Below, one piece after another: positions 1 to 61,121 of a stretch of DNA of 61,121 nt; the first letter of the stretch is position 1, and the number at the start of each line of letters is the position of its first letter. Origin of the DNA: Syntrophaceae bacterium UBA1411 (lineage in GTDB: Bacteria > Desulfobacterota > Syntrophia > Syntrophales > Smithellaceae). A program made the translations under genes and the position numbers. The notes beneath the pieces were generated by a model. That model saw nothing but the letters and a program-made list of their open reading frames with translations, did no database searches and was not told the DNA's origin. The stretch lies in NCBI GenBank assembly GCA_002304995.1, contig DBPV01000097.1, positions 7,434 through 68,554 on the forward strand, read 5' to 3'.

Positions 1-2
1 AC

Positions 3-161
3 GCCAGCCGGCTGGCGTCCATGCAGAACGCCGAGAAGAATATCGAAGAGCAGCTGCAGGATCTGCACGTGCAGTTCCACCGCACCCGCCAAATGACGAT
101 CACCGAGGAACTTCTGGACATTGTCGCCGGGTTTGAGGCGCTGTCGGAAGAAGCATCGTAA
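3..161 (+). CDS. atpG: F1 ATP synthase gamma subunit, C-terminal fragment (N-ATPase/alternative type), 5'-truncated by the window
   Basis: Manual translation (frame 3): ASRLASMQNAEKNIEEQLQDLHVQFHRTRQMTITEELLDIVAGFEALSEEAS*, the conserved gamma C-terminal helix. Stop TAA at 159-161. Confidence 0.85.
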   Translation, partial: ASRLASMQNAEKNIEEQLQDLHVQFHRTRQMTITEELLDIVAGFEALSEEAS

Positions 162-189
162 CGTTTTTTTTCGAAAGGGGGTATGACGT

Positions 190-996
190 ATGTCGACGGG
201 ATCGGACAAGAGAATCTGCGTCATTTGCGCGTGGCGCGAAAACTGCACGAAGCGCTATCGGGTCAAAACCAACGCCCTGTTTGACGTGAATTGCCCCGAC
301 TACACGCGCGACATCAAACTGCGGGACAAGGATGTCGACAAACTGGTGGAAGACCAGGTGATGCGCTGGCAGAAGGAAAAGAAGGACAAGCCGGGTCCGG
401 TCATCACGCTGTCGAGCGAAGCGGGCGCCGGCGGCGGCTGGGTGGCGCGCATTCTCGCCACCGACCTGAGCATGACGCTGGTCGGCAGCGAATTGATTCA
501 CGCGGTGGCGGAGAGCGCCCACGTCAGCGACAAGGTGATCAAATCGCTGGATGAAAAGAGCATTTCGCTGTTCGACAGCCTGATCAGCTCGTTTTTCGAA
601 TCGCGTCACATCTGGCCCAACGAGTACATCCGCCGCCTGTCCATGGTGATGCACGCGGATGCGCAGCACGGCAACATCATCATTATCGGCCGGGGCGGCA
701 GTTTCATTCTGAAGGACAAGGCGTTTCGGGTGCGCATCATCGCGCCCTTCGACACGCGCGTCGAGAAGGTCGTGCGCGACCGGAAATTGCCGCTGAAGGA
801 AGCGCAGGGCTATGTGAAAAAGTACGATTCGGATCAGATCGGTTTTATCCGGAAGTATTTCAACGAGGACATCAACGATCCGAAACACTACGACATCATG
901 GTCAACATGCAGAATGTCGGCATTGAAACCGCGGCGGAATCGATCAAAAAAGCGTTTCTGGCATGGAGAGCCGTCAACGAGAACCATCAGGGATGA
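190..996 (+). CDS. Cytidylate kinase-like family protein with an N-terminal Cys-rich extension
   Basis: VITLSSEAGAGGGWVARILA P-loop-like motif, IIIGRGG and YD-x-x-VN motifs of the Cytidylate_kin2 family; N-terminal CVICAWRENC...CPDY. Confidence 0.75.
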   Translation: MSTGSDKRICVICAWRENCTKRYRVKTNALFDVNCPDYTRDIKLRDKDVDKLVEDQVMRWQKEKKDKPGPVITLSSEAGAGGGWVARILATDLSMTLVGSELIHAVAESAHVSDKVIKSLDEKSISLFDSLISSFFESRHIWPNEYIRRLSMVMHADAQHGNIIIIGRGGSFILKDKAFRVRIIAPFDTRVEKVVRDRKLPLKEAQGYVKKYDSDQIGFIRKYFNEDINDPKHYDIMVNMQNVGIETAAESIKKAFLAWRAVNENHQG

Positions 997-1024
997 TTTT
1001 GCATTCTGAACCGGAGTAAACGGC

Positions 1025-1225
1025 ATGAATCGTCACGAGCGCGCACTGCTTCTGGGTCTGGCGGAGGAGGTGATTTTGCACCTGCGCAGCCGGCTGGCTG
1101 AAATCGAGAATCTGCATCCCCGGGAATCGGCGCTGGCGATTGCCACGTTTCAGGAGCGTTTGCGCCATATCGAAAGTCTGCTTACCGACGTCAAGAAAGA
1201 CACGGGAGGATTCGATCTGAAGTAA
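1025..1225 (+). CDS. Small hypothetical helical protein (66 aa)
   Basis: ORF with upstream GGAG, co-oriented with the previous gene; no recognisable motif. Confidence 0.55.
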   Translation: MNRHERALLLGLAEEVILHLRSRLAEIENLHPRESALAIATFQERLRHIESLLTDVKKDTGGFDLK

Positions 1226-1425
1226 ATCGAGACCTGGATTTTGGTTTTCCCTGAAAAAGCGCGGGCGCCGACCGGTTGTCAAGCGGGGACCCGCCGGGGA
1301 AAACCAACCGCCTGCCCGCCCGAAACCAACGGGGCGTTTTTTCCAACCGATCTTTGCCGGAGCATTTCTGCCTGAGCCTTGCTTTTTTCCGAAAACGCGA
1401 ATCCGCCTTCAGGCGGCCGCGCGTT

Positions 1426-2658
1426 CTAGGGAGCGCCGTTTTTGACGACGGCCGCGAGGTAGATAAAAAAGGACGTACCCGCACCGGCGACCGATTCCAC
1501 GCTGATCAGACCGTTGTGGTACTTGATGATGGAGTCGCAGATGGCCAGCCCCAGGCCGATGCCGCCGCGGCTTTTCTTTTCCTTCGTCGTGAAGTAGGGA
1601 TCGAAAATTTTCGAAAGATTTTCCCGGGGAATGCCGACGCCCTTGTCCCGGATGACGATCCGGACGTAGTTGCCCTCGCCGAGCGTCCGGATATTGGTTC
1701 CCGTGGTGATGTTTTCAGCGATCACCTCCACGACGCCGCCTCCGGGCATGGCTTCCCGGGCGTTGGTGACCATGTTTTCGATGACCTGCTTGATCTGCAT
1801 GGCGTCGATTTCCGCAGGCCACAGGTCGGACGCGATCACCGGTTCGCAGGCGACGTCGGAGCCGGCCAGCGCCTTCGCGATCGCCTCGCGGATCAGGCCG
1901 TCGAGGTTTTCGAGCTTTTTGACGGGATAGCCGCCCTGGGCGAAAGTGATGAGCCGGTGCGCCAGCTCCTTGGCCTGCAGGCCCGCCCGCTCGGCGATGG
2001 CCAGTCCGTTTTCAAGGATCTTGTCCTCCTCGCTGGCCGAAATCTTGGCGAGAAAAACGTTGCGCAGAATGGCCGACAGGAGGCTGTCGAAATCCTTGGC
2101 CACGCCGTCGGCGAAGGTGCCGAGCGACTCGAGCTTGGTCCGCTTGAGGAGCTCCTCCTCCGCCGTTTTCTGGTCCGTGATGTCTTCCAGCGTTTCCATC
2201 GAACCGAAGATCTTGCCGCCGGAATCCCGGATGGCCGCCGACGTGATCCGGAACCACTTGCCCTTTTCACCCAGATCCGGGAAGAATTCCGTCACTTCGT
2301 AGGCGTCTTTGAGCACCTTGGATTTGGTGACCTGGCCGGCGTAGAGGATCGAGGAGTTGATGACCTTGTTGCTGAGTATCAGATCGGCCAGGCAGGAGCG
2401 CGGCGATTTGTAAAAGGCCCGCCACTGCTGGTCCGTTCCAATGACGTCTTCCGCCTTGATGCCGGAGAGGCCTTCCAGCGCCCGGTTCCAGTGCAGAATC
2501 CTGTGGTCCGTGGAGATGACGAACATGGGAATCGGAGAACTCTGAATGATGCTGCGCAGAATCTGTTCGTCGTTGCGGCCGCGCCAGATCGCGTAGGCAA
2601 AGCTCACGATCGCCGTCGCTGCGAGAATCAAAATGAACAAAACGATGTGGTTCTGCAT
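1426..2658 (-). CDS. Membrane-anchored PAS-domain sensor histidine kinase-like protein with a degenerate H-box (His to Lys)
   Basis: Start re-set to ATG 2658 (MQNHIVLF, TM helix). PAS domain; N box (VTNAREAM), G1 (DKGVGI), F box (FDPYFTTK) and G2 (GIGLGLAI) present; the H-box reads VAKDFDSLL. Confidence 0.85.
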   Translation of the reverse strand: MQNHIVLFILILAATAIVSFAYAIWRGRNDEQILRSIIQSSPIPMFVISTDHRILHWNRALEGLSGIKAEDVIGTDQQWRAFYKSPRSCLADLILSNKVINSSILYAGQVTKSKVLKDAYEVTEFFPDLGEKGKWFRITSAAIRDSGGKIFGSMETLEDITDQKTAEEELLKRTKLESLGTFADGVAKDFDSLLSAILRNVFLAKISASEEDKILENGLAIAERAGLQAKELAHRLITFAQGGYPVKKLENLDGLIREAIAKALAGSDVACEPVIASDLWPAEIDAMQIKQVIENMVTNAREAMPGGGVVEVIAENITTGTNIRTLGEGNYVRIVIRDKGVGIPRENLSKIFDPYFTTKEKKSRGGIGLGLAICDSIIKYHNGLISVESVAGAGTSFFIYLAAVVKNGAP

Positions 2659-2833
2659 GATGGGTTTCCGTATTTCAAGCCTTCGGTCCGGACCGCGCCG
2701 GAAGGGTCGCTGCCGCTTAATGAACGCCGGATCTTTTTCAACGCCACCTTTGGAACTCTGCTGCCGTTGAATAGCAAGGTTGGCCTGAAATTGCAAGATT
2801 GGAAAAATCGCCGGGCCTGCTTAAGAAAAGCGC

Positions 2834-2884
2834 TTGACAAACGCGGGTCGCTGGTTTAATTCCTACCAAAGTAATAGTATTAAA
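2834..2884 (+). promoter_or_regulatory. Candidate sigma70 promoter (TTGACA; TGgTTTAAT) with an overlapping imperfect palindrome, upstream of mnmA-metY-cysK-fdhD
   Basis: TTGACA at 2834-2839; extended -10-like TTTAAT at 2855-2860 (spacer only 15 nt); TAATTCCTA-CCAAAGTAA-TAGTATTA dyad from 2857. Confidence 0.4.
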
Positions 2885-2940
2885 ATCCGAAGGCCGGCGG
2901 CCGGGGCGGAAAAAACGAAAGCGGAAAGACGGACGGAAAG

Positions 2941-4035
2941 ATGACGGCGGGGAAAAAAGTTCTGGTGGCGATGAGCGGCGGTGTGGATTCGTCCGTCGCC
3001 GCGCTGCTTCTGAAGGAAGCGGGCTATGCCGTTACCGGTGTGACGATGTGCCTGGGCATTCGTCAGGAGGAAAGCCGCGCCAGCTGCTGCGGCGGCGACG
3101 CGATTGAAGATGCCAGACACGTCTGCGGCCGGCTGGACGTTCCGCACTTTGTTTTCGACTTCGCCTCGCTGATGGAAGAGCGGGTCATCCGGAAATTTAC
3201 GGACGAATATTTGCAGGGCCGGACGCCCAATCCCTGTGTGGACTGCAACCGTTATCTGAAATTCGACGCGCTCCTGGCCCGGGCGCGGGGGATGGGGTTT
3301 GACTGTCTGGCGACGGGCCATTACGCCCGCATCGCCGAAACACCCGCCGGCTGGGGGTTGTTCCGGGCCGCGGACAAAAACAAGGATCAGACCTACTTTT
3401 TGTATCCAATCCGCAAGGACGACCTCTCCTCAGTGCTTTTTCCGCTGGGGGAGATGAAAAAAGAAGAGGTGCGGATTCGGGCGCACAAAGCCGGTCTGCC
3501 CGTCGCGCAAAAGGCGGAAAGCCAGGATATCTGCTTTGTTCCCCAAGGCGATTACCGACAGTTTTTTGCGCAGAAGCGGCTCGCGTCGCCGCCGGGAGAC
3601 ATCGTGGATGCGTCGGGCCGCGTTCTGGGGCGCCACACGGGCATCCTCTCTTACACCATCGGGCAGCGCAGCGGTCTGGGCATCAGCGCTCCCCGGCCGC
3701 TTTATGTGCTGGGCTTCGACGCTGTCGGCAACCGGCTGGTGGTCGGGCACAAGGAAGAGCTGCTCGCAGGCGGGCTTGTCGCGGGCGATCTGAACCTCCT
3801 TGCGGACGGATTTCCGGAAACGGCGGACGTCAAAATCCGCTACCGCAAGAAGCCGGCGCCCTGCCGGGTGGTCCGGGACGGCGAAAAACTGAAAGTTCTT
3901 TTCCGGGAGCCGCAGGAGTCCGTAACGCCGGGGCAGGCCGCCGTCTTTTACGAGGGGGACCGGGTGCTGGGGGGCGGCGTCATCGAAGCGGCGTGGACGG
4001 CTTCCCGGGAGGAGCGCGTTGAAGGAACGGTTTGA
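2941..4035 (+). CDS. mnmA: tRNA 2-thiouridine(34) synthase
   Basis: SGGVDS PP-loop, TPNPCVDCN, ATGHYA, KDQTYFL, ESQDICF, GQAAVFY. Confidence 0.97.
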   Translation: MTAGKKVLVAMSGGVDSSVAALLLKEAGYAVTGVTMCLGIRQEESRASCCGGDAIEDARHVCGRLDVPHFVFDFASLMEERVIRKFTDEYLQGRTPNPCVDCNRYLKFDALLARARGMGFDCLATGHYARIAETPAGWGLFRAADKNKDQTYFLYPIRKDDLSSVLFPLGEMKKEEVRIRAHKAGLPVAQKAESQDICFVPQGDYRQFFAQKRLASPPGDIVDASGRVLGRHTGILSYTIGQRSGLGISAPRPLYVLGFDAVGNRLVVGHKEELLAGGLVAGDLNLLADGFPETADVKIRYRKKPAPCRVVRDGEKLKVLFREPQESVTPGQAAVFYEGDRVLGGGVIEAAWTASREERVEGTV

Positions 4036-4149
4036 GGTTTTCCCGATCGGCAGGGGAAAACGAAACCGCGCCGGCCTCGCAACAGGCGGCGAAGAGCGGA
4101 ATCGGCAAATCCATCTAAAAATCAAAGGGACGAAGAAAGGATCGCGAAA

Positions 4150-5442
4150 ATGTCGCAAATAGACGATCGGTTGAAGATTGAAACGCTTTTGTTGCACGGC
4201 GGCCAGGAGCCGGATCCGACGACGGGCGCGCGCGCCGTGCCGATTTATCAGACCACCTCCTACCAGTTCCGGAGCACGGATCACGCGGCGGCGCTGTTCG
4301 GCCTGGCCGAGCCCGGCAACATCTACACCCGCCTCATGAATCCGACCACGGACGTGCTGGAAAAGCGGATCGCCCTTCTGGATGGGGGAGCAGGCGCGCT
4401 GGCCGTGGCCAGCGGCCAGTCGGCCATCACGCTGGCGCTCTTGAATCTCGCCCAGGCCGGCGATGAAATCGTTTCGGCCGACAATCTCTACGGCGGAACC
4501 TACAGTCTTTTCCACTACACGTTCCGGCGTCTGGGCATTAAAGTGAATTTCGTGAAATCAAACGATTTGGCGGCGCTGGAAGCGGCCATCACGCCGAAGA
4601 CCAAGGCGATTTACGCGGAATCCATCGGCAATCCCAAGCTCGACGTGGCGGACCTGGAGGGTATGGCCGCGATCGCCCGCCGCCACGGCATTGCGTTTGT
4701 GCTGGACAACACCGTCTCTCCCTATCTCCTGCGGCCGTTTGATTTCGGCGTGGACATTGCGGTCTATTCCGCAACCAAGTTTCTGGGCGGCCACGGCACG
4801 TCGCTGGGCGGCGTCATTGTCGATGCCGGAAAGTTCGACTGGACGGGCGGCAAGTATCCGCTCATCGCCGGCCCCGATCCGGCCTACCACGGACTCGATT
4901 TTGCCCTGGCGCTCAAGCCGGCCGGCAATATCGCCTACATCACGAAGGCCCGCGTCGTTCTTTTGCGCGACCTGGGGCCGGCGCTGTCGCCGTTCAACGC
5001 CTTTCTTCTGCTGCAGGGGCTGGAAACGCTGCATCTGCGGATGGTCCGGCACTGCGAAAACGCGCTGGCCGTGGCGCGGCACCTGAAAGAGCATCCCCAG
5101 GTCGCCTGGGTGAATTATCCGGGACTCGCGGACAGCCCCGAAAAAGCCCGCGCCGACAAATATCTGCCCAAAGGCGCGGGAGGGATCATCGGATTCGGCA
5201 TTCGGGGCGGCATCGCCGCGGGAAAGACGTTCATCGATTCCCTGCGCCTCGTGTCGCATCTGGCCAATATCGGCGACGCCAGGACGCTCGCGATCCATCC
5301 GGCCTCGACCACGCACCAGCAGCTCTCCGCCGAGGAGCAGCTCGCCACCGGCGTGACGCCGGATTTCATCCGCCTGTCGATCGGCCTCGAGCATCTCGAC
5401 GACATTCTGGCGGATATCGACCAGGCGCTGGGAAAAATCTGA
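4150..5442 (+). CDS. metY: O-acetylhomoserine aminocarboxypropyltransferase (sulfhydrylase)
   Basis: [19 protein letters not shown] lysine in [33 protein letters not shown]. Confidence 0.93.
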
Positions 5443-5493
5443 TGCGCAACGCTCCCGCCGATTTTGCGAAGGGGGAGGGACAGGAGGCAAGCC

Positions 5494-6453
5494 ATGAACA
5501 GGATTTATTCGGACAATTCACAATCCATCGGCAACACGCCGCTGGTGCGGTTAAACCGCGTGACGGGCGGCGCCGGGGCGACGGTGCTGGCGAAAATGGA
5601 GGGCCGCAATCCGGCCTATTCCGTCAAGTGCCGCATCGGGGCGGCCATGATCCGGGACGCCGAGGCCCGGGGTCTGCTCCACCCGGGCATGGAGATCATC
5701 GAACCGACCAGCGGCAACACGGGCATCGCGCTCGCGTCCGTGGCGGCGGCGCGCGGCTACCGGCTTTCGCTCGCCATGCCGGAAACCATGAGCATCGAAC
5801 GCCGGCGCGTGCTGGCCGCTTTCGGCGCGACTCTGTTGCTTACGCCGGGCGGCGAGGGCATGAAAGGCGCGATCGTCCGGGCGGAGAGCCTCGCCCGGTC
5901 CGATCCGCAGAAATATTTTCTGCCCCAGCAGTTCAAAAACCCGGCCAATCCCGCGATTCATGAAAAAACGACCGGACCGGAAATCTGGAACGACACGGAA
6001 GGGGCGGTCGACGTGCTGGTGGCGGGCGTCGGGACGGGCGGAACGATTTCCGGCGTGTCCCGCTTTATCAAAAAAACCATGGGCAAGGAGATTCTTTCCG
6101 TCGCGGTGGAGCCCGCGGAAAGCCCGGTGATCAGCCAGAAGCTGGCGGGGCTTGACCTGGCGCCTGGGCCGCACAAGATTCAGGGCATCGGCGCGGGATT
6201 TATTCCCGACACGCTGGATCTGTCGCTCGTCGACCGCGTTGAGCAGGTGGAAAGCGCCGAGGCGATTGATTTTGCCCGCCGTCTGGCCAGAGAAGAGGGA
6301 ATGCTTGTCGGCATCTCCTGCGGCGCGGCGGCCGCGGCGGCCGTACGCCTGGCCCGGCAGCCGGAGTTTGCCGGCAAAACGTTCGTGGTCATCCTGCCCG
6401 ACGCCGGAGAGCGCTACCTGTCGACGGCGCTGTTTGCGGGGATCGGCGTTTAA
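5494..6453 (+). CDS. cysK: Cysteine synthase A
   Basis: Start at ATG 5494 after GGAGG; IGNTPLV, SVKCRIG (PLP Lys), [29 protein letters not shown]. Confidence 0.96.
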
Positions 6454-6481
6454 AACCGCGGGCAATTTGCATAGGAAAGTG

Positions 6482-7279
6482 ATGGACGAAAAATTTTATG
6501 CTGCCTTTGATGTTAAAGAAATTCTCTCCGACAACGGCGAGGTTCGGCTAATTGAAAAAAAGAAAGACGTTATCGGCGAGATATCGCTGAAAATCTACAT
6601 CAACGGAACGGAATACGCATCGCTTCTGTGCCTGAATCAGCTGGCGGAAGAGCTGGCCGTGGGATTTCTCTACAGCGAAGGGGTCATCGACAGCACGGCC
6701 GACATCGCTTCCCTATCATACAACGAACGCCTCTTTGCGGTCATGATCCAGCTGGCGGCCGGCCGGTCCGTGGAAAAGTGCGAGAGCCTGCGCAGCGTGA
6801 CCTCCGGTTGCGGAAAGTGTTTCACGTATATCAATCCGCTCAAGCACGAAAAATTTCTGCCCGTCGCCGATCGCCGCCGATACGCCCTCCAGTCTATTCT
6901 GAATGTCATGAAGACGTTCGAGCGGCAATCGGAGACCTTCAAAAAGGTGGGAGGGGTGCACAGCGTTCTCTTTCATCATCCGGACTATTCCGTTTTCAAC
7001 GAGGATATCGGACGGCACAACTGTTTTGATAAAATAGCCGGCGTCCTTTTGAAGAGCCGCAAAGTGGTGCTGGTTGAAACCGGGATTTTTTTTGTAAGCG
7101 GGAGGGTCTCTTCAGAAATCATGGCCAAGGTGATCCGCCTGGGGGCGCCGGTTCTGGTGTCGCGGTCGACGCCGACGGCTGCCGCCGTCACGCTGGCCAG
7201 AGAATACAATGTTACGCTTCTGGGCTACGTGCGCGGCGATTCGGGTTTTGTCTATGCGGGAGAAGGGCGGTTGATCTGA
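6482..7279 (+). CDS. fdhD: Formate dehydrogenase accessory sulfurtransferase FdhD/NarQ family
   Basis: ATG 6482; ELAVGFLYSEG, SGCG, GGVHS, EDIGRHNCFDK, SGRVSSEI, PT-x-x-AV...TLLGYVR. Confidence 0.9.
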   Translation: MDEKFYAAFDVKEILSDNGEVRLIEKKKDVIGEISLKIYINGTEYASLLCLNQLAEELAVGFLYSEGVIDSTADIASLSYNERLFAVMIQLAAGRSVEKCESLRSVTSGCGKCFTYINPLKHEKFLPVADRRRYALQSILNVMKTFERQSETFKKVGGVHSVLFHHPDYSVFNEDIGRHNCFDKIAGVLLKSRKVVLVETGIFFVSGRVSSEIMAKVIRLGAPVLVSRSTPTAAAVTLAREYNVTLLGYVRGDSGFVYAGEGRLI

Positions 7280-7439
7280 CAGCCCTTTCCTTCGATCCCG
7301 CTGATGGCGTCGCATGGGGCATTCCAGAGACGATCGCAGCCGCTCCGACTGCCAGCGCCCGCAGAATCCTGTTGATAATATTTATCGAATATGTCAAAAA
7401 GCGTGCGGTCATCCCATACTGAAAAAAAAGGTTCCGACT

Positions 7440-8171
7440 ATGCAACCGTTAAAGAGGCTGTCCATTGTCATTCCCGTTTACAATGAGGAACCTTACCTGG
7501 AGGAGGTCCTGCGCCGGGTGATCGCGCAGCCCCTGCCCGGTAATCTGGAGCGCGAAATTATTCTGGTCAACGACGCCTCGCAGGACGGTTCCTGGACGGT
7601 GATGCAGTCTCTGCCGGAAAAGAATCCCGGCATCCCGTTTCATCTGATCAACAAAACCGTCAACGAGGGCAAAGGGGCGGCGCTGCGCGACGGCTTTGCG
7701 AAAGCGACGGGCGATCTCGTCCTGATTCAGGACGCGGACCTGGAGTACGATCCCGCCGATTATCCCAAGCTTCTGGGGCCGATTCTCGACGGCCGGGCCG
7801 ACGTGGTGTTCGGCAGCCGCTTCATCGGCGAACCGCACCGCGTCATGTACTACTGGCACCAGTTTGCGAACACCCTTCTGACCACGCTGTCCAACATGCT
7901 CACCAACCTCAACCTGACGGACATGGAAGTCTGCTACAAGGTCTTCCGGCGCGACGTGGCCCGCCGGCTCAACCTCAAAAGCCCGCGGTTCGGCGTCGAA
8001 CCGGAGATCACCGCCAAGGTCGCGCGCATGCGGATAGACGGCAGACGGCTGCGGATTTACGAAACCGGCATTTCCTACGCGGGGCGCACGTACGAGGAAG
8101 GAAAGAAGATCGGCTGGACCGACGCCGTCAGCGCCATTTTCCACATTCTCCGCTTCCGTTTCCGGGACTGA
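7440..8171 (+). CDS. Glycosyltransferase family 2 (polyprenol-phosphate mannosyltransferase-like)
   Basis: LSIVIPVYNEE, VNDASQDGS, GKGAAL, IQDADLEYDP, DMEVCYK, FGVEPEITAK. Confidence 0.9.
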   Translation: MQPLKRLSIVIPVYNEEPYLEEVLRRVIAQPLPGNLEREIILVNDASQDGSWTVMQSLPEKNPGIPFHLINKTVNEGKGAALRDGFAKATGDLVLIQDADLEYDPADYPKLLGPILDGRADVVFGSRFIGEPHRVMYYWHQFANTLLTTLSNMLTNLNLTDMEVCYKVFRRDVARRLNLKSPRFGVEPEITAKVARMRIDGRRLRIYETGISYAGRTYEEGKKIGWTDAVSAIFHILRFRFRD

Positions 8172-8214
8172 AAGCCTTCCCCCGCGCGGGTCATTTTCTG
8201 TCCGGACAAATTTC

Positions 8215-8269
8215 TTGACAAACGGCGCCATTCATGTGAACGAATATTCACAAAATGAACGGTGGTTCA
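8215..8269 (+). promoter_or_regulatory. -35 element and two tandem palindromic operators (TGAAC-N4-RTTCA), putative TetR autoregulatory sites
   Basis: TTGACA at 8215-8220; TGTGAA-CGAATA-TTCACA at 8235-8252; TGAAC-GGTG-GTTCA at 8256-8269; directly upstream of the TetR gene. Confidence 0.65.
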
Positions 8270-8293
8270 AAATACCGAGCCGGAGTTTCGACC

Positions 8294-8914
8294 ATGGAAA
8301 AAAAACAGCGCAAGGAGCGGGAGTTCCTGATGCGGCGCGAGGCGATTCTCGCTGAAGCGGAAAAGCACTTTTCCCGGCGGGGCTATCACAACGTGACGGT
8401 CGCCCAGATCGCCAAGGCTTCCGGCTTCTCCACGGGGGCGCTGTACCAGTACTTCGACAGCAAGGAACATCTCTACATGACGATGGTTTTTGAAAAGCTC
8501 ACGCTGATGTACGAGGCGATCCGGCAGGCGGTCTCGACCGCCGCCTCCCTGCACGACCGCGTCGAGGCCCTGATCGGCGCGCAGCTTCGGTTTGTCGAGG
8601 AAAACGCCGATTTCTGCCGGATCTTCCTGCGGGGGGAAAGCGATCTCTCGCCCGCCATGATGGACACGATGCGAAGGCGGCTGCAAGACGATTATTTTAC
8701 GCATTTATCTTTTGTCGAAAATATATTAAAAGCCGGCATGAAAAAAGGCATGATCCGGCGCCTTCCGCCGCACGAAATCGCCGCCGCGCTGTCGCATTTG
8801 ATCCGGGCCGCCGCCATCGACTGGATGTTTCTGCAGCCGAAAGAGCCGCTGGTTTCCAAAACGCAGATCATTTTGGACATTTTCTTAAACGGAGTAAGAA
8901 ATCATGACCATTAA
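8294..8914 (+). CDS. TetR/AcrR family transcriptional regulator
   Basis: ILAEAEKHFSRRGYHNVTVAQIAKASGFSTGALYQYFDSKEHLY HTH; heads the efflux operon. Alternative start 8255. Confidence 0.93.
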   Translation: MEKKQRKEREFLMRREAILAEAEKHFSRRGYHNVTVAQIAKASGFSTGALYQYFDSKEHLYMTMVFEKLTLMYEAIRQAVSTAASLHDRVEALIGAQLRFVEENADFCRIFLRGESDLSPAMMDTMRRRLQDDYFTHLSFVENILKAGMKKGMIRRLPPHEIAAALSHLIRAAAIDWMFLQPKEPLVSKTQIILDIFLNGVRNHDH

Positions 8915-10241
8915 CATCCGCTTTCTGTTGGTTGTCGCCTGCGCCGTGGCGCTCGCCGCGTCCGCGTCCGCGCGGGCGGATGAGCCGCTGACGCTCGAGG
9001 CGTGTGTGTCCCTGGCGCTCAAGAACAGCCTGGTGCTGAACATGGCCAGGGAGGGCGCGCGGGGGGCCGAAGCAAGAAAACATGAGGCGCTGACCGGATT
9101 TCTGCCGAAACTCAGCACGTCCTACAGTTACACCCGCCTCAATGAAGAGCCGAGCTTTTACTTTCCCGGATTTGTCGGGCCGCCTCCCATCCCCGGCGGA
9201 TACATGGTCACGGGAACGATCAACAATTACAATTGGGTCATCGAGGCCCGCCAGCCGCTGTTTGCCGGCGGGGGCCTCTGGGCCAACTATCAGGCCAGCC
9301 GGATTGCCGAAAATGCAGCGGGCGTCGAAATCACGGCCAAATCCCTGGATGTGGTCCGGGACGTCAGGATCGCCTATTTCAACATCCTGCGGTCGCAGCG
9401 GCTGGTGGCGGCCGCGCGCCAGGCGGTGGAAATGCTTTCCGCCCACAGCGACGTCGCCAGGAATTTCCACCGCGTCGGCCTCATTCCCAAAAACGATCTT
9501 TTGCAGACGGAAGTGGAACTGGCCAACGGCCGGCAGGCGGCGATCCGCACGCAAAACGCCCTGGAACTCGCCAAGGCCGGCCTCAACACGATGCTCAAGC
9601 GCCCGGTGACGGCGCCCGTGGAGGTCGTCGATATCCTGGACTATTCCCCCTTCAAACAGACCTTTGAAGAATGTCTGGACATCGCGCGGCAGCGCCGGCC
9701 GGAGCTGAAGCTTTCCGAACTGCGCGCAAATCAGGCGGGCCAGATGGTCCGTGTCGCACAAAGCGAATTTTTTCCCGCCGTCAGCCTGATGGGCACTTAC
9801 GGCCGCTTCGGCGATACGCCATCCGTGTCCGGCACGCTGTATAAGGATATGGAAAGCTGGCAGGTGATGGCGGTGGCCAGCTGGAATTTCTGGGAGTGGG
9901 GCAAGACCAAGTTCCGTGTGGACGCGGGGCGGGCGGCGGAAAATCAGGCGCTCGACCAGGTCCGGGAACTCCAGGATCAGATGGCGCTGGAAATCAAGAA
10001 CGCCTTCCTCACGCTGCAGGAAGCCGAAAGCCAGATTGCCGTCTCGCAGAAAGTCATCGAACAGGCGGAGGAAAACTTCCGGATTGCCGAAGCCCGCTAT
10101 AAGGAGAGGGTGGCGCGGTCGACGGAAGTATTGGACGCCCAGACGCTGCTCACGCGGGCGAAATCCGAATACGCCAATGCTCTGGCGGATTATCATATTT
10201 CCCTGGCGCGGCTTGAGCGGTCGATGGGGACGCTTCCGTAG
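8904..10241 (+). CDS. TolC-family outer membrane efflux protein 1
   Basis: Signal peptide and duplicated OEP repeats (LTLEACVSLALKNS; EVLDAQTLL); overlaps the TetR stop. Confidence 0.9.
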   Translation: MTINIRFLLVVACAVALAASASARADEPLTLEACVSLALKNSLVLNMAREGARGAEARKHEALTGFLPKLSTSYSYTRLNEEPSFYFPGFVGPPPIPGGYMVTGTINNYNWVIEARQPLFAGGGLWANYQASRIAENAAGVEITAKSLDVVRDVRIAYFNILRSQRLVAAARQAVEMLSAHSDVARNFHRVGLIPKNDLLQTEVELANGRQAAIRTQNALELAKAGLNTMLKRPVTAPVEVVDILDYSPFKQTFEECLDIARQRRPELKLSELRANQAGQMVRVAQSEFFPAVSLMGTYGRFGDTPSVSGTLYKDMESWQVMAVASWNFWEWGKTKFRVDAGRAAENQALDQVRELQDQMALEIKNAFLTLQEAESQIAVSQKVIEQAEENFRIAEARYKERVARSTEVLDAQTLLTRAKSEYANALADYHISLARLERSMGTLP

Positions 10242-10287
10242 GCGGGAGCGGTGCAGTGTTTTTAAGGATAGGGAAAGGATCGGATAC

Positions 10288-11589
10288 ATGAACAAAGTGT
10301 GGTGGGGCCTGCTGACGGCGGCCTTGGCCGCGGTGATAGCCGCGAGCGGCGCAGCGGCTCAGGAATACACCCTGGGCGATTTGTACCGGCAGGCGTTGAA
10401 GAATTCCGAAAAAATAAAATATGCCGAGGAAAACCTGTACATCTCACAGATGGGGCGTCGGAAAGCCTGGGCGGTTTTGATTCCCAGGGTGACGGCCTTC
10501 GGCACCTACAATCGCTTTTCCGAGGAAAAATTCACCGTCACCGGCGCGGTGATTCAGCCCGAGGTGTCCGGAACCTGGGGCATCCGCGCCGATCAGGCGT
10601 TTTCGCTCAGCATCCGCGAACTGGACGCGCTTAAAATGTCCGGTCAGATGATCACGAAAAGCGCGTACGATCTCGACGCCGCCAAGGCGGATTTTCTCCT
10701 GGCCGTGGCGTCTGCCTACTATGACGTGCTGCGGGCGAAGAAAGGCCTGGAAATCGCAGCGGCCAATATGGAGCGGCTGACCCAGTACCGCGACTCCGTG
10801 ATGAAAAGACTCAAGGTCGGCGAAGTGACGAAAACGGCGCTCCTGCGGGCCGACGGCGAATTGTCCGGCGCGCGCGCCGATTATATCCGGGCGACCAACG
10901 CCTACAAGCTGTCGCGCGCGGCGCTGACCCGCGTGACGGGGATCGAGGAAACCTTTCGTCTGAAGGACGAAAACGGAACCTCTCCGGAGCTGGACCGGTT
11001 TGACGCCCTGCGGCAGACGGCTTTTTCATTGCGGGCCGACTTGAAAAGCTACGAAATGCAGAAGATGATCGCCGAACAGCAGGTGAAGTATGCCCGGGGC
11101 GCTTTCTGGCCCACGGTCGGATTATACGCCGTTTACAACGCGGCGGATCAGAATCCGGCGACGGTGAGCCTCGTGCGCGAAAGCATTCTGGCGGGCGCAT
11201 CGCTCAATTTTCCTTTTTTTGAAGGCGGACTGCGGGTGGCCGAACTCCGGGAAGCCCAGGCCAAAGAGCGTCAGGCGCGCCTGGCGTACGACGATCTCAA
11301 AAAAAACATCGACGTCGAACTGCGCGGCGCTTATCTGGACCTGGAAACGCAGCAGGGCGCGCTTGCGTTTCTCGAGGACCAGCTCGTCTTCGCCCAGGAC
11401 AATTACAACGCCGTTTTGCGGCAGTATGAAAACGGCCTGGCGACGAGTCTGGACGTCATGGACGCCAACGCGCTGCTTCTGTCGGCGGAAAGAAACGCGG
11501 CGGAAGCCCTCTACGGCTGGCGGCTTGCCTATTTGAAAGTGAGAAAATCGAGCGGAACGCTCTTGACGTTCGTTCTGGACGGTGTTTGA
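10288..11589 (+). CDS. TolC-family outer membrane efflux protein 2
   Basis: Start re-set to ATG 10288 (MNKVWWG, signal peptide); YTLGDLYRQALKNS, VASAYYDVL, YENGLATSLDVMDA. Confidence 0.88.
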   Translation: MNKVWWGLLTAALAAVIAASGAAAQEYTLGDLYRQALKNSEKIKYAEENLYISQMGRRKAWAVLIPRVTAFGTYNRFSEEKFTVTGAVIQPEVSGTWGIRADQAFSLSIRELDALKMSGQMITKSAYDLDAAKADFLLAVASAYYDVLRAKKGLEIAAANMERLTQYRDSVMKRLKVGEVTKTALLRADGELSGARADYIRATNAYKLSRAALTRVTGIEETFRLKDENGTSPELDRFDALRQTAFSLRADLKSYEMQKMIAEQQVKYARGAFWPTVGLYAVYNAADQNPATVSLVRESILAGASLNFPFFEGGLRVAELREAQAKERQARLAYDDLKKNIDVELRGAYLDLETQQGALAFLEDQLVFAQDNYNAVLRQYENGLATSLDVMDANALLLSAERNAAEALYGWRLAYLKVRKSSGTLLTFVLDGV

Positions 11590-11670
11590 TGAGGATCGCG
11601 GTTTTGAAAAGGGCCGCAAAGAGGAGTGGAGTTTATGCGTGTTGACGGTCGTGGGTGTGAGGGAAAATCG

Positions 11671-12756
11671 ATGGTTGTTCGTTCATGGGGCTTGTGTCTG
11701 CTGACGGCGCTTGTCCTTTTGCCGGGGGTGTTTTCGCTGGCCGCCTGCTCGAAGGAAAAGCAGGCCGAGCCGGAGCGGCTGGTGAATGTCCGCGTCTGGA
11801 CCGCTGAGACGCGGACCGTTCAGCCTTACCTGGAAACAACCGGAACGTTGAAAGCCGACGAGGAAGTTCTGGTGAGCTCGGAGGTGGACGGCCTGATCAG
11901 GGACATTTACGTAGAGGAAGGGACGTCCGTCGTCCGGGGAACCCTTCTGGCCCGGATCAACGAAACCGACTATCATCTCGACGCCAAACGCGCGGACGCA
12001 ATGCTCCGCCAGGCCGAAGCGACGCTGGCCAATGCGCGCGCCGAATTCAAGAGAAAAGAAGCCCTGTACCGGGAAGAGCTCATCACGAGGCAGCAGTTTG
12101 ACGATATTTCCACGCGCGTCACGCTCGCCGAAGCCGAACTGGAGCGGGCCAGGGCGACGCAGGCGATCTCTCGGGAAAGACTGGTCCGCGCGAAAATCTA
12201 TTCTCCGCTGGTCGGCGCGGTCAAGGAAAAGCGCGTATCCGTCGGCGACTACGTGCGCAACGGAACGCCTCTGTTCCAGCTCATCAAAGTCAATCCGCTC
12301 AAGCTGGCCTTTACCGTCAGCGAGAAGGACGTCGGCGCCGTGAAAGAGGGACGGGAGGTTGTCTTCAACGTGGACGCCTTTCCCGACAGAACCTTCAAAG
12401 GCAAAATCAGCCTCCTGTATCCGCACATCGAGGAGCGCACGCGCACGCTGCAGGCGGAGGCGCTCGTTCCCAACGCCGATCGCACCCTCAAACCGGGCTA
12501 TTTCGCACGGATCAAGATTTATACCGAACGGCCCCGGGAGGCGGTTCTGGCGCCGCTGACGTCGCTCATGTACGACGGCCCCACCATCCGGCTGTTCGTG
12601 GTGAACGGCGGCAAGGCCAAAGAGCGCGTCATCAAGAGGGGAAATCCCTTCGGCGAGTACGTCGAGGTGACCGAAGGCCTGAAAGCCGGCGAGCAGGTTG
12701 TCGTCGTCGGACAGAACAACCTGTCGGAAGGGGTAAAGGTCAATGTGGCTCGCTGA
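11671..12756 (+). CDS. RND efflux periplasmic adaptor (membrane fusion protein)
   Basis: Lipoprotein-like signal (SLAAC), lipoyl halves (VSSEVDG, IYSPLVGAV), LKPGYFAR, GLKAGEQVVVVGQ. Start uncertain (11626-11671). Confidence 0.92.
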   Translation: MVVRSWGLCLLTALVLLPGVFSLAACSKEKQAEPERLVNVRVWTAETRTVQPYLETTGTLKADEEVLVSSEVDGLIRDIYVEEGTSVVRGTLLARINETDYHLDAKRADAMLRQAEATLANARAEFKRKEALYREELITRQQFDDISTRVTLAEAELERARATQAISRERLVRAKIYSPLVGAVKEKRVSVGDYVRNGTPLFQLIKVNPLKLAFTVSEKDVGAVKEGREVVFNVDAFPDRTFKGKISLLYPHIEERTRTLQAEALVPNADRTLKPGYFARIKIYTERPREAVLAPLTSLMYDGPTIRLFVVNGGKAKERVIKRGNPFGEYVEVTEGLKAGEQVVVVGQNNLSEGVKVNVAR

Positions 12757-15700
12757 TACTTCCGTCAAACGGCCGGTTTTTGCCACCATGGTCATTCTGG
12801 CGCTGGTGGTGCTGGGCGTCGTCAGTTATCCGTCCATCGGCGTGGATCTCTTTCCGAAGATTGATTTCCCCATTGTGACCATCACCACCACGCTCAAAGG
12901 CGCGAGCCCCGACGTGATGGACGTCGATGTGACCGACCGCATCGAAGGCGCCGTGAACACGATCAACGGCGTCAAGAGCATCACCTCGACCAGCTATGAA
13001 AGCTATGCCCGAACCACGATCGAGTTCGTTCTGGAGCGGGACATCGATCAGGCCGTTCAGGATGTGCGCGAGAAAGTTTCCGGGATTCGCAACAAACTGC
13101 CCGAGGACATCGATGAGCCGCGGATCGCCAAAGTGGATCCCGATGCGTCGCCGATTCTGTTTCTGAATCTTTCCGGAGATCGGTCGGTGCGCGATCTGTC
13201 CCTGTATGCCGACGAGACGCTCAAGGAACAGCTCCAGCGGATCAACGGCGTGGGCGACGTCATCTTTTACGGGCTTAGGCTCCGCCAGGTGCGCATCTGG
13301 CTGGATACGGCCAGGATGCAGGCCTATCAGATCGCTCCCGGCGATGTGGTTCTGGCTCTGAAGCGGGAAAATATCGAGCTTCCGGGCGGCCGGATTGAAA
13401 CCCAAACCAAGGAGTACACGGTCCGGATCAAGGGAGAGTTTGCCCGAATTCCGGATTTCAACGATCTGATTATCAGCTACTATAAAGGCGCGCCGGTGCG
13501 GGTTCGCGATATCGGCCGCGCGGAAGACGGCATGGAAGAAAAACGGTCGCTGGCGCGCTTTAACCGTATTCCGGCAGTCGGTATGGCGATTCAGAAACAA
13601 TCCGGCACCAACACGGTCGAAGTGGCCAACCGGGTGAAAAGTGAAATTGCGAAGATCAACAAGACACTGCCCCCCGGGATGAAGGTCAATATTGCCGTGG
13701 ACCAGTCGCTGTTTATTGTCCGTTCCATTGATGAAGTGCAGTTTCACCTGCTCATCGGCAGCCTCTTTGCCATTCTGGCCGTATTTCTCTTTTTAAAAAA
13801 TGTGCGCACGACGCTCATCAGCGCCGTGGCCCTGCCGGTGTCCGTCATCTCCACGTTTGCCCTGCTCAATGCGTTTAACTTTACCTTCAACAATATGACG
13901 ATGCTGGCGCTGTCGCTGTCGGTGGGACTGCTGATCGATGACGCGATTATTGTCATTGAAAACATTTACCGGCATGTGGAAGAAGGCATGGAACCCCGCG
14001 AGGCGGCCACCTTCGCCACGTCGGAAATCGGCCTGGCGGTCATGGCGACGACGCTGGCCATTGTGGCGATCTTTCTGCCCGTCGCTTTCATGAAGGGGAT
14101 CATCGGCCGTTTCTTCCTGCAGTTCGCGCTGACCATCGTCTTTGCGGTGCTGGTGTCTTTGCTGGTCTCCTTCACGTTGACGCCGATGATGGCGTCAATT
14201 TTTCTCAAATCGCGTCAGAAATCCATTCCCAATCCGCTGGCAGCGGTCGGTGGGTCGCTTTCCCCGCAGCCTCCGGCGGGAAAAAACATCTGGCAGAAAG
14301 CCGGTGACGCGATGGAGCGCGCCTACAAAAAGCTGGAAGCGTTTTACCGGCGCGTCCTCCAGTTCACCCTGGGCTACCGCAAGACCGTCCTCGCCGGCGC
14401 CCTGGTCGTTTTTATTTTGAGCCTGGCGCTGACGACCTTTATCGGCAAGGAATTCAACCCGCCGGAGGATCAGGGCGTTTTCATCATCCGCATGGAGGCG
14501 CCTATCGATTTTTCGGTTGAAGAGCTGGAGCGGTATTATGGAAACACCGAAGCGATGATCCAGGAACTGCCGGGAGTCAAATCCGTTTATTATGTTCAGG
14601 GTTACGGAGGCTACACCAACCGCGCGCTGATGATGGTCAACCTGGTGCCGAAAGCCCAGCGGCGGCACAGCCAGGAACAGCTGAAAAAGATGGCGCGGTC
14701 GAAATTGAACGCCATTCCGGGCATCAAAGTATCCGCTGAAGATTTTTCCGTTGTGGGAGGCGGTATCCGGAACGTGCCCATTCAGTACAGCATCCGGGGG
14801 CAGGATCTCAATGCCCTGCAGGAGTACGCGAAAAAAATTACGGCGGAGTTTTCCAAACTGCCGGGCATTGTGGACGTGGACACCTCGCTGGAAAGAGGGA
14901 AGCCGGAATTCAAGGTTTACATCGACCGCGACCGGGCGGCCAACCTGGGTGTGGACGTGGCCACCGTCGCCGAGGCGATCAATCTGCTGATCAGCGGAGA
15001 GCTGGACATCGCCCGCTACAAGGATGAACTGCGCGGCAAGCGCTACGACATCCGCGTGCGCCTCAATCCCGAGGATCGAAAAAACGAGCAGGGGCTGCGG
15101 CGCATCGCCGTGCGCGCCCGCGACGGCAAGTTGGTGGAACTGGCCAATGTGGTCAAGGTGGAGGAGAGCACGGGGCCCAGCGTCATCAACCGCGCGGACC
15201 GGCAGAGATCCATCACCGTCTTCGCCTCCCTGGAGGGGAAGCCCCTGGGGGAAGCGAAGAACGAACTCGACGCCATCGCCGCGAAAATTCTGCCGGCCGA
15301 TTATGTTCCCAAATACTACGGGATGGCTGACGTCATGCAGGAATCCTTCGTGTACCTGATTTTTGCCTTGTTCCTGGGAATTGTCATGGCGTACATGGTC
15401 CTGGCCTCCCAGTTTGAAAGCTTCATCCATCCGATTACGGTTTTGCTCTCCATGCCGCTGTCGTTTGTCGGGGCCTTCGGCGCCTTGTTTCTGACGGGGA
15501 ACACGCTCAATATTTTCAGTTTTATCGGCTTGATTCTGCTCATGGGCCTGGTGAAGAAAAACGCGATTCTGCTGGTGGACTATACCAATGTGTTGCGCGG
15601 CCGGGGCATGGCGCGGCGCGAAGCCATCCTGCAGGCGGGTCCCGTCCGGATGCGGCCGATTCTGATGACGACGTTTGCCATGGTGTTCGGCATGCTGCCC

Positions 15701-15913
15701 ATTGCCCTGGGGGTGGGCGAAGGCGCGGAAACGCGGGCGCCCATGGGCATCGCGGTCATCGGCGGTCTTCTGACCTCGCTGGTGCTGACGCTGATCGTGG
15801 TTCCTGCCGCTTACGATATTTTCGACGACTGGCAGGAGTATTTCAAGAACCGCAGAAAGAAAAAAGAGCCGCCTGCGGCAGCACCGGGCCGGCTCGGGGA
15901 GGGACGCCCGTGA
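12743..15913 (+). CDS. RND efflux permease (AcrB/HAE1 family)
   Basis: 1056 aa; LIDDAIIVIEN, VKKNAILLVD and RPILMTT proton-relay motifs. Confidence 0.96.
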   Translation: MWLADTSVKRPVFATMVILALVVLGVVSYPSIGVDLFPKIDFPIVTITTTLKGASPDVMDVDVTDRIEGAVNTINGVKSITSTSYESYARTTIEFVLERDIDQAVQDVREKVSGIRNKLPEDIDEPRIAKVDPDASPILFLNLSGDRSVRDLSLYADETLKEQLQRINGVGDVIFYGLRLRQVRIWLDTARMQAYQIAPGDVVLALKRENIELPGGRIETQTKEYTVRIKGEFARIPDFNDLIISYYKGAPVRVRDIGRAEDGMEEKRSLARFNRIPAVGMAIQKQSGTNTVEVANRVKSEIAKINKTLPPGMKVNIAVDQSLFIVRSIDEVQFHLLIGSLFAILAVFLFLKNVRTTLISAVALPVSVISTFALLNAFNFTFNNMTMLALSLSVGLLIDDAIIVIENIYRHVEEGMEPREAATFATSEIGLAVMATTLAIVAIFLPVAFMKGIIGRFFLQFALTIVFAVLVSLLVSFTLTPMMASIFLKSRQKSIPNPLAAVGGSLSPQPPAGKNIWQKAGDAMERAYKKLEAFYRRVLQFTLGYRKTVLAGALVVFILSLALTTFIGKEFNPPEDQGVFIIRMEAPIDFSVEELERYYGNTEAMIQELPGVKSVYYVQGYGGYTNRALMMVNLVPKAQRRHSQEQLKKMARSKLNAIPGIKVSAEDFSVVGGGIRNVPIQYSIRGQDLNALQEYAKKITAEFSKLPGIVDVDTSLERGKPEFKVYIDRDRAANLGVDVATVAEAINLLISGELDIARYKDELRGKRYDIRVRLNPEDRKNEQGLRRIAVRARDGKLVELANVVKVEESTGPSVINRADRQRSITVFASLEGKPLGEAKNELDAIAAKILPADYVPKYYGMADVMQESFVYLIFALFLGIVMAYMVLASQFESFIHPITVLLSMPLSFVGAFGALFLTGNTLNIFSFIGLILLMGLVKKNAILLVDYTNVLRGRGMARREAILQAGPVRMRPILMTTFAMVFGMLPIALGVGEGAETRAPMGIAVIGGLLTSLVLTLIVVPAAYDIFDDWQEYFKNRRKKKEPPAAAPGRLGEGRP

Positions 15914-16200
15914 AAATGCTGCTGGTTATCTATGCCGAAGCCTCCGACGAAAGCGTTACGGAGGCCTTCAAGCAGGCGGGATACAGAAGCTACACCAAAA
16001 TACGCGGAGCGACGGGCGAGGGGGTGGAAAGCGAACCGAAGCTCGATTCGCACATCTGGCCCGGCCGGAACAATACGCTGATGCTCGCGGTGCCCGACCA
16101 GGACGTCGAATGTCTGATGGAACTGGTGCGGCGCCTGAGAGACGGGCATCCGCGGGCCGGTCTGCGGGCTTTCACCTTTCCGCTCGAGGAGTGCGTGTAG
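15910..16200 (+). CDS. PII-like small transporter-associated protein
   Basis: YTKIRGATGEG...WPGRNN resembles the PII T-loop entry (G-x-G); translationally coupled (GTGA overlap) to the RND permease. Confidence 0.7.
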   Translation: MKMLLVIYAEASDESVTEAFKQAGYRSYTKIRGATGEGVESEPKLDSHIWPGRNNTLMLAVPDQDVECLMELVRRLRDGHPRAGLRAFTFPLEECV

Positions 16201-16344
16201 CGATGGGAGGACAGAGGATCACGCGCCGGCAGAAGGATATTTCCCGGCTGCTGCGCGAAAAGCAGGCCCGGCCGCCGCGGCCGGACCGCGGCCGGAAAGC
16301 GCCGCCTGTCCGGAAGAAGACGGGGTGAAAAAAAGGCGGCGCGT

Positions 16345-16827
16345 TCAGGATTTCCGGTAGAACATCTTGAGGTATTCTTTTTCCAGCTGCTGAAGCTCCT
16401 TGGTTCTTTCCTTGAGCATCCATTCCAGAAAATCGCGGTGCCTTTTCAGCTCCATGGCCGACTTGATCCGCGCCTTGACGACGATCGGCTTGAAAGGTTT
16501 GCTGATGTAATCCACCGCGCCCAGCGCAAAGCCCCTGGCCTCGTCCTCCTCTTCTCCCTTGGCCGTGATGAAGATGACGGGAATGTTCTTCGTGTATTCG
16601 TCGCTTTGCAGCCGGTTCATCACCTCGTAGCCGTCCATCTCCGGCATCAGAATGTCCAGAAGAATCAGGTCCGGCCGCATCGTGGAGATGGCGAGTTTGA
16701 GGCCGGTCGGCCCGTCTTTCGCGAAGAGGATATTGTAGCTGGACTGAAGCAGTTCGTTGAGTACGGCAATATTGGTGACCTCGTCGTCGATGATCAGCAC
16801 GGTCTGCAGCAAAGTGTCTGTTCTCAA
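16345..16827 (-). CDS. Response regulator receiver protein with a short coiled-coil tail and no output domain
   Basis: VLIIDD, PDLILLDILMPEMDG, IPVIFITA, DYISKPF. Confidence 0.9.
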   Translation of the reverse strand: MRTDTLLQTVLIIDDEVTNIAVLNELLQSSYNILFAKDGPTGLKLAISTMRPDLILLDILMPEMDGYEVMNRLQSDEYTKNIPVIFITAKGEEEDEARGFALGAVDYISKPFKPIVVKARIKSAMELKRHRDFLEWMLKERTKELQQLEKEYLKMFYRKS

Positions 16828-19814
16828 TTTTCTTGTCCTCCCAGAGTAATATTGAATTGTTCGGCCAGTGCGGAAACCGCTTTTCTGGCGTTTTCAAAAT
16901 CAAGATCCGCCAAAACGGCCTCCATCTGCCCGAAACGCTCATCGAGCCCCGCAGCGGTGAAGCTTTTTTTCAGCGACTCGAACTGAACCAAGGCTTTCAT
17001 GTCCTGGCGCACAAGCGCGCTGTAGAGGCCGCCCAAGGCGGCGGCGAGCGCATCGAGGTCGAGGGGTTCGGCTGACGGCGCGGCCTGCGGCGGATCGTCC
17101 GCGGGGCCGGGCAGCGCGCGGATGGACCGGCAAACGACGGAGATCTGCCCGGCCAGCACCTTCAGGGCGACCAGACTGTTGTCCCGGGCGCCTTCCCGGA
17201 GCGCTTTTTCCAGCCGTCCGGCGGCCTCGGCCACGTCGGCAAGCGACAGGTTGGCCGCGGCGCCTCTGACGGTATGCGCCTCGGCCGCGGCCCGGCTGTT
17301 GTCGTTTTGCTCCATGGCGCGGGCGATGTCGTCTTCCACCGTTTCATAATGGGCCACAAACGCGGTAAGCAGACGGCGGTAGAGCGCAGCATTGCCTTCT
17401 ACTCTTGCCAGGCCCCGGGCGATGTCGATGCCCGGCAGGAAATCCGGCAATGCGCCGGGGGCGGCAGGCGGCGTCTGTCCGGCGGAGGACGGGGGAGCTG
17501 CCGACGGCCGGGAGGCCAGCCATTTGACCAGGACGGACAGAAGCAAATCGATGTCGAGAGGTTTGGCAATATAGTCGTTCATTCCCGCCGCCAGACAGTC
17601 TTTTTTGGCCCGCACGCTGTTGTCCGCCGTCATGGCGACGATTGGGAGCCCCCGCAGGCGCTCGTCTTTGCGAATGCGCCGGGCGGTTTCCAAACCGCTC
17701 ATTTTCGGAAGCTGGACGTCCATCAAAACAAGGTCGCAGGGCGTTTCGCGAAGGCACGCCAGCGCTTCGGGGCCGTCGGAGACGATGTCGACCGCCAGAC
17801 CGATTTCATTTAAGATTTCCGCGGCCAGTTCCTGATTGATGGGATTATCCTCCACCAGCAGAACCCGGGCGCCCCGGAGGGCCTGATAGGCGCGGCGGCC
17901 GCGGCTCGGGTCCACGGCCCAGGAAAGAGCCTCGTCCGCTTCGGTCGGGCTGCCGTCGTTTTCCCGGGCCCGGGAAAATTCGATGGCGAAGGAAAAGGTG
18001 GTGCCTTCGCCCATCCGGCTTTCCACCTGGATGCGGCCGCCCATCATTTCCACCAGATGCTTGCAGATGGCCAGTCCCAGTCCCGTGCCGCCGAAACGCC
18101 GGGTAATCGTCGTGTCGGCCTGCGAAAAGGGCTTGAAGAGCTTGGCGAGATGTTCGGACGTCATGCCGATGCCCGTGTCTTCAACTGAAAATTTGATCAG
18201 ACAGTCGTCGGCGGTGACGTTCTGCGCCTCGGCGCAAAGATAAACATGGCCCGCGGACGTGAATTTGACGGCGTTGTTGACCAGGTTGAGCAGCACCTGA
18301 CCCAGGCGCAGGGGGTCGCCGACCAGCCGGTCGGGAACATCCTCGCCCACGGACGCTTTGAACACGATGCCCTTCTCTCCGGCTTTTAGGGCCGTCATGT
18401 CCGAGGTGTTGGCGATGATGTCGCGAAGGCTGAAGGGAACGGATTCCATTTCCATGTGCTGCGATTCGATCTTGGAGAAATCGAGCAGGTCGTCGATCAG
18501 CCGCAGGAGGTTGCGGGCGGATCCGGCGATGGTGTTTAAATAATTTCTGAGTTTGACGGGCAGGTCGTTTTGCAGCGCCAAATTTGTAAAACCGATGATG
18601 GCGTTCATCGGCGTGCGGATTTCATGGCTGATATTCGCCAGAAATTCGTTTTTGGACTGCGCCGTCTTTTCGGCCGCTTCCTTGGCGATGCGCAGTTCGT
18701 CGAGCCGCTTGCGCTCGGTGATGTCGCGGAGCAGGCCTTCGTAATACATGACCTTTCCTTCGGCGTCGCGGATGACGTGGGCATCCACGAGCGTGGTGAT
18801 GGGCGTTTTGTCTTTCCGGCGCGCGGCGTATTCAACATCCTTGGCGTAGCCCTGCCTGCCGATGAGGGAAAGCATCTCCCTGATTCTGGCCTGGTCGGAA
18901 TAGATGTCCCGCGGAGGATGATCGTAAATCCGCAGCATTTCGTCCACGGAGTCGTATCCCAGAATTTCCGCCAGCGCCGGATTGGCCATGAGCATCCGAC
19001 CGTCCGGCGCGATCTGAAAAATGCCCTCGTTGGCATTGTAAAAAACGTCCCGGTACCTGGCTTCCGTTTCCCGCAGAGCCATTTGCGAGAATTGCAGCTC
19101 GCGATAGCGGGCGTTGTTTTTTTCGACGATTTTTTCGACGGCCGCCTTGAGCGTCTGCATTTCCTGCGGCAGACGGATAAACGGCATGTACACGTTTTCC
19201 TGGGCTTCCGCTTCGCTGACGCGAAGGGCGTAATCCTCCATCCGCCGCAAGGGGCGGATTACGGTTTTGGCGAGCACGAGATACAGCGTCGCCATGAAAA
19301 TGCACAGGAAAAAGAGGAAATAAGCGGCTTCCGCAAGCAGGGGCCGCAGGAGCTCTTCCCGGCTGAAACGCAATGTGAGCCACACCTCCAGCTCTCCGAT
19401 GGCTTTTACTCCGGCGACAAGCGGGACGGCTTTGGCGATCAGGTCCCCCGCGGTCCGGTCAAAGTCGGCGGGAACCGCGCGCCCTTCGCGATCCCGGCTC
19501 ATGGCGATGATCGTCTGATGGGTGTCCCGGATGACGATGCCGGCGATCGTTTTGTCCTTCATGAAACTTCGAACCACAAGGTCGAGCGTTTCCCGGTCCT
19601 GGCGCGCCAGCGGCGAAGCGGCGGCGACGGAAAGCTGCGCGCAAATCGTGTTCAGGCTGGTCCGGAGCTTATTGGCGGCGTGGTCGTATTCGCGGTAGGC
19701 GTTCAACGCGCCGAAAACGACCGTCACGAGAACCGTTAATGCGGCCAGTGTGAGGAGAATAACGGTTTTCAGGGATTTTGCCGTGTGAGGAGCCTTTCTG
19801 TTGGTGATCGTCAT
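16824..19814 (-). CDS. Hybrid sensor histidine kinase (2TM-HAMP-PAS-HisKA-HATPase-REC-Hpt)
   Basis: FLANISHEIRTPMNAI, LVNNAVKFT, DTGIG, GGTGLGLAI, LVLMDVQLP, AHTVRGAAANL. Confidence 0.94.
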   Translation of the reverse strand: MTITNRKAPHTAKSLKTVILLTLAALTVLVTVVFGALNAYREYDHAANKLRTSLNTICAQLSVAAASPLARQDRETLDLVVRSFMKDKTIAGIVIRDTHQTIIAMSRDREGRAVPADFDRTAGDLIAKAVPLVAGVKAIGELEVWLTLRFSREELLRPLLAEAAYFLFFLCIFMATLYLVLAKTVIRPLRRMEDYALRVSEAEAQENVYMPFIRLPQEMQTLKAAVEKIVEKNNARYRELQFSQMALRETEARYRDVFYNANEGIFQIAPDGRMLMANPALAEILGYDSVDEMLRIYDHPPRDIYSDQARIREMLSLIGRQGYAKDVEYAARRKDKTPITTLVDAHVIRDAEGKVMYYEGLLRDITERKRLDELRIAKEAAEKTAQSKNEFLANISHEIRTPMNAIIGFTNLALQNDLPVKLRNYLNTIAGSARNLLRLIDDLLDFSKIESQHMEMESVPFSLRDIIANTSDMTALKAGEKGIVFKASVGEDVPDRLVGDPLRLGQVLLNLVNNAVKFTSAGHVYLCAEAQNVTADDCLIKFSVEDTGIGMTSEHLAKLFKPFSQADTTITRRFGGTGLGLAICKHLVEMMGGRIQVESRMGEGTTFSFAIEFSRARENDGSPTEADEALSWAVDPSRGRRAYQALRGARVLLVEDNPINQELAAEILNEIGLAVDIVSDGPEALACLRETPCDLVLMDVQLPKMSGLETARRIRKDERLRGLPIVAMTADNSVRAKKDCLAAGMNDYIAKPLDIDLLLSVLVKWLASRPSAAPPSSAGQTPPAAPGALPDFLPGIDIARGLARVEGNAALYRRLLTAFVAHYETVEDDIARAMEQNDNSRAAAEAHTVRGAAANLSLADVAEAAGRLEKALREGARDNSLVALKVLAGQISVVCRSIRALPGPADDPPQAAPSAEPLDLDALAAALGGLYSALVRQDMKALVQFESLKKSFTAAGLDERFGQMEAVLADLDFENARKAVSALAEQFNITLGGQEN

Positions 19815-19922
19815 TGATCATGCCTGCCCTACATCATCGATGAAATGTGGTGCCTGTTTTGGGCGCAACTATATGAAATTTATTTGACTCCGTCAATGCC
19901 GAAAAAAAACCGGCCGGTTTGT

Positions 19923-20975
19923 TCAGAGCCGGGTCATCGAGCCGCTGAGCTGTCCGCAGGCGGCCAGAATGTCGGACCCTTTGCTCTTGCGCAGCATGGC
20001 GGTGAAGTGACGGTCGAGCAGCACCTGCTGAAAGGCCGCAATGGTTGCCGGGGAGGGCGTTTTGTAGGGTGAGCCGGGGTATTCGTTGAAGGCGATCAGG
20101 TTGATCTTGCAGCGCTGGTCCGCAAGGAGCCGGGCGAGCTTTTGGGCGTCGGTCCGCGAGGCGTTGACGCCGTCTATGAGAATATACTCATACGTGAGCA
20201 TCCGGCGGCCCGGCATGGGATACTGTCGGCAGGCCTCCAGAAGCGTCGCCAGGGGGTATTTTCTGTTGACCGGCATGAGCCGGCTGCGGGTTTCATCGTC
20301 GTGGGCGTTTAGCGAAACGGCCAGGTTGATGCAGATGTCGCGGCCCAGCTGCACGATCTGCGGGGCAAGCCCGCAGGTGGAGACGGTGACCCGGCGGGAG
20401 GAAAAGCCCAGGCCGAAATCGCTTGTGAGGATCCGGATGGCCTTCACCGTATTGTCGTAGTTGGCGAGCGGCTCGCCCATGCCCATCAGAACAATGTTGC
20501 CCACGGCTGCTCCCTCGGGCGTTTCCTGCCGGATCGTCACGACCTGGCCTGCGATTTCCGCCGGCGTAAGCTGGCGCTTGAAGCCCTGGCGCGCCGTCAG
20601 GCAGAAGGAACAGCCCATCGCGCAGCCGGCCTGCGTGGAAATGCACAGCGTCCAGTGGTTCTTGCCCGGAATCAGCACGCTTTCGATAAAATGGCCGTCT
20701 TCGAGAGCCAGAAGGACTTTTTGCGTGCCGTCCTGCGATTTCTGAATTTTGGCGATGGACGGCCGGTAGAGCCGGGCCGTGCCGGCCAGCGTCTGACGGA
20801 AATCGCGGGCGAGCGTCGTCATGGCTTCGAAGGAAAGGCAGCCCGACTGGTGGAGCCACTTCATGATCTGGCGGGCGCGGTATTTTTCCTTGCCGGAGGC
20901 GGCAATAAAGTCTTCCAGCTCCGGGAGGGGAAAGTCCAGCAAATTGGGCAAAGCGTGTTGCACGGTCTCAGGCAT
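19923..20975 (-). CDS. rlmN: Dual-specificity 23S rRNA (A2503)/tRNA C2-methyltransferase, radical SAM
   Basis: [43 protein letters not shown]. Confidence 0.96.
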
Positions 20976-22191
20976 CGATTTTTTTCTTCAGGTTTGCGGC
21001 AATGGCGTCAATGAAGCCTTCCGTGTTGACCTTCCGGTTGGTGGAGCGCTTTTCGGCCAGGAGGAGCAGATCGCCCGTCATCACGCCGCTTTCGACCGTG
21101 GCGAGGGCGGCCGCCTCCAGCGTGTCCGCGAAAGCGATGACCTCCGGCGTGCCGTCCAGCTCGCCGCGCTTGCGCAGGCCGCCGGTCCAGGCGAAAATCA
21201 GCGCCATCGAGTTGGAGGAGGTTTCCTCGCCCTTCAGGTGCTTGTAGTAGTGTTTCTGCACCGTGCCGTGCGCGGCTTCGTATTCGTACCAGCCGTGGGG
21301 CGACACCAGGACGGAGGTCATCATGGCCAGCGATCCGCTCGCGGACGCGATCATGTCCGACATCACGTCGCCGTCGTAGTTTTTGAGCGCCCAGAGCATT
21401 CCACCTTCCGTCTTCATGATACGCGCGACCGCGTCGTCGATGAGCGTAAAGAAGTATTCGATGCCCGCCCGGGCAAAACGGTCCTTCCAGTGTTCGGCAA
21501 ATTCGCGGTCAAAGACGTCGCGGAAGCCCGCGTCGTACTTTTTGGAGATCGTGTCCTTGGTGGAAAACCACACGTCGATCTTTTCGGAAAGCGCGTAGGT
21601 GAAGCAGGCCCGGGCGAAGCTCAGCATCGACGCCTCCAGGTTGGAGTTGACCTGGACGATGCCCGCCGAGGGAAAGTCCTTCACGAGTTCCCTCTGCGGC
21701 GGACCGCCGTCGGCCGGCGTGAAAACGACTTCCAGTCTGCCCGCGCCGGGAACGGTCATTTCGAAATTGTCGTAAACGTCGCCGTAGGCGTGGCGGCCGA
21801 TGGTAATCGGTTTTTTCCAGGCGGCGACGCCCGGCCGGATGTTGTTCACGAGGATCGGTTTGCGGAACACCGTGCCGTCGAGCATGGCGCGGATCGTGCC
21901 GTTGGGGCTTTTCCAGGCTTTCTTGAGGTTGTATTCCTTCACCCGGTCTTCGTTGGGCGTGATCGTGGCGCATTTGACGCCGACGCCGTATTTCTGAACG
22001 GCGCGGGCCGCGTCGGCCGTGACCCGGTCGTCCGTGTCGTCGCGGTGCTTGACGTGCAGATCGTAGTAGTCGATGTCCATGTCCAGATAGGGAAGGAGCA
22101 GCTTGTCTTTCACCATCTGCCACATGACGCGGGTCATTTCGTCTCCGTCCATTTCGACGAGGGGGGTTTTCACTTTGATTTTTGGGCTCAT
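20968..22191 (-). CDS. icd: NADP-dependent isocitrate dehydrogenase (eukaryote-like subfamily)
   Basis: [47 protein letters not shown]. Confidence 0.95.
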
Positions 22192-22223
22192 TGCGTTTTA
22201 CTCCATAGGGTGAAAATGCGGAA

Positions 22224-24158
22224 TTATTCCTGACGGCGGACGTTGAGGGCGCCGCCGGCCAGAATCATTTCTTTTTGCCTGGCCGACAGGCTCAGGCGCA
22301 AGGCGAAAGACGCGCCTTTGGTCCGATTGGCGACCGTCAGGATGTCGCTTTCGGCGACGGCCGTTCTCAGACCGGCGATTTCCAGTTCGTCGCCCGCATC
22401 GAGGGCGTCGTAGTCCTTTTCATCGACGAACGTAAGCGGCAGGATGCCGAAGTTGATCAAATTGGCGGCGTGGATTCTTTCCAGGGACTTGGCGAGGACC
22501 GCCCGCACGCCCAGGTACATCGGGCAGATGGCGGCATGCTCGCGCGACGAGCCCTGGCCGTAAGACAGACCGGCCACGATGATGTTGTGCCGGCCCGCTT
22601 CCTTGTTGGCCAGCGCACGGCGGGCAAACGCGGCGTCCACGTTTTCAAAAACGAATTCGGCGTACTTGGGAATGTTCGAGCGGTACTTCATCCGCGCGCC
22701 GGCGGGAATGATGTGGTCGGTCGTGATCTTATCGCCGACCTTGATCGTTACCGGACCGGCAAGCGTGTCGGGCAGCGGCGTGTTGACCGGCGGCTGGCCG
22801 ATGTTTGGGCCGCGGTAGATTTCCACGGTTCGCCCCGTGTCTTCCGGCCGCAGAATCAGACGGTCGTCGATGACCAGCCGTTCGGGCGCCGGCACGTCCG
22901 GGTAGTCCATTTCCAGGTCGCGCGGATCGGTGAAGCGGCCGGTGATGACCGCCGCCGCCGCCGTCTCGGGGCTTACCAGGTAAATGTCGGCGTCGAGCGT
23001 TCCCGACCGGCCGAGGAAATTCCGGTTGGAGGTGCGCAGCGAAACCGCGCCGGACGAGGGACTCTGGCTGTTGCCGATGCAGAAGCCGCAGGCATTTTCC
23101 ATAAGCCGCGCGCCGGAGGCGATCAGATCCGCCAGGTAGCCGTCGCGGGCGAGATTGTCGAGAACCTGCCGGGAGCCCGGCGCCAAAATGAAGCTGACGT
23201 CGGAATGCGCAATCCGGCCTTTGAGGATCCTGGCGACCGTCACCAGATCCTTGTAGGAAGAGTTGGTGCAGCTTCCCAGGCAGACCTGCTGGACAGGGAT
23301 GCCGGTGAGAGACCGGACCGCGGCGATGTTGTCGGGGCTGTGCGGTTTGGCGGCGAGCGGCTCAATCCGGGACAGGTCGATCGTCACGACGCGCGCGTAA
23401 GCTGCGTCGGCATCGGCGCTCAGGGGAACGAAGTGTGCCTCTCTGTCCTGCAGGCGCAGAAACCGGCGGGTCATCTCGTCGCTGGGAAACACGGAGGTCG
23501 TCACGCCGCATTCCGCTCCCATGTTGGTGATGGTGGCGCGCTCCGGGACGCTCAGCGTCGCTGCGCCCTGGCCGCCGTATTCGAAAACGGTTCCGACATT
23601 CCCTTTGGTGGAGAAAATTTCCAGCACTTTGAGGATGATGTCCTTGGCGGAAACCCAGGGTCGAAGCCGGCCTTCGAGGAGAATTTTCACCACGGACGGG
23701 CAGGCGAGGTAAAAGGGTTCTCCCGCCATCGCCTGCGCGACGTCGAGTCCGCCCGCGCCGATGGCGATCATGCCCAGCGCGCCGCAGGTAGGCGTGTGGC
23801 TGTCGGAGCCGATCAGTGTTTTGCCCGGCTGCCCGAAGCGCTCCAGGTGGACCTGGTGGCAGATTCCGTTGCCGGCGCGCGACAGCACGATGCCGAACTT
23901 TTGCGCGACGCTCATCAGGTACCGGTGATCGTCCGCGTTTTCAAAACCGATCTGAATCGTGTTGTGGTCGATGTAGCTGACGGACAGCTCCGTGCGGACC
24001 CGGGGGACGTTCATGGCTTCAAACTGCAGATAAGCCATGGTGCCCGTGGCGTCCTGGGTGAGGGTCTGGTCGATGCGGAGGCCGATTTCCTCGCCGGGCG
24101 CAAGCGTACCGCAAACCAGGTGCCCGGCGAGGATTTTTTCTACGATGTTTTTTCCCAT
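22224..24158 (-). CDS. Aconitate hydratase (aconitase superfamily, fused large and small domains)
   Basis: Start re-set to ATG 24158 (MGKNIVEK); QDATG, DHN, GICHQ, DSHT, GSCTN, CGFCIG, NRNF, TTDHI, YGQGSSREHA; adjacent to icd. Confidence 0.9.
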   Translation of the reverse strand: MGKNIVEKILAGHLVCGTLAPGEEIGLRIDQTLTQDATGTMAYLQFEAMNVPRVRTELSVSYIDHNTIQIGFENADDHRYLMSVAQKFGIVLSRAGNGICHQVHLERFGQPGKTLIGSDSHTPTCGALGMIAIGAGGLDVAQAMAGEPFYLACPSVVKILLEGRLRPWVSAKDIILKVLEIFSTKGNVGTVFEYGGQGAATLSVPERATITNMGAECGVTTSVFPSDEMTRRFLRLQDREAHFVPLSADADAAYARVVTIDLSRIEPLAAKPHSPDNIAAVRSLTGIPVQQVCLGSCTNSSYKDLVTVARILKGRIAHSDVSFILAPGSRQVLDNLARDGYLADLIASGARLMENACGFCIGNSQSPSSGAVSLRTSNRNFLGRSGTLDADIYLVSPETAAAAVITGRFTDPRDLEMDYPDVPAPERLVIDDRLILRPEDTGRTVEIYRGPNIGQPPVNTPLPDTLAGPVTIKVGDKITTDHIIPAGARMKYRSNIPKYAEFVFENVDAAFARRALANKEAGRHNIIVAGLSYGQGSSREHAAICPMYLGVRAVLAKSLERIHAANLINFGILPLTFVDEKDYDALDAGDELEIAGLRTAVAESDILTVANRTKGASFALRLSLSARQKEMILAGGALNVRRQE

Positions 24159-24189
24159 GAAGCTTTCCTTGCTGCAAAACCGGCCGGCG

Positions 24190-24912
24190 CTAATCCTTGG
24201 GCAGCAGAATGATCGCGATCCGGCGGTTCTTCGCCCGGCCTTCGGGCGTCGTGTTGTCCGCGATCGGCTGGTATTCGCCGAACGCCGTCGCCGAGAGAAC
24301 CGACGGATCGATGCCCTGCTGCTGCAGGTAGCGGGAGACGTTGATGGCGCGGGCCGCGGACAATTCCCAGTTGGTGGGATAAATCTTCGCGAGCTTCCCG
24401 GCAATCGGAACGTTGTCCGTATGGCCTTCAATGCGGATGTTTTTGTCTTTCACGTCCTTCAGAATTTCCACCACCCGGTCCAGGACTTCCAGGCCTTCCT
24501 TTTTGACTTTGGCTTCTCCGGAGGCAAAGAGGATTTTATCGACGACGTCCATCGTCAGCTTGCCTTTCAGCTCCTTGATGGTGATCTGCCCCTGGGCGAT
24601 TTCGGTTTTCATCTCCTTGAGCAGCTGCTGATAGGTGCTGCTGGCTTTTTCCTGTTCCTGGGTCTTTTTTGCGGCCCGGTCGAGGCTTTCCGCAAGGCGG
24701 GCTTTGTCGGCTTCCAGATCGGCCACTTTTCCCGTCAGGGACGTCACCTGCTCCGTGAGCCCCTTGTTTTGGGTTTCCAGAGAGGCGATCTGCTGCGTTA
24801 ACTGGTTTGTTTCATCGACTTTCTTCAGATACTTGCTTTCTGCAACCAGGCAGCCGCTGCACAAGAGCGCCAGGGTGAGAAGGCTGATACAGATCAACGC
24901 TGCTTTTTTCAT
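24190..24912 (-). CDS. OmpA/MotB C-terminal domain lipoprotein with a coiled-coil region
   Basis: Lipobox LCSGC; LFASG, IRIEGHTD, NWELSAARA, NRRI. Start 24912 after GGAGGA. Confidence 0.9.
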   Translation of the reverse strand: MKKAALICISLLTLALLCSGCLVAESKYLKKVDETNQLTQQIASLETQNKGLTEQVTSLTGKVADLEADKARLAESLDRAAKKTQEQEKASSTYQQLLKEMKTEIAQGQITIKELKGKLTMDVVDKILFASGEAKVKKEGLEVLDRVVEILKDVKDKNIRIEGHTDNVPIAGKLAKIYPTNWELSAARAINVSRYLQQQGIDPSVLSATAFGEYQPIADNTTPEGRAKNRRIAIILLPKD

Positions 24913-25034
24913 AACGTCCTCCTTCTTCAATGGATGTGTTACACGTTAGTCGTCTTTAATAGTAAACGATCAAACCGGCAGGATTGACTTCATATAATAA
25001 ACAAACGGCATAATCAACCGGCAAAAAAGCGTTT

Positions 25035-25063
25035 AAAAAAAACAAGGGGCGCCGGCGCCCCTT
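25035..25063 (-). terminator. Rho-independent terminator after the LysM-NlpC/P60 gene
   Basis: AAGGGGCG-CCGG-CGCCCCTT stem followed on the - strand by GTTTTTTTT. Confidence 0.75.
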
Positions 25064-25094
25064 GGAGGTAAACGGTTTGGAAAAGATTCCACTG

Positions 25095-26042
25095 CTACGT
25101 ACCGCCTTTTCCCTCCAGACCCTTCACGCGGACGGCCCGCTGAAAGCGCTTCTGAAAATAGGGCTGATCCAGGTTGTCGATGCGGACGGCTTTGCCTTTG
25201 TACGACGCATGGACAAATTCGTTGTTGCCGATGTAAATGCCCACGTGGCCGATCGGTTTCCGGGTGCGGAAAAACACCAGATCGCCTTCCACGAGTTCGT
25301 CGCGTTTCACCGGCATGCCGATATTGGACTGCTCCCGCGCGGTGCGGGGAAGCGAAATATCGAAGAATTCGTACATTTTCCGGACAAAAGCGGAGCAGTC
25401 GATGCCTTTGACCGTCGCGCCGCCCAGGCGGTACGGAGCGCCCAGAAAGCCGGTGGCGACCCGGATAAAGAGTTTTCTTTCATCCGCGCTGCCCCATGTG
25501 CCCAAAAGTTCGTCCGTGGATCTTTCTTCGCAGGCGATTTCTGAAGACGACTCGGCCAGGGCCTCTTCGTCCTCTTCATCCAGTAAATCCTCTTCCGGCG
25601 CGGCCGGCGCCTTGGCGGGCGGCTCCGATTTCGCTAAAATCAGCCTCTGGCCGGCGCGCAGGGTTTTTGTGGTGACGTTGTTCATCCGGGCGATCTGCAT
25701 GACGGGTACGCCGGTTTTTTGGGCGATGCTCGGTACGGTATCGCCCCTTTTGACCGTGTAATATTGCGCTGTTGCTTTTACTTTGGCGTCCCGGACGGCT
25801 GTCGGCTCTTTTTGCGAATCTTTTCCCGGGAGGGACAGTTTCTGTCCGGGTTTGACGGTGTTGGCCGTCAGGCGATTGGTCTTTTTGATGTCGTTGACGC
25901 TGACGCCTGTTTTTTTGGAAATGCTGTAAAGGCTGTCGCCTTTTTTGACCTGATAGGATGCGGCCCCGGCCGCGGCATTAAGAAAGAACAAAAGAAAAAA
26001 AACAAACAACCCCGATAATACGAATGATCGCCGTTGCATCAT
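25095..26042 (-). CDS. LysM x2 + NlpC/P60 peptidoglycan endopeptidase
   Basis: Signal peptide; YQVKKGDSL and YTVKRGDTV LysM repeats; GAPYRLGG...DCSAF, HVGIY, FVHAS. Confidence 0.93.
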   Translation of the reverse strand: MMQRRSFVLSGLFVFFLLFFLNAAAGAASYQVKKGDSLYSISKKTGVSVNDIKKTNRLTANTVKPGQKLSLPGKDSQKEPTAVRDAKVKATAQYYTVKRGDTVPSIAQKTGVPVMQIARMNNVTTKTLRAGQRLILAKSEPPAKAPAAPEEDLLDEEDEEALAESSSEIACEERSTDELLGTWGSADERKLFIRVATGFLGAPYRLGGATVKGIDCSAFVRKMYEFFDISLPRTAREQSNIGMPVKRDELVEGDLVFFRTRKPIGHVGIYIGNNEFVHASYKGKAVRIDNLDQPYFQKRFQRAVRVKGLEGKGGT

Positions 26043-26298
26043 GAAGCACCTCCTTGTTTTTTGAGGGGGGTCCCATTTTGTTAACGGTGCACAGATTCGG
26101 GCGGTCAGGCCGCCAAGGATATATTCACAAAGGATATTTTACTGCACACAGAAAACGAAGGTTCATCTCAAGTCCATGTCGCCTACTTCGTGTCGGCTAA
26201 CGCATACTAAAAATCAAAAAGCCTGTCAAATTTATTTTGCAATATTTTTGCAGGGGGTATAGGAAGCGACAACCGAAGAAAAACGGGAAGTAAGGATC

Positions 26299-27156
26299 AT
26301 GTTGGGATGGAAAAAAATAATAGGGTGGGCCGCGGCGGTCCTGCTGGCGCTTCTGGTGGTCGATATCGGCCGCTATTTCTTTTATCCGAACGTCGCCCGT
26401 CTGGCGACGGACCGCCCCGGTAAAACCGCTTTCATGGAATACCGGGAAGAGATGTGGCAGGACAAGGGCATCAAGAAAAAGATCGCCACGTCCTGGGTCC
26501 CCCTGTCCCAGGTGTCGCCTTATGTCGTGAAGGCGGTGATCATTGCGGAAGACGACAAGTTCTGGTCGCACGAAGGCTTCGATTTCGAAGCGATGCAAAA
26601 GGCGCTGGAAAAAGACCTCCGCAAGAAGAAGTTCAAGGCCGGCGGCAGCACCATTTCGCAGCAGCTGGCCAAAAATCTGTACCTCAGCCCGGCCAAGAAT
26701 CCCGTGCGCAAAATAAAGGAAGCGATCCTCACTTGGCGGATCGAGCGGCAGCTCAGCAAGAAAAGAATCATGGAGCTTTACTTGAACGTGGCCGAGTGGG
26801 GCGACGGACAATTCGGCGTCGGCCTGGCCGCCCGGAAGTATTACGGCAAGTCCGCGGCGTCGCTGGGGCCGCGCGAGGCTTCGGAACTCGCCGCTGCCTT
26901 GCCCAATCCGAAGCGCTTCAATCCCGATAAAAATTCCCGCTATGCGGCCGGCCGCGCGGAGCGGATCTACCAGATCATGGTGCGCCGCGGCATCGTCATC
27001 GAAGAATACGACGAGGTTTTGGCGGAAGAAGAAGTGAAACCCGCATCCGAAACGACGCCGGCAGGCGAGACGAACGCCGCGCCCGCCCCTGTGGCGGATC
27101 CGGCCGCGCCGGAAATCCCCGAGGGCGCCGGGCCGCCGCAGAATCCGCCGCAGTGA
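26299..27156 (+). CDS. mtgA: Monofunctional biosynthetic peptidoglycan transglycosylase
   Basis: AEDDKFWSHEGFD, GGSTISQQLAKNL, RKIKE, ELYLNVAEWG, LPNP. Confidence 0.93.
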   Translation: MLGWKKIIGWAAAVLLALLVVDIGRYFFYPNVARLATDRPGKTAFMEYREEMWQDKGIKKKIATSWVPLSQVSPYVVKAVIIAEDDKFWSHEGFDFEAMQKALEKDLRKKKFKAGGSTISQQLAKNLYLSPAKNPVRKIKEAILTWRIERQLSKKRIMELYLNVAEWGDGQFGVGLAARKYYGKSAASLGPREASELAAALPNPKRFNPDKNSRYAAGRAERIYQIMVRRGIVIEEYDEVLAEEEVKPASETTPAGETNAAPAPVADPAAPEIPEGAGPPQNPPQ

Positions 27157-27337
27157 TAAGGGCGGCAAGGCGTCCCGGACGATCGAAGAAGATCTTTTAA
27201 GCCGGGCGGGATGAGAATTTAACGGGCGGAGCGATTTTTTGTGCGATCGAAAGCGCGTTTCTGACAAGAGCGCCGCCCCTTGCAATGCCGGAGCCGTTGC
27301 GTTATACCGTTTGGGACAAAGGCGCCGGATTGGACCT

Positions 27338-28948
27338 ATGAATCAGGACATTTTGCTTCAGTATCAGATCTTTTTGGTCATCGCTCCGGTGACCGTTGTT
27401 TTCCTGACCTTTCTTGCCGCTGTGATCTACAACGCCAGGCGGGCGGTGACGACCGCCTCTCCTCTGTTTTGGCTTTGCGTTTTGCTCATCGGCGCCATCG
27501 TCTGCAACGCCCTGGAGCAGGTCACGACGACTCCGGCGGGGACGATCCTCTTTGCCAAACTGACGTTTGGGTTTCTGACGGCCATTCCCGTGGTCTGGCT
27601 GGTGTTTGCCGTGCGCTATGAGGGGCAGGACGATTCCTTGCGGTTCCCGCGCCTTTTGCTTTTGTTTGCGCTGCCTCTCCTGTCCGGCATCCTTGTTGCG
27701 ACCAATGAGTGGCACGGTTTGATCTGGAGCCGCACCGATTATGTGCCGATCGGCCGCCTGCTCACCCTCCGCGTGGAGCACGGCTTCTGGTTTTATATCG
27801 CCGCCCTGTACAATTACGCGCTCATGCTCGGCGGCGCCTGGATCATTCTCCGGGCGTTTCTGCGCAGTTCCGGAATTTACCGCCGGCAGGCGTCCTGGGT
27901 CCTGGCGGGCGTTTTTCCCCCGCTGATCGGGAACATCGTTTATCTGTTCAATCTCTTTCCCGGTCTGGTTAAGGATTATACCTGTTGCGGCCTGTTTTTC
28001 TCCATGATCTGCTTTTACATCGGCACTTTCCGGTACCGGCTGCTCGAGCTGGTGCCGATTGCGCGCGCCATGATCATCGAACAGATGAGGGAAGGCGTCA
28101 TCATTATCGACTCCGACGCGACGATTCTGGACATCAATCCGCAGGCGCAGAAAATCGTCGCACCGGGACAACCGATCGGAGGGCGGTCTTTTGCCGATGT
28201 TGCATCGCTTTGCCCCGATCTTTACCGCGTCTGCGCGGAGATAATGGAGCGCCGGAAGACGGGTGAAAAATCCGCCCCGGACGGTCCGCTGGGCATTGAA
28301 TTATCCGACGGCGCTACGCAAAGGTATTTTGATGTCGAGTGTCTGCCGATCATCAGAAACCGCAGAAGCGTCGGAGAACTGATCACCCTTCATGATTCCA
28401 CGGACCGGGTGGCGCTGCTCAGACGCATCGAACAGCTGGCGCAGACGGATGAATTGACCGGCCTTTACAACCGGCGTTACTTCATGGAGTATGTGAAGTG
28501 CGAGATTGAAAGATCCAAACGCTACGGCAAGGCGCTGTCGATCGGCATCCTGGACATCGATTTTTTTAAAAGGGTAAACGACGCTTACGGCCATTCGGCC
28601 GGCGACGCGGTTCTGGCCCGCTTCGGAAAGATCCTCGCCTCTTCGCTCAGGGAGTCGGATGTGGTCGCCCGCCTGGGCGGCGAGGAATTCGGCGTACTGA
28701 TGCCGGAAACCTCCGCGTCCGCGGCGTACCGTGTCTGCTGCCGGCTTCGGGAACGCATCGAACAGCAGGCGGCCCTGCCGCCCGCCGCGCAGGAGGAGCA
28801 GAGCATTTCCTTCACCGTCAGCATCGGCGTGGCCGGCACGCAGGAAGATAATGCCGCGAATGTTTCCGACCTGTTTGAAAAAGCGGACAAGGCCCTGTAC
28901 CAATCGAAAAACAAGGGGCGCAACCGCGTCACGCTCTGGAAGGCTTAA
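27338..28948 (+). CDS. Diguanylate cyclase with N-terminal 7TM (HisKA_7TM-like) and PAS domains
   Basis: Seven hydrophobic segments, PAS, DELTGLYNRR, DIDFFKRVNDAYGH, RLGGEEF. Start re-set to ATG 27338. Confidence 0.92.
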   Translation: MNQDILLQYQIFLVIAPVTVVFLTFLAAVIYNARRAVTTASPLFWLCVLLIGAIVCNALEQVTTTPAGTILFAKLTFGFLTAIPVVWLVFAVRYEGQDDSLRFPRLLLLFALPLLSGILVATNEWHGLIWSRTDYVPIGRLLTLRVEHGFWFYIAALYNYALMLGGAWIILRAFLRSSGIYRRQASWVLAGVFPPLIGNIVYLFNLFPGLVKDYTCCGLFFSMICFYIGTFRYRLLELVPIARAMIIEQMREGVIIIDSDATILDINPQAQKIVAPGQPIGGRSFADVASLCPDLYRVCAEIMERRKTGEKSAPDGPLGIELSDGATQRYFDVECLPIIRNRRSVGELITLHDSTDRVALLRRIEQLAQTDELTGLYNRRYFMEYVKCEIERSKRYGKALSIGILDIDFFKRVNDAYGHSAGDAVLARFGKILASSLRESDVVARLGGEEFGVLMPETSASAAYRVCCRLRERIEQQAALPPAAQEEQSISFTVSIGVAGTQEDNAANVSDLFEKADKALYQSKNKGRNRVTLWKA

Positions 28949-28999
28949 TCCCTTTCTCGTCCGTTACCGGCCGGATCCGGCCGTTGTTCAGAAGGTTTT

Positions 29000-29035
29000 G
29001 TGCAAAGCCCGCCAAGGGGGAGGCGGGCTTTGCAC
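29000..29035. terminator. 14-bp perfect hairpin between convergent genes (probable bidirectional terminator)
   Basis: GTGCAAAGCCCGCC-AAGGGGGA-GGCGGGCTTTGCAC. Confidence 0.6.
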
Positions 29036-29091
29036 GTACGAAAGCGGTTTCGTCCGGCAGGAAAACTGACCGCCCGGGACCGGTTTCGGCT

Positions 29092-29574
29092 TCATCTTTC
29101 CAGGCAGGATTCCGTTCGGATAAGCAGCACGGGCACGCAGGCCTCGTGCAGAACCTTGATGGCCACGCTGCCCAGCATCATCTTTTTTCCCGAGCCCGGA
29201 TCGATGCCGATCCTTCCCGTGTAGCCGCGGGTAGCGATGAGAATCAGATCGATTTTGGCGTTTTGCGCATAGTCGGAAATCAGGCTGGCGGGCCGGTTGC
29301 CCTCCAAAAGCGCGATATCCGCTTGGATTCCCCCGGCGCGCAGATCGTCTTTGATGTCGGACAGGTACTGCCGGGCTTCGTTTTCGGCTCTTTTGCGCAG
29401 TTCGACGTATCCGGGGTGGCCGTGCAGGTTCCGAAATTCCGGATAATCCACCCAGAACACCTTGAGCAGGGTGACCTCGCCGGAGAATCCGCTCTTCACC
29501 AGTTTCTTGATATGCGGCAATGCGTATTCCGCAAGTTCCGATCCGTCCAGAGGAACCAGGATTTTCTTGTACAT
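29092..29574 (-). CDS. Universal stress protein (UspA family)
   Basis: YKKILVPLDGSELAE, DLILIATRG, MLGSVA-x-KVL...PVLLI. Confidence 0.93.
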   Translation of the reverse strand: MYKKILVPLDGSELAEYALPHIKKLVKSGFSGEVTLLKVFWVDYPEFRNLHGHPGYVELRKRAENEARQYLSDIKDDLRAGGIQADIALLEGNRPASLISDYAQNAKIDLILIATRGYTGRIGIDPGSGKKMMLGSVAIKVLHEACVPVLLIRTESCLER

Positions 29575-29844
29575 GTTCGGCCGTCTCCTTTCGAGGATTT
29601 TGTGCCCGGAAAAATGAATGTCCGGCGGCCGGTCTGGATTAGCGCCGGCCGTGTGTCTGTCTGATATCCGCGCCGCGGTTCATTTTCTTTTCCGCGGCCG
29701 GCAAGGTTTTTGCCGGCGGACGCGGCCGGTTGTCCAGTCGGACGGTACCGGCCGGAGCATTGCCGTGCCGGCCCGATTCGTGGACGGATTGCAGAACGGA
29801 TAAGCGACTCATGATGCCTGCCTTTCCCGGGAACAATCCCGTTT

Positions 29845-30936
29845 TCATGATGCGGGCTCTGCCGCGGCCGCGAGCTGGTTGATCGATTCGAGAGTGCGAA
29901 AAGACGCGTAGCTTTCCTGATGATAGGGAAAATCCCAGGAGCCGCTGCGATGGACGATTTTCCCGCCGAAGCCGGTTTTAAACCGGTACAGGCCGTAAAA
30001 CGGATGGCTCGAATCCGGACCGGGCGAAACGGCGCCCATATCGTAGGTGAGGCACCCTTTATTTCGCGCCAGCCTGATGGCGTCCCAGTGCAGGGCGTAG
30101 GGTCCCATCAGATCCCGCCGCTCGCCGGCGGAGGCGCCGTACAGATACAAGGCCTGGCGTCCCGCAATAACGAAGATTCCGCCGGCGAGGATATCCGAGC
30201 CTCTGGCGGCCAGAAGAAAAATGGTTTCAGACGGTCCGCGGCCGGGCGCGCCGGCGGAAAACAGCGCGGCAAAGGAGCTGTAGGCGCAGGTCGCAAAGCC
30301 GTTCCGTTTTGCCGTCTGAAGATACAGATCGTAAAAAAGCGGCAGCTTGTCGAAGGGCGCGCGAAAGACCGAGACGCCCTTTTTCCGCGCCAGACGGATG
30401 TCGTAACGGGTCTTGGATTTCATGCCCGCGAAAATCTTTTCCACGGGCGGGCGCAGGTCGATCACCAGCGCATCGGCAACAGTGAGATCCAGAGTGGCTT
30501 TGCGCAAATTCCAGGTGCGGGTCCCGAAGTTCATGCGCAGCTCCCGAAGCGGCGGGGCCGGATGTCCCGGCCAGGGCTCTCCTTTCGGGGCATCAGAGGC
30601 ATATGGCGATGTCCAGGGAAGATCGTAGCGGACGAAGGCGACGGAAGAATCCAGATGCTTTGCGAGCGCCAGCGACAACGCCTCCAGGAAAAGGCCCTGC
30701 TGTTCCGGTTCCGGGCCGGCTTCGGGACCCTGGGGAACGTAAGCGACGCCCGGTCCGGAGTCGAGCGTCCTGGTCAGCAGCAGAACGTCGCCTGCCTGAC
30801 CTGTCGATGAGCGATAATCAAAAGCGGCCGGCTGCCAGCCGAGGCGGGATTTGACCTCGCTCCAATAGGCCGTTTGAAACGGAATGTCGGTGGGCAGGAG
30901 GGCGGATACTTTTTTGGGCTGTAGGTCGATGTTCAT
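29845..30936 (-). CDS. FemAB/FemX-like peptidoglycan bridge or GNAT aminoacyltransferase
   Basis: FQTAYW, YVPQGP, MKSKTRYDIRLARKKGV, YLYGAS, YDMG, GLYRFKTGFGG. Start re-set to 30936. Confidence 0.85.
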   Translation of the reverse strand: MNIDLQPKKVSALLPTDIPFQTAYWSEVKSRLGWQPAAFDYRSSTGQAGDVLLLTRTLDSGPGVAYVPQGPEAGPEPEQQGLFLEALSLALAKHLDSSVAFVRYDLPWTSPYASDAPKGEPWPGHPAPPLRELRMNFGTRTWNLRKATLDLTVADALVIDLRPPVEKIFAGMKSKTRYDIRLARKKGVSVFRAPFDKLPLFYDLYLQTAKRNGFATCAYSSFAALFSAGAPGRGPSETIFLLAARGSDILAGGIFVIAGRQALYLYGASAGERRDLMGPYALHWDAIRLARNKGCLTYDMGAVSPGPDSSHPFYGLYRFKTGFGGKIVHRSGSWDFPYHQESYASFRTLESINQLAAAAEPAS

Positions 30937-31143
30937 CTGCACTTCCGTAGTTTCGTTATTTTTGGGGTATCTCGTCCGGAAACAGCGCCACGCGCGGTTT
31001 CTCGTCGGTTGATTTACAGAGTCCTTTTGACAAACAATGTACGGAATCGGCCGCCTCTTGTAAATGCTGAAAGAATGCACTTGAATTGCCTATAAAATAT
31101 GGGTAATGTCAGTTTCGCTCATTGGCGGCGGGAGGGGATAAGG

Positions 31144-32028
31144 ATGGAAAGAAAAGACGGCGTTGAAATTGCTTTGCAGGAACGGATCAAGGAATTGAAC
31201 TGTTTGTACAAAATGGCGCGCCTGGCGGAAATCCACTATGATTCTCTGGAAGAATTTCTGAAATCGCTTGTCGACTTTCTTCCGCAGTCATGGCGCTATG
31301 AAGACGTTGCCTGCGCGCGCATTGTCTTCCGGGGCGAGACGTATGAAAGCCAAAAGTTTGCGTGGACCGAATGGCGGCAATCCGCACAAATCCGCGCCGG
31401 CGGCGAAGCCGCGGGCGATGTGACGATTCTGTATGTCCAGGAGCGGCCGGCGGCGGATGAAGGACCGTTTCTCCGTGAAGAAAGAGCCCTGCTGGAGGCC
31501 ATCGCCCAGCGGATCGGCGAAATTGCCGTCCGGGTTCTTGCCCGACAGGAGCTGCAGGAGTACAACCGGCAGCTTCTTTTGGAAAGAAAGGCGCTGCAGG
31601 AGGCAAATGCGGCGCTACGCGTCGTCCTGTCCAACATCGAAGAGGAAAAAAGACGGATTTACGAAAATATTCAGATGAATATCGACAAGGTTGTCATGCC
31701 GGTTCTTTCCGCGCTCGCGCCCGCCGTGCCGGAAAACAAACTTAAGTACGTGGAGATTTTGCACAACAGTCTCTACGAAATTCCTTCTCCGTTTGTCGAG
31801 CGGGGCGCGGAAGTGTTTCGCACCCTGACGCCCGCGGAGGTGGACATCTGCAATATGATCCGCAACGGCATGCGCTCCAAGGAAATCGCCCGGCTGCGGG
31901 GCGTTTCCGAGGCGACCGTTCATCGGCACCGTGAACACATCCGCCGGAAATTCAAGATCGCCAACGAGCCGGTCAACCTGACGGCTTATCTCCAGTCGCG
32001 CCTGGGAACGGCAAAGAAAGGTTCCTGA
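31144..32028 (+). CDS. LuxR-type HTH transcriptional regulator with an N-terminal GAF-like domain
   Basis: LQERIKELNCLY...ACARI sensory region; LTPAEVDICNMIRNGMRSKEIARLRGVSEATVHRHREHIRRK HTH. Confidence 0.88.
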   Translation: MERKDGVEIALQERIKELNCLYKMARLAEIHYDSLEEFLKSLVDFLPQSWRYEDVACARIVFRGETYESQKFAWTEWRQSAQIRAGGEAAGDVTILYVQERPAADEGPFLREERALLEAIAQRIGEIAVRVLARQELQEYNRQLLLERKALQEANAALRVVLSNIEEEKRRIYENIQMNIDKVVMPVLSALAPAVPENKLKYVEILHNSLYEIPSPFVERGAEVFRTLTPAEVDICNMIRNGMRSKEIARLRGVSEATVHRHREHIRRKFKIANEPVNLTAYLQSRLGTAKKGS

Positions 32029-32124
32029 ACAGCCGTTTCCCGCACGGCGAATTTCCGTTTTGCCGATTGCGGAAAGCGGATGTCCTCTGGCCGGCGCCGG
32101 GAGCTTCGCTGCCCGATGTTTTTC

Positions 32125-33270
32125 TCATTTGAAGGCGCCGAAGCCGGTGTAGGTCGGGACGTCCAGATCCTCGCGGCCGCCCCGCATCGGATGGGCCGCC
32201 TCCCAGTCGACCCGGCCGTCCCAGGCGCCGGTTACGGCCCAGGCATTGACGTCCGAATCGCAAGGCGAGACCGGGCAGATGCCGGTTTCGGGGATAACCT
32301 CGCTGGGAATAAGCGCATAGCCGTAAATCAACGCCAGCACGACCAGGAGCGGCGATCCGTCGGCGGTCATTTCCCGGGCCACAAAATAATGGTCCGCGGC
32401 GGCGTAGTTGAGATCGCAGCAGTTGGCCTGGCATGAGTTGCGCTGGGCGATGACGTGCCCAAGTGCGCCGCTCACGTCGTTGCCGGAAAAAGCCATGGCT
32501 TCGTCGATGATCCGCTGTGTTCTGGCGTCATCCACCGGCGTCCAGGAATTGCAGGTATACGTGCACTGAAGGGTCGTTGTCTGTGCCGGGCCGTCCTCCA
32601 GGGCATGGGCGATTTCATGCGCGAGCAGCGTTTTGCCCTCGCGGCTCGCGGGCGAAAAGGCTCCGTCGCCGAATACAAGGTCGCGGCCGAGGCAGAAGGC
32701 TCTGGCGCCGACGGCGTTTGCCGCCCGGACTGCCTGTTCGTCCGTGTGGATGCGCAGGAAACCGAGGTCGTATCCGAAGCGCGGTTCGAAGAAGGACCGC
32801 AGGGCATCCGGCAGCGCCCGTCCCGCTCCCAGCGAATGAATTTCGGCTTCGGCCGCCGGGCTCACGGCCAGACCTTCGCTTCCGCTATCGCCGGCCTTCC
32901 GGTGCGGACGGTTTTGTTGTCCGCCGTCGAGCGGCATTTTTTCAAAAGCGTCGGACCTGTTCATGACGTCATCGGCGATGCGTCTGGCTTCCCGCTCGCC
33001 AAAGCTTTCGGAGCGGCCGGCCTTGAGGCTTGCGTGGATGCGGATGGGGCAGGCGTGGCAGGCGCCGCCGAACGGACAGGAGCGCGGCGCCGGAAGCGGA
33101 CAGAGAGAATCTTTTGTGTCTTGCGGATAGACCGCGACGTCGTTGAAGCGGTGATGGACCGTAAAAGAAGCCGAGGCGGCTTTCGGAACTCCGCTTGACC
33201 GCGCGGAAAGCGGACCGGCCGTCCGTCCGGTTTCATGCCTTTGCTGGACAGTGACTGCTTTTTGATGCAT
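32125..33270 (-). CDS. eCIS core domain (DUF4157) protein with an uncharacterised Cys-rich C-terminal domain
   Basis: Start ATG 33270 after GAGGTG; LPDALRSFFEPRFGYDLGFLRIHTD...ARAFCLGRDLVF...LLAHEIAHA (HExxH) followed by LQC. Confidence 0.8.
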   Translation of the reverse strand: MHQKAVTVQQRHETGRTAGPLSARSSGVPKAASASFTVHHRFNDVAVYPQDTKDSLCPLPAPRSCPFGGACHACPIRIHASLKAGRSESFGEREARRIADDVMNRSDAFEKMPLDGGQQNRPHRKAGDSGSEGLAVSPAAEAEIHSLGAGRALPDALRSFFEPRFGYDLGFLRIHTDEQAVRAANAVGARAFCLGRDLVFGDGAFSPASREGKTLLAHEIAHALEDGPAQTTTLQCTYTCNSWTPVDDARTQRIIDEAMAFSGNDVSGALGHVIAQRNSCQANCCDLNYAAADHYFVAREMTADGSPLLVVLALIYGYALIPSEVIPETGICPVSPCDSDVNAWAVTGAWDGRVDWEAAHPMRGGREDLDVPTYTGFGAFK

Positions 33271-33665
33271 CGGACACCTCCTTTTAAAAAACGGCGACGA
33301 AAATTTCAGGAAAAGAGCCATGGGCGCTTTGGCATTGCGCTGCGCCCGCCAAACAGCCCCGGGACAGCCCGGATCAAAAGTTTGTGCCGGAAACAGCGTC
33401 GCGCCATCGGAGTCAGGCTCTGGTAAGCCAGGTTCCTGCCGCAGGATGATCGATGATCGGTAGAGACAATAAGATTGAGAAATTCTTGTTGACCTTTTGG
33501 GCCGGTTCGTCAAGTGCAATTTTTTAAAGCGCCGGACGCTTTCTGCGGACGTTTCGGGGCAGCGGATTTTTTTGCGCCGTTTCAGCGGCGGTTGCGGCTC
33601 ACCTGCTTTCGGATGACCGTGAGGCCGTGGTGGTATTTTCCACAAAAATAAAGTAAGAAGCGCGC

Positions 33666-34664
33666 ATGAAAAACACACGCACAGCACAGGATATTTTGCA
33701 ATTGGCCCGCGGATTCATGGAAAGCCGGCTTCTTTTGACCGCCGCCGAGTTGAATCTTTTCACGCTGCTTGACGAGGCGCCGGCAACCGCCGCAGCGCTG
33801 GCCGGACGTCTGCCCGCCGACTTACGGGGGCTCACGATTCTGCTCGACGCCCTTGCGGCAATGGGGCTTATGATGAAAACGCCGGACGGCGCCTATCGCC
33901 CGGCGTCCGATGCCGCGGTGTATCTGAACGAAAAAAGCCCGCAGTCGGTGCTGCCGATGGTCCTGCATGCAAACTCCCTGTGGAAAAGCTGGTCGAGCCT
34001 CACCACGAAGGTGACGGGCAGCGAACCGTTTGCGATCCCCCCGGCGGAGATCCGCTCCGCCGAAGAGATTCAGGCATTTATCGGCGCCATGCACGTGGTG
34101 GGCCTGCCGATGGCGCGTCAAATCGTCAAGGCCGTTGCAATCGAAAACGCCAGGAACCTGATCGATGTGGGCGGCGCGTCCGGCACGTACACGATAGCCT
34201 TTCTTTCGGCCGCGCCCTACATGAGAGCGACGCTGTTCGACCGGCCCGCGGTGATCGACCTGGCGCGCGAACGCCTTGCCGCAGAAGGCCTGATAAGCCG
34301 GGTTCGCCTGGTCGCGGGAGATTTTTACACGGACGAACTGCCCGGCGGGCATGATCTGGCGCTCGTTTCCGCCATCATCCATCAGAACGGCCCCGCGCAA
34401 AACGTCGATCTCTTCCGGAAGGTCTGCCGCGCCCTGGTTTCCGGAGGGCGGATCATCATCCGGGATCACATCATGGCGCCGGACCGCGTCACGCCCGAAG
34501 AGGGCGCGTTTTTTGCGGTCAATATGCTGGTGAATACACAGGCGGGATCGACGTACACGTTTGCCGAAATCCGGTCCTGGCTTGAGGAAGCGGGATTCGT
34601 CAACGTGCGCCTGGTGCAAACCGGCAGCCGCATGGACGGTCTGATCGAAGCCGCCGTCCCCTGA
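33666..34664 (+). CDS. SAM-dependent O-methyltransferase (dimerisation domain + Methyltransf_2)
   Basis: LIDVGGASG, LFDRPAV, VAGDFY, SAIIH, GGRIIIRD. Confidence 0.88.
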   Translation: MKNTRTAQDILQLARGFMESRLLLTAAELNLFTLLDEAPATAAALAGRLPADLRGLTILLDALAAMGLMMKTPDGAYRPASDAAVYLNEKSPQSVLPMVLHANSLWKSWSSLTTKVTGSEPFAIPPAEIRSAEEIQAFIGAMHVVGLPMARQIVKAVAIENARNLIDVGGASGTYTIAFLSAAPYMRATLFDRPAVIDLARERLAAEGLISRVRLVAGDFYTDELPGGHDLALVSAIIHQNGPAQNVDLFRKVCRALVSGGRIIIRDHIMAPDRVTPEEGAFFAVNMLVNTQAGSTYTFAEIRSWLEEAGFVNVRLVQTGSRMDGLIEAAVP

Positions 34665-34684
34665 CGGCCGCCGGTCGGTAAATG

Positions 34685-36247
34685 TTAAAACTTGGTCGGC
34701 CAGTTGGCCAGCAGATGCCGGCCGATGCCGGCCGTGCGTCTGTCCTCGCAAATGTCCAGCGCCCGGATGATGTAATTGCGCGTGTCGCGCGGATCGATCA
34801 CGTCGTGGAAGAAATGCGCGCCGACCGCCGAATAGGGGGCGCTGTCGCGAACCATTTCCGCAATATACGTGTCCCTCTGGGCCTGGAGCTCGGGCGAACC
34901 GGCCATCTTTCCGGCAAACACGATATTGGCCGCGATTTCCGGCGCGACAAAGCTCACTTCCGCCGTGGGCCAGGCGACGATGAAATCGGTCCGGCAGCCG
35001 GGGCCGGCCATCGTATGAAACGCCATGCCGTAAGCCTTGCGGACAATCACCGTGATTTTGGGAACGGTGATCTGCCCCAGGGCGTTCATGAAGTTCATCA
35101 CCCTGGCGCCGACGCGGTTGCGCTCCGCTTCCCGGCCGACCAGGAAGCCCGGCGTGTCTTCGAAAAAGAGCAGGGGAATGTTGAAGGAGTCGCACAACAC
35201 CAGGAAACTGATGATCTTGTCGATGCCGTTGGTGTCGATCGCTCCCGCGCCGAATGCCGGTTGATTGGCGACGAAGCCCACCACCCGGCCGTCAATGCGT
35301 CCGAGCGTCGTGATCACGCTTTTGGCGAAATCGGGCTTTATGGGAAACAGAAGGCCGCCGTCGGCAATCGTCTTTAAAATTTTGTTCATGTCGTAGGCGC
35401 GGTTCCTTTTTTCGGGCAGAATGCTGAGAATCTTGTCCATGGCAGCGCCGGACCCCTCGGGAACGGGAAGCACGGGCGGCTTTTCATCGCAGTGCGAGGG
35501 CATGTAGGACAGGTATTCACGGATGATGTCCATGCACGCTTCGTCGTTTTCGGCCACGCGGTCGATGTTGCCGGTGATTTCAGCGTGGACCTTCCAGCCG
35601 CCGAGTTCTTCATCCGTGATCTTTTCGCCGATCGCCAGCTCCAGCACCCGGGGGCCGGAGACGCCCATGGCGCTGCCTTTTACCTGCACGACGAAATCCG
35701 ACAGGCAGGCCATCCACGTCGGCATGCCGTAGCATTCCCCCATGATGGCGGTGACGAGCGGAGAGCGGCGCACGCGGCTCATCGCCTCCACGAACGTGTC
35801 GTAGCCGCCGCCGCCGTAAGAGGCCAGGCCTCTGGCGCCCATGATGTCCGGCATCCGCGCGCCGCCTGCTTCTCCCAGATAAATGAGCGGAAAGCCCCGG
35901 CGCACGGCTTCGCTTTTGATATCCACTTCCTTGCGCGCGGCAATCCGGCTGCTGGTGGCCGCGAGCACCGTAAAGTCGTTGGCGATGACGGCCACGGGCC
36001 GGCCGTCAATTTTGCCGTAACCTCCCACCTTGCCGTCCGCGGGGGTTTTTTCCTCCATGCCCGGCATGTCCGAGTGATTGAGTATTCCGACTTCCAGGAA
36101 GGTGCCGGGATCGAGCAGACGCGGAATCCGCTCCCGCGCGGTCAGTTTTTTCTTGTCGTGCTGAATTTTGATTTTGGCGGGTCCGCCCATCTGCCGGGCC
36201 TTTTCTTTGCGCTTTTCCAGGTGCTCCAGTTCTTTTTCAAAGGGCAT
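34685..36247 (-). CDS. Acyl-CoA carboxylase/decarboxylase carboxyltransferase subunit (PccB/MmdA/12S-like)
   Basis: LTARERIPRLLDPGTF, DGKVGGYGKIDGR, NDFTV, GGARM, DTPGFLVG, RKAYG, AWPTAEV, DVIDP. Alternative start 36271. Confidence 0.88.
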   Translation of the reverse strand: MPFEKELEHLEKRKEKARQMGGPAKIKIQHDKKKLTARERIPRLLDPGTFLEVGILNHSDMPGMEEKTPADGKVGGYGKIDGRPVAVIANDFTVLAATSSRIAARKEVDIKSEAVRRGFPLIYLGEAGGARMPDIMGARGLASYGGGGYDTFVEAMSRVRRSPLVTAIMGECYGMPTWMACLSDFVVQVKGSAMGVSGPRVLELAIGEKITDEELGGWKVHAEITGNIDRVAENDEACMDIIREYLSYMPSHCDEKPPVLPVPEGSGAAMDKILSILPEKRNRAYDMNKILKTIADGGLLFPIKPDFAKSVITTLGRIDGRVVGFVANQPAFGAGAIDTNGIDKIISFLVLCDSFNIPLLFFEDTPGFLVGREAERNRVGARVMNFMNALGQITVPKITVIVRKAYGMAFHTMAGPGCRTDFIVAWPTAEVSFVAPEIAANIVFAGKMAGSPELQAQRDTYIAEMVRDSAPYSAVGAHFFHDVIDPRDTRNYIIRALDICEDRRTAGIGRHLLANWPTKF

Positions 36248-36488
36248 GTTCTTTTCCTCGTCTTGCTTCAATATTTGACCGATCCGGCGATGGTCGGGCC
36301 GGATCAGTCAGGCGCCTGAATTCATACCCTCGAAAATTTTTTTATGTCAAGCAAATGTACAGGAAATGCGCAATCATACGGTGAAACAAGCGTTTAGCGA
36401 GGATTCCCTGGATGGGTGTGCGGCGTTCTTTCCACTGCGAATGACCAATAGGTGCAGGGAACGGTCGCGACCGTTCCCTCATTTTTCC

Positions 36489-37220
36489 TTATTTGCGGTC
36501 GGGGTCGTAGGCGGCAGCCAGTTCCGGATGCGTTTGCAGATGCTGCTGCGCCCGTTCGACCTTCTGATCCAGCGACAACTCCTCGTCCTTTTCTATCGCC
36601 ATCAGATAAAGCAACTGGAGAGACTGTTTTTCCTCTTCGGCGTAAAAAGCGGATGCCACGTCTGCGCCGAAATACGCCAGACGCAAATCATGCATTCCTT
36701 TGAAGCGCTCGATGACTTCTTCGAGGGTTGCCGGCTGCTCGTCCGGAGGATAGCTTATTTTCACATTCCGCGTATAGTTAACGAAATAATCCAGCAGATT
36801 GGCAACCTGACGCTGCGCCGAATCGGGAAGCACCTTTGACAGCTTCTGCATTTTTTCCGCTAATTCGTCGGGTGTGTTGAGCGCGCATAACTTTTCGATG
36901 TTGAGGCGCGTTTTTTCATTGAGTACAAGATTGCCGTGCGCGTCGGCCGAAAACATGGCGTAGATTTCTTCCTTTTCAGCCGCTTCTTTTTTTTCTTTGG
37001 CCTCAGGCTGCAAGACGGCCGCAACAGCCTTGCAATCCGCGGAGCTGCATGCGGTGATCCTGTTTTCCGGCGGCTGATGCTTTGTGTGCGTGGAAAGTAC
37101 ATGCCTGGCGACGCTTCTGTACTGCGCCAGTGGCGGGGACTCGCGATCCCGCGTAAGGTAGCCTGCCGCTCCTCCGGCAACCAGCACAACCAGCAGCAGC
37201 CATATCCATTTGCCCTTCAT
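36489..37220 (-). CDS. Lipase secretion chaperone (Lif/foldase)-like protein
   Basis: N-terminal TM anchor (WIWLLLVVLVAGG), low-complexity linker, then all-helical region with LRLAYFGADVASAFYAEEE and IEKDEELSLDQK, resembling the Lif C-terminal motif; follows the hydrolase gene. Start could be 37244 or 37268. Confidence 0.65.
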   Translation of the reverse strand: MKGKWIWLLLVVLVAGGAAGYLTRDRESPPLAQYRSVARHVLSTHTKHQPPENRITACSSADCKAVAAVLQPEAKEKKEAAEKEEIYAMFSADAHGNLVLNEKTRLNIEKLCALNTPDELAEKMQKLSKVLPDSAQRQVANLLDYFVNYTRNVKISYPPDEQPATLEEVIERFKGMHDLRLAYFGADVASAFYAEEEKQSLQLLYLMAIEKDEELSLDQKVERAQQHLQTHPELAAAYDPDRK

Positions 37221-37297
37221 GAAGCTTGCTTTCTCGATGAGCATGGGAAGAATATTCTCCTTTGTCAAGTGTCCCGATCTTTGGCCGAGGGCGGCAC

Positions 37298-37330
37298 AAA
37301 CGCGCCGGATCGGGGCGATCCGGCGCGTTT
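37298..37330. other. 15-bp perfect hairpin between the hydrolase and chaperone genes (partial terminator or mRNA stabiliser)
   Basis: AAACGCGCCGGATCG-GGG-CGATCCGGCGCGTTT. Confidence 0.55.
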
Positions 37331-37352
37331 CGTGTTTCCCGTTTTCCGCCTT

Positions 37353-38195
37353 TTAATACGGACAGGTGCTCAGATATGTGTCGAACCGTGAACTGGTCGC
37401 GTAAGCCGTATGCTCGGCGCCGCACAGAAACGGCGTGTAGCGGGTGTCGCCGTCAACGAAGCGTTTGGCGAAGGCCACACCGTAGCGGCCGATGCGCTGA
37501 TCCGTGCTGTTCGGCGTAAAGTGCGTCGCGCCGTTGAGCAGGGCGTACGCTTTTTCAGGGTAGCTCAGGCTGTTGTAGAAGGGACGCGCATGCGACGCAT
37601 AGGGCGCAATGGTGTCTCCGTCCGCGCCGAAAATCATCTGGGGCACGCGCACCGAGGAGAAACTGGTATAGGTGTTCCACGGCGTCAGCGGAATGCCGGC
37701 GCGCAGCGTCGAATCGTTCGCGGAGGCGATGAGTGTGCCGCCGCCGCCCATTGAATGCCCCGCCACGGCTCGGTCAGCGGTGCGGATGCGGGCCCGGATG
37801 GTGCTGCTCGACGAGTTGAGCAGATAGCGCAGCGCCGCGGCGAGCTGCGTGGCGCGGCTTGACGGATAATCGTAGATGGTGTTCGTGTTCATGGCGATAG
37901 TCACAAATCCGTGCGTGGCCAGCCTCCGGGCAAACCAGGAAATCGAGGAGCTTGTTCCGGTAAAGCCGGGGCACACCGCAACGGCCGCATACTGTCCGGA
38001 CGTGGTCGGATAGTAGATCGTTCCGCCGCCGAACCCCGTCACCAGACTGGAGACACTGTCCGTCGACACGGCAAAAGGCCCGTCGCCGTTGAGCAGTGTC
38101 GATGTCGGCGCAGGACCGATCTCCACCGCATAAGTCATACTTACGGCCAACAGCACAGTAAAGATCGCAGACAACAACATTTTCCAAACTTTCAT
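37353..38195 (-). CDS. Secreted cutinase/PET-hydrolase-like alpha/beta hydrolase (LCC/Thermobifida type I family)
   Basis: Start ATG 38195 after GGGAGG; signal peptide; GFGGGTIYYP, PGF, LATHGFV, DYPSSRATQL, GHSMGGGG (Ser), PLTPW, GADGDTIAP (Asp), ATHFTPN (His), DGDTRYTPFLC...TCPY (disulfide). Confidence 0.93.
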   Translation of the reverse strand: MKVWKMLLSAIFTVLLAVSMTYAVEIGPAPTSTLLNGDGPFAVSTDSVSSLVTGFGGGTIYYPTTSGQYAAVAVCPGFTGTSSSISWFARRLATHGFVTIAMNTNTIYDYPSSRATQLAAALRYLLNSSSSTIRARIRTADRAVAGHSMGGGGTLIASANDSTLRAGIPLTPWNTYTSFSSVRVPQMIFGADGDTIAPYASHARPFYNSLSYPEKAYALLNGATHFTPNSTDQRIGRYGVAFAKRFVDGDTRYTPFLCGAEHTAYATSSRFDTYLSTCPY

Positions 38196-38476
38196 AAAGA
38201 ACCTCCCCCCCTTTTTTGATCGTTCTGTAAAAGTTGCTTCATAATGGCCGCCGCCCTCTATGGAGGCGGGCGGCGGCCAACACCGCGCGGACACGCATTT
38301 TAGTCGCCGTTTTCCTGGACCCATCCGTCGTCACGATGAACAAATCCACAGAAAGCTTTATGGAACCATCCCCCCCCGTGAATGCGTGATTCCTGCCGGG
38401 CAGGCAGTTATAAAAATAGACCGCCACCGGAAACAAAAGGATACGATGATCATAAAATGTGAATTTGCATTATGTA

Positions 38477-38492
38477 AGCAGGACGCATGCCA
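38477..38492 (-). promoter_or_regulatory. sigma54 (-24/-12) promoter facing the hydrolase-chaperone genes
   Basis: - strand TGGCATGCGTCCTGCT (GG-N10-GC spacing); divergent from a sigma54 activator gene. Confidence 0.75.
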
Positions 38493-38578
38493 ATGTCGCT
38501 AAATTAAATATAAGCAATCGGATTTGTTGATAAAATATTAAAGATTGCATCCGGGTAAAGTTTTTTGGTGGATAAATA

Positions 38579-38638
38579 GTTTCAAATATGTTTCACTCGA
38601 CTCACCTCAGAACTGCCATAATGATACTTATTTGATAC
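38579..38638. promoter_or_regulatory. Candidate enhancer (UAS) half-sites for the adjacent sigma54 activator
   Basis: GTTTCA at 38579 and 38590, TGATAC at 38622 and 38633 (each pair 11 bp apart), about 90-145 bp upstream of the -24 element. Confidence 0.45.
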
Positions 38639-38675
38639 TGCGGCACGGCCGGGAAACAAATAAGGAAGGTCAGAT

Positions 38676-40835
38676 ATGGAGAATCTGAATACCGACACCA
38701 TCACCAAGGAAAAGTCCAAAGCAGACGACGCGCGTCCGGGTCATCAGGGAAGCGATTCCCCGCTGGACTTTTACAAAATGTTCAACGGCGAAGTCGATCT
38801 GGAAAAGGGCGTTACTCCCCAGGAGGTCCTGCGGGCGTGGCTGGCATTCAAGGAGCTCACGCTTGGCGAGTGGAATGCGTTTGTCAGCGGCGCGGAAAAA
38901 ATCGACACGTCCGTTGTTCCGCCGCTGATTTTTAAAAGCTGGCAGCGCAGCCGGGAATACGGCATCAATCCCCGCGGAGCACTGAACAATGAGATTCTGG
39001 CGGGCCGGGCCCTTGAGGAGCTGTTTCAAAACAACCGGCTGCTCATCGATATCAGTCAGCCTTTCCTGGACAGGCTTTACAAATCCATGACGACCAGCAG
39101 TTTCACCGTGTCGCTCTCCGACAAAAACGGCTACATTCTGAAGGTCATGCAGGATGAAAAGTACGTGGACCTCCACCGGCAGTTCAACTGGCGCCCCGGC
39201 GCGCTTTGGACGGAGGAATGCTGCGGCACCAACACCATCGGGACTCTGCTGAAGCAGAAAAAGCCGCTGCAGATCATCGGCGCCCAGCATTACAAGCAGA
39301 TCTTCCATTTTCTGGCCACGTCGAGCGCGCCGATTATCGATCCGGAAGGCGAGGTCATCGGCGGCATCAGCATCATTTCTCTTTTATTCGGCGCGCACCC
39401 GCACACGCTGGGCATGGCCATCGCCGCCGTACACGCCATTGAAAACGAGCTGAGACTCCGCAAAGCGCTGGACCGCCTGCAGAGCGCCTTTTCCGAAACG
39501 GACATTGCCTACAGCCTGCAAAAGGCGATCATCGCCTCCATTCCCGAAGCGTTGATCGCCGTCAACACCGCGGGAAAAATCACCGCCGTCAACGCGCGCG
39601 CGCAAAAGCTGTTCGGGCTGGAAAACAGCGCCGTCGCGGGTGAGCCTCTGGAAGCCGTCTTTCCCGAAGAAGCCAACCGGCGCTTCTGGAATTTGATCAA
39701 CCGTCGGGATCCGCTGACGGACAGAGAGGTTCGCCTTTATTCTTCCAGGGGATCCGGCGACTTTACGCTGACGTGCAGCAGCATTTATTCGTCGGGCGGA
39801 ACGGCCGCGGGCAGGATACTCCTTTTTTCGGAAATCCAGAGAATCAAATCCCTGGTGAACAAATTTGCCGGCGCCAAGGCCAACCTGAAATTTTCCGATA
39901 TTCACGGCCGCAACGAGCAGCTGCGACGGATCATTGACGAAGCCCATGTGATTTCCAAAAGTGCGTCCAACGTGCTTCTGCTGGGCGAAAGCGGCACGGG
40001 CAAAGACATTCTGGCCCAGGCCATTCACAACGCCAGCCCGCGCCGGGACGGCCCGTATGTGGCCATCAACTGCGCGGCGATCCCCCGCGATCTGATGGCG
40101 AGCGAACTGTTCGGCTACGCCGAAGGGGCGTTCACGGGCTCGCGTCGCGGCGGCAGCCAGGGGAAATTTGAAATGGCCGACGGCGGCACGATTTTTCTGG
40201 ACGAAATCGCCGAAATTCCGCTGGACATCCAGGCGGTGCTCTTGCGCGTGATTGAAGACAAGTGCGTGCTGCGCATCGGTTCCAACCAGATCCGGACGGT
40301 CGATGTGCGGATTGTCTGCGCGACAAACAAAAACCTGATTGAGGAGGTGAACCGGGGAAGCTTTCGCAGGGACCTCTATTACCGCCTGAATGTTTTCAAC
40401 ATCCATCTGCCGCCGCTGCGCGAAAGGAAGGACGACATTCCGCTGCTCGCGGAAGCGTTTGTGAAAAAATGCGCCTGTGCCCTGGGCAAGACCATCGCCG
40501 GCGTCGATGATAAGGTGCTGGAGTTTTTTGTGCATTATTCCTGGCCCGGCAACGTGCGGGAGCTGCAGAATGTCGTGGAGCGCATGGTGAATTACGCCGC
40601 TTCGGACCGCCTGACGTTCGATCTGGTTCCACGGGAAATTGCCGGCATCGACCGGTCAAAATCCACGTCCTTCGATCTGGTGGCGCCCGATGAAACGGAG
40701 AAGAATCTCATCGGCCGGATGCTGGCTTTGAAATTCAGCAAAGTCCAGATCGCCCGCAAACTCAACATCTCCCGGGCGACGCTTTTTCGCAAATTGAAAA
40801 AGCACGGCTTGGCCGGAAAACCGTCCGGCGATTAG
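38676..40835 (+). CDS. sigma54-dependent enhancer-binding protein (GAF-PAS-AAA+-Fis HTH, AcoR-like)
   Basis: IFKSWQRS GAF, GTNTIG, GESGTGKD, ELFGYAEGAFTGS, FLDEI, FRRDLYYRLN, WPGNVRELQN, C-terminal ISRATLFRKLKK. Confidence 0.95.
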   Translation: MENLNTDTITKEKSKADDARPGHQGSDSPLDFYKMFNGEVDLEKGVTPQEVLRAWLAFKELTLGEWNAFVSGAEKIDTSVVPPLIFKSWQRSREYGINPRGALNNEILAGRALEELFQNNRLLIDISQPFLDRLYKSMTTSSFTVSLSDKNGYILKVMQDEKYVDLHRQFNWRPGALWTEECCGTNTIGTLLKQKKPLQIIGAQHYKQIFHFLATSSAPIIDPEGEVIGGISIISLLFGAHPHTLGMAIAAVHAIENELRLRKALDRLQSAFSETDIAYSLQKAIIASIPEALIAVNTAGKITAVNARAQKLFGLENSAVAGEPLEAVFPEEANRRFWNLINRRDPLTDREVRLYSSRGSGDFTLTCSSIYSSGGTAAGRILLFSEIQRIKSLVNKFAGAKANLKFSDIHGRNEQLRRIIDEAHVISKSASNVLLLGESGTGKDILAQAIHNASPRRDGPYVAINCAAIPRDLMASELFGYAEGAFTGSRRGGSQGKFEMADGGTIFLDEIAEIPLDIQAVLLRVIEDKCVLRIGSNQIRTVDVRIVCATNKNLIEEVNRGSFRRDLYYRLNVFNIHLPPLRERKDDIPLLAEAFVKKCACALGKTIAGVDDKVLEFFVHYSWPGNVRELQNVVERMVNYAASDRLTFDLVPREIAGIDRSKSTSFDLVAPDETEKNLIGRMLALKFSKVQIARKLNISRATLFRKLKKHGLAGKPSGD

Positions 40836-40976
40836 CCAGGCGCCCCAACGCCACGGCCGCCGGCGGCGCAATACGCCGGGTGCCCGCATGAGCCGCTTTG
40901 CCGGATTGCACAGCGGCAGCCGGAATCCTTTGGGCGGGATGATCGTTCGGCCGGCGCCCGGAAAGCGGTGCAATGT

Positions 40977-41918
40977 CTATCGTTTGTTTTTTCTTCGGAG
41001 GTATTGGTTCATTTGCGGCGGATCAAGCTCGATCCAGTCCACCTTTTGAAGCAGCGTCCATTCGGCGTCCGTGTAGCCGCGGTCCTTATTGTAGGTAAAG
41101 ACGCCGACAAACTTCACCTTGCGGGATTTTTTCCAGTATTCCGCAAGGTCGGGATTCGCAAAGAAAATGTCGTCCTGGATCAGAATGAAGTCGAGCGGGT
41201 GTTCCTTTTTGCCCAGAAAGCCCAGGAAAAAAGTAAATTTGCTGATTGGGGTAATGTCGACGGATGAATAGTGATGGCTGAGAAAGCGGAGGCCCCAGTG
41301 GTCGTTGAAGACCAGCCCCCCCACCATGCACTCCGGGCAGACGGCCTTGAGCGGATCAATATTATTGGCGAAAAAGGATGACGCGAACACGTGATCCTGA
41401 AATCCGTAGGTTTTGATCATTTCGCCCACCCACCGCGCAAAGGCTTCGACATGTTTGCCTTCTTCTTTCATGTCCAGGGAAACCATCGGGACAATTCCCT
41501 GTGCTTTTTTCTCCTGAATAAGTTCAAACAATTCCACAACCGTCAGAAAGGGCTGCGGCGGCAGATTGGGATTGGCGGCGTTGGGCGGAATTTTGGCATA
41601 GCTGTCGTATTTTTCGCTGAAAGCGCCGGGAAGTCCCGTGGCGCGTTTCATCAGATAGTCGTGTGAAACCAGACCGATCCGGTTTCCATTGGCGTCGACG
41701 AAATCGATGATGTCCAGTTCGATATTGGGATTGCCGGATTCCAGCGCTTTGGAAAGAGCCGCTTTTGAGTTTTCCTGGGCGAAGGACGCATCGCCGCGGT
41801 GCCAGCCGGCTGCCGGGAAGTTGAAAGCCGTGCCTTCTCCGCAGAGAAAAATAAAGAACGAAACCGTCAAGACGAGCGCCATCCCGGCTTTTCCTGTCCA
41901 TTTGCTGAAAGTCTTCAT
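40977..41918 (-). CDS. Glycerophosphodiester phosphodiesterase-like secreted protein
   Basis: Signal-like N-terminus; HRG...QENS...IELDI...HD, LDMKE, FASSF, typical of GDPD. Start re-set to 41918. Confidence 0.7.
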   Translation of the reverse strand: MKTFSKWTGKAGMALVLTVSFFIFLCGEGTAFNFPAAGWHRGDASFAQENSKAALSKALESGNPNIELDIIDFVDANGNRIGLVSHDYLMKRATGLPGAFSEKYDSYAKIPPNAANPNLPPQPFLTVVELFELIQEKKAQGIVPMVSLDMKEEGKHVEAFARWVGEMIKTYGFQDHVFASSFFANNIDPLKAVCPECMVGGLVFNDHWGLRFLSHHYSSVDITPISKFTFFLGFLGKKEHPLDFILIQDDIFFANPDLAEYWKKSRKVKFVGVFTYNKDRGYTDAEWTLLQKVDWIELDPPQMNQYLRRKNKR

Positions 41919-42136
41919 GAGTCGCCTCCGCCGCTTTATTTGTTTTGATGAGATGCCTGCCGAAAAAAATTCAGTTCTTTTCACACGGCATGGTGATGCA
42001 TGGAAATGGATATTTGTTGAAGGAAGTGATTAAAACAGTATCCGAAAAGAGTCAATGGAAATGTAACCGGAAGAAAGATTTTACTCCATCTCCCACCGAT
42101 CCTTTTTTATTTTTGCGGCTGCTTTTCATTCGGGAG

Positions 42137-42164
42137 AAAAAAAAGAGGAACCGTGCGGTTCCTC
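42137..42164 (-). terminator. Rho-independent terminator of the beta-oxidation operon
   Basis: GAGGAACC-GTGC-GGTTCCTC stem with an A8 tract on + (T8 on -), 27 nt past the acyl-CoA dehydrogenase stop. Confidence 0.8.
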
Positions 42165-42191
42165 CTTTTCCGGTGAAATTTTAAATGTCGC

Positions 42192-44030
42192 TTAGACGGC
42201 AAAGGCGTCTTCAGCGATGTTCATGGCGCTCTGTTCGTCCTTCTTGATCGAGTCCAGCTTGGCCGGGACCAGCGCGGTGATGCGGTTGATAAAGAATTTC
42301 GCCCCCTGGATTTTGCCGTTGTAGAACGCTTTGTCCCTGTCGTTTGCGGCATTGGCCAGGCCCTTGGCGGCGGCGTTGGCCATCCAGACATGCAGCCAGC
42401 CCACGAGCGCGTCGGACAGGCAGTTGAGGTAATCGGCGGCGCCGATGAGCGGAACGTAAGGCGTGGTTTTCATCATCTTGGCAAATTCCATGGCCGCTCC
42501 GGCGCAGGCGTTGAGCGCGCCTTCCACAACGGCGGCTTCAGCTGCTAAAGCGTCGGATTTCTTGGCTTCGGCAATCGCCGCCTGGGTGAGCCCCAGAAGG
42601 TTCATGAAATACAATCCCTTCTTCATTCCGAGTTTGCGTCCCAGGAGATCCATGGCCTGAATGCCGTTGGTGCCTTCGTAAATCAGGTTGATCTTCTGGT
42701 CGCGCATCATCTGTTCGACCGGATATTCGCGGCAGAAGCCGTAGCCGCCGTAGGTCTGCACGGCCAGCTGGCAGACGTCCATCCCCATTTCCGTGCAGTA
42801 GGATTTGACCATCGGGGTGAGCATCTCGATCATGCCGTGCCAGTATTCCTTGTCCTGCTCATTGTTTTCGGCATGGGCATTCATTTCCTTGTCCATGGCA
42901 TAGTAGCAAAGGAAGGCCAGCGCGCGGATGCCTTCCGTGACGGACTTCTGCCGAAGCAGCATGCGGCGGACGTCCGGATGCTGGATGATGGGAACCTGGG
43001 GCGCTTTTTCGTCCTTCATGGCTACGGAGATGATGTTCTGGCCCTGGAGGCGCTGCTTGGCGTAGTCGAGCGCGTGCAGGTAAGCCGCCATCGCGAGCGA
43101 AACGCCCATCATGCCGACGCCCTGGCGTTCTTCGTTCATCATCTGGAACATGATTTTCATGCCGGCGCGCTCTTCACCCATGAGGTAGCCGATGCATTTG
43201 CCGTTTTCGCCGAAGTTGAGCGTGCAGGTGGCGTTGCCGTGGATGCCCATTTTGCTTTCGATGCCGCCGCAGTTGACGTCGTTGGGTTCGCCCAGTTCGC
43301 CTTTCTCGTTGATGCGGATTTTGGGCACGACAAAAATGGAAATGCCCTTGGTGCCGGAAGGATCGCCTTCAATGCGGGCCAGCACCGGATGGATGATGTT
43401 TTCGGCCAGGTCATGGTCGCCGGCGGAAATGAAGCACTTGGTGCCGGTGATGGAGTAGGTTCCGTCCGCATTCCTTTTGGCGGTCGTCTTCAGCGCGCCC
43501 ACGTCGGAGCCGGCGCTGGGTTCGGTGAGGCACATCGTGCCGCCCCACACGCCCGTGTACATCTTTTCGAGAATAACCTGGCGCAGAGGATGCTGGAAGA
43601 AGTCTTCCACCAGACGCGCCGCGCCGTGGGTCAGTCCCGCGTACATCAAAAAGGCCTGGTTGGTGGCCAGGAACATGTGGTAGCAGGACGCCCCGATGAT
43701 CTGCGGGAAGACCTGTCCCCCGACTTCGGCCGAATCGGATACGGACATCCAGCCGCCCTCGTTATAGAGTTTCCAGAGACGATGATAGGCTTCCGGCGCA
43801 AAGACTTTGCCGTCCTTGAACACCGCTTCAACGGGTTTGCGATGAACTTCATCCGGATAGGTGGGGGCGATGTCGTTCTCGGCGAATTTCTGCGCCTGAT
43901 CGAGCACCATGTTGCACATATCGGCGTCATGATCGGCATAGCGGCCCTTGCCCAGAATCGTTTCTCCGATATTGAAAACCTCATACAGCTGAAATTTGAT
44001 ATCTCTTTCATCAATCCACAAACTAGCCAT
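42192..44030 (-). CDS. Acyl-CoA dehydrogenase (long form, FadE5-like)
   Basis: GTMCLTEPSAGSDVG, ITGTKCFIS, KGISIFVVPK, KMGIHGNATC, QMMNEER, GGYGFCREYPVEQ, IYEGTNGIQAMDL. Confidence 0.95.
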   Translation of the reverse strand: MASLWIDERDIKFQLYEVFNIGETILGKGRYADHDADMCNMVLDQAQKFAENDIAPTYPDEVHRKPVEAVFKDGKVFAPEAYHRLWKLYNEGGWMSVSDSAEVGGQVFPQIIGASCYHMFLATNQAFLMYAGLTHGAARLVEDFFQHPLRQVILEKMYTGVWGGTMCLTEPSAGSDVGALKTTAKRNADGTYSITGTKCFISAGDHDLAENIIHPVLARIEGDPSGTKGISIFVVPKIRINEKGELGEPNDVNCGGIESKMGIHGNATCTLNFGENGKCIGYLMGEERAGMKIMFQMMNEERQGVGMMGVSLAMAAYLHALDYAKQRLQGQNIISVAMKDEKAPQVPIIQHPDVRRMLLRQKSVTEGIRALAFLCYYAMDKEMNAHAENNEQDKEYWHGMIEMLTPMVKSYCTEMGMDVCQLAVQTYGGYGFCREYPVEQMMRDQKINLIYEGTNGIQAMDLLGRKLGMKKGLYFMNLLGLTQAAIAEAKKSDALAAEAAVVEGALNACAGAAMEFAKMMKTTPYVPLIGAADYLNCLSDALVGWLHVWMANAAAKGLANAANDRDKAFYNGKIQGAKFFINRITALVPAKLDSIKKDEQSAMNIAEDAFAV

Positions 44031-44061
44031 AGAAACATCCTCCTTCCATTGTTAATAAGAA

Positions 44062-44109
44062 GTAGAGAACGGTCTTGTGACCTTCAGGTCATCACAAGCC
44101 GTTCCCTAC
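44062..44109. repeat. GTAG-type REP-like palindrome (REPIN-like doublet)
   Basis: GTAGAGAACGG-TCTTGTGA-CCTTCAGGTCA-TCACAAG-CCGTTCCCTAC: long inverted repeat starting GTAG and ending CTAC, intergenic. Confidence 0.55.
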
Positions 44110-44166
44110 AGAGTTATAATGTCACGGGTAATCTCAATGTGAACTGATTTCACTCATGACAGCATG

Positions 44167-46248
44167 CTATTTTTCTATTGCCAGAAATCCGTTCGGGTGG
44201 AAGTCGCTCCCCGTCACCTTTTTCGAAATGCCTTTCTGGTCCAGGAAGGGAGTAATCCCGCCCATGAACAACGGCCAGCCGGCGCCCATGATGACGCCGG
44301 TGTCAATATCTTTCGGACTTGCCACGACGCCTTCCTTGAGGATGATGTCGACTTCCACGGCGATGCGTTCCAGCACGCGCTGCCGTATTTCGTCGTCGGT
44401 GAATTTCTTGTTGCCCTGCGGCCAGCCCGCCAGAATTTCGGGATCGACGGCGACGCCCTTGTCCGTCAGGATCAGGATGGCTTTCTTTCCCTTGGCCACC
44501 AGATTCTTGAGGCCCTCATTCACCTTAAACCGGTCCGGCCACGCTTTGTTCAGGGTTTCGAGCACGTGCAGGGAGATGGCGGGCCCGACGAGCGCGGTCA
44601 GGGTGAAAGGCGACATGGGGAAGCCCATCTCGTGAATGGCCATGTCCGTCTGCAGGAAATCGGCCCCTTCGTCGAGCACGCGGAAGATGCCGTCCGACAT
44701 GGCCGTCAGAACGCGGTTCACGAGGAAGCCGGGGGCGTTTGCCACCAGGACCGGCGTCTTCTTGATCTTTTTGGCAATGTCGAAAGCCGTGGCCAGGACG
44801 ACATCGCTGGTCTTGTCCGTTTTAATGATCTCAACCAGCGGCATCATCGCGATGGGATTAAAGAAGTGGAACCCGACCACGCGGGACGGATCTTTCAGGA
44901 ATTTGCCCATCTCGGCGACATCGAGAGACGAGGTGTTGGTCAGGAACATGCATTCGGGTTTGCAGGCAGCTTCCAGATCCCCGAAGACCTTTTGTTTTAC
45001 GGACATCTCTTCGAAAACCGCCTCGATGACGAAGTCGCAATCCTTGAATTCATCATAGGATATCGTTCCGGTGATGAGTTCTTCGCCCATCCACTTGGCT
45101 TCGGCCTCGGAAAGTTTACCTTTCTTCGCCGTCTTCGCCAGCTGATCCCGGACGTAGGCCAGACCTTTGTCCACAAATTCCTGCTTGATGTCCTTCATGA
45201 TCACCGGGCACTGGTAGCGCTGGGCAAACAAAAGCGCCATCTGGGAGGCCATGAGGCCGGCGCCGATGACGCCGATCTTGGCGATCTTGTTGCCTTTGAC
45301 TTCTTTGGGCGGCCGGCCGGGAAGCTTCTTGGCGCGGCGCTGGGTGAGGTCAAACGAGTAAATGCCGCACTTGAACTGATCGGAGGTGATCATGTCGGCC
45401 AGCGCTTCATTCTCTTTCTGGAATCCTTCATCGAGCGACCAAACGCCCGCTCCCTTGATAAGTTCCAGCGCGCGGTAGGGTGCTAATGCGCCCGAATGAA
45501 CCCTGCCGACAATCATTGCTTTGGTCTTGTTGTAGAGCTCGTCGCTCATCTTTGGATCGACCGCCTTGCGCTCGATCTTTTCTTCGCCGGTGATGATGCG
45601 TTCCAGCAACGCCAGGGATTCGTCCACAAACTCCGCCGGTGCGATCAGTCTGTCCGCCAGACCCATTTCAAAGGCCTTTACGGAATTGATCATTTTGTTC
45701 ATGTTGAGCGGATTGGAGATGACGAGTTCGATGGCGACCTGCGGTCCGCAAAGTTTGGTGACCAGCTGCGTTCCGCCCCAGCCCGGCACGAGGCCCAGGA
45801 AGCACTCGGGGAGCGCATAATGATCGCATCCGCCCGGGCTTTTGGAGATGGTGCGGTAGTTGTGGTAAAGTCCGACCTCGACGCCGCCGCCCATCGTGGC
45901 GCCATTGTATGCGGCCAGTGTCGGAATCTTGAGCCCCATGATGCGTTTGAAGGTCTGATGCCCCGCGGCGCCGATTTCGAGGGCCGCCTGCTTCGTTGCA
46001 TTCGGATCGGCGCTCATGATGTCGGCGCCGACATTGAAAATGAAAGGCTTGCCGGTCAGGAACCAGCCCTTGACATCCTTATCCTTCTCTACGACGTCGA
46101 TGACTTTATTGAGCGACTCCAGGGCCTCAACGCCCCAGGTATTGGGGATGTTGGGAAACTGCCCGTTGTCCATCGTGACGATCGCTATCTTGCCCGCCTT
46201 CTTTGACTGAAAGAAGTTTAATTTACATTCCGTTATGTATTTAGCCAT
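44167..46248 (-). CDS. fadB: Fatty-acid oxidation multifunctional enzyme (enoyl-CoA hydratase + 3-hydroxyacyl-CoA dehydrogenase)
   Basis: GGGVEVGL and LPECFLGLVPGWGGTQ (two catalytic Glu); VIGAGLMA, IEAVFEE, TNTSSL, GFHFFNP, PGFLVNR. Confidence 0.9.
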   Translation of the reverse strand: MAKYITECKLNFFQSKKAGKIAIVTMDNGQFPNIPNTWGVEALESLNKVIDVVEKDKDVKGWFLTGKPFIFNVGADIMSADPNATKQAALEIGAAGHQTFKRIMGLKIPTLAAYNGATMGGGVEVGLYHNYRTISKSPGGCDHYALPECFLGLVPGWGGTQLVTKLCGPQVAIELVISNPLNMNKMINSVKAFEMGLADRLIAPAEFVDESLALLERIITGEEKIERKAVDPKMSDELYNKTKAMIVGRVHSGALAPYRALELIKGAGVWSLDEGFQKENEALADMITSDQFKCGIYSFDLTQRRAKKLPGRPPKEVKGNKIAKIGVIGAGLMASQMALLFAQRYQCPVIMKDIKQEFVDKGLAYVRDQLAKTAKKGKLSEAEAKWMGEELITGTISYDEFKDCDFVIEAVFEEMSVKQKVFGDLEAACKPECMFLTNTSSLDVAEMGKFLKDPSRVVGFHFFNPIAMMPLVEIIKTDKTSDVVLATAFDIAKKIKKTPVLVANAPGFLVNRVLTAMSDGIFRVLDEGADFLQTDMAIHEMGFPMSPFTLTALVGPAISLHVLETLNKAWPDRFKVNEGLKNLVAKGKKAILILTDKGVAVDPEILAGWPQGNKKFTDDEIRQRVLERIAVEVDIILKEGVVASPKDIDTGVIMGAGWPLFMGGITPFLDQKGISKKVTGSDFHPNGFLAIEK

Positions 46249-46260
46249 AATATGAGCCTC

Positions 46261-47472
46261 CTAGATTGTTTTCCCGACTACGTTTTCCCAAATGATCGAA
46301 CCGCCCATGCCCAGGCCCACGCACATGGTGGTGAGTCCGTACCTGGCTTTCGGATTCAACTCGAAATCCTGCGCCAGCTGCATGCTCAGGCGGACGCCGG
46401 AGCTGGCCAGCGGATGACCCATGGCAATGGTTCCGCCGTAAGGATTGAGTCTGGGATCTTCCGGAGTCTTCATGCCGAAGTGCTTCATGAAGCCGACCGC
46501 CTGCACGGCAAAGGCTTCGTTGAGTTCAATGATGTCGAGATCCTCGAATTTCATGCCGTAGTTTTTCAGAACCTTTTCCGTGGAGGGAACCGGTCCCCAT
46601 CCCATGACGGACGGATCGACGCCGACGAAGGCGGCGCCCACAAACTTCATCTTGGGTTTGATGCCGAGCTCTTTGCATTTTTTACCGGACATCAGAAGCG
46701 ACACGCAGGCGCCGTCGTTCAATCCCGAGGCATTCGCCGCGGTGACATGACCTTCCGCTTTGAAGGGGAACTTCCGGAGGCCTTTGATGCTCTCCAGGGT
46801 GGTTCCGCGTTTGGCCTGTTCATCACGGTCGGCAACTCTCCACCCCGTGGGGGAGAATACCGTCATATTGACGCAGTGCTTATCGTAGTAGCCGGCATCC
46901 AGTGCCTTGAAGTATCTTTCCAGGACATGGAAAGCATACTCATCCGCCTCGTCTTTGGTGACCGGCTGTTCGCCATGTTCAGGCATCCAGTCATGCAGCT
47001 TTTCGGCCGTGTTGCCCATGTTAAAGTATTTCGGTTCCACCATTTTCTCGGTAACGATCCTGGGATTCGGATCAGCACCCGCCCCCATGGGGTGGTGGGC
47101 CATGTGTTCCACACCGCCGGCAATGATCATATCGGCAACGCCTGTTCTGATATAGGACGAGCCGATGCTCTGACAGGTCATGCCGCCCGCGCACATCCGG
47201 TCCACGGAGAATCCCGCCACGGTTTCCGGCAGGCCTGACGTGAAGACAACGGTTCTGCCCATCGTGGTTCCCTGATCTCCGACCTGCGTCGTTGCGCCCA
47301 TGATACAATCATCCACCTCTCCCCATGGAACGGCAGGATTTCTTCTCACAAGCTCTTTTATGACTTTTGTAACCATGTCATCCGCACGCGTGTACCAGTA
47401 GAAACCGTCCTGTCTGGCTTTTCCGAACCATGTCCGCACGCCGTCTACAAAATACGCATCTCTTAAATCCAT
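46261..47472 (-). CDS. fadA: Acetyl-CoA C-acyltransferase (3-ketoacyl-CoA thiolase)
   Basis: DRMCAGG, NASGLNDGA, ELNEAFA, GHPLASSG, TMCVGLGMG. Confidence 0.93.
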   Translation of the reverse strand: MDLRDAYFVDGVRTWFGKARQDGFYWYTRADDMVTKVIKELVRRNPAVPWGEVDDCIMGATTQVGDQGTTMGRTVVFTSGLPETVAGFSVDRMCAGGMTCQSIGSSYIRTGVADMIIAGGVEHMAHHPMGAGADPNPRIVTEKMVEPKYFNMGNTAEKLHDWMPEHGEQPVTKDEADEYAFHVLERYFKALDAGYYDKHCVNMTVFSPTGWRVADRDEQAKRGTTLESIKGLRKFPFKAEGHVTAANASGLNDGACVSLLMSGKKCKELGIKPKMKFVGAAFVGVDPSVMGWGPVPSTEKVLKNYGMKFEDLDIIELNEAFAVQAVGFMKHFGMKTPEDPRLNPYGGTIAMGHPLASSGVRLSMQLAQDFELNPKARYGLTTMCVGLGMGGSIIWENVVGKTI

Positions 47473-47783
47473 ACATCCTCCTTGCTATGCCTGTTTATTA
47501 ACTCCTGCACAGAGATCATCCGTTACGGTGAGGCCTCCTGCGCCTCTGAGTTTTGCAGAACGCCATCCGGCGAATCCCGGTGCGATGTCACAATTCAGAT
47601 CAAACGATCAATCCGCCGGCAGCAAACCTCGTTGCTGTGCGGCTGGAGAAGCATTGGGCGGTTGACCTCAGCGGTCATCAATAAAAAAATCTAAAAGCTT
47701 TTGATTTCCTGTCGTTGCTTGCGAACCGATTATTGATACAGAATCATTTTCATCAGTTGGAAAGCCTTGTCGCTCGCAGTACT

Positions 47784-47799
47784 AGCATTCATCGTGCCA
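47784..47799 (-). promoter_or_regulatory. sigma54 (-24/-12) promoter of the fadA-fadB-ACAD operon
   Basis: - strand TGGCACGATGAATGCT (TGGCAC-N5-ATGCT). Confidence 0.85.
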
Positions 47800-47883
47800 G
47801 ACAGAGGTGCTTTTATATGTCATTAATTTAATGCGGAATTTTTTAGCCTTCCGAATTGCTGCATCAAAAAATGATTCATTACA

Positions 47884-47918
47884 GTCTCGATGAGACAATA
47901 ATGATGCGCCATGAGACA
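47884..47918. promoter_or_regulatory. Candidate enhancer (UAS) for a Fis-type sigma54 activator
   Basis: GTCTC-GAT-GAGAC palindrome (47884-47896) plus a second TGAGACA (47912-47918), 85-120 bp upstream of the -24 element. Confidence 0.6.
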
Positions 47919-47986
47919 TTTTTTAGCGATGATGGATTGGCCGGAAACAGGATCGGCATCATTAAAGGAAAGCCGCCGCGGCTTGA

Positions 47987-48625
47987 TCAGATCTTCTTGA
48001 GCTTCATGGCTTCGATCACATTTGTCACCTGGATGGCGTCTTCAATCGCCTCCTCCATGCGGTCGTACACCTGCGTCCATTTCAGGATCTCCAGAAACGT
48101 GTCTGAAAGCTCCATTCCTTTCCGGGATTCAAACAATTCGCCCATGGATACGAGTAAGAATAAATCGGTCTCCTTCTTGATCTCATTGACCTTCCGGATG
48201 GTTTGTTCGTCCGAATCCCGGGTGCGCAGTCTTTTGAGCATGGCGGAGACCTCTTCTGTGATTTCCCGGAGGCTGTCGGTCAGATCCGCGACGGGTTTGC
48301 GGGTCTCCCGGAAACCATACAGGCCGATTCGTGTGGCCACCGCCTTGACGGCATTGATGGCCTTCTCCTGAGCCATGCTGAGGTCGTGGAGGTCCTGCCG
48401 CTCGATCTGGCGGATCTGAACAAGCGATAATTCCTCCATGATGCTGCGGGTGATATCCCGGGCTTCCGCGGCCAGGCGATGAATCTCTTTGCAGGCGGCG
48501 GCGACGTCGCAGCGCGGATCGGTAAAAATGTCGTTGAGCAGTCCGACGGACGCCTGCCATTTGCCGAACTGTTCCATGAGCAGCTCAAAAAAGTTGAATC
48601 GGTTGTCCAGAAGACTGAAAGACAT
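47987..48625 (-). CDS. DUF47 (PhoU-like phosphate transport regulator) family protein
   Basis: FFELL..., IMEEL...IERQDLHDL, EILKWTQVYDRMEEAIE...VTNVIE pattern. Confidence 0.75.
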   Translation of the reverse strand: MSFSLLDNRFNFFELLMEQFGKWQASVGLLNDIFTDPRCDVAAACKEIHRLAAEARDITRSIMEELSLVQIRQIERQDLHDLSMAQEKAINAVKAVATRIGLYGFRETRKPVADLTDSLREITEEVSAMLKRLRTRDSDEQTIRKVNEIKKETDLFLLVSMGELFESRKGMELSDTFLEILKWTQVYDRMEEAIEDAIQVTNVIEAMKLKKI

Positions 48626-48634
48626 AGGGCTCCT

Positions 48635-51600
48635 TTACGGCCGGCCCGCGAACGCCGCGCCGACTTTTTTCCGATGCACCCGGCGGTTGAGCTTCGCGAA
48701 ATAAACATAAAACACCGGGGTAATGTAGAGGGTCAGAAGCTGGGAAAACAACAGCCCCCCGACGACGGCAATGCCCATGGGCTGCCTCGCTTCGGCGCCC
48801 GCCCCGTATCCCAGCGCGATGGGCAGGCTTCCGAACAGGGCCGCCATCGTGGTCATCATGATGGGGCGGAAACGGATCAGGCAGGCCCGGATAATGGACT
48901 GTTCCGTATCCATTCCTTCGGAACGCTCCGCCTCCAGGGCGAAATCGACCATCATGATGCCGTTCTTCTTGACGATGCCCACGAGGAGGATGATGCCGAC
49001 GAAGGCGTAGAGATCCAGCTGCATATGGAACAGGAACAGCGCGGCGAGCGAGCCGAATCCCGCCAGCGGCAGCGCCGTCAGGATGGTGAGCGGATGAATA
49101 AAACTCTCGTAGAGGATGCCGAGCACCATGTAGATGAGAATAATCGTGATGCCGAGCAGAAATCCCATGCTGGCAAGCGAACTCTGAAAGGCCTGGGCCG
49201 AGCCCTGAAACATCGTCCGCACCGTCGGCGGCAGCGTTTCGCCGGCCACTTTCCCGATGTTGTCCATCGCGGCGCCGATGGAGGTGTCGGGCCGGAGATT
49301 GAAGGAGATGGTGGCGGCGGGAAGCTGTCCGCTGTGGTTGATGCTCAGCGGCGACACGCCGGACCGGATTTCGGCGAAGGCGGAAAGGGGCACCAGTTTC
49401 CCCTGGGCCGATTCCACGTAAAGTTTGGAAAGCGCGGGCGGAGCGTCGCGATATTCCGGAAGGAGCTCGAGAATCACGTAATAGTAATTTGTGGAGGTGT
49501 AAATCGTGGAAACCTGGCGGCCTCCGTAGGCCGAATAAAAGGCCTCCTGGATATCCCTGAGGGTAATGTCCTGGGCGGAGGCCTTGTCGCGGTCGACGAT
49601 AATTTCCAGCCGGGGCTTGCGGATCTGCAGGTCCGATTTCACGTCCATCAGACCGGGAATGGCCTTCATCTTTTCTTCCATGAGTGTGCCGTAGGTATAA
49701 AGGTCGGCAAGCTCCGTGCTGAGCAGGGTATACTGCCAGTGGGCGGTGGTGAACCTCGCGCCGATGGTGACGGGCGGCGGATTGACCGGAGTGGCGATCA
49801 GGCCGGGAACATCGTTGAGCCGGGGCCTCAGGCGGTCAATCACCTCATCGACCGAATGCTCGCGCTCGGCCCGGGGCGGCAGGCCGACAAACACCAGCCC
49901 CGTGTTTTCGCTGATGGCCCCGACCAGGGAAACGGTTGCCGTATTCCGGATGTCCGGAGACTTAAGGAGAATGTCGTCCAGCATGTTCTGGCGATGCAGC
50001 ATGTCCTGGAAGGAGGTTTTGTCCTCGACTTGGGTGAAGATGCGGAAGTAATTCTGGTCCTGGCTGGGAATGAATCCCTTGGGAATCGTCTTGAACAGCT
50101 GCACCAGGGCGACCATGATCAGGATAGTGACAATCAGGGCCGGCAGGCGGTAGCTGAGCACGACGGCGCGCAGGGATCGTTCGTACGCCGCCAGCACCCG
50201 GCTGAAGCCCTTCTCGATGGCAGCGAAGAGGCGGCTCTTTTTGCCTTCCTGCGGACTGCCGCTTCCGAGAATCCGGCTGCACATCATGGGCGTGAGCGAC
50301 AGCGACAGGAAGCCGGAAATCAGAATGGCCGCGGCAATGCAGACGGCAAATTCGCGAAACAGGCGCCCCAGAATGCCGCCCATGAACATAATCGGAATGA
50401 ACACCACGACCAGCGAGATCGTCATGGACAGGACGGTAAAGCCGATTTCCCGCGTTCCCTTCAACGACGCCTCCAGGGGATTTTCCCCCATCTCCTTGCG
50501 GCGGATGATATTTTCCAGAACGACGACGGCGTCATCCACCACAAAGCCGATCGCCAGAGTGAGCGCCATCAGCGAGAGATTGTTGAGCGTATAGCCCATG
50601 AAATACATCACGGCAAAGGTGGCGATGAGCGACAGCGGCACCACCACGCTGGGAATCAGCGTGGGCTTCATCTCTCGGATGAAAATAAAGATGATGGCAA
50701 TGACCAGCAGAAGGGTGAGGATCATGGTGAACTGGACGTCGAAGATGGAGTCCTCAATAAAGAGAGACAGGTCATAGGCCGTCAGCATCGACACGGCGAC
50801 GGGCATCGTGTGCTTCAGATCGTTGATGCGGGCCTTGACCAGCTTGGCCACCTGGACAGTATTGGCGCCGGGCTGCTTGCGGATGCGCAGACAGACGGCC
50901 TGTCTGGCCTTGCCGTCGGTGAGGAAGCGCGCCGAAGACTTGTCGTTCTGCACACCGTCGATCACCCGCCCGAGGTCGCCCAGGCGAACGGGGTAGCCGT
51001 TTTGATAGGAAACGATGAGGGATTGAAAAGCTTTCGCCGAGGTCAGCTGTCCTTTGGCGTCCATGGTGTAGGAGGTATTGGCGCCTTCGAGGGTTCCTCC
51101 GGGCAGGTTGACATTGCCGTTCTGAATGGCGGTAAGCACCCGGTTGATGCCGATTCCGCGGTTTGCCAGAATTTCCGGATTCAGCTGAACGCGAACCGCG
51201 TATTTTTGCGGAGGAATGGCGTCCACTTCGGCGATGCCGGGCACGGTGGAAAGCTGGGGGATCAGGATATTTTCGGCGTAGTCGTTCATTTCGGTGACGG
51301 GAATCGTGTCCGAAACCAGAGAAACGACCATGATGGGCATGTCCGCCGGATTGACTTTCTTGTAGGCCGGCGGCGCGGGCATGTTGCGCGGCAGGACGCC
51401 GGAAGCGGCGTTGATGGCGGCGCTGACGTCCTGGGCGGCGGCATCGATGCTCCGCTCCAGATCAAACTGGATGCTGATGGCGGTGGTTCCCAGGGTGCTG
51501 GTGGAAACCATTGAGCTGACGGAGGGAATGGAGGAGAAGGATTTCTCCAGCGGCGTCGCCACCGTCGCCGCCATTGTTTCGGGGCTGGCCCCGGGAAGGG

Positions 51601-51748
51601 ATGCCGTGACCGTCACCGTGGGGAACTCCACGTTGGGCAGATTGTTGATGGGAAGCTGCCGGTAGCTCAGCACGCCCAGGAGAAGAAGACCCGACATCAC
51701 GAGAATGGTCATCACCGGCCGTCGGATCCAGATTTCGGAGAAGTTCAT
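48635..51748 (-). CDS. RND efflux permease (MdtB/MdtC-like)
   Basis: IRRPVMT, LPGASPETMA-x-x-VATPLE, VVDDAVVVLEN, IVKKNGIMMVDFA, RFRPIMMTT. Confidence 0.95.
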   Translation of the reverse strand: MNFSEIWIRRPVMTILVMSGLLLLGVLSYRQLPINNLPNVEFPTVTVTASLPGASPETMAATVATPLEKSFSSIPSVSSMVSTSTLGTTAISIQFDLERSIDAAAQDVSAAINAASGVLPRNMPAPPAYKKVNPADMPIMVVSLVSDTIPVTEMNDYAENILIPQLSTVPGIAEVDAIPPQKYAVRVQLNPEILANRGIGINRVLTAIQNGNVNLPGGTLEGANTSYTMDAKGQLTSAKAFQSLIVSYQNGYPVRLGDLGRVIDGVQNDKSSARFLTDGKARQAVCLRIRKQPGANTVQVAKLVKARINDLKHTMPVAVSMLTAYDLSLFIEDSIFDVQFTMILTLLLVIAIIFIFIREMKPTLIPSVVVPLSLIATFAVMYFMGYTLNNLSLMALTLAIGFVVDDAVVVLENIIRRKEMGENPLEASLKGTREIGFTVLSMTISLVVVFIPIMFMGGILGRLFREFAVCIAAAILISGFLSLSLTPMMCSRILGSGSPQEGKKSRLFAAIEKGFSRVLAAYERSLRAVVLSYRLPALIVTILIMVALVQLFKTIPKGFIPSQDQNYFRIFTQVEDKTSFQDMLHRQNMLDDILLKSPDIRNTATVSLVGAISENTGLVFVGLPPRAEREHSVDEVIDRLRPRLNDVPGLIATPVNPPPVTIGARFTTAHWQYTLLSTELADLYTYGTLMEEKMKAIPGLMDVKSDLQIRKPRLEIIVDRDKASAQDITLRDIQEAFYSAYGGRQVSTIYTSTNYYYVILELLPEYRDAPPALSKLYVESAQGKLVPLSAFAEIRSGVSPLSINHSGQLPAATISFNLRPDTSIGAAMDNIGKVAGETLPPTVRTMFQGSAQAFQSSLASMGFLLGITIILIYMVLGILYESFIHPLTILTALPLAGFGSLAALFLFHMQLDLYAFVGIILLVGIVKKNGIMMVDFALEAERSEGMDTEQSIIRACLIRFRPIMMTTMAALFGSLPIALGYGAGAEARQPMGIAVVGGLLFSQLLTLYITPVFYVYFAKLNRRVHRKKVGAAFAGRP

Positions 51749-51821
51749 ATTTTTGCCGCCCTATGCGTTGCCGCTCCTCTTTGCCCCCGGTCCGCCGGCG
51801 TCGGCGGAAACCTGCCGGAGA

Positions 51822-52985
51822 TTATTTTTCCAGGGCTCCTTCCAGGGAAGGTTTGATGATGACGGGGAATCCACTTTGAAGCTTGTTCTGGCCGTTCGTT
51901 ACCACCGTCTCCCCGGCGGCAACGCCGCGAACAATGACGGCATACGGGCCATAGAGCCGGTCGACCGTGACGGGCCGCAGCTGCGCCTTCATTTTCGGAT
52001 CGACGACGAAAACATAGCCGCCGCTCTGCCCGGTTTGCACCGCCTGAGACGGAATGATGACGGCGTTTGCCTCGGTGGCAAGAATCATTTGGACCGTGAC
52101 GAATTGTCCGGGCCAGAAAATCAGGCCTGTATTGGGAAATTCGGCTTTCAGGGTGATCATGCCGGTCTTGGCATCGACGGCGTTGTCGATGAAGGTCAGC
52201 TTTCCGCCGGCTGCCGAACCGCCGGCGCCGGCGATCCGCGCCGTCGTCCGCAACGTTCCGGCGGCGGCGACCTTTTTCACATCGGCCAGGTATTTTTCAG
52301 GGACGGCGAAGCGCACAAAAATCGGCCGGAGCTGATTGATGACGACAAGCGGCGTGCGATTGGCTTCAAGGATGGAACCCTGGCGCAGCAGCAGGGCGCC
52401 CGTCCGGCCGGAGATCGGCGCGCGGATGGTGCAGTAGGACAGATTGAGGCGCGCCTGCTCCAGATCGGCTTCATCGGCGCGAATGACGGCCAGCTGAGCC
52501 GCTTCATCGGTCCGGTACTTGTCGTATTCCGACCGGGAAACGGCGCCCTCTTTAATCAAATCGTTGTGGCGGTCGGCTTCCGCCTTCTTGAACTCATGGA
52601 GCGCCTTGTCGCGGGCCAGCTGCGATTGGGCGGCGCTCAGCTTTTCCTGGAAAGGCGCCTGATCGACGGTCATGAGCAGATCGCCTCCCGACACATCCTG
52701 GCCTTCCCGGAAGTGGATGTTCATAAGCTGCCCGGTTACACGAGCCATGACGGTAACGGAGTTGTAGGCTTCAACGGTCCCTACGGCCTCGACGGAAACG
52801 GGGATTGACCGGGCCTGGGCCAAAGCCGTTGTTACCGGAACCCCCTTCATTTTCGGCGGCGGCGCCTTCGGGGAGCAAGCCCCGATGAATCCGGCGGTGA
52901 GAAGAAGAGCGGTTACGATGACGAACGTTCGGAATCTTTGCCGGAGGGGCTCACAGAAAAGGGTACGGCCGAAAAAGGAAATCAA
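51822..52985 (-). CDS. RND periplasmic adaptor (MdtA-like)
   Basis: Probable TTG start at 52985, 8 nt after GAGGAG; lipobox IGAC; TIRAPISGRTG, FIDNAVD...G, WPGQFV. Confidence 0.9.
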   Translation of the reverse strand: MISFFGRTLFCEPLRQRFRTFVIVTALLLTAGFIGACSPKAPPPKMKGVPVTTALAQARSIPVSVEAVGTVEAYNSVTVMARVTGQLMNIHFREGQDVSGGDLLMTVDQAPFQEKLSAAQSQLARDKALHEFKKAEADRHNDLIKEGAVSRSEYDKYRTDEAAQLAVIRADEADLEQARLNLSYCTIRAPISGRTGALLLRQGSILEANRTPLVVINQLRPIFVRFAVPEKYLADVKKVAAAGTLRTTARIAGAGGSAAGGKLTFIDNAVDAKTGMITLKAEFPNTGLIFWPGQFVTVQMILATEANAVIIPSQAVQTGQSGGYVFVVDPKMKAQLRPVTVDRLYGPYAVIVRGVAAGETVVTNGQNKLQSGFPVIIKPSLEGALEK

Positions 52986-53041
52986 TGGTTTGTCTCCTCG
53001 ATGGCGTTTGTCGGACCTGTGCCGGGTGGGCACGTGGAGAC

Positions 53042-53070
53042 TATATAATCTTTCTTTGCCGCCAATTCAA
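53042..53070 (-). promoter_or_regulatory. Candidate sigma70 promoter for mdtA-mdtB-DUF47
   Basis: - strand TTGAAT-N17-TATATA. Confidence 0.5.
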
Positions 53071-53172
53071 GCCTTGAGTGGAAAATCGGCAGGAATTTAC
53101 AATTCGCGCGGCTCCTTTCGGGGGGGCGACCGGCGTCCGGCCGGGCGTCGGCGCCCCAAAAGCCTTGAGGTC

Positions 53173-53913
53173 TTAAAACCCGAACAGCGCGCTTTGCATG
53201 ACGGGCGTCATCAGGCAGACCTGCTGTGTCGTCAGGTAAACGCCGCGCAGTCTGTGCGTGCTTCGGCGATAGGCTCTTGCATGTTCTTCTGACCAGAAGA
53301 ATACGCTCTCGCGTCAAAAGGCGCTGATGATGCTTTCATCTGCGAGACCGGTCAGATCGACATGCGGAATAAAGATCACCGGTTCGCAGCCGCCTTCCGC
53401 CCGAAAGGACAGGTCGCTGCCGATGGTCATCGTCATCGGCATGCCGCAGTGGGCGCAGGACGTATGGACGGTTGCCGTAAGCGATTCATTTCTCAGTCGC
53501 CCCTGCACGAAGGGCGTCGCAAACGCGTCAGCGGCTCAGGCGGCGTAAATCGATTCGCCCGTATTGAAAATCACCCGGTGCGGTGTCTGTTCGACCGTCA
53601 CCGGATACGCCCAGACGACGTTACCCGCCGCATTGCGGTAGAGAAACGTCATGTGTCCCTGCAGGTCGTCCAGAAGGGTTTCCACCCGCGCGAGCGTCAT
53701 GCCCAGGTCGCGCGCGATGGACGCGGGCTCCAGCGGCTTTCCCGAAAAAGGCAGCTTGCGGACCGCGTAATGATGCACCCGCCGGTGGTCCGGCGTCATA
53801 AAGGCCATATTGGCCACGATTTTGTCCCGGCCTCTGGCGCGCTGCCCGTCCAGCATCGCGGGCGGGATATTGAGCATGCAGCGCCACAATCCCATCATAA
53901 TTTTATTCTTCAT
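53173..53913 (-). CDS. MerB-like (organomercurial lyase family) protein with two in-frame UGA codons, predicted double selenoprotein (246 aa)
   Basis: ATG 53913 after GGAGG. Reading through TGA 53536-53538 and TGA 53314-53316 gives ...GESIYAA-U-AADAFATPF...SCAHCG...IISAF-U-RESVFFWSEEHA...SALFGF*TAA(53173-53175). These align with MerB YAW-C96-ALD99 and F-C159-xxVxFF. Confidence 0.85.
53279..53313 (-). other. Bacterial SECIS element after the second UGA
   Basis: UGA-N12-UUCUUCU-GGUC-AGAAGAA: 7-bp perfect stem, GGUC apical loop as in the E. coli fdhF SECIS, lower stem GCGU/AUGC. Confidence 0.85.
53496..53535 (-). other. Bacterial SECIS-like element after the first UGA
   Basis: UGA-N19-CGCCCUU-CGUGC-AGGGGCG: 7-bp stem (one GU pair), G at the second loop position. 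Confidence 0.65.
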
Positions 53914-54152
53914 CGACACCTCCCGTTTTGTCGGTCTGGCGGCGATCCTGCACTATGAAGCTATCGTCGGGTCAAGAATTATTTTGCCGGCAAAGTGTCC
54001 AAGATTAATGTCGCGCCCCGATATTTTTTCGCTCGCGGAGAAAGCCGGGCTGAAATGCAGGGCGGACCTTCAGATCCGCCAATGGCAGAGCGCGGAAGTG
54101 GAAGTAAGAGCGGTACAGTGTGGGGAAGGGGCTTGCCACAAACAAGGGTCGT

Positions 54153-54201
54153 CCATCCACCATCCACCATCCACCATCCACCAGTCACCAGTCACCATTC
54201 A
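54153..54201. repeat. Tandem heptanucleotide repeat, 7 units
   Basis: (CCATCCA)4(CCAGTCA)2(CCATTCA), abutting the malic enzyme stop codon. Confidence 0.9.
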
Positions 54202-55845
54202 CCATAGCGGATATGCCGGGTCGTACATCTGGGCCTTGATGTAGCCCGGAAGATTGACCGGTTCCTTCATTTTCGTCAGTTTCCGGGCGAAGGCTACTTT
54301 GGCCACGGCCAGCGCAATGGCGGCCGAAACGTCGCGGATGCGGCCAAGCGAGGGGAAAATCCGCCCTTTTTCGAAATCTTCTTTCGAGACCTGCTCGTCC
54401 AGAGATTTGGCGGCGGCCGAAAACATTTCATCCGTGACGCGCGCGGCCTGCGCCGCCATGACTCCCAAACCGACGCCGGGGAAGATGTAAACATTGTTGG
54501 CCTGTCCGGGGATAAATGTCCGGCCGTCCAGTTCGACTTTCGGAAACGGACTGCCGCTGGCGAAGACGGCGCGCCCGTTCGTATGGCGGTAAGCGTCCTC
54601 GGCCGTGCATTCGGCCTGCGAGGTCGGATTGGAAAGGGCAAAGACAATCGGGCGGTCGTTTAACCGCGCCATCGCCGCGAGAATCTCCGGCGTAAACGTC
54701 GCGGGCTGGCCGGACGCGCCGATGATGGCCGTAGGCCGGATCGCTTCCACAACCTCCGGCAGATTCCGGTGGAAGGGCAAATCGTGCGCAAAACGGCGCT
54801 TGTGTTCCTCCAGATCCGTCCGGCAGGCGACCACCAGACCCCTGGAATCGACAAACCAGCAGCGGCCGATGGCTTCTTCTTCAGTGAGCCCCTGAGCCAT
54901 CATTGCCTTGGCCACAAGACTTCCGATTCCCAGCGCCGCCTCGCCTGCGCCCAGAAAGACAATCCTCTGCCCGGTGATTTTGCCTTGAATCATCCTGAGC
55001 GCGGAATAGAGCCCGCCCAGCGTAACGCCGGCGGTCCCCTGAATGTCGTCGTCGAACATGCAGTACCGGTCGCGGTAACGCGCCAGCAGCCGGAAGGCGT
55101 TTTTATTGCCGAAGTCTTCGAGCTGAATCATGACATTGGGAAACACGGCGCTTGCCGCTTCCATGAATTCGTCCAGAAGCGAGTCGTAGTCGTCGCCGTC
55201 GAGGCGGGGTTCCGGAAGGCCGACATACTGGGGATCGCTCCACAATTCGCTGTTGTTGGTCCCGACATCGATCATGACGGGCAGACAGGCCGCCGGATCG
55301 ATGCCCGCGCAGGCGGTGTATAAAGACAGCTTTCCCACCGGGATGCCCATGCCGTTGGTGCCCAGGTCACCCAGCCCCAGAATGCGTTCGCCGTCGGTCA
55401 CCACGATCACCCGGACGTTTTTGCACGGCCAGTTTTGCAGCACCTCCCGGATATGGCCCCGGTCGTAGCGCGTAATGAACAATCCGCGCGGACGGCGGTA
55501 AAGGTGGCTGTATTCCTGGCAGGCCAGTCCCACGGTCGGCGTGTAGACGATCGGGCTCAGCTCTTCGAGATTTTCCACCAGCGTTTTGTAATACAGCCGC
55601 TCGTTGCGGTCCTGCAATCCGATCAGGTAGAGATACTTTTCCAGATTGTTGGGTTTGCGGCGCACGTTGTACATGACGTGCTGAATCTGCTGCTCCTGGG
55701 TCGAAATGCGCGGCGGCAGCAGTCCGTGCAGGCCCAGCGCGTCGCGCTCGGCCGCCGTAAACGCGGTCCCCTTATTGAGACTGGGATCGTGGAGGATTTC
55801 GACGCCTCGCAGCAAATGATCGTGGCAGCCGTCATTCATTTTCAT
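54199..55845 (-). CDS. maeA: NAD(P)-dependent malic enzyme (large MaeA/SfcA-type)
   Basis: NKGTAF, LQDRNERLYY, VYTPTVG, VTDGERILGLGDLG, QLEDF, DDIQGT, GAGEA, LSNPT, GQANNVYIFPG. Start set at MKMND to avoid overlap. Confidence 0.92.
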   Translation of the reverse strand: MKMNDGCHDHLLRGVEILHDPSLNKGTAFTAAERDALGLHGLLPPRISTQEQQIQHVMYNVRRKPNNLEKYLYLIGLQDRNERLYYKTLVENLEELSPIVYTPTVGLACQEYSHLYRRPRGLFITRYDRGHIREVLQNWPCKNVRVIVVTDGERILGLGDLGTNGMGIPVGKLSLYTACAGIDPAACLPVMIDVGTNNSELWSDPQYVGLPEPRLDGDDYDSLLDEFMEAASAVFPNVMIQLEDFGNKNAFRLLARYRDRYCMFDDDIQGTAGVTLGGLYSALRMIQGKITGQRIVFLGAGEAALGIGSLVAKAMMAQGLTEEEAIGRCWFVDSRGLVVACRTDLEEHKRRFAHDLPFHRNLPEVVEAIRPTAIIGASGQPATFTPEILAAMARLNDRPIVFALSNPTSQAECTAEDAYRHTNGRAVFASGSPFPKVELDGRTFIPGQANNVYIFPGVGLGVMAAQAARVTDEMFSAAAKSLDEQVSKEDFEKGRIFPSLGRIRDVSAAIALAVAKVAFARKLTKMKEPVNLPGYIKAQMYDPAYPLW

Positions 55846-55867
55846 TTTGTCCTTCTTGGATTTTCTC

Positions 55868-57292
55868 TCAGCCATTGGTCGGTGCGCTTTCCGGATCGTC
55901 AATCCCGTATTTTGCCTTCAGATATTTTTCCATGGTCTGCGGAAATAAAATCCACCCCAGCAGGTCTTCATCCGTCCTTGCCAGATCGCCCATCGCCTTT
56001 TTCGCGTCTTCGATTTCCGGCGGGAGGTGATCGGCCGGCCGTCCGGTGATGGGGGTCTGGCCCCGTTTATAATTTTTCAGTATTTTCCGGACCAGCGCTT
56101 TGTCGATGGGCGCCGGCGTCCTGCCGTACAGGCCCAGGACGAGGTCTTTGAGCTGATTGGAGATCCGGACATACCGGCCGAAAAGAACATTGAGCACCGC
56201 CTGGGAAGCGATGATCTGCGAAGACGGCGTCACCAGGGGCGGATAGCCCATGTCTTTGCGCGTCTGCACCACTTCTTGATAAATCTCATCCAGCCGGTCC
56301 AGAGCTTTCATCTCCTTAAGCTGGCTGGCCAGATTGGAAATCATGCCGCCCGGAATCTGATGCGCGAGCACGCCGTTGTCGATGATGGAAAGCCGCTGGT
56401 CCGCGAGGAGATGTTTGTATTTGGGCGCGATTTTCTCCAGGTGTTCGCTGAGCGCCAGCAGTTTTTGGAGGTCGATGCCCGCATCCCTCTGTGTCCCCTG
56501 GAGCGCCGCCACGATGGGCTCGATGGCGGGCATGGAGGTCCGGAGCGCATATGGCGCCAGGCAGGTATCGATGATATCCACGCCGGCTTCCACGGCTTTG
56601 AGGTACGTCATGCTGCCCATGCCGCTGGTGTAATGCGTATGCAGATGCAGGGGGACGCGGACGGCTTTTTTCAAAGCGGTGAAAAGCGCGAAGGCGTCAT
56701 AGGGGGAAAGCAGGCCGGCCATATCCTTGATGCAGATCGTGTCCGACCCCATCTGCTCGAGTTCCCGCGCTTTGCGGACATAATAATCGATGGTGTAGAT
56801 TTCACCGCCCAGGTGGCTCCGGGTGAGCGAGTAACAGACGGTCCCCTCCACATGCTTGCCGTTTTGCTTGATCCGCTCCACGCAGGTTTCGATGTTGCGA
56901 AAATCGTTGAGCGCGTCAAAGCAGCGGAAGATGTCGATCCCGATTTCGCAGGACTTGTCCACGAAAGCCTTGACGACGTCGTCCGCGTAGTGGCGGTAGC
57001 CGACCAGGTTCTGTCCGCGCAGCAGCATGGTAAAGGGGGTTTTCCTGACGTAGCGCTTCAGAATCCGGGGCCTCATCCACGGATCTTCGGCGAGAAAGCG
57101 GTGCATCGCGTCGAAGGTTGCGCCTCCCCAAACCTCCATGGCCCAGAAGCCGCACTGATCCATTTCTTCGGCAATGGGAATCATATCCTCTGTTTTCATG
57201 CGCGTCGCGTAAATCGACTGATGACCGTCGCGGAAAGTGTTGTCCTGAATTCGAATCGGCCGGGGGGGTGTCTTGCTTTTGCTGGGCATCAT
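55868..57292 (-). CDS. Pyruvate/oxaloacetate carboxyltransferase subunit (PycB/OadA/transcarboxylase 5S-like) without a biotinyl domain
   Basis: DNTFRDGHQS, EVWGGATFD, MLLRGQNLVGY, IKDMAG, LHTH, HQIPGGMISN, GYPPLVTPSSQI; no C-terminal EAMKM motif. Confidence 0.92.
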   Translation of the reverse strand: MMPSKSKTPPRPIRIQDNTFRDGHQSIYATRMKTEDMIPIAEEMDQCGFWAMEVWGGATFDAMHRFLAEDPWMRPRILKRYVRKTPFTMLLRGQNLVGYRHYADDVVKAFVDKSCEIGIDIFRCFDALNDFRNIETCVERIKQNGKHVEGTVCYSLTRSHLGGEIYTIDYYVRKARELEQMGSDTICIKDMAGLLSPYDAFALFTALKKAVRVPLHLHTHYTSGMGSMTYLKAVEAGVDIIDTCLAPYALRTSMPAIEPIVAALQGTQRDAGIDLQKLLALSEHLEKIAPKYKHLLADQRLSIIDNGVLAHQIPGGMISNLASQLKEMKALDRLDEIYQEVVQTRKDMGYPPLVTPSSQIIASQAVLNVLFGRYVRISNQLKDLVLGLYGRTPAPIDKALVRKILKNYKRGQTPITGRPADHLPPEIEDAKKAMGDLARTDEDLLGWILFPQTMEKYLKAKYGIDDPESAPTNG

Positions 57293-57611
57293 CTTAAAAC
57301 ATCTCAAATAAATTTCTTTATACGCCAAATCAATACCGCAAATCCACGGCAAATACCACAGCATTCCTGTGCCGCGCGGGAAGCCTCCGAAAATTACCGG
57401 GAATATTTCAGATTTGCAGGCTGCGGGCAGCGGCGGGTCTCAATGCCCGACTGTGCGGGAAGCTTTTTGCCCAAGCGGACCGGCGGCTGAGGGTGTGTTG
57501 GGCCCATGCGGTTATGATAGCCGGTCGGCAAAGGCATTTCCGCCCGCTGCATCGATATCTTCGCGATTATTGAAGACGACGTTGTGTATCGTTTGTTCAG
57601 ACCATTTCGTT

Positions 57612-58400
57612 TTACGCCAGGAGCCGGAGCATTTCCGGCGGCATGAGAAACCAGGTCGCGAGCGACCGGCCGATGATTTGTCCTTTGGCGTCGAAGAGGG
57701 CCGTTCCGGTGTACAGTTTCCTTCCGTCGCTCCCCGTGGGCCAGGCGGCGACGACGCACGGCTCGCCGCAGCGCGGGGGCTTTTCGATCCGGCCGATCAA
57801 CCGTCCTAAAAAGCCGGGCTTCGTATCCGTCAGTTCCCAGAGAGCATAGGCGCCCGGGCAGTCCAGGGCCGTCCAGAGAAATTCCGGCCGGACATAGCCC
57901 TGCTCGTCGCCATGCTCTACTGTCGGCGTCCAGGGAGCGGCAACCATGTTGGTGCCGGGAACGCGGCCGGGGTGAATCTTCAGACCTTCGCCTTCCGGCA
58001 CATCCGCGCCGCAGCAAAAACAGATGGGATGAATGCCGTGTCCGGTGACGTGGGTATAAGGCGTCGGTTTCAGGGCCAGGGAGGCTTGCGCAGCCGTGAC
58101 GGCTTCTTCATAACCGGGGGCGTCCGGCACCGATAGATCCATGATGCCCGGCATGGCCGAAATGATCATCTGCTCGCCGTCCATCAGATAATGCGTTCCG
58201 TCGTCGCCCGCGCAAAGGTGCAGTTCCCGGTCCAGCGGCGTGGGGCGTTTGATCATCACGTCGATCGCGCCGCCGATGTATTCGGCGAAGAGGCTGCAAA
58301 CGTATCCGCCGTTGGCGATGTCCGGCGGGCCTTTATATTTTGATGGAATGGTCACGCTGCTCAGCGTTTTCAGACCCGATTGATGTTTTTCCCGAGACAT
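57612..58400 (-). CDS. Double hotdog-fold thioesterase-like protein
   Basis: GPPDIANGGYVC, RPTPLD, CFCCG, ALDCPG, GRKLYTGTALFD, typical of a widespread hotdog family. Confidence 0.7.
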   Translation of the reverse strand: MSREKHQSGLKTLSSVTIPSKYKGPPDIANGGYVCSLFAEYIGGAIDVMIKRPTPLDRELHLCAGDDGTHYLMDGEQMIISAMPGIMDLSVPDAPGYEEAVTAAQASLALKPTPYTHVTGHGIHPICFCCGADVPEGEGLKIHPGRVPGTNMVAAPWTPTVEHGDEQGYVRPEFLWTALDCPGAYALWELTDTKPGFLGRLIGRIEKPPRCGEPCVVAAWPTGSDGRKLYTGTALFDAKGQIIGRSLATWFLMPPEMLRLLA

Positions 58401-58577
58401 GAGATGGTCCTGTTCCTTCCTTTTGTTTGCTGTTGCGGATCATCCCTCGCTTATCAGATTTTGTTTGTCAATAATTTTCTGAACACGTTTTGACCGCTGC
58501 ATCCTTCCGGAAAATCCAACCGTTGTCAGCCGGCGCCAAGCATATCGCCCTTTGTTCGTTCTTCGCATTATTCGCCA

Positions 58578-58765
58578 CACGATCTTGTTTCCGCCAAAGC
58601 CATGCTGGAAGCAAAACGGTATTGATATGTCGGGTTTCTTTGCCATCAAACAGTAGAGAAATGTCTGAAAGCTTATTCTGGCATCAACATCATAATGAGC
58701 CGCCATATACCCATAATCTTCCTGTGCTGTCGGAAAAAAGTGGATTATTTGTAGATCAGTGCTGA
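58578..58765 (+). pseudogene. HEPN-domain gene remnant
   Basis: HDLVSAKAMLEAKRY*YVGFLCHQTVEKCLKAY, then after a frameshift FWHQHHNEPPYTHNLPVLSEKSGL. Internal TGA at 58623-58625, one frameshift, truncated. Confidence 0.75.
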
Positions 58766-58880
58766 TTTGTTTAATATGGTTCGCGACATCAATAAAAGAA
58801 TTGAACCTGTTTTGCTCCGCCGCGCCAATGATAAAAGCGGTTTTTTAGAAAGCGTTTTGAAACAGGAAAAAGTCGTTTAC

Positions 58881-58909
58881 AAAGCGGCGCAGTAATAACG
58901 CCGCTTTTT
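58881..58909 (+). terminator. Terminator-like hairpin
   Basis: AAAGCGGCG-CAGTAATAA-CGCCGCTTT-TT. Confidence 0.5.
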
Positions 58910-59018
58910 CACAGGAGCAAATGAAAAGATATAATTGCGCACCATAACGAAACTAGGGACGCTGTTAACATTTAAACTTATTCTTGACATATTGCTAAAG
59001 AATGGCTAAGAGGAAGGC

Positions 59019-59066
59019 ATGCCGAGAAGCGCAAGAATAGACGCCGCTGATGCCGTCCATCACATA
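59019..59066 (+). mobile_element. N-terminal stub of a Y1 (REP-associated/IS200-like) tyrosine transposase
   Basis: MPRSARIDAADAVHHI resembles the MPRxARIDAPGAxHHI start of Y1_Tnp proteins; preceded by TTGACA (58984-58989) and an RBS; similarity stops abruptly. Confidence 0.5.
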
Positions 59067-59075
59067 AGGGATACA

Positions 59076-59630
59076 ATGGATAATGTTTGTCTGGTATTGG
59101 TCGATCTGCAGAACGATTACTTCCCTGGTGGAAACATGCCCCTTGTTGGGATTGAAGAGGCGGCATCGAACGCGCAACGTATGCTGAACAAATTTCGTGC
59201 GCTGAAGCTCCCTGTCATTCATGTTCAGCATGTTTCGACCCGTCCTGGAGCAACCTTCTTTCTTCGGGATACGACAGGAGTAGCAATCAATCAAACGGTA
59301 GCCCCTCACAGCCACGAAGTTGTCATTATCAAAAACTATCCCAATAGCTTCCGAGATACTTCTCTCCTCGAAACCTTGAGAGATGTGAAGAGCGAGAGCC
59401 TCATTGTCTGTGGTGCAATGACCCACATGTGTATAGACGCGACCACACGGGCTGCATTTGATCTTGGCTTCGCGTGTACGGTTAGCCACGACGCTTGCGC
59501 AACAAAGGCTCTGAAGTTTAGAGAAGTCACTGTAAAGGCATCACAAGTGCATACCGCTTTTATGGCTGCGCTATCGGGGGTTTATGCGAACGTGATATCG
59601 ACGGACGAGATTCTAAGAAAGATGCCATAA
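59076..59630 (+). CDS. Isochorismatase/cysteine hydrolase family protein (probable gene cassette)
   Basis: LVDLQNDY, IIKNYPNSF, GAMTHMCIDAT (Asp-Lys-Cys triad), DACAT; the stop codon lies inside the attC left end. Confidence 0.9.
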   Translation: MDNVCLVLVDLQNDYFPGGNMPLVGIEEAASNAQRMLNKFRALKLPVIHVQHVSTRPGATFFLRDTTGVAINQTVAPHSHEVVIIKNYPNSFRDTSLLETLRDVKSESLIVCGAMTHMCIDATTRAAFDLGFACTVSHDACATKALKFREVTVKASQVHTAFMAALSGVYANVISTDEILRKMP

Positions 59631-59681
59631 CCATGGTATGGAGCCGACGTTCTACAGCCGCGGCTCATGCCCGTGTTATAA
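59625..59681 (+). mobile_element. Integron attC recombination site
   Basis: CCATAAC (R'') ... ATGGAGCCG-ACGTTCTACAGCCG-CGGCTCAT (L boxes with an extra-helical G) ... GTTATAA (R'); 57 bp; between two co-oriented ORFs. Confidence 0.75.
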
Positions 59682-59692
59682 GAAAATAAATC

Positions 59693-60037
59693 ATGAATAA
59701 TTGGGGTATTCCAGATTGGCTTGAGAAGCACATCATTGAAAGAGATAAATGCTGTGTATATTGCGGCGTTAAGTTTGGCTCATCAACACAATCAAGAAAA
59801 ACTCAAGCCTCGTGGGAGCACATAATCAATGATGCACGAATTATAAATAAAGAAAACATTGCGCGTTGCTGTGTGGCTTGCAATTCGAGTAAGGGCACAA
59901 AGAAACTTTCTGAATGGATCAACTCAAAATATTGTAAAAATAAAGGCATAAATAAGAATACTGTAGCTCAGGTTGTTAGAAAAGCATTGAATAAAAACTT
60001 AGAGAAAAGAGGGACACGGGTAGAGAAAAGAGGGTGA
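59693..60037 (+). CDS. Small stand-alone HNH endonuclease (probable gene cassette)
   Basis: CVYCG...WEHII...ENIARCCVACNSSKG; AT-rich; ATG 11 nt after the attC. Confidence 0.85.
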   Translation: MNNWGIPDWLEKHIIERDKCCVYCGVKFGSSTQSRKTQASWEHIINDARIINKENIARCCVACNSSKGTKKLSEWINSKYCKNKGINKNTVAQVVRKALNKNLEKRGTRVEKRG

Positions 60038-60230
60038 ATGGAGAGTGAAGGGATGAAGAGAGGGACGACTGCAGAGCGGGGCACGGGTAAGAAAGTAAGT
60101 TTCTAAAGGTGACGTTCCGCAAAATATCAATTTACACTTAGCCTTTTGGGTTTTGCTCCATCATGGCCACTATTTTCAAACGAAGTTGTAAGGAGTGCAA
60201 AGAGGTACACGGGTAAAATAAAAAGTTACC
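60011..60230. repeat. Three dispersed CACGGGTA motifs and one inverted partial copy
   Basis: GGGACACGGGTA (60011), GGGCACGGGTAA (60079), GGTACACGGGTAA (60204); the last pairs with a downstream TTACCC. Confidence 0.55.
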
Positions 60231-60346
60231 CTGTCGGTATTTCTCAGTCCAATACCCGGCAACCATTTTTCGTGCAGTCAGTTTCCCTCTTTTAGGGAAA
60301 TGCTTATCGATCGCGGCGCATCTTCATTGCGTCCGGACATTTATTC

Positions 60347-60802
60347 TCATTTTTCTTGCTCCGCGACCTTGTCTTTCTCATGGTCGTCTGATGAACAGAT
60401 CATCATGCCGGATTTCTTTATAAAGTAATATGCTGCCGCCAGAGCCAAAACAATGCAGGCTAAACCGATAACTTTCACACCGTCAATATCTTCAATCTTG
60501 ATCACGACAATCTTCCGCGCAACAGCGATAATGGCGACCAGGACAACCACTTCGACGTGCATGACATTTTCCTTCAGGTAAACCTTGATGGTGTCCAGCA
60601 GCTCGATACCGATAAGCACCAGCATGAAGACGCCGAAGAGTTCCATGAGCTGATTGAGGTCTATAACGGCATAATTGGATTCGAGCACAAACTTAAAAAT
60701 ATAGTATCCCAGTTCGATGGTGGCCAGTATCAGCACAATCGTCATCAGTGCGATAAGAGAATAAATGATGACTTTTTGAATGATCCTTCCTGCCTTTTTC
60801 AT
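60347..60802 (-). CDS. Phosphate-starvation-inducible PsiE family membrane protein
   Basis: Four TM segments; FMLVLIGIELLDTIKVYL, VVVLVAIIAVARKIVV. Start re-set to ATG 60802. Confidence 0.85.
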   Translation of the reverse strand: MKKAGRIIQKVIIYSLIALMTIVLILATIELGYYIFKFVLESNYAVIDLNQLMELFGVFMLVLIGIELLDTIKVYLKENVMHVEVVVLVAIIAVARKIVVIKIEDIDGVKVIGLACIVLALAAAYYFIKKSGMMICSSDDHEKDKVAEQEK

Positions 60803-60860
60803 AAATCCCCCGATGATGATAAGATTGGCCAACGATTTACTCTTTGCTGTTTTCAGCCGG

Positions 60861-61119
60861 CTACACGACCCATTGACCGCTGCGGCGCTTGCGGGCATTG
60901 TCGAGCAGGTACTCATCGGCGGATGGGGCGGTGTCGGGATTGAAGCAGCTCCTGGCGCCGGAGGCGTCTCCCTCGTCTCCCAGGACCAGACGCTCGTTTT
61001 TCGCCACGCCCGCCAGGATCGTTTGCGCGGAGTGTGCGGGCGTTTGCGCGGTCGGCGGAGCTTCCACGCCGCCTGTCGACCAGATCGCGGTGGCCGTCGT
61101 TCCCGGCGTGGCGGAGGTA
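60861..61119 (-). CDS. C-terminal part of an unidentified protein running off the window
   Basis: Open frame from the window end to TAG 60861 (…TILAGVAKNERLVLGDEGD…SGQWVV*) with GC-rich codon usage; no family recognised. Confidence 0.45.
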   Translation of the reverse strand, partial: TSATPGTTATAIWSTGGVEAPPTAQTPAHSAQTILAGVAKNERLVLGDEGDASGARSCFNPDTAPSADEYLLDNARKRRSGQWVV

Positions 61120-61121
61120 AA

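Follow-up and report, generated by a model that had tools for sequence, protein, structure and literature searches.

Genes for DhaR/AcoR-type regulators usually lie divergent to the catabolic operon that they control, and in E. coli the AtoC-atoDAEB system, with the response regulator AtoC, is an example of sigma-54-dependent control over the breakdown of fatty acids or short-chain acyl-CoA. Sigma-54 regulons that include genes for acyl-CoA dehydrogenase (ACAD), 3-hydroxyacyl-CoA dehydrogenase and thiolase have been predicted in Clostridia and Bacilli (PMC12316311). The lip/lif operon of Pseudomonas is under sigma-54 and NtrC-family control, exerted by CbrAB in P. aeruginosa and by LipQ/LipR in P. 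alcaligenes (reviewed in PMC12134079). No paper describing such fatty-acid sigma-54 control for Smithella was found in the literature.

The window analysed here, a stretch of 61,121 nucleotides from Syntrophaceae bacterium UBA1411, carries a hydrolase-chaperone operon (unit 1) and a fadA-fadB-ACAD operon (unit 2). A previous sequence-only reading had proposed a new single regulon leading from polymer or lipid to acetyl-CoA. Since two kinds of enhancer match two related activators, the locus is better explained by ordinary sigma-54 control through two paralogues, and it probably represents two standard one-component sigma-54 units side by side, with no single novel regulon.

Gene content of the two units

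Unit 1 comprises the following features:

37353..38195, minus strand, gene 1, secreted PETase/cutinase-like serine hydrolase (PF12740, E 1e-97)
36489..37268, minus strand, gene 2, Lif-like lipase chaperone (PF03280, E 8e-11)
38196..38467, minus strand, predicted 5' leader of ~270 nt, between the expected transcription start and the hydrolase start codon

The hydrolase matches PDB entry 8ety (E 8e-88), and the alignment covers GHSMGGGG, GDTIAP and THF as well as the pair of Cys residues at the C-terminal end. Its start had been placed at 38324; most likely it lies at 38195 (MKVWKML...), from which the signal peptide MKVWKMLLSAIFTVLLAVSMTYA is read, and this choice makes the predicted leader a long one. 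The leader had no Rfam match and its folding was not unusual (z -0.97). The chaperone scores 42.7 bits against PF03280 (cut-off 25.7; residues 158-249) and matches NF002334 with E 2e-12, under the equivalog cut-off. Its translation likely starts at the ATG at 37220 (MKGKWIWLLLVV...), which gives an N-terminal membrane anchor. The pairing of a PETase-like gene with a Lif-like gene is kept within and beyond Smithella.

Unit 2 and its neighbour comprise:

46261..47472, minus strand, gene 1, FadA-like acetyl-CoA C-acyltransferase (TIGR01930, 339 bits, cut-off 240.55)
44167..46248, minus strand, FadB-like enoyl-CoA hydratase / 3-hydroxyacyl-CoA dehydrogenase (PF00378, PF02737, PF00725)
42192..44030, minus strand, gene 3, long acyl-CoA dehydrogenase with a C-terminal extension (PF00441, PF02770, PF12806)
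42137..42165, minus strand, intrinsic terminator ending unit 2, GAGGAACC-GCAC-GGTTCCTC then T8, as read from the sequence
47473..47774, minus strand, predicted 5' leader of ~300 nt, from the predicted transcription start to fadA
40977..41921, minus strand, secreted GDPD-like protein (PF03009, E 5.6e-4; PDB 2pz0, E 2.4e-6)

Twelve other Smithella genomes have fadA orthologues (84-98% identity), and the FadB-like protein matches NF008727 with E 2e-119, under the cut-off. The leader had no relevant Rfam match and a folding z of -0.58; its proximal 90 nt are conserved genus-wide, with a small hairpin, a possible anti-Shine-Dalgarno stretch and weak covariation. The GDPD-like enzyme had been noted as also lying in the interval. 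Its assignment appears weak but real, the PF03009 match being below the cut-off. The gene lies behind the ACAD terminator and is absent from the corresponding locus of the closest relative, G034, which places it outside both sigma-54 units as a predicted separate transcription unit.

Sigma-54 promoters P1 and P2

Two candidate promoters lie in the window:

38477..38492, minus strand, predicted sigma-54 promoter P1, TGGCATGCGTCCTGCT
47784..47799, minus strand, predicted sigma-54 promoter P2, TGGCACGATGAATGCT

Both had been pointed out as -24/-12 promoters by the sequence-only reading, and both hold. The strict sigma-54 motif TGGCAYN6TGCW has exactly two matches in the window (0.41 expected), namely P1 and P2, both intergenic; P1 faces the hydrolase-chaperone operon and P2 faces fadA-fadB-ACAD. 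Two or more window matches were also reached in 8 of 100 shuffles, so the strict motif by itself is indecisive. In the whole genome, 30 matches were observed against ~23 expected when the window rate is scaled to the genome. Nine of these 30 are preceded by 150 bp with a G+C content of 42% or less, a property of 1.7% of genome windows, and P1 and P2 rank first and fourth among the 30 for low G+C in the upstream 150 bp.

The P1 16-mer is unchanged in G034, and the orthologous locus of G004 (67% identical) carries TGGCATACGTTATGCT. The P2 16-mer or TGGCATGATGAATGCT is found 5' of fadA in G034, G027, G024 and G036, and TGGCATGATGAATGCT also adjoins fadD-linked activators in G011, G025, G031, G036 and G026. 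Both promoters, with enhancers at fixed distances, are kept across species despite diverged flanking DNA, and neither the P1 nor the P2 region yielded a good sigma-70 promoter. These features make P1 and P2 credible sigma-54 promoters with upstream enhancers. The motifs predict transcription starts at ~38467 for P1 and ~47774 for P2, a small revision of the positions near 38465 and 47772 given earlier.

The genome carries ~25 genes for bacterial enhancer-binding proteins (bEBPs). The sigma-54 gene rpoN was found in 20 of 20 relatives; here its first 25 codons (96% identical) stand at the extreme end of contig C26, after lptB. Since the start of rpoN sits at a contig end, the gene is present and is merely interrupted by the assembly.

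Type-A enhancer and activator bEBP-A

Upstream of P1 the following features were recognized:

38676..40835, plus strand, one-component sigma-54 activator bEBP-A with a DhaR/AcoR-like sensor, PAS, AAA+ (GAFTGS loop) and HTH
38579..38638, no strand, putative enhancer of type A (2+2), GTATCA-N5-GTATCA, ~26 bp, TGAAAC-N5-TGAAAC

The activator, encoded divergently from unit 1, had been described as a GAF-PAS protein lying between the two units. Its PAS domain (E 4e-10), Sigma54_activat domain (PF00158, E 7e-66), AAA lid and HTH_7/HTH_8 were all recovered, and the GAF part is seen solely through an end-to-end alignment to the DhaR model NF008485 (E 2e-117, under the cut-off). The AtoC model was also among the matches in the profile search of the activator.

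TGANAC-type half-sites had been noted upstream of both promoters and are indeed present. At P1, GTATCA (38633-38638 and 38622-38627) and TGAAAC (38590-38595 and 38579-38584) stand 146, 135, 103 and 92 bp 5' of TGGCA, and this enhancer covers the stretch 38-97 bp 5' of the bEBP-A start codon. A profile built from paralogous hydrolase-linked enhancers of other genomes (profile A) matched the P1 enhancer as its single hit in the 3.4-Mb genome, with a modest E of 0.002. In hydrolase-linked promoters, TGGCA is preceded at 100-105 bp by the right half-site pair (12 promoters) and at 142-147 bp by the left pair (9 promoters).

At more than 12 paralogous loci in the genus, a divergent activator is combined with a type-A enhancer and a sigma-54 promoter beside a gene for a secreted alpha/beta-hydrolase. 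Family activators divergent from a hydrolase-facing sigma-54 promoter occur in G034, G004, G003, G022, G028, G041, G008 and G007, where the hydrolases are PF12740, PAF-AH-like or lipase-like proteins. In the activator family tree bEBP-A falls in the hydrolase-linked clade. Because the type-A arrangement recurs beside so many activator/secreted-hydrolase pairs, bEBP-A very probably controls the hydrolase-chaperone operon via P1, and to this extent the activator assignment of the sequence-only reading stands. Of greater interest than the two neighbouring units is this radiation of activator-hydrolase modules within Smithella.

Type-B enhancer and activator bEBP-B

The region upstream of P2 and a second genomic locus contribute:

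47861..47917, no strand, putative enhancer of type B (3+3 compact palindrome), GTCTCA-N4-GCATCA-N5-GTCTCA-TC-GAGAC-N5-TGAATC-N6-TGATGC
G000:C75:93737-95680, activator paralogue bEBP-B, 53% identical to bEBP-A overall and 43-44% in the sensor domains

The left half-sites at P2 are GTCTCA (47912-47917 and 47891-47896) and GCATCA (47902-47907), and the right ones GAGAC (47884-47888), TGAATC (47873-47878) and TGATGC (47861-47866); together they extend from 118 to 67 bp 5' of the promoter TGGCA. Neither this genome nor any fadA region contributed to profile B, which was built from the enhancers of fadD-linked activators in other genomes. In the 3.42 Mb genome it found only C75:95793-95854 (E 1e-11) and P2 (E 3e-9). 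The core GTCTC-N3-GAGAC starts 95-97 bp 5' of TGGCA in 11/11 type-B promoters. As a strict pattern this core has 14 matches among 61 genomes, with 0 for the reversed control; the 13 with inspected neighbourhoods all adjoin a fadD-linked or family activator or precede fadA, the remaining match being G039:C360. A gap-free alignment from enhancer through promoter joins P2 with the C75 region and with G007:C6, whereas P1 requires 24 extra bases.

The divergent region of bEBP-B has its own type-B enhancer and promoter, and the neighbouring gene encodes a fadD-like acyl-CoA ligase (long-chain-fatty-acid-CoA-ligase-like, E 5e-142). The fadD-linked activators, including the C75 gene, form a clade with 100/100 support, separate from the hydrolase-linked clade of bEBP-A. 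The fadA type-B enhancer and promoter are also kept in G027, G024 and G036, where the best match to bEBP-A is 52-56% identical. No family activator was found within 60 kb of fadA in G027 or G024, the G036 contig being too short to tell, nor was an activator with its own strict type-B enhancer found in G024 or G027.

Proposed regulation of the two units

We propose two independent, conventional sigma-54 units that in this Smithella lineage happen to lie next to each other, each with its own DhaR/AcoR-like bEBP paralogue. In unit 1, bEBP-A would bind the 2+2 enhancer in the divergent intergenic region. A ligand, perhaps a hydrolysis product, would act on its N-terminal sensor/PAS module and lead to oligomerisation; the oligomer would reach the sigma-54 holoenzyme, closed at P1, via DNA looping and use ATP to open the promoter. 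The transcript would comprise the leader, the secreted PETase/cutinase-like esterase and the membrane-anchored Lif-like chaperone. Autoregulation of bEBP-A is probable because the enhancer lies so close upstream of its own start codon. In unit 2, P2 and the 3+3 enhancer would drive fadA-fadB-ACAD as far as the terminator. Its cognate activator is most likely bEBP-B, for which the fadD-like gene and fadA-fadB-ACAD would form a small beta-oxidation regulon responsive to a fatty acid or acyl-CoA.

It is unlikely, though worth weighing, that the units are partly coupled by cross-talk, with bEBP-B as the main P2 activator and bEBP-A, possibly with other paralogues, binding some type-B half-sites or forming mixed oligomers. 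Both enhancer types have the half-site core GTNTCA in common, the HTH domains are 52% identical with nearly identical recognition helices (ISRATLFRKLKK in bEBP-A vs ISRATLYRKMKQ in bEBP-B), and the family radiated from a single ancestor. In many type-B enhancers the outermost half-site on the right is TGATAC, the reverse complement of GTATCA of P1, and G027:C14, which branches basally in the hydrolase-linked clade, drives a fadD-like gene by way of an enhancer resembling type A. However, the outer site at P2 in this genome is TGATGC, and in more than 30 promoters the geometry of the enhancer strictly follows its class.

Less likely still is the earlier proposal of one regulon, in which the activator at 38676-40835 would act at both enhancers and switch on hydrolase, chaperone and fadA-fadB-ACAD together. 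Its gene is positioned between both units, an adjacency retained in G034, and the shared half-site type and similar recognition helices would suit it too. Against this, the two enhancers have different half-sites (GTATCA/GTTTCA at P1 vs GTCTCA/GCATCA/GATTCA at P2) in different numbers (2+2 vs 3+3), and they also differ in promoter distance and in inner spacing (~26 bp in type A vs 2 bp at P2 and 1-2 bp in other type-B enhancers). No locus was matched by both profiles, A missing P2 and B missing P1, and the P2 enhancer persists in genomes that have no bEBP-A orthologue. The fad-activator adjacency is restricted to this genome and G034, a linkage confined to one lineage. Keeping the two units adjacent in these two genomes could still have been selected because it favours their co-expression through something other than a common activator.

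It is very improbable that P1, P2 or both match the motif by chance and that the operons are transcribed from other promoters: the barely over-represented motif, the long leaders (270-300 nt) and the lack of an intact rpoN in the assembly could be cited for it, but the conservation of both motifs with their enhancers, the rpoN start at a contig end and the failure to find a good sigma-70 promoter in either region stand against it.

Comparison with known systems

Like Pseudomonas lip/lif, unit 1 has a gene for a secreted lipolytic enzyme followed by one for a Lif-type chaperone, with a sigma-54 promoter and an enhancer-binding protein predicted to act at an upstream activating sequence. The Pseudomonas activator is a phosphorylated two-component response regulator, whereas bEBP-A is a one-component protein without a receiver domain, carries a DhaR/AcoR-like sensor and PAS, and is encoded divergently beside its target. 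The enzymes differ too, a family I.1/I.2 lipase in Pseudomonas and a PETase/cutinase-type hydrolase here.

With the DhaR/AcoR group, bEBP-A shares its one-component nature and the domain order of N-terminal GAF-like sensor, PAS, AAA+ and HTH, its residues 77-713 aligning to positions 15-638 of the DhaR model. It reaches 393 bits against an equivalog cut-off of 551, however, and no dhaKLM or aco genes lie nearby, the predicted targets of its family being secreted hydrolases or beta-oxidation genes.

Unit 2 resembles the sigma-54 systems for acyl-CoA catabolism in having thiolase, hydroxyacyl-CoA dehydrogenase and ACAD genes behind a putative sigma-54 promoter with a dedicated bEBP; the Clostridia and Bacilli regulons belong to another phylum and are predictions only. 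Unlike AtoC, the likely activator of unit 2 is a GAF-like/PAS one-component protein, linked to a fadD-like gene and predicted to act from a 3+3 palindromic enhancer.

Gene organization of the two units

The window corresponds to positions 7434-68554 of contig C8 in the draft UBA1411 genome (G000; 3.42 Mb, 148 contigs, 57.8% G+C). Its central part carries the following features.

Features of the region (window coordinates)
36489-37268, minus strand: Lif-like chaperone (PF03280); likely start at 37220, giving a membrane anchor
37353-38195, minus strand: PETase/cutinase-like hydrolase (PF12740, E = 1e-97); signal peptide, starts MKVWKML
38477-38492, minus strand: predicted sigma-54 promoter P1 of the hydrolase-chaperone operon (unit 1)
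38579-38638: putative type A enhancer of P1
38676-40835, plus strand: sigma-54 activator bEBP-A; DhaR-like sensor, PAS, AAA+ and HTH
40977-41921, minus strand: secreted, weakly GDPD-like protein
42192-44030, minus strand: ACAD
44167-46248, minus strand: FadB-like gene
46261-47472, minus strand: FadA-like gene
47784-47799, minus strand: predicted sigma-54 promoter P2 of fadA-fadB-ACAD (unit 2)
47861-47917: putative type B enhancer of P2
upstream of the fadA-like gene, minus strand: DUF47 gene and RND pump

A FadAB-type operon was defined as thiolase, bifunctional hydratase/dehydrogenase and ACAD genes in a single transcription unit. In unit 2, the thiolase exceeds the TIGR01930 cut-off, the FadB-like product shows the ECH+3HCDH architecture, the third gene encodes ACAD domains, and the gaps between the genes are 12 and 136 bp. 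By gene content, spacing and the terminator described next, unit 2 is a FadAB-type beta-oxidation operon, with neither the FadB nor the FadA equivalog cut-off reached. Direct reading of the sequence located an intrinsic terminator (42137-42165) after ACAD, so the GDPD-like gene behind it would form a transcription unit of its own. This gene, which the sequence-only reading had noted in the interval, is also missing from the corresponding locus of the closest relative (G034), and we count it in neither sigma-54 unit. Scanning the three intergenic regions for sigma-70 promoters and for terminators yielded nothing informative. Immediately beyond the chaperone stop codon lies a perfect palindrome with a 10-bp stem (AGGGAACGGTCGCGACCGTTCCCT, 36456-36479), which is probably the terminator of unit 1.

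Sigma-54 promoters, leaders and rpoN

Sigma-54 promoters were recognized by GG and GC elements in the TGGCAC-N5-TTGCW spacing and by a downstream gene in the right orientation. P1 and P2 are exact TGGCAYN6TGCW matches in intergenic DNA on the minus strand, face the two operons and are kept in orthologous regions. Both -24/-12 promoters proposed from the sequence alone were thus confirmed in place, and the half-site arrays that it described upstream of each can be read there. The count of such motifs, two in the window against 0.41 expected and 30 in the genome against about 23 expected (scaled from the window expectation), is by itself weak evidence. Unusually AT-rich upstream DNA accompanies 9 of the 30 genome matches, compared with 1.7% of genome windows, and in a ranking of the 30 by this property P1 comes first and P2 fourth.

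The genome contains about 25 activator (bEBP) genes, and rpoN was found in 20 of 20 relatives searched. Both an HMM search and an RpoN-box regular expression were negative in the G000 draft; tblastn with the RpoN of a congener recovered the first 25 codons at the end of contig C26 (positions 3-77), directly downstream of lptB and 96% identical to the congener. Judged from this fragment, rpoN is broken by the assembly, not missing, and HMM searches of the draft report no sigma-54 because the gene is cut by the contig end.

Counted from the predicted transcription start sites (near 38467 and 47774), the leaders are long, about 270 nt (unit 1) and 300 nt (unit 2). An Rfam scan of 36000-48700 at E <= 1 returned no riboswitch or leader family, its sole match being a chance CRISPR-DR inside fadA, and folding against shuffled sequences revealed no extra stability (z = -0.97 for unit 1 and -0.58 for unit 2). 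Eleven Smithella genomes, among them those lacking the sigma-54 promoter, share a conserved stretch of roughly 90 nt directly before fadA (47473-47560, minus strand; L144-L154). Within it, TCACC...GGTGA forms a hairpin, and CUUCU could base-pair with the ribosome-binding site AAGGAGG as a possible anti-SD; the consensus fold gives a small hairpin and this possible pairing, with weak covariation (-0.51 kcal/mol).

The hydrolase and its Lif-like chaperone

Assignment to PF12740 relied on an HMM score above the cut-off and on the presence of the Ser-Asp-His triad within its three motifs (GxSMGG, D and H). The window hydrolase scores 327 bits (cut-off 28), and when it is aligned with PET hydrolases and cutinases of known structure (8ety, E = 8e-88) the triad and the C-terminal disulfide fall in register; by these features it is a member of this PET-hydrolase-like/cutinase family. 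Its close relatives belong to Smithella or Syntrophaceae. For the chaperone, a match to the lipase-specific foldase Lif (PF03280), an N-terminal membrane anchor and a position directly downstream of the client enzyme were considered. The protein scores 42.7 bits (cut-off 25.7) across only half the model, carries the anchor MKGKWIWLLLVVLVAGGAAG, follows the hydrolase gene and falls below the NCBIfam Lif equivalog (46.6 vs 285), so that on family and gene position it is a predicted Lif-type foldase. The pairing is kept in 14 of the 18 closest non-actinobacterial loci.

Beyond Smithella, PETase-like and Lif-like genes are paired in Steroidobacter, Aquabacterium soli, Hydrogenophaga and several gamma- and deltaproteobacterial MAGs (L064-L081); the Lif-like partner is absent at the actinobacterial cutinase loci of Thermobifida, Lentzea and Streptomyces. 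Four other Smithella/Syntrophaceae genomes (L065, L066, L067 and L045) have the orthologous hydrolase-chaperone operon without an adjoining activator of the family. Upstream of it they carry TGGCAY-N6-TGT(A/G), preceded by CCACAGCCACAAAAG and (G)TGTCACAC repeats. Because these four genomes lack the adjacent activator and have a different upstream region, control of this operon is not conserved in the genus.

The activator bEBP-A and unit 1

An enhancer-binding protein was expected to have a sigma-54-interacting AAA+ domain with Walker A and a GAFTGA-type loop, a C-terminal Fis-type HTH and, about 70-150 bp ahead of the target promoter, an enhancer of its own. In bEBP-A, PF00158 is matched with E = 7e-66, the Walker A sequence GESGTGKD and the EGAFTGS loop can be read, and the C-terminus matches HTH_7 (28 bits) and HTH_8 (21.7 bits). 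The P1 enhancer lies 92-146 bp upstream of the promoter, in a geometry conserved across paralogues. On these features bEBP-A is an NtrC-family AAA+ enhancer-binding protein, with enhancer binding predicted. PrdR, PrpR and AtoC were rejected as identities, all being below their equivalog cut-offs and in the wrong gene context. A CbrB/LipR-type regulator was likewise rejected, as neither a Response_reg (REC) domain nor an adjacent kinase gene was found. DhaR itself was also rejected: the NF008485 equivalog reached 393.5 bits, below the cut-off of 551, and a dhaKLM context was looked for but dha genes are not in the neighbourhood.

A search of 60 relatives showed that the activator family and PETase-like hydrolases are both expanded in the genus, with 14 activators and 11 hydrolases in G007 and 14 of each in G041, the two gene types being very often adjacent. 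The layout recurs across the 20 regions compared, where an activator is divergent from a strict sigma-54 promoter facing at least one secreted alpha/beta-hydrolase (PF12740, PAF-AH-like or lipase-like). These regions share a type A enhancer, GTNTCA-N5-GTNTCA, an inner spacer usually with GTCC, then TGANAC-N5-TGANAC. The right pair starts 100-105 bp upstream of TGGCA in 12 promoters, and the left pair 142-147 bp upstream in nine. The half-sites of P1 (GTATCA at 146 and 135 bp, TGAAAC at 103 and 92 bp) fit this arrangement exactly. A profile built from hydrolase-linked enhancers of paralogues in other genomes (profile A) matches only the P1 enhancer in G000 (E = 0.002). The architecture is also retained in G034, where the orthologous locus has an activator of 93% identity, and in G004 (67% identity; flanks diverged). 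The recurrent divergent layout, type A geometry, profile and conservation together provide strong comparative evidence that bEBP-A is the activator driving P1, and this part of the earlier reading, control of the hydrolase-chaperone operon, is supported at the level of sequence comparison.

Several observations concern related loci. On contig C40 of G000, positions 7317-7386 give a weak type-A-like profile match (E = 2.2), 90-160 bp upstream of a strict sigma-54 motif (7476-7491) and with a bEBP gene about 2 kb off. Tandem units occur at L047 (about 13040-14110; G007, contig C30) and L052 (about 10880-11950; G041, contig C18), in the order enhancer, sigma-54 promoter, hairpin, second enhancer and promoter, hydrolase. 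The first promoter is followed, after about 100-150 nt, by a GC-rich hairpin (CTGCCGGGAG...CTCCCGGCAG) with a T-run; such units may specify sigma-54-dependent short RNAs or attenuators. Many hydrolases of the paralogous modules (L052, L057, L047 and L063) carry AQWW(F/W)S(T) and 10-20 serines, sometimes twice, right behind the signal peptide. The motif, absent from the window hydrolase, may be a linker, glycosylation tract or sorting signal.

Unit 2 and a paralogous activator

The P2 enhancer is a compact palindrome of six half-sites, GTCTCA-N4-GCATCA-N5-GTCTCA-TC-GAGAC-N5-TGAATC-N6-TGATGC, located 118 to 67 bp upstream of the promoter (type B). A near copy, with a sigma-54 promoter, occupies the divergent region of the paralogue bEBP-B (contig C75, 93737-95680) before a long-chain-fatty-acid-CoA-ligase-like (fadD-like) gene. 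bEBP-B is 53% identical to bEBP-A overall (sensors 43-44%, AAA+ 64%, HTH 52%). From enhancer to promoter, P2, the C75 region and the corresponding G007 region align without gaps; P1 requires 24 extra bases. Orthologues of bEBP-B in five genomes (G011, G025, G031, G036 and G026) have the same type B enhancer and the promoter TGGCATGATGAATGCT, a 16-mer that is identical upstream of fadA in G027, G024 and G036 and differs from P2 by one base.

A profile from fadD-linked activator enhancers of other genomes (profile B) finds exactly two sites in the 3.42 Mb of G000, at C75 (E = 1e-11) and P2 (E = 3e-9), and no locus is matched by both profiles. Across 61 genomes the strict type B core occurs 14 times, and its reversed control never. 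Of these 14 matches, 13 adjoin a fadD-linked or family activator or precede fadA, the other being on contig C360 of G039, and the core lies 95-97 bp upstream of TGGCA in 11 of 11 cases. Maximum-likelihood analysis groups the fadD-linked activators in a clade with 100/100 support and places bEBP-A in the other, hydrolase-linked clade. A basal activator of the latter (L014; G027, contig C14, 290-2266 and flank) has a fadD-like gene as its divergent neighbour (69% identity with the C75 gene), with a type-A-like enhancer and a TGGTAT...TGCA promoter; this arrangement is a hint that regulation of lipid catabolism was the original role of the entire family.

One regulon or two

A single regulon, in which one activator co-induces depolymerase, foldase and beta-oxidation as the sequence-only reading had proposed, implies the same enhancer type at both promoters, recognized by the same protein. 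The P1 and P2 enhancers differ in sequence profile, half-site number, spacing and distance, and that of P2 matches in class another paralogue's own enhancer. At the k-mer level, P1 and P2 have nothing but short words in common upstream, such as ATCATTAT; the decisive comparison of the enhancers used loci from other genomes. The fadA enhancer and promoter are kept in G027, G024 and G036, which have no bEBP-A orthologue (best identity 52-56%). In the two genomes with long contigs (G024 and G027), fadA has no activator of the family within 60 kb, and the fad operon adjoins bEBP-A only in G000 and G034. With two enhancer classes, and a fadA enhancer retained without a bEBP-A orthologue, co-induction of both units by one activator is not supported. 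The evidence points to two ordinary bEBP/sigma-54 units rather than a polymer-to-acetyl-CoA regulon, as far as sequence comparison inside one genus can assign activators to enhancers.

Most likely, bEBP-A and bEBP-B would each bind their own enhancer class. A putative ligand on the N-terminal sensor/PAS module would allow the activator to assemble and remodel the sigma-54 holoenzyme at P1 or P2. bEBP-A would control one operon, esterase plus chaperone; as the enhancer is 38-97 bp upstream of the bEBP-A start codon, autoregulation is probable too. The targets of bEBP-B would be the fadD-like gene together with fadA-fadB-ACAD, which would make up a small beta-oxidation regulon.

Both enhancer types have the half-site core GTNTCA and the recognition helices are nearly identical (ISRATLFRKLKK vs ISRATLYRKMKQ); some cross-talk between the two activators may therefore occur. 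In Smithella this DhaR/AcoR-like family has radiated to up to 14 paralogues per genome. Through the common GTNTCA grammar, most would each be coupled to a secreted hydrolase (cutinase-, PAF-AH- or lipase-like), and a sister clade would control the fadD-like gene and fadA-fadB-ACAD. A broader and rather improbable alternative is that the paralogues, through related lipid- or ester-derived ligands and enhancer cross-talk, form a graded network from substrate-specific extracellular ester hydrolysis to beta-oxidation. If true, these supposedly secondary syntrophs would themselves carry out the primary degradation of lipids, waxes, cutin or polyesters in methanogenic settings.

Relation to known systems

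Had one activator governed a polymer-to-acetyl-CoA regulon, the system would have been new. The two-unit reading instead offers a testable specificity model for a paralogous bEBP family, with two enhancer classes corresponding to two activator clades, and predicts a small sigma-54 beta-oxidation regulon in Smithella comprising the fadD-like gene and fadA-fadB-ACAD. It also portrays Smithella genomes as rich in secreted esterases (PETase-like, lipase-like and others), each under its own regulation, which bears on the identity of lipid and polyester hydrolysers in anaerobic reactors. The sensor-promoter pairs of these modules could become biosensors once their ligands are known. Literature searches found no paper on sigma-54 regulation in Smithella and nothing relevant on PETase with a foldase.

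AtoC-atoDAEB is the classical enterobacterial case of sigma-54 control of the kind predicted for unit 2. In Clostridia and Bacilli, genes for ACAD, hydroxyacyl-CoA dehydrogenase and thiolase have been predicted to lie behind sigma-54 promoters (PMC12316311), and Smithella has been associated in digesters with the conversion of long-chain fatty acids and alkanes (PMC7934545). For unit 1, the parallel is the Pseudomonas lipase-foldase operon, which is under sigma-54 control by an NtrC-family activator at an upstream activating sequence (CbrAB, LipQ/LipR; PMC12134079). The Smithella unit differs from it in having a cutinase-type enzyme and a predicted regulator with no receiver domain.

Follow-up and report, generated by a model that had tools for sequence, protein, structure and literature searches.

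The hydrolase gene occupies positions 37353..38195 on the minus strand of the window, which is the whole 61,121-nt stretch of DNA that was analysed, and is an intact open reading frame encoding a 280-residue precursor. A ribosome-binding site, GGGGGGAGG (38202..38210, minus strand), lies 6 nt upstream of the ATG at 38195. Sequence features, alignment and the structural model point to a Sec signal peptide in residues 1-23 (MKVWKMLLSAIFTVLLAVSMTYA, followed by VEIG; 38127..38195, minus strand): it combines Lys2 and Lys5 with a hydrophobic core and a TYA/VE cleavage site, residues 2-20 appear as a low-pLDDT helix in the AlphaFold2 model, and the mature N-terminus aligns with those of TfCut2 and LCC. 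The N-terminus contains no lipobox. These features bear out the signal peptide claimed in a preliminary description of the locus, as does enzyme 505 of a published screen, a 69% identical protein whose cut site in that work, at VEIGPAPT, coincides with the one predicted here (Erickson et al. 2022). The mature form would comprise about 257 residues, with a mass of 27.3 kDa and a pI of about 9.

A gene for a short Lif-type lipase-specific foldase (36489..37244, minus strand) follows 108 nt downstream of the hydrolase gene, and a hairpin with a perfect 15-bp stem and a CCC loop (37298..37330, minus strand) is located between the hydrolase stop and the Lif start. On the other side, a divergent gene (38676..40835, plus strand) encodes a 719-residue sigma-54 enhancer-binding protein with an N-terminal sensor, a PAS domain, an AAA+ sigma-54 interaction domain and an HTH, and this single activator gene separates the hydrolase-Lif pair from a beta-oxidation operon (42192..47472, minus strand). 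The operon comprises genes for a thiolase (46261-47472), a FadB-like enoyl-CoA hydratase/3-hydroxyacyl-CoA dehydrogenase (44167-46248) and a 612-residue acyl-CoA dehydrogenase (42192-44030), all on the minus strand. A search of the window for RNA genes finds neither Rfam families nor tRNAs, and a tblastn search of the host genome reveals one hydrolase and one Lif, with no paralogues.

The hydrolase matches the Pfam family PF12740 ("PETase") over profile positions 5-263 of 263 with an E-value of 7.1e-98 and a score of 327.6 bits (cut-off 28 bits), which is far above chance level. Its 179 relatives in the PDB include the Thermobifida cutinases, at about 1e-84, and LCC, at 1e-73. The AlphaFold2 model (pLDDT 92.6) predicts a lid-less alpha/beta-hydrolase fold with a nine-stranded sheet, and its best Foldseek match is TfCut2 (4CG1; TM 0.87/0.93, rmsd 1.6 A, 54% identity). 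The closest NCBIfam model is that of the BHET hydrolase BdeA (NF051441); however, membership of this equivalog is ruled out, since the score of 294.9 bits falls short of the cut-off, which is 520.

An alignment with IsPETase (identical to PDB 9M8H/6ILW), LCC (4EB0) and the T. fusca cutinases of locus L026 recovers every motif that had been listed for the protein (residue numbers refer to the precursor). GFGGGTIYYP is found at residue 54, PGF places Phe78 at the position of IsPETase Tyr87, and GHSMG (in the form GHSMGGGG) contains His147, Ser148 and Met149, while TPW provides Trp173, GDTIAP provides Asp194, SHARPF provides His202 and Phe206, and THFTPN provides His225 and Phe226. The motifs thus define a catalytic triad of Ser148-Asp194-His225, with Phe78 and Met149 as the predicted oxyanion hole; His147, Trp173, His202/Phe206 and Phe226 are the subsite residues in the alignment. 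The earlier call of an "H...F pair" is correct because His202 and Phe206 match IsPETase Ser214 and Ile218. FLC...TCPY supplies Cys258 and Cys278 as a candidate disulfide, and a third, unpaired cysteine, Cys75 in AVCPGF, was absent from the preliminary description. Among 43 homologues of 60-95% identity, Ser148, Met149, Asp194, Phe206 and His225 are invariant, His147, Trp173, His202 and Phe226 are the majority residue in 34-41, and Phe78 alternates with Tyr.

In the 2018 classification attributed to Joo and colleagues, type I PET hydrolases reportedly have a single C-terminal disulfide and no 3-residue extension of the beta8-alpha6 loop, and are said to have His and Phe where IsPETase has Trp159 and Ser238, respectively. 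The hydrolase displays these features: Cys258/Cys278 is the sole pair, Ala191 and Thr227 occupy the positions of IsPETase Cys203 and Cys239, His147 and Phe226 occupy those of Trp159 and Ser238, and there is no insertion in the loop. Lacking both the second disulfide and the 3-residue insertion, it is therefore assigned to type I. A type II, IsPETase-like identity is ruled out, as Cys203-Cys239, Trp159/Ser238, Ser214/Ile218 and the extended loop are all absent. By its motifs, the protein is a type I PET hydrolase-like member of Arpigny-Jaeger family III, and the type I polyesterase-lipase-cutinase identity proposed at the outset is confirmed by the PF12740 match, the PDB relatives, the alignment and the fold match. 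The hydrolase is a real, not an unprecedented, member of its family, and hydrolysis of PET, like plastic degradation in general, is a putative property.

The downstream protein was recognised as a Lif by Pfam, alignment and model. It has 251 residues when read from the ATG at 37244, with a TTG at 37268 as an alternative start. Its match to PF03280 (E 7.9e-11, 42.7 bits, cut-off 25.7 bits) covers profile positions 1-92 of 192, and its profile matches A. baumannii LipB in the PDB (9G8U_B, E 3.4e-8) over LipB residues 24-183 of 302. The top four Foldseek matches of the model are LipB of A. baumannii, two chains of B. glumae Lif and P. aeruginosa LipH, with probabilities of 0.99-1.00; foldases are the sole relatives found for this protein in sequence and in structure. 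The alignment and the model divide the protein into a membrane anchor at the N-terminus, a linker that varies and a periplasmic domain that is conserved and all-helical: the hydrophobic segment WIWLLLVVLVAGGAAGY is preceded by Lys residues, a helix spans residues 9-40, and a confident helical domain spans residues 100-255. The protein retains the extended helical region and, of the two mini-domains, the first; the absence of the C-terminal one (MD2) makes it a shortened variant. The MD1 motif Rx1x2FDY(F/C)L(S/T)A is degenerate, reading TRLNIEKLCAL, which retains the Arg, has Glu in place of the Asp and lacks the Tyr. Because MD2 is absent and the RxxFDY motif is degenerate, the foldase function is not assured; nevertheless, the membrane-anchored Lif probably folds the hydrolase. 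The spacer between the two genes folds with an MFE of -47.7 kcal/mol (z = -4.4), and its hairpin likely sets the ratio of enzyme to chaperone, either as a partial terminator or by stabilising the mRNA. The Lif partner was missing from the preliminary description, in which an expression experiment had been proposed; it is the feature most relevant to that experiment.

The gene pair is strongly conserved. A Lif gene lies directly downstream of the hydrolase gene in 23/23 aligned non-redundant proteobacterial and deltaproteobacterial pairs, and each of the delta-, beta- and gammaproteobacterial relatives retrieved has the pairing, which occurs in no fewer than five different neighbourhoods; beside the actinobacterial homologues, a Lif occurs at 0 of about 60 loci. 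On the tree, Lif linkage requires 2 changes, compared with 22.8 for shuffled labels. The hydrolase and Lif distances are correlated (Mantel r 0.67), and none of 5000 permutations reaches so high a value. True orthologues of the hydrolase are present in 14 of the 339 species genomes of the class, all of them Smithellaceae (14 species in 3 genera), and a Lif match lies less than 1 kb from the hydrolase in 13 of these 14 genomes. At other Smithellaceae loci, the pair occurs together with a 480-residue AF1763-like lipase. The deltaproteobacterial hydrolase clade has an SH-aLRT support of 100%, and its nearest named relatives outside the clade are from the aerobes Hydrogenophaga, Aquabacterium, Roseateles and Steroidobacter.

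This clade is already known, in that one member was picked in a published PET-hydrolase screen. Enzyme 505 of that screen is OGP67040.1 of Deltaproteobacteria bacterium RBG_16_44_11, and enzyme 502 is PKO68961.1 of HGW-Betaproteobacteria-16 (Erickson et al. 2022); the two are 100% identical to the hydrolases of our loci L014 and L259, respectively. Enzyme 505 shares 68.8% identity, the VEIGPAPT mature N-terminus and the fully supported deltaproteobacterial clade with the window hydrolase, and differs in having Tyr, Tyr, Met and Leu at the positions of His147, Trp173, His202 and Phe226, where the window hydrolase keeps the canonical residues. As in the window, the Lif gene is directly downstream in L014, and a co-directional Lif gene is directly downstream in L259. 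Expressed without Lif, enzymes 505 and 502 yielded no screenable protein from E. coli, in a screen in which about a third of all candidates failed; the word "chaperone" has 0 occurrences in the main text, and the Lif neighbour is not mentioned (Erickson et al. 2022). Enzyme 504, from Caldimonas, was expressed in E. coli and is PET-active (Erickson et al. 2022); the loci of its relatives carry a weaker, divergently oriented Lif-like neighbour. Lif linkage is therefore not always Lif dependence, and the rule that linkage predicts failure in E. coli is weakened by this enzyme. Our literature searches found no link of PETase with a lipase-specific foldase, of a lipase chaperone with a polyester hydrolase, or of a PET hydrolase with Smithella, and none of the top-ranked papers on Syntrophales, Syntrophaceae or Desulfobacterota mentions PETase.

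A sigma-54 -24/-12 promoter motif, TGGCATGCGTCCTGCT (GG-N10-GC; 38477..38492, minus strand), is located about 280 nt upstream of the hydrolase start codon, and a second one, TGGCACGATGAATGCT (47784..47799, minus strand), lies upstream of the beta-oxidation operon. These are the only exact matches to TGGCAY-N6-TGCW in the 61 kb, both intergenic and correctly oriented; the chance expectation of the stricter motif is 0.23 per window. The motif ahead of the hydrolase gene is conserved at -293 in L001 and L002 and occurs at -303 with a different spacer in L008. In the more distant loci L003-L007 and L009-L012, no such motif was detected ahead of the hydrolase gene, and control by sigma-54 may be limited to the sub-lineages of L001, L002, L008 and L013. 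The enhancer-binding protein gene is in the same place in L001 and L002. In the host MAG (95.8% complete), rpoN was detected neither as a PF04552 match nor by its RpoN-box motif. It is present in 30/30 relatives, and its absence is therefore likely an assembly gap; the case for sigma-54 control consequently rests on the promoter motifs and on the neighbouring activator gene. The link with fatty-acid oxidation that had been suggested before gains contextual support from the pair of sigma-54 promoters, the enhancer-binding protein common to them and the adjacent operon.

The host, an uncultured bacterium of the family Smithellaceae, was initially taken for an anaerobic, syntroph-like organism, and the genome agrees with this. 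Orthologues of the hydrolase with 95%, 91%, 89% and 86% identity are found in Smithellaceae, Smithella and Syntrophaceae MAGs, and the flanking carboxyltransferase is 96-89% identical to proteins of Deltaproteobacteria/Smithellaceae MAGs. The genome lacks COX1 and any haem-copper oxidase, and its [FeFe]-hydrogenase genes number at least three or four. A cytochrome bd oxidase is also encoded; this oxidase is common in strict anaerobes. Searches for DsbA and DsbB reveal neither DsbB nor a periplasmic DsbA in the genome; the sole DSBA-family match is an FrnE-like protein of the cytoplasm whose reading frame contains a TGA. Additionally, the genome encodes three secretins and a GspG-type pseudopilin of the type II secretion system, and genes for ATPases of this system adjoin the hydrolase-Lif pair in L003 and L006.

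In light of these data, we favour, with a probability of about 0.7, the reading that the locus encodes a Lif-assisted, secreted lipase/cutinase, a PF12740 serine carboxylesterase, that feeds syntrophic beta-oxidation. The precursor would be exported by the Sec pathway and cleaved after Ala23, and in the periplasm the membrane-anchored short Lif would act as a steric chaperone of the hydrolase, as LipH does for LipA in Pseudomonas, with the 15-bp hairpin possibly lowering the expression of the chaperone relative to the enzyme. The folded enzyme would then leave through the type II secretion system, an outer-membrane step that we infer from the secretins and the pseudopilin. Outside the cell, Ser148/His225/Asp194 may cleave insoluble or emulsified esters such as triacylglycerols, wax esters, cutin/suberin or other polyesters, in an open, lid-less groove, where the backbone amides of Phe78 and Met149 would form the oxyanion hole. 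The freed fatty acids or hydroxy-acids would be taken up and oxidised by the products of the adjacent thiolase/FadB/ACAD operon, and the shared sigma-54 activator could switch on the operon and the hydrolase together. Hydrolysis of synthetic polyesters (PCL, PBAT and BHET, and slowly amorphous PET) is plausible from the sequence as a side activity, not as the natural role. The hydrolase is probably of mesophilic origin, and PET turnover, if real, would therefore be modest.

The signal peptide alone indicates Sec export to the periplasm, where the Lif itself resides, and together with BdeA as the closest NCBIfam model this would fit an esterase that stays in the periplasm or bound to the cell and acts on small, soluble esters (monoacylglycerols, lysolipids, or short aromatic or aliphatic BHET-like diesters) instead of a secreted depolymerase. 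We consider this unlikely: the BdeA score is far under the equivalog cut-off, the characterised family members are, by their PDB titles, extracellular and surface-active with open grooves, and type II secretion components are encoded in the genome and, at L003 and L006, next to the pair. Moreover, Lif-assisted enzymes of LipA/Lif systems are described as type II secretion substrates in PMC9638971 and PMC13381987. A similarly low, if anything slightly lower, likelihood is assigned to a hydrolase that folds by itself, as the actinobacterial type I cutinases do in needing no foldase, with the Lif-like protein serving as its membrane tether, as an adaptor for secretion or as an inhibitor by which it is held inactive in the periplasm. 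The truncation of the Lif, its degenerate MD1 motif and the activity in E. coli of enzyme 504 with its Lif-like neighbour are compatible with such a role, but they are outweighed by the strict pairing over three proteobacterial classes, by the co-divergence of the two proteins, by the bona fide foldases as sole relatives of the Lif-like protein and by the failure without Lif of both tried enzymes that have a co-directional Lif (502 and 505).

An enzyme dedicated to PET/PBAT depolymerisation, for which man-made polyester in digesters would have selected, could be imagined from the complete type I motif set and from the PET-active enzyme 504, which likewise has Phe at the Tyr87 position. This is very improbable. 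The pair occurs in the 14 species and 3 genera of Smithellaceae (60-95% divergence) and in several proteobacterial orders, and the wide spread and divergence imply an origin far older than plastics; the pair lies in a setting of fatty-acid beta-oxidation, a scan of the neighbouring genes identified none related to terephthalate, and HMM similarity is a poor predictor of PET activity, with an AUC of 0.58 (Erickson et al. 2022). Negligible weight is given to a binning or assembly artefact in which aerobic Burkholderiales or actinobacterial DNA was joined to a Smithellaceae contig, a concern raised in the preliminary description and suggested by the aerobic lifestyle of the nearest named relatives beyond the clade. 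The order FadB-ACAD-EBP-hydrolase-Lif-carboxyltransferase is identical in two independent assemblies (L001 and L002; 214 kb and 107 kb), which shows that the contig is no chimera, and the exact hydrolase protein is present on 40 contigs. Both flanks are Smithellaceae-like, the GC of 0.61 and GC3 of 0.76 of the hydrolase gene are indistinguishable from those of its neighbours, and the deltaproteobacterial clade is fully supported; a chimera or contaminant is ruled out by synteny, flank taxonomy and composition.

If the Lif-assisted secreted lipase/cutinase is real, a syntrophic fatty-acid oxidiser performs its own extracellular ester hydrolysis, with no reliance on fermenters, and has placed lipolysis and beta-oxidation under one sigma-54 activator, which bears on the attack on fats, cutin/suberin and biodegradable polyesters in digesters and sediments. 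A broader proposal is held tentatively, at somewhat less than even odds: the Gram-negatives would harbour an unrecognised, Lif-dependent subclass of the PET-hydrolase/cutinase family for which the truncated, "one-armed" Lif is obligatory, the pair having been transferred from Burkholderiales-like aerobes into the strictly anaerobic Smithellaceae and joined there with beta-oxidation in a sigma-54 regulon. The proteobacterial branch of the family carries a dedicated foldase gene, and published screens were performed without its co-expression. The subclass, if true, would therefore explain the failure of enzymes 502 and 505 in E. coli, and co-expression of the cognate Lif would open an unexplored clade of polyesterases, some of them active in anoxic digesters. 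The practical value is limited by the probably mesophilic origin and by an activity that is predicted.

A comparison with the Thermobifida cutinases (TfCut2, 4CG1; Thc_Cut1/2) and LCC (4EB0) reveals the same Pfam family and predicted fold, with 54% identity to TfCut2 and 46-48% to LCC. The triad, GHSMGGGG, the Trp clamp, the His/Phe pair restraining the Trp, the Phe after the catalytic His, the single C-terminal disulfide and the absence of a lid are common to these enzymes. The window hydrolase differs in its oxyanion aromatic residue, which is Phe instead of Tyr, in the extra Cys75 and in a C-terminal segment that is 2 residues longer. Unlike the actinobacterial genes, it is coupled to a Lif gene and a sigma-54 promoter, and its host is a Gram-negative strict anaerobe rather than a thermophilic aerobic actinomycete. 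IsPETase of Ideonella sakaiensis (type IIb) has in common with the hydrolase the family, the triad, the Ser-Met oxyanion pair, the Trp185 equivalent and the C-terminal disulfide, whereas its Cys203-Cys239, Trp159, Ser238, Ser214/Ile218 and 3-residue loop extension have no counterparts here; the nearest IsPETase-like locus, L039, contains no Lif.

Ester hydrolases from strict anaerobes, as the window host is, include Cbotu_EstA/B of Clostridium botulinum, Chath_Est1 of Hungatella hathewayi and PfL1 of Pelosinus fermentans. These belong to other alpha/beta-hydrolase families than PF12740 (lid-bearing, Zn-binding family I.5-like lipases and others) and are not known to have a Lif partner. Their hosts, unlike that of the window, are Gram-positive or Negativicutes. 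Members of the same family as the window hydrolase are the Burkholderiales polyesterases Est-H/Est-L of Roseateles depolymerans TB-87, which degrade PBS, PBSA and PBAT, and PbsA of Acidovorax delafieldii. A chaperone-like gene, est-Ch, is said to have been described in the TB-87 cluster by Ahmad and colleagues in Polym Degrad Stab in 2019. The Roseateles locus L007 consists of a hydrolase gene followed by a Lif-like gene and is near the deltaproteobacterial clade in the tree; the window hydrolase is about 62% identical to the L007 homologue. In contrast to the window, the Roseateles and Acidovorax hosts are aerobic, and no sigma-54 or beta-oxidation context was seen in L007. PBAT hydrolysis has been shown for Cbotu_EstA/B, Chath_Est1 and PfL1, and PBAT degradation by R. 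depolymerans TB-87 is cited in the same review (PMC12504347).

The remaining parallel is with the LipA-LipH/Lif/LipB pairs of Pseudomonas, Burkholderia and Acinetobacter (PDB 2ES4, 9G8U, 6GSF). Relative to the canonical Lifs, the window Lif is about 100 residues shorter, with the second mini-domain missing and the RxxFDY motif degenerate, and its client is a PF12740 family III enzyme instead of a true lipase of family I.1/I.2. In the LipA/Lif systems, the enzyme gene is followed by that of a membrane-anchored Lif in one operon, as it is here, and folding in the periplasm precedes type II secretion, according to PMC9638971 and PMC13381987.

The hydrolase gene (37353-38195, minus strand) starts at an ATG at position 38195, preceded by GGGGGGAGG, and encodes a precursor of 280 residues, which is numbered as such here. 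The protein covers the entire PF12740 ("PET hydrolase-like") profile (E 7.1e-98) and matches 179 distinct sequences in the PDB, including ancestral PETase reconstructions (8e-88), Thermobifida cutinases (approximately 1e-84) and LCC (9e-74). Membership in the NCBIfam BHET-hydrolase equivalog was rejected, as the score (295 bits) does not reach the cut-off of 520. In an alignment with IsPETase and LCC (both identical to PDB entries) and the two T. fusca cutinases of locus L026, every motif named in the preliminary description is found at the homologous position: the GFGGGTIYYP strand, PGF (Phe78, at the position of IsPETase Tyr87), GHSMGGGG (His147, Ser148 and Met149), TPW (Trp173), GDTIAP (Asp194), SHARPF (the Trp-restraining pair His202/Phe206, corresponding to IsPETase Ser214/Ile218), THFTPN (His225 and Phe226) and the cysteine pair Cys258...Cys278. 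Because a second disulfide and the 3-residue loop extension are both absent in this alignment, the enzyme is assigned to type I. The AlphaFold2 model, built on 43 homologues (pLDDT 92.6), superimposes on TfCut2 (4CG1) with TM scores of 0.87/0.93 and an rmsd of 1.6 Å at 54% identity. Residues 1-23 resemble a Sec signal peptide; in a homologue with 69% identity, Erickson et al. 2022 (PMC9772341) took off the homologous segment, cutting at the same junction, VEIGPAPT. Judged from the sequence, the protein is a real, intact type I esterase of the cutinase/lipase family, predicted to be exported.

An anaerobic, syntroph-like host had been proposed, and this assignment holds. The nearest homologues are from "Smithellaceae bacterium" (95%, 86% and 70%) and "uncultured Smithella sp." (91%), with further ones from "Syntrophaceae bacterium UBA7520/UBA5764" (89% and 86%); Smithella is a syntrophic degrader of propionate and alkanes/fatty acids. 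The hydrolase forms a pair with a downstream gene for a lipase-specific foldase (Lif), and the carboxyltransferase gene adjoining this pair shares 96-89% identity with Deltaproteobacteria/Smithellaceae MAGs, its relatives being of Thermodesulfobacteriota type in 80 of 80 cases. No haem-copper oxidase is found in the host genome (95.8% complete), which carries several [FeFe]-hydrogenase genes; a cytochrome bd oxidase is present, from a family also matched in the control genomes of Bacteroides and Methanosarcina. A chimeric contig, the danger raised in the preliminary description, was checked for, and the contig is sound: a 95% orthologue lies on a 214-kb contig from ENA and a 107-kb contig from JGI, which are independent assemblies and share with the window the order FadB, acyl-CoA dehydrogenase, sigma-54 activator, hydrolase, Lif and carboxyltransferase, and the GC (0.61) and GC3 (0.76) of the hydrolase gene are like those of neighbouring genes. 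The enzyme belongs natively to the genome of a strictly anaerobic member of the Smithellaceae.

Exact matches to the sigma-54 promoter motif TGGCAY-N6-TGCW occur only twice in the window, both intergenic and both facing operons. One, TGGCATGCGTCCTGCT (38477-38492, minus strand, GG-N10-GC), is kept in L001 and L002, the syntenic loci with the 95% orthologue, and recurs in L008 at an equal distance but with another spacer; the other, TGGCACGATGAATGCT (47784-47799, minus strand), lies ahead of thiolase, FadB-like and acyl-CoA dehydrogenase genes. Between them is encoded an enhancer-binding protein of 719 residues (PAS/AAA+/HTH). The rpoN gene (Sigma54_DBD, RpoN box) was not found in the 148-contig host assembly and is present in 30 of 30 relatives searched; its absence is likely a gap in the MAG assembly. 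The hydrolase-Lif pair of other Smithellaceae has as neighbours a second copy of the hydrolase and an AF1763-like lipase of 480 residues. The enzyme is probably co-regulated with beta-oxidation. As to the earlier proposal that it feeds fatty-acid oxidation, the context (promoter motifs, activator, beta-oxidation genes and lipase neighbours) taken together fits an ester-hydrolysis step that would supply this pathway, a link that we infer.

Two other genes of the window are mentioned here. An ORF of 335 residues (40977-41984, minus strand) separates the activator gene from that of the acyl-CoA dehydrogenase. Its only match, to glycerophosphodiester phosphodiesterase, falls below the threshold (E 5.6e-4, 20.5 bits versus a cut-off of 23.6), and a much shorter ORF (123-162 residues) takes its place in L001 and L002. 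An eCIS_core domain (DUF4157; E 7.7e-24) occurs in a protein of 520 residues (32125-33687, minus strand), among whose scanned neighbours no genes for contractile injection are seen.

The Lif gene (36489-37244, minus strand) is the next after the hydrolase and matches PF03280 (proteobacterial lipase chaperone) above the cut-off. In all delta-, beta- and gammaproteobacterial relatives that were retrieved (Smithella, Syntrophaceae and other Deltaproteobacteria MAGs, Steroidobacter, Aquabacterium, Hydrogenophaga and Roseateles), a Lif gene lies directly 3' of the hydrolase, and none lies within 4 kb at approximately 60 actinobacterial homologues or at the IsPETase-like Rhizobacter locus. Hydrolase and Lif form a conserved module in widely varying surroundings, from beta-oxidation genes in the window to transposases (L004), flagellar genes (L007) and T2SS-type ATPase genes (L003 and L006). 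On a tree of 90 sequences, Lif linkage requires 2 changes, versus 22.8 with shuffled labels, and hydrolase and Lif distances are correlated (Mantel r 0.67; 0 of 5000 permutations equally high). A full-scoring hydrolase (at least 260 bits) is found in 14 of the 116 species genomes of the family, 13 of which have a short-type Lif match at most approximately 1 kb away; class-wide (339 genomes, 72 genera), matches of E 1e-60 or better are confined to the same 14 genomes, from one family and 3 genera. The deltaproteobacterial hydrolases form one clade on the tree (SH-aLRT 100%), adjoining Hydrogenophaga, Aquabacterium and Roseateles (83-89 at those forks). Tree and distribution together fit an old horizontal transfer of the whole module, in either direction.

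Several further arrangements were observed. At L003:6001-10901 and L005:1-6820, which are from other Smithellaceae, hydrolase and Lif are followed by the AF1763-like lipase of 480 residues (with Lipase_2/Lipase_C domains) and by another hydrolase, and L005 has a sigma-54 activator between two hydrolase-Lif pairs; this arrangement looks like a lipolytic island. Two genomes of the host's genus, G113 and G109, have 19 and 17 PF12740-family matches, mostly divergent paralogues (100-140 bits), often in tandem (e.g., G113:C16:14-22 kb); esterases are thus greatly expanded in some syntrophs. Many Smithellaceae genomes also have full-length Lifs of a second class (ORFs of 332-433 residues, Pfam positions 1-190), encoded away from the high-scoring hydrolase (e.g., G046:C56:52055-52648, G113:C11:57164-57748 and G098:C1:4301520-4302101); in G113 and G098 they lie 3-5 kb from divergent PF12740 paralogues. 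L247-L254 (Caldimonas, Rhizobacter LjRoot28 and Aquabacterium sp.) encode type II-like relatives of the PET-active candidate 504. Just upstream of these polyesterase genes, on the opposite strand, is a Lif-like gene with a weaker match (54-75 bits), so that most Gram-negative members of the family may have inherited the Lif association from a common ancestor.

Relatives of the window enzyme have already been chosen for a PET-hydrolase screen (Erickson et al. 2022, PMC9772341). Candidate 505 (OGP67040.1) of that screen is 100% identical to the L014 hydrolase and 68.8% identical to the window enzyme, in the same clade; candidate 502 shares 100% identity with the hydrolase of L259, immediately downstream of which lies a Lif. 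The rows of 502, of 505 and of the version of 505 with its native signal peptide are empty in the expression table, whereas 504 (Caldimonas) was expressed at 1.7 mg/L and hydrolysed PET; screening was limited to soluble enzymes at 0.1 mg/L or more, and approximately one-third of all candidates failed (PMC9772341). Candidate 504 has two disulfides and Phe at the Tyr87 position, and the Lif-like gene of its relatives is a weaker match, lying upstream in the opposite orientation. This difference in expression suggests, from a tiny sample and short of proof, Lif dependence of the co-directional pairs. A literature search found no paper linking the enzyme's family to Lif or Smithella. The polyesterases known from anaerobes (C. 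botulinum, H. hathewayi and P. fermentans) belong to other families, and a chaperone-like gene reportedly lies beside the Roseateles depolymerans esterases. The enzyme is a new member of an already known family, and a Lif-coupled Gram-negative subclass would be the more interesting point.

The 108-nt spacer between hydrolase and Lif contains a perfect 15-bp hairpin (z -4.4), which could lower read-through into the foldase gene. Of the periplasmic machinery that would oxidise the Cys258-Cys278 pair to a disulfide, neither DsbA nor DsbB was found in the host genome. Its sole DSBA-family (PF01323) gene, outside the window (contig C23:6155-6724, minus strand), carries a TGA in frame, precisely at the codon of the first redox position (FSDYV-U-PFCY), and encodes no signal peptide; the predicted product looks like a cytoplasmic FrnE-like selenoprotein. 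A Cys-x4-Cys pair lies at residues ~65-72 of the window Lif (ACSSADCK), in an otherwise variable, low-confidence linker; this pair (ACGTPDCK or ACSSADCK) is common to most of the closest deltaproteobacterial Lifs and absent in beta- and gammaproteobacterial Lifs in alignment A1.

A profile from 23 such Lif proteins matches, among solved structures, A. baumannii LipB (9G8U_B, E 3e-8) and also the P. aeruginosa LipH mini-domain, and the top four Foldseek hits of the window Lif model are LipB, B. glumae Lif (two chains) and LipH, all others having a probability below 0.1. Like known Lifs, the window Lif has an N-terminal membrane anchor and a variable linker; however, it is shorter, having a counterpart only to Pfam positions 1-92 of 192 and to LipB residues 24-183 of 302, and the diagnostic motif RxxFDY(F/C)L(S/T)A reads TRLNIEKLCAL. 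We read this as a Lif without mini-domain 2, in which mini-domain 1 and the extended helical region are kept, and the hydrolase is most likely folded with the help of this shortened foldase.

What the first reader, a model, noticed from the sequence alone, without database searches (positions are those of the whole stretch)
53173..53913. Hidden double-selenocysteine MerB-like lyase: both catalytic Cys positions are UGA, each with its own SECIS
Seen in sequence: the ORF track gives two fragments (53536-53919, 53314-53508) and misses the tail. All three parts share one frame, separated by TGA at 53536-53538 and 53314-53316, ending at TAA 53173. Read-through gives 246 aa with IYAA-U126-AAD and AF-U200-RESVFF. 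Established: MerB catalysis uses Cys96, Asp99 and Cys159 (YAWC-x-x-D; FC-x-x-V-x-FF), so both UGAs sit at the metal-binding cysteines and the Asp is conserved. A CxxC (SCAHC) lies near the Cys117-like position. Both UGAs are followed by hairpins at SECIS distance, and the second has the GGUC loop of the E. coli fdhF SECIS. Inference: a Se,Se-organometal lyase. No merA/merR/merT/merP or hgcAB is in the window, so the substrate may not be methylmercury. Sec-containing MerB relatives have been reported (the SaoL family, from memory), so novelty lies in the two-Sec form and this context and must be checked.
Basis: partly seen in the sequence, partly recalled or inferred. Interest (0 to 1): 0.92.

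Follow-up and report, generated by a model that had tools for sequence, protein, structure and literature searches.

The report
Two-selenocysteine MerB-like enzyme gene
This is one intact gene for a relative of MerB, the enzyme that splits methylmercury, in which both metal-gripping cysteines are replaced by selenocysteine; the family is widespread in anaerobic bacteria, is cut short in databases, and I found no description of it.

Summary
Window 53173-53913 (- strand) is one 246-codon frame with in-frame TGA at codons 126 and 200 and a TAA stop.

- **Fold:** the read-through protein matches Pfam MerB, and its model matches only MerB structures. The two TGAs align with MerB Cys96 and Cys159, and the catalytic Asp is kept.
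- **Conservation:** both TGAs are present in all 80 related species loci and in all 27 carriers among 401 sampled genomes of the phylum.
- **SECIS signals:** each TGA is followed by a hairpin. Synonymous codon choice is frozen only at these hairpins, and one base pair covaries.
- **Sec machinery:** selA, selB and a TGA-containing selD are present. tRNA-Sec is missing from this fragmented assembly but present in four congeners.
- **Not SaoL:** SaoL, the only described MerB-like selenoprotein, has one Sec. This protein scores 36 bits against a cut-off of 140.
- **Genome context:** the genome (Smithellaceae) has hgcAB but no merA. The link with hgcA is not robust once bacterial family is controlled for.
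- **New here:** a MerR-type promoter with a 19-nt spacer lies upstream. The same motif precedes a Cys-free MerR-family regulator encoded elsewhere in the genome.

The two-selenocysteine reading is well supported. The lyase function and the substrate are inferred.

The parts
53173..53913 (-). Coding sequence of the two-Sec MerB-like protein (246 codons plus TAA stop; Sec126, Asp129, Cys153-x-x-Cys156, Sec200)
   Evidence: frame; PF03243; AF2 pLDDT 91.5, MerB fold; full-length orthologues start MKNK....
53536..53538 (-). UGA1, the Sec126 codon, aligned with MerB Cys96
   Evidence: alignment (YAA-C-AAD against YAW-C-ALD). TGA here in 81 of 81 family genes including the window's and in 27 of 27 carriers in the phylum sample. 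Cys here in the C/U forms.
53527..53529 (-). GAC, Asp129, equivalent to the MerB Asp99 proton donor
   Evidence: At least 90% conserved in alignment A1 and 81 of 81 in the species set (position 124 of that numbering).
53498..53516 (-). SECIS-like hairpin 1 (CGCCCUU / CGUGC / AGGGGCG), starting 19 nt after UGA1 and spanning codons T-P-F-V-Q-G-R
   Evidence: centroid structure; alifold consensus; codons CCC, TTC, GTG and GGG fixed in 80-81 of 81 species; pair 32-48 is G-C (68) or U-A (6).
53314..53316 (-). UGA2, the Sec200 codon, aligned with MerB Cys159
   Evidence: TGA in 81 of 81 family genes including the window's, and 27 of 27. Cys here in P0029 and P0061.
53279..53306 (-). SECIS-like hairpin 2 (UUCUUCU / GGUC / AGAAGAA with a lower stem GCGU...AUGC), upper stem starting 12 nt after UGA2 and spanning codons F-F-W-S-E-E
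   Evidence: the loop-closing pair is U-A (65), C-G (14) or U-G (2), with no mismatch. TTC TTC and GAA fixed in 81 of 81.
53446..53457 (-). Conserved C-A-H-C motif (Cys153, Cys156). The first Cys aligns with the structural Cys117 of MerB.
   Evidence: C155 invariant and C158 at least 90% conserved (numbering from the GTG start). Role unknown.
53945..53975 (-). Conserved promoter/operator TTGACC-19 nt-CAGGAT (MerR-type spacing)
   Evidence: conserved in close relatives; 25 of 77 loci, upstream of the gene or of the adjacent MerR-like regulator; only two sites in this genome, this one and the promoter of the MerR-like regulator at C75:134404-134913.
53919..53924 (-). Ribosome-binding site GGGAGG, 5 nt before the ATG
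   Evidence: AGGAG-like sites sit at the same place in orthologues.
48635..53033 (-). Downstream same-strand MdtA-type adaptor (51822-53033) and MdtB/C-type RND permease (48635-51748). They may be co-transcribed but are not a conserved partner.
   Evidence: family assignment; no terminator-like site in the 139-nt gap. RND adjacency in only 2 of 77 loci.

Best explanation
The three table-11 fragments are one gene for a 246-residue cytoplasmic protein with the MerB (organomercurial lyase) fold. Both metal-ligating catalytic cysteines are selenocysteines (Sec126 and Sec200), and the catalytic aspartate (Asp129) is retained. Each UGA is recoded by its own SelB-type hairpin lying within the coding sequence just downstream.

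Shown:
- one intact frame;
- the MerB fold;
- exact alignment of the UGAs with Cys96 and Cys159;
- conservation of both UGAs across about 100 species;
- RNA-level constraint on both hairpins;
- Sec biosynthesis genes in the genome.

Inferred: the protein acts like MerB. Two selenolates bind a soft metal(loid) that carries a carbon ligand, and Asp129 delivers the proton that releases the hydrocarbon (protonolysis of a metal-carbon bond). The selenolates have a low pKa and are softer and tighter ligands than thiolates. They would let the enzyme capture its substrate in sulfide- and thiol-rich anaerobic cells. Methylmercury is the most obvious candidate, because the organism carries hgcAB and no merA. 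Other organometal(loid)s are not excluded.

Expression is probably inducible. It would run through a MerR-type promoter with a 19-nt spacer, recognised by a Cys-free MerR-family activator that is encoded next to the gene in many species and in trans here.
For: - Frame and motifs.
- Family and fold: PF03243 at 54.4 bits against a cut-off of 27. AF2 model pLDDT 91.5 and pTM 0.88, with only MerB/MerB2 as structural matches (E 7e-12 to 1e-10, TM 0.75-0.82). Residue alignment to Cys96, Asp99, Cys117 and Cys159.
- Both TGAs are conserved: 6 of 6 full-length genes (this genome plus five relatives), all 80 kept species loci (76 parsed, all 80 by motif), and 27 of 27 carriers among 401 phylum genomes, down to 33% identity.
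- The coding signature continues after each UGA: amino-acid identity 0.52, 0.58 and 0.62 in the three segments, with third codon positions the most divergent in all three.
- SECIS: normalised synonymous-codon entropy is 0.16 for the 11 hairpin codons and 0.84 for 63 other conserved codons (Mann-Whitney p = 2e-7). The seven most frozen codons of the gene all lie in the two hairpins. Compensatory U-A to C-G changes occur without mismatches.
- Cys homologues exist for each site separately.
- Machinery: selA 603 bits, selB 355 bits, selD 374 bits with its own in-frame TGA. tRNA-Sec is present in four congeners that carry the gene.
- Regulation.
- Genome setting: hgcAB present, no MerA above cut-off, and this is the only PF03243 gene in the genome.
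Against: - No tRNA-Sec gene was found in this assembly. The assembly has only 40 tRNAs and lacks tRNA-Ile and tRNA-Tyr too, so a gap is likeliest, but it is unproven.
- Neither hairpin folds better than shuffled sequence, and no Rfam SECIS model matches.
- There is no biochemical evidence for Se incorporation or for any lyase activity.
- The gene neighbourhood is not conserved and holds no mer genes. The enrichment with hgcA (OR 3.1, p = 0.006) is not significant when stratified by bacterial family (MH OR 2.6, CMH p = 0.25).
- The associated regulator has no conserved Cys. It is therefore not a thiolate-type Hg sensor, which weakens a mercury-specific reading.
- A Hg(Se)2 chelate would be very stable, and no acceptor for the product is evident.
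Confidence: 0.8

Rival explanations
1. It is a genuine two-Sec selenoprotein of the MerB fold, but not a carbon-metal lyase. It could be a high-affinity soft-metal (Hg, Cd, Cu, Ag) or selenium/chalcogen binding or hand-over protein. It could also be a redox protein that cycles between a diselenide or selenenylsulfide and the reduced form, using the conserved CxxC.
For: - The C-A-H-C pair is conserved in addition to the two Sec residues.
- No mer or other organometal genes are nearby.
- The regulator is not a thiolate metal sensor.
- From the literature, MerB variants bind other metals: MerB2 and the D99S variant bind copper (PDB 5c17 and 5c0t appear; cited in 10.1101/2022.07.06.499078).
- S/C and degenerate paralogues show that the fold tolerates other active sites.
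Against: - The Asp at the proton-donor position is essentially invariant. That is expected for protonolysis and unnecessary for simple chelation.
- The first Cys of CAHC aligns with MerB Cys117, which is known from the MerB literature to be buried and structural.
Confidence: 0.2
2. It is specifically the missing anaerobic methylmercury demethylase. It would be functionally coupled to HgcAB methylation in the same cells, as a Sec-based, mer-independent MeHg lyase.
For: - hgcA and hgcB are present in this genome.
- 14 of 27 carriers have the hgcA cap-helix motif, against 97 of 374 non-carriers (OR 3.1, p = 0.0065).
- No MerA and no other MerB are present in the genome.
- The MerB active-site geometry is retained.
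Against: - About half the carriers lack hgcA, and one carrier family (f33, 5 carriers) has none at all.
- The association is not significant once bacterial family is controlled for (CMH p = 0.25).
- The gene is never adjacent to hgcAB in the 77 loci examined.
- The regulator lacks Hg-binding cysteines.
Confidence: 0.3
3. It is a pseudogene or three independent small ORFs, and the TGAs are true stops.
For: Table-11 ORF callers split the gene. Most database entries are 125-residue fragments that end just before UGA1. selC was not found in this assembly.
Against: - Both TGAs are conserved at identical codons in about 100 species, with no other stops or frameshifts.
- Downstream segments are more conserved than the first one and show the codon-position pattern of coding sequence.
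- The hairpins are under selection.
- The fragments lack their own start signals, and the catalytic residues are split between them.
Confidence: 0.02
4. The UGAs are read as another amino acid (Trp, Cys or Gly) through a variant genetic code or near-cognate suppression, not as Sec.
For: JGI gene calls translate homologues with W at both sites.
Against: - Neighbouring genes and some orthologues of this gene end with TGA under table 11.
- The W calls are what an alternative-table gene caller produces on short contigs.
- A SelB-type hairpin follows each UGA, and selA, selB and selD are present.
- Trp at both metal-ligand positions makes no structural sense.
Confidence: 0.02

Closest known systems
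SaoL, the 'selenocysteine-assisted organometallic lyase' (NCBIfam NF040728; Haft & Gwadz, bioRxiv 10.1101/2022.07.06.499078)
   Same: Both have the MerB fold (PF03243), occur in strict anaerobes, are truncated in databases at a UGA, carry a Sec at the position of MerB Cys159, and keep the Asp.
   Different: - SaoL has one Sec, in a C-U dipeptide, and keeps Cys at the Cys96 position. This protein has Sec at both positions, and a Phe (not Cys) precedes the second Sec.
- It scores 35.9 bits against the SaoL cut-off of 140.
- SaoL marks a conserved nine-gene SAO locus. This family has no conserved neighbours except a regulator.
- This protein is about 246 residues; SaoL is about 213.
MerB organomercurial lyase (EC 4.99.1.2; PDB 3f0o, 3f0p, 5c17; NF009710, NF033555)
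   Same: Overall fold (TM 0.75-0.82). The catalytic triad positions Cys96, Asp99 and Cys159 and the structural Cys117 align.
   Different: - About 19% identity, and below both NCBIfam MerB cut-offs (56 against 193 bits; 47 against 200 bits).
- Sec replaces both Cys residues.
- There is an extra N-terminal beta-hairpin and helix.
- There is no mer operon and no MerA in the genome.
- It occurs in obligate anaerobes rather than in aerobic Hg-resistant bacteria.
One-Sec relatives within the same clade (C/U forms such as P0023, P0028, P0062, P0064 and P0065) and S/C forms (P0029, P0061)
   Same: 36-51% identity over the same architecture, with the same motifs around both sites.
   Different: They have Cys at site 1 with UGA at site 2, or Ser at site 1 with Cys at site 2. 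The window's gene belongs to the dominant U/U form.

Membership tests
MerB family (Pfam PF03243) | Sequence match above the Pfam gathering score | tested here: met
   54.4 bits against 27, residues 108-235; 38.4 bits in the six-frame genome search.
MerB family (Pfam PF03243) | MerB three-dimensional fold | tested here: met
   AF2 pLDDT 91.5. Foldseek top 11 hits are all MerB or MerB2, E 7e-12 to 3e-7.
Organomercurial lyase MerB proper (EC 4.99.1.2; NF009710/NF033555) | Score above the NCBIfam equivalog cut-off | tested here: not met
   56.5 against 193 bits, and 46.6 against 200 bits.
Organomercurial lyase MerB proper (EC 4.99.1.2; NF009710/NF033555) | Catalytic Cys96 and Cys159 as cysteines, plus Asp99 | tested here: not met
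   The Asp is present. Both Cys positions are UGA (Sec).
Organomercurial lyase MerB proper (EC 4.99.1.2; NF009710/NF033555) | mer operon context (merA, merR, merT/P) | tested here: not met
   Neighbours are malic enzyme, a carboxylase subunit and an RND pump. No MerA above cut-off in the genome.
Organomercurial lyase MerB proper (EC 4.99.1.2; NF009710/NF033555) | Protonolysis of Hg-C bonds | not testable with these tools
   Needs an enzyme assay.
SaoL (NF040728) | Score above the NCBIfam cut-off (140 bits) | tested here: not met
   35.9 bits, partial match to residues 70-169.
SaoL (NF040728) | C-U dipeptide at the Cys159/160 position, with Cys retained at the Cys96 position | tested here: not met
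   The motif is A-F-U-R, and the first site is U, not C.
SaoL (NF040728) | Location in the nine-gene SAO locus | tested here: not met
   No conserved neighbourhood in 77 loci other than a MarR- or MerR-type regulator. Sao genes were not searched for individually.
Bacterial selenoprotein (SelB/SECIS-dependent) | In-frame UGA conserved among orthologues, with coding conservation downstream | tested here: met
Bacterial selenoprotein (SelB/SECIS-dependent) | Stem-loop immediately downstream of the UGA, with a G/U-containing apical loop at SECIS distance | tested here: met
   Loops start 27 nt (CGUGC) and 20 nt (GGUC) after the UGAs. Synonymous-site freezing and covariation are shown. Single-sequence energy is not significant.
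Bacterial selenoprotein (SelB/SECIS-dependent) | Homologues with Cys at the UGA positions | tested here: met
   Site 1 is Cys in P0023, P0028, P0062, P0064 and P0065. Site 2 is Cys in P0029 and P0061. Both are Cys in MerB.
Bacterial selenoprotein (SelB/SECIS-dependent) | selA, selB, selC and selD in the genome | tested here: inconclusive
   selA, selB and selD are above cut-off. selC was not found in this 148-contig assembly but is present in four congeneric carriers.
Bacterial selenoprotein (SelB/SECIS-dependent) | Selenium actually incorporated | not testable with these tools
   Needs 75Se labelling or mass spectrometry.

The most novel reading that the evidence does not exclude
This family may be a diselenolate carbon-metal lyase that gives strictly anaerobic, often mercury-methylating bacteria a mer-independent way to break methylmercury or other organometal(loid)s. 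If so, it would be the long-sought enzyme behind anaerobic demethylation in sediments. It would also be the first enzyme whose two metal ligands are both selenocysteine.
Probability: 0.3. Interest if true: 0.9.

Novelty: new variant of a known kind. Interest (0 to 1): 0.78.

Why it matters
- **Mercury cycling:** net methylmercury in anoxic sediments, rice paddies and guts depends on both methylation (HgcAB) and demethylation. The enzymes for mer-independent anaerobic demethylation are unknown. A widespread MerB-fold enzyme with a Se,Se active site, found in the same guilds and sometimes the same cells as HgcAB, is a concrete candidate that can be cloned.
- **Selenium biology:** replacing both catalytic metal ligands with Sec, each with its own coding-region SECIS, is an unusual design. 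It sets up a clean test of what selenolates offer over thiolates for soft-metal chemistry.
- **Annotation:** hundreds of database entries are 125-residue stubs or carry Trp at the Sec sites. Surveys of merB diversity and of selenoproteomes therefore miss this family.

Tried and rejected
- **tRNA-Sec in this genome:** ARAGORN at default and relaxed thresholds, Rfam RF01852, and blastn with the congeners' tRNA-Sec were all tried. The best RF01852 hit is tRNA-Ser(CGA) and the relaxed ARAGORN hit is a poor cloverleaf. None was found.
- **Single-sequence folding of the two hairpins:** not better than shuffles, so I dropped it as evidence.
- **Rfam scan of the gene region:** only chance hits.
- **Conserved gene neighbourhood:** ORF clustering over 77 loci found no metabolic or transport partner. 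The RND pump is adjacent in only 2 loci.
- **Co-occurrence with hgcA:** nominally enriched, but not robust to stratification by bacterial family.
- **Effector domain of the MerR-like regulator:** AF2 plus Foldseek recognised only the N-terminal MerR module. The regulator family also occurs in 11 non-carrier genomes, mostly as a solitary gene.
- **In-frame TGA reported in one regulator homologue (G311):** it lies upstream of the start codon and is not a Sec codon.
- **Pseudogene and alternative-code readings:** rejected; see the rival explanations.
Full report
**Observation.** On the minus strand, ATG 53913 is preceded by GGGAGG and opens a frame that runs to TAA 53175-53173. Only two codons interrupt it: TGA 53538-53536 (codon 126) and TGA 53316-53314 (codon 200). 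Orthologues begin MKNK..., so ATG 53913 is the start, not GTG 53919. The local motifs are IYAA-U-AAD, SCAHC and AF-U-RESVFF.

**What the protein is.** With U read as C, the protein matches Pfam MerB (PF03243, 54.4 bits against a cut-off of 27).
- It is below the cut-offs of both NCBIfam MerB equivalogs and of SaoL (56.5 against 193, 46.6 against 200 and 35.9 against 140 bits).
- phmmer against PDB aligns U126 with Cys96 of MerB (YAW-C-ALD), Asp129 with Asp99, U200 with Cys159, and the first Cys of SCAHC with Cys117.
- An AlphaFold2 model built on 35 homologues is confident (pLDDT 91.5, pTM 0.88).
- Foldseek against PDB returns only MerB and MerB2 as significant matches (E 7e-12 to 3e-7, TM 0.64-0.82 normalised to the target).
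- It is the only PF03243 gene in the genome.

**Are the TGAs conserved?**
- In a search of this genome and 60 relatives, five other genomes carry a full-length orthologue (57-73% identity). Four are congeners and one is from another family. All have exactly two in-frame TGAs.
- A scan of 185,579 species genomes found 399 that encode a relative. All 80 kept loci have TGA at both sites: 76 were parsed, and all 80 were recovered by motif.
- By record titles these genomes are mostly Syntrophales, Desulfobacterales, Desulfomonilaceae and Desulfarculales, with some Nitrospirota and others. The nearest are Smithellaceae.
- In an even sample of 401 genomes of the phylum, 27 carry the gene. Every main hit has both TGAs, down to 33% identity.
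- 'Full-length' JGI metagenome proteins carry W at both sites. That is what a gene caller produces when it falls back on a TGA=Trp table.
- In an exhaustive phmmer search, most cluster representatives are about 125-residue stubs that end at the residue before UGA1.
- Cys homologues exist for each site separately. C/U forms have Cys at site 1 and end just before site 2. S/C forms have Cys at site 2. A degenerate paralogue group lacks the site-1 residue and the Asp.

**Is the sequence after each UGA coding?** Mean amino-acid identity to the window's protein is 0.52 before UGA1, 0.58 between the UGAs and 0.62 after UGA2. In all three segments the third codon position diverges most (0.53-0.57, against 0.22-0.36 for positions 1 and 2). 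This excludes a pseudogene or independent fragments.

**SECIS elements.**
- Hairpin 1 (53516-53498) is CGCCCUU / CGUGC / AGGGGCG and starts 19 nt after UGA1.
- Hairpin 2 (53306-53279) has a 7-bp upper stem UUCUUCU / AGAAGAA with a GGUC loop, starting 12 nt after UGA2, plus a lower stem.
- Taken alone, neither folds better than shuffled sequence (z = +0.5 and -0.3), and Rfam has no matching model.
- The comparative signal is strong. RNAalifold recovers both hairpins from 81 sequences.
- The loop-closing pair of hairpin 2 is U-A in 65 sequences, C-G in 14 and U-G in 2, with no mismatch. A Trp-to-Arg change is accompanied by a synonymous UCA-to-UCG change. A pair of hairpin 1 switches G-C (68) to U-A (6).
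- Most telling is codon choice among amino-acid columns that are at least 90% conserved. Normalised codon entropy is 0.16 for the 11 hairpin codons and 0.84 for the other 63 (Mann-Whitney p = 2e-7). The seven most frozen codons of the whole gene (CCC, TTC, GTG and GGG in hairpin 1; TTC, TTC and GAA in hairpin 2) all lie in the hairpins. The same amino acids elsewhere use their commonest codon only 35-74% of the time.
- Both hairpins are therefore under RNA-level selection, as expected for functional SECIS elements.

**Sec machinery.**
- The genome (3.42 Mb, 148 contigs, 95.8% complete) has selA (603 bits), selB (355 bits, full length) and selD (374 bits, itself with an in-frame TGA).
- No tRNA-Sec was found. 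The best RF01852 hit is tRNA-Ser(CGA), and the relaxed ARAGORN candidate is unconvincing.
- The assembly yields only 40 tRNAs and also lacks tRNA-Ile and tRNA-Tyr.
- Four congeneric genomes that carry the gene have a clear tRNA-Sec (62-77 bits, UCA anticodon), which has no blastn match in this assembly.
- An assembly gap is the likeliest explanation, but this item stays formally open.

**Context and regulation.**
- Upstream on the same strand lie malic enzyme and a carboxylase subunit. Downstream, after 139 nt with no terminator-like site, lie an MdtA-type adaptor and an MdtB/C-type multidrug RND permease, not a CusA/CzcA heavy-metal pump.
- Across 77 loci the neighbourhood is not conserved. 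An RND pump is adjacent in only two.
- The one recurrent neighbour is an upstream same-strand regulator: MarR-type in 18 loci and MerR-type in 15.
- I found a conserved promoter, TTGACC-19 nt-(T/C)A...T (consensus TTGACCCGACTACAGCTTCATAGTGCAGGAT). It lies directly upstream of the gene where no regulator is adjacent, including window 53975-53945. Where the MerR-like gene precedes the gene, the motif lies upstream of the regulator in 13 of 15 loci. In total 25 of 77 loci have it.
- In this genome only two sites match with up to 7 mismatches. One is the window's promoter. The other is the promoter of an orthologue of that regulator at C75:134404-134913 (48% identity). The 19-nt spacer is the hallmark of MerR-activated promoters (established knowledge).
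- The regulator has no conserved cysteine, and some members have none at all. Its model matches only the N-terminal MerR module (TipAL, CadR, CueR, MtaN), and the C-terminal helical domain is uninformative.
- The regulator family occurs in 5 of 27 carriers and in 11 of 374 non-carriers. In non-carriers it is mostly solitary, and once it follows an SRPBCC-type gene.
- The regulator is therefore not dedicated to this gene and probably does not sense Hg through thiolates.

**Mercury link.**
- The genome encodes HgcA (cap-helix motif NVWCAAGK) and HgcB (CMECGAC motif) on contig C124, so the organism is a predicted mercury methylator.
- It has no MerA above cut-off (best 224 bits against 454).
- In the phylum sample the hgcA motif occurs in 14 of 27 carriers and 97 of 374 non-carriers (Fisher OR 3.1, p = 0.0065). 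Within the families that contain carriers the figures are 13 of 25 against 14 of 35 (Mantel-Haenszel OR 2.6, p = 0.25).
- The association may therefore reflect shared phylogeny and habitat, and half the carriers lack hgcA.

**Comparison with what is known.**
- The only MerB-like selenoprotein in the searchable literature and in NCBIfam is SaoL. It has one Sec in a C-U dipeptide aligned with Cys159, keeps Cys at the Cys96 position, and marks a nine-gene SAO locus (Haft & Gwadz, 10.1101/2022.07.06.499078).
- Selenoproteome reviews from 2022 and 2026 list only that family, with one Sec (PMC9312934 and PMC13188914).
- Four full-text searches found no two-Sec MerB-like protein.
- The window's gene fails each SaoL criterion that I could test.
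- Earlier notes from this same scan describe the same family in other genomes and read it the same way. These are AI notes and do not count as independent support. I re-derived the claims here.

**Mechanism.**
- Shown: a MerB fold with the Sec-x-x-Asp ... Sec positions, and two functional-looking SECIS elements.
- Inferred: MerB-type protonolysis of a metal(loid)-carbon bond, with two selenolates as ligands and Asp129 as the proton donor.
- Inferred rationale: selenolates are deprotonated at physiological pH and bind soft metals more tightly than thiolates. That would help in sulfidic, thiol-rich anaerobes.
- Open problem: this makes product release difficult, and no acceptor is evident.
- The substrate is unknown. 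Methylmercury is the leading candidate, but the regulator and the context do not point specifically to mercury. A non-lyase role (metal binding, hand-over or redox) remains a real alternative.

**Verdict.** This is a real, intact member of a large and apparently undescribed two-selenocysteine branch of the MerB superfamily. It is a new variant of a known kind (MerB-like selenoproteins). Confidence in the two-Sec reading is about 0.9, in lyase chemistry about 0.5, and in methylmercury as the physiological substrate about 0.3.

Noticed in passing
own genome, contig C124:2-919 (hgcA, cut by the contig end) and about 940-1240 (hgcB): An hgcA-hgcB pair is present, with the NVWCAAGK cap helix and the CMECGAC ferredoxin motif. 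The organism is therefore a predicted mercury methylator.
   Followed up: partly
own genome, C79:71627-72556 (-): selD itself carries one in-frame TGA, so it is a Sec-containing selenophosphate synthetase. This is independent evidence that the organism decodes UGA as Sec.
   Followed up: no
own genome, C75:134266-134913 (+), with neighbours at 128063-133031 (-): The MerR-like regulator that shares the window gene's operator lies next to a divergent arsenic-type cluster: a low-molecular-weight phosphatase-type ArsC, an Acr3-like permease, and thioredoxin/glutaredoxin-like and CcdA-like genes. The assignments are by eye from N-terminal sequences. No ars genes recur near the family elsewhere.
   Followed up: partly
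proteins P0002-P0050 (JGI metagenome gene calls): Many 'full-length' database homologues have Trp at both Sec positions. This is most likely TGA translated under an alternative table on short contigs, and it hides the selenoprotein nature. The one contig I looked up had no DNA available, so this is unverified at the nucleotide level.
   Followed up: partly
proteins P0059, P0063, P0068, P0091, P0169, P0072, P0073: A divergent paralogue group of the same length lacks Sec or Cys and the Asp at site 1 (Gly, Glu or Ser instead). It has an F-C motif next to site 2 and a conserved CxxC. It may be a non-catalytic or differently catalytic branch.
   Followed up: no
L024:7207-11618 (metagenome contig with the C/U form P0028): The one-Sec (C/U) relative sits between a PhzF-family gene and two GNAT acetyltransferases, an Asp/Glu racemase and a methyltransferase with weak TPMT-family hits. 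This context differs from that of the U/U family.
   Followed up: no
L118:3319-4516 (genome G311, which does not carry the gene): The same operator motif drives an SRPBCC (Polyketide_cyc2, borderline 26.6 bits) gene followed by the MerR-like regulator. The regulator family therefore has other targets.
   Followed up: partly
window 53362-53958 (+): A 198-codon open frame lies antisense to the gene and has relatives in 24 other loci. It is a shadow ORF of the conserved, GC-rich coding sequence, not a gene.
   Followed up: partly
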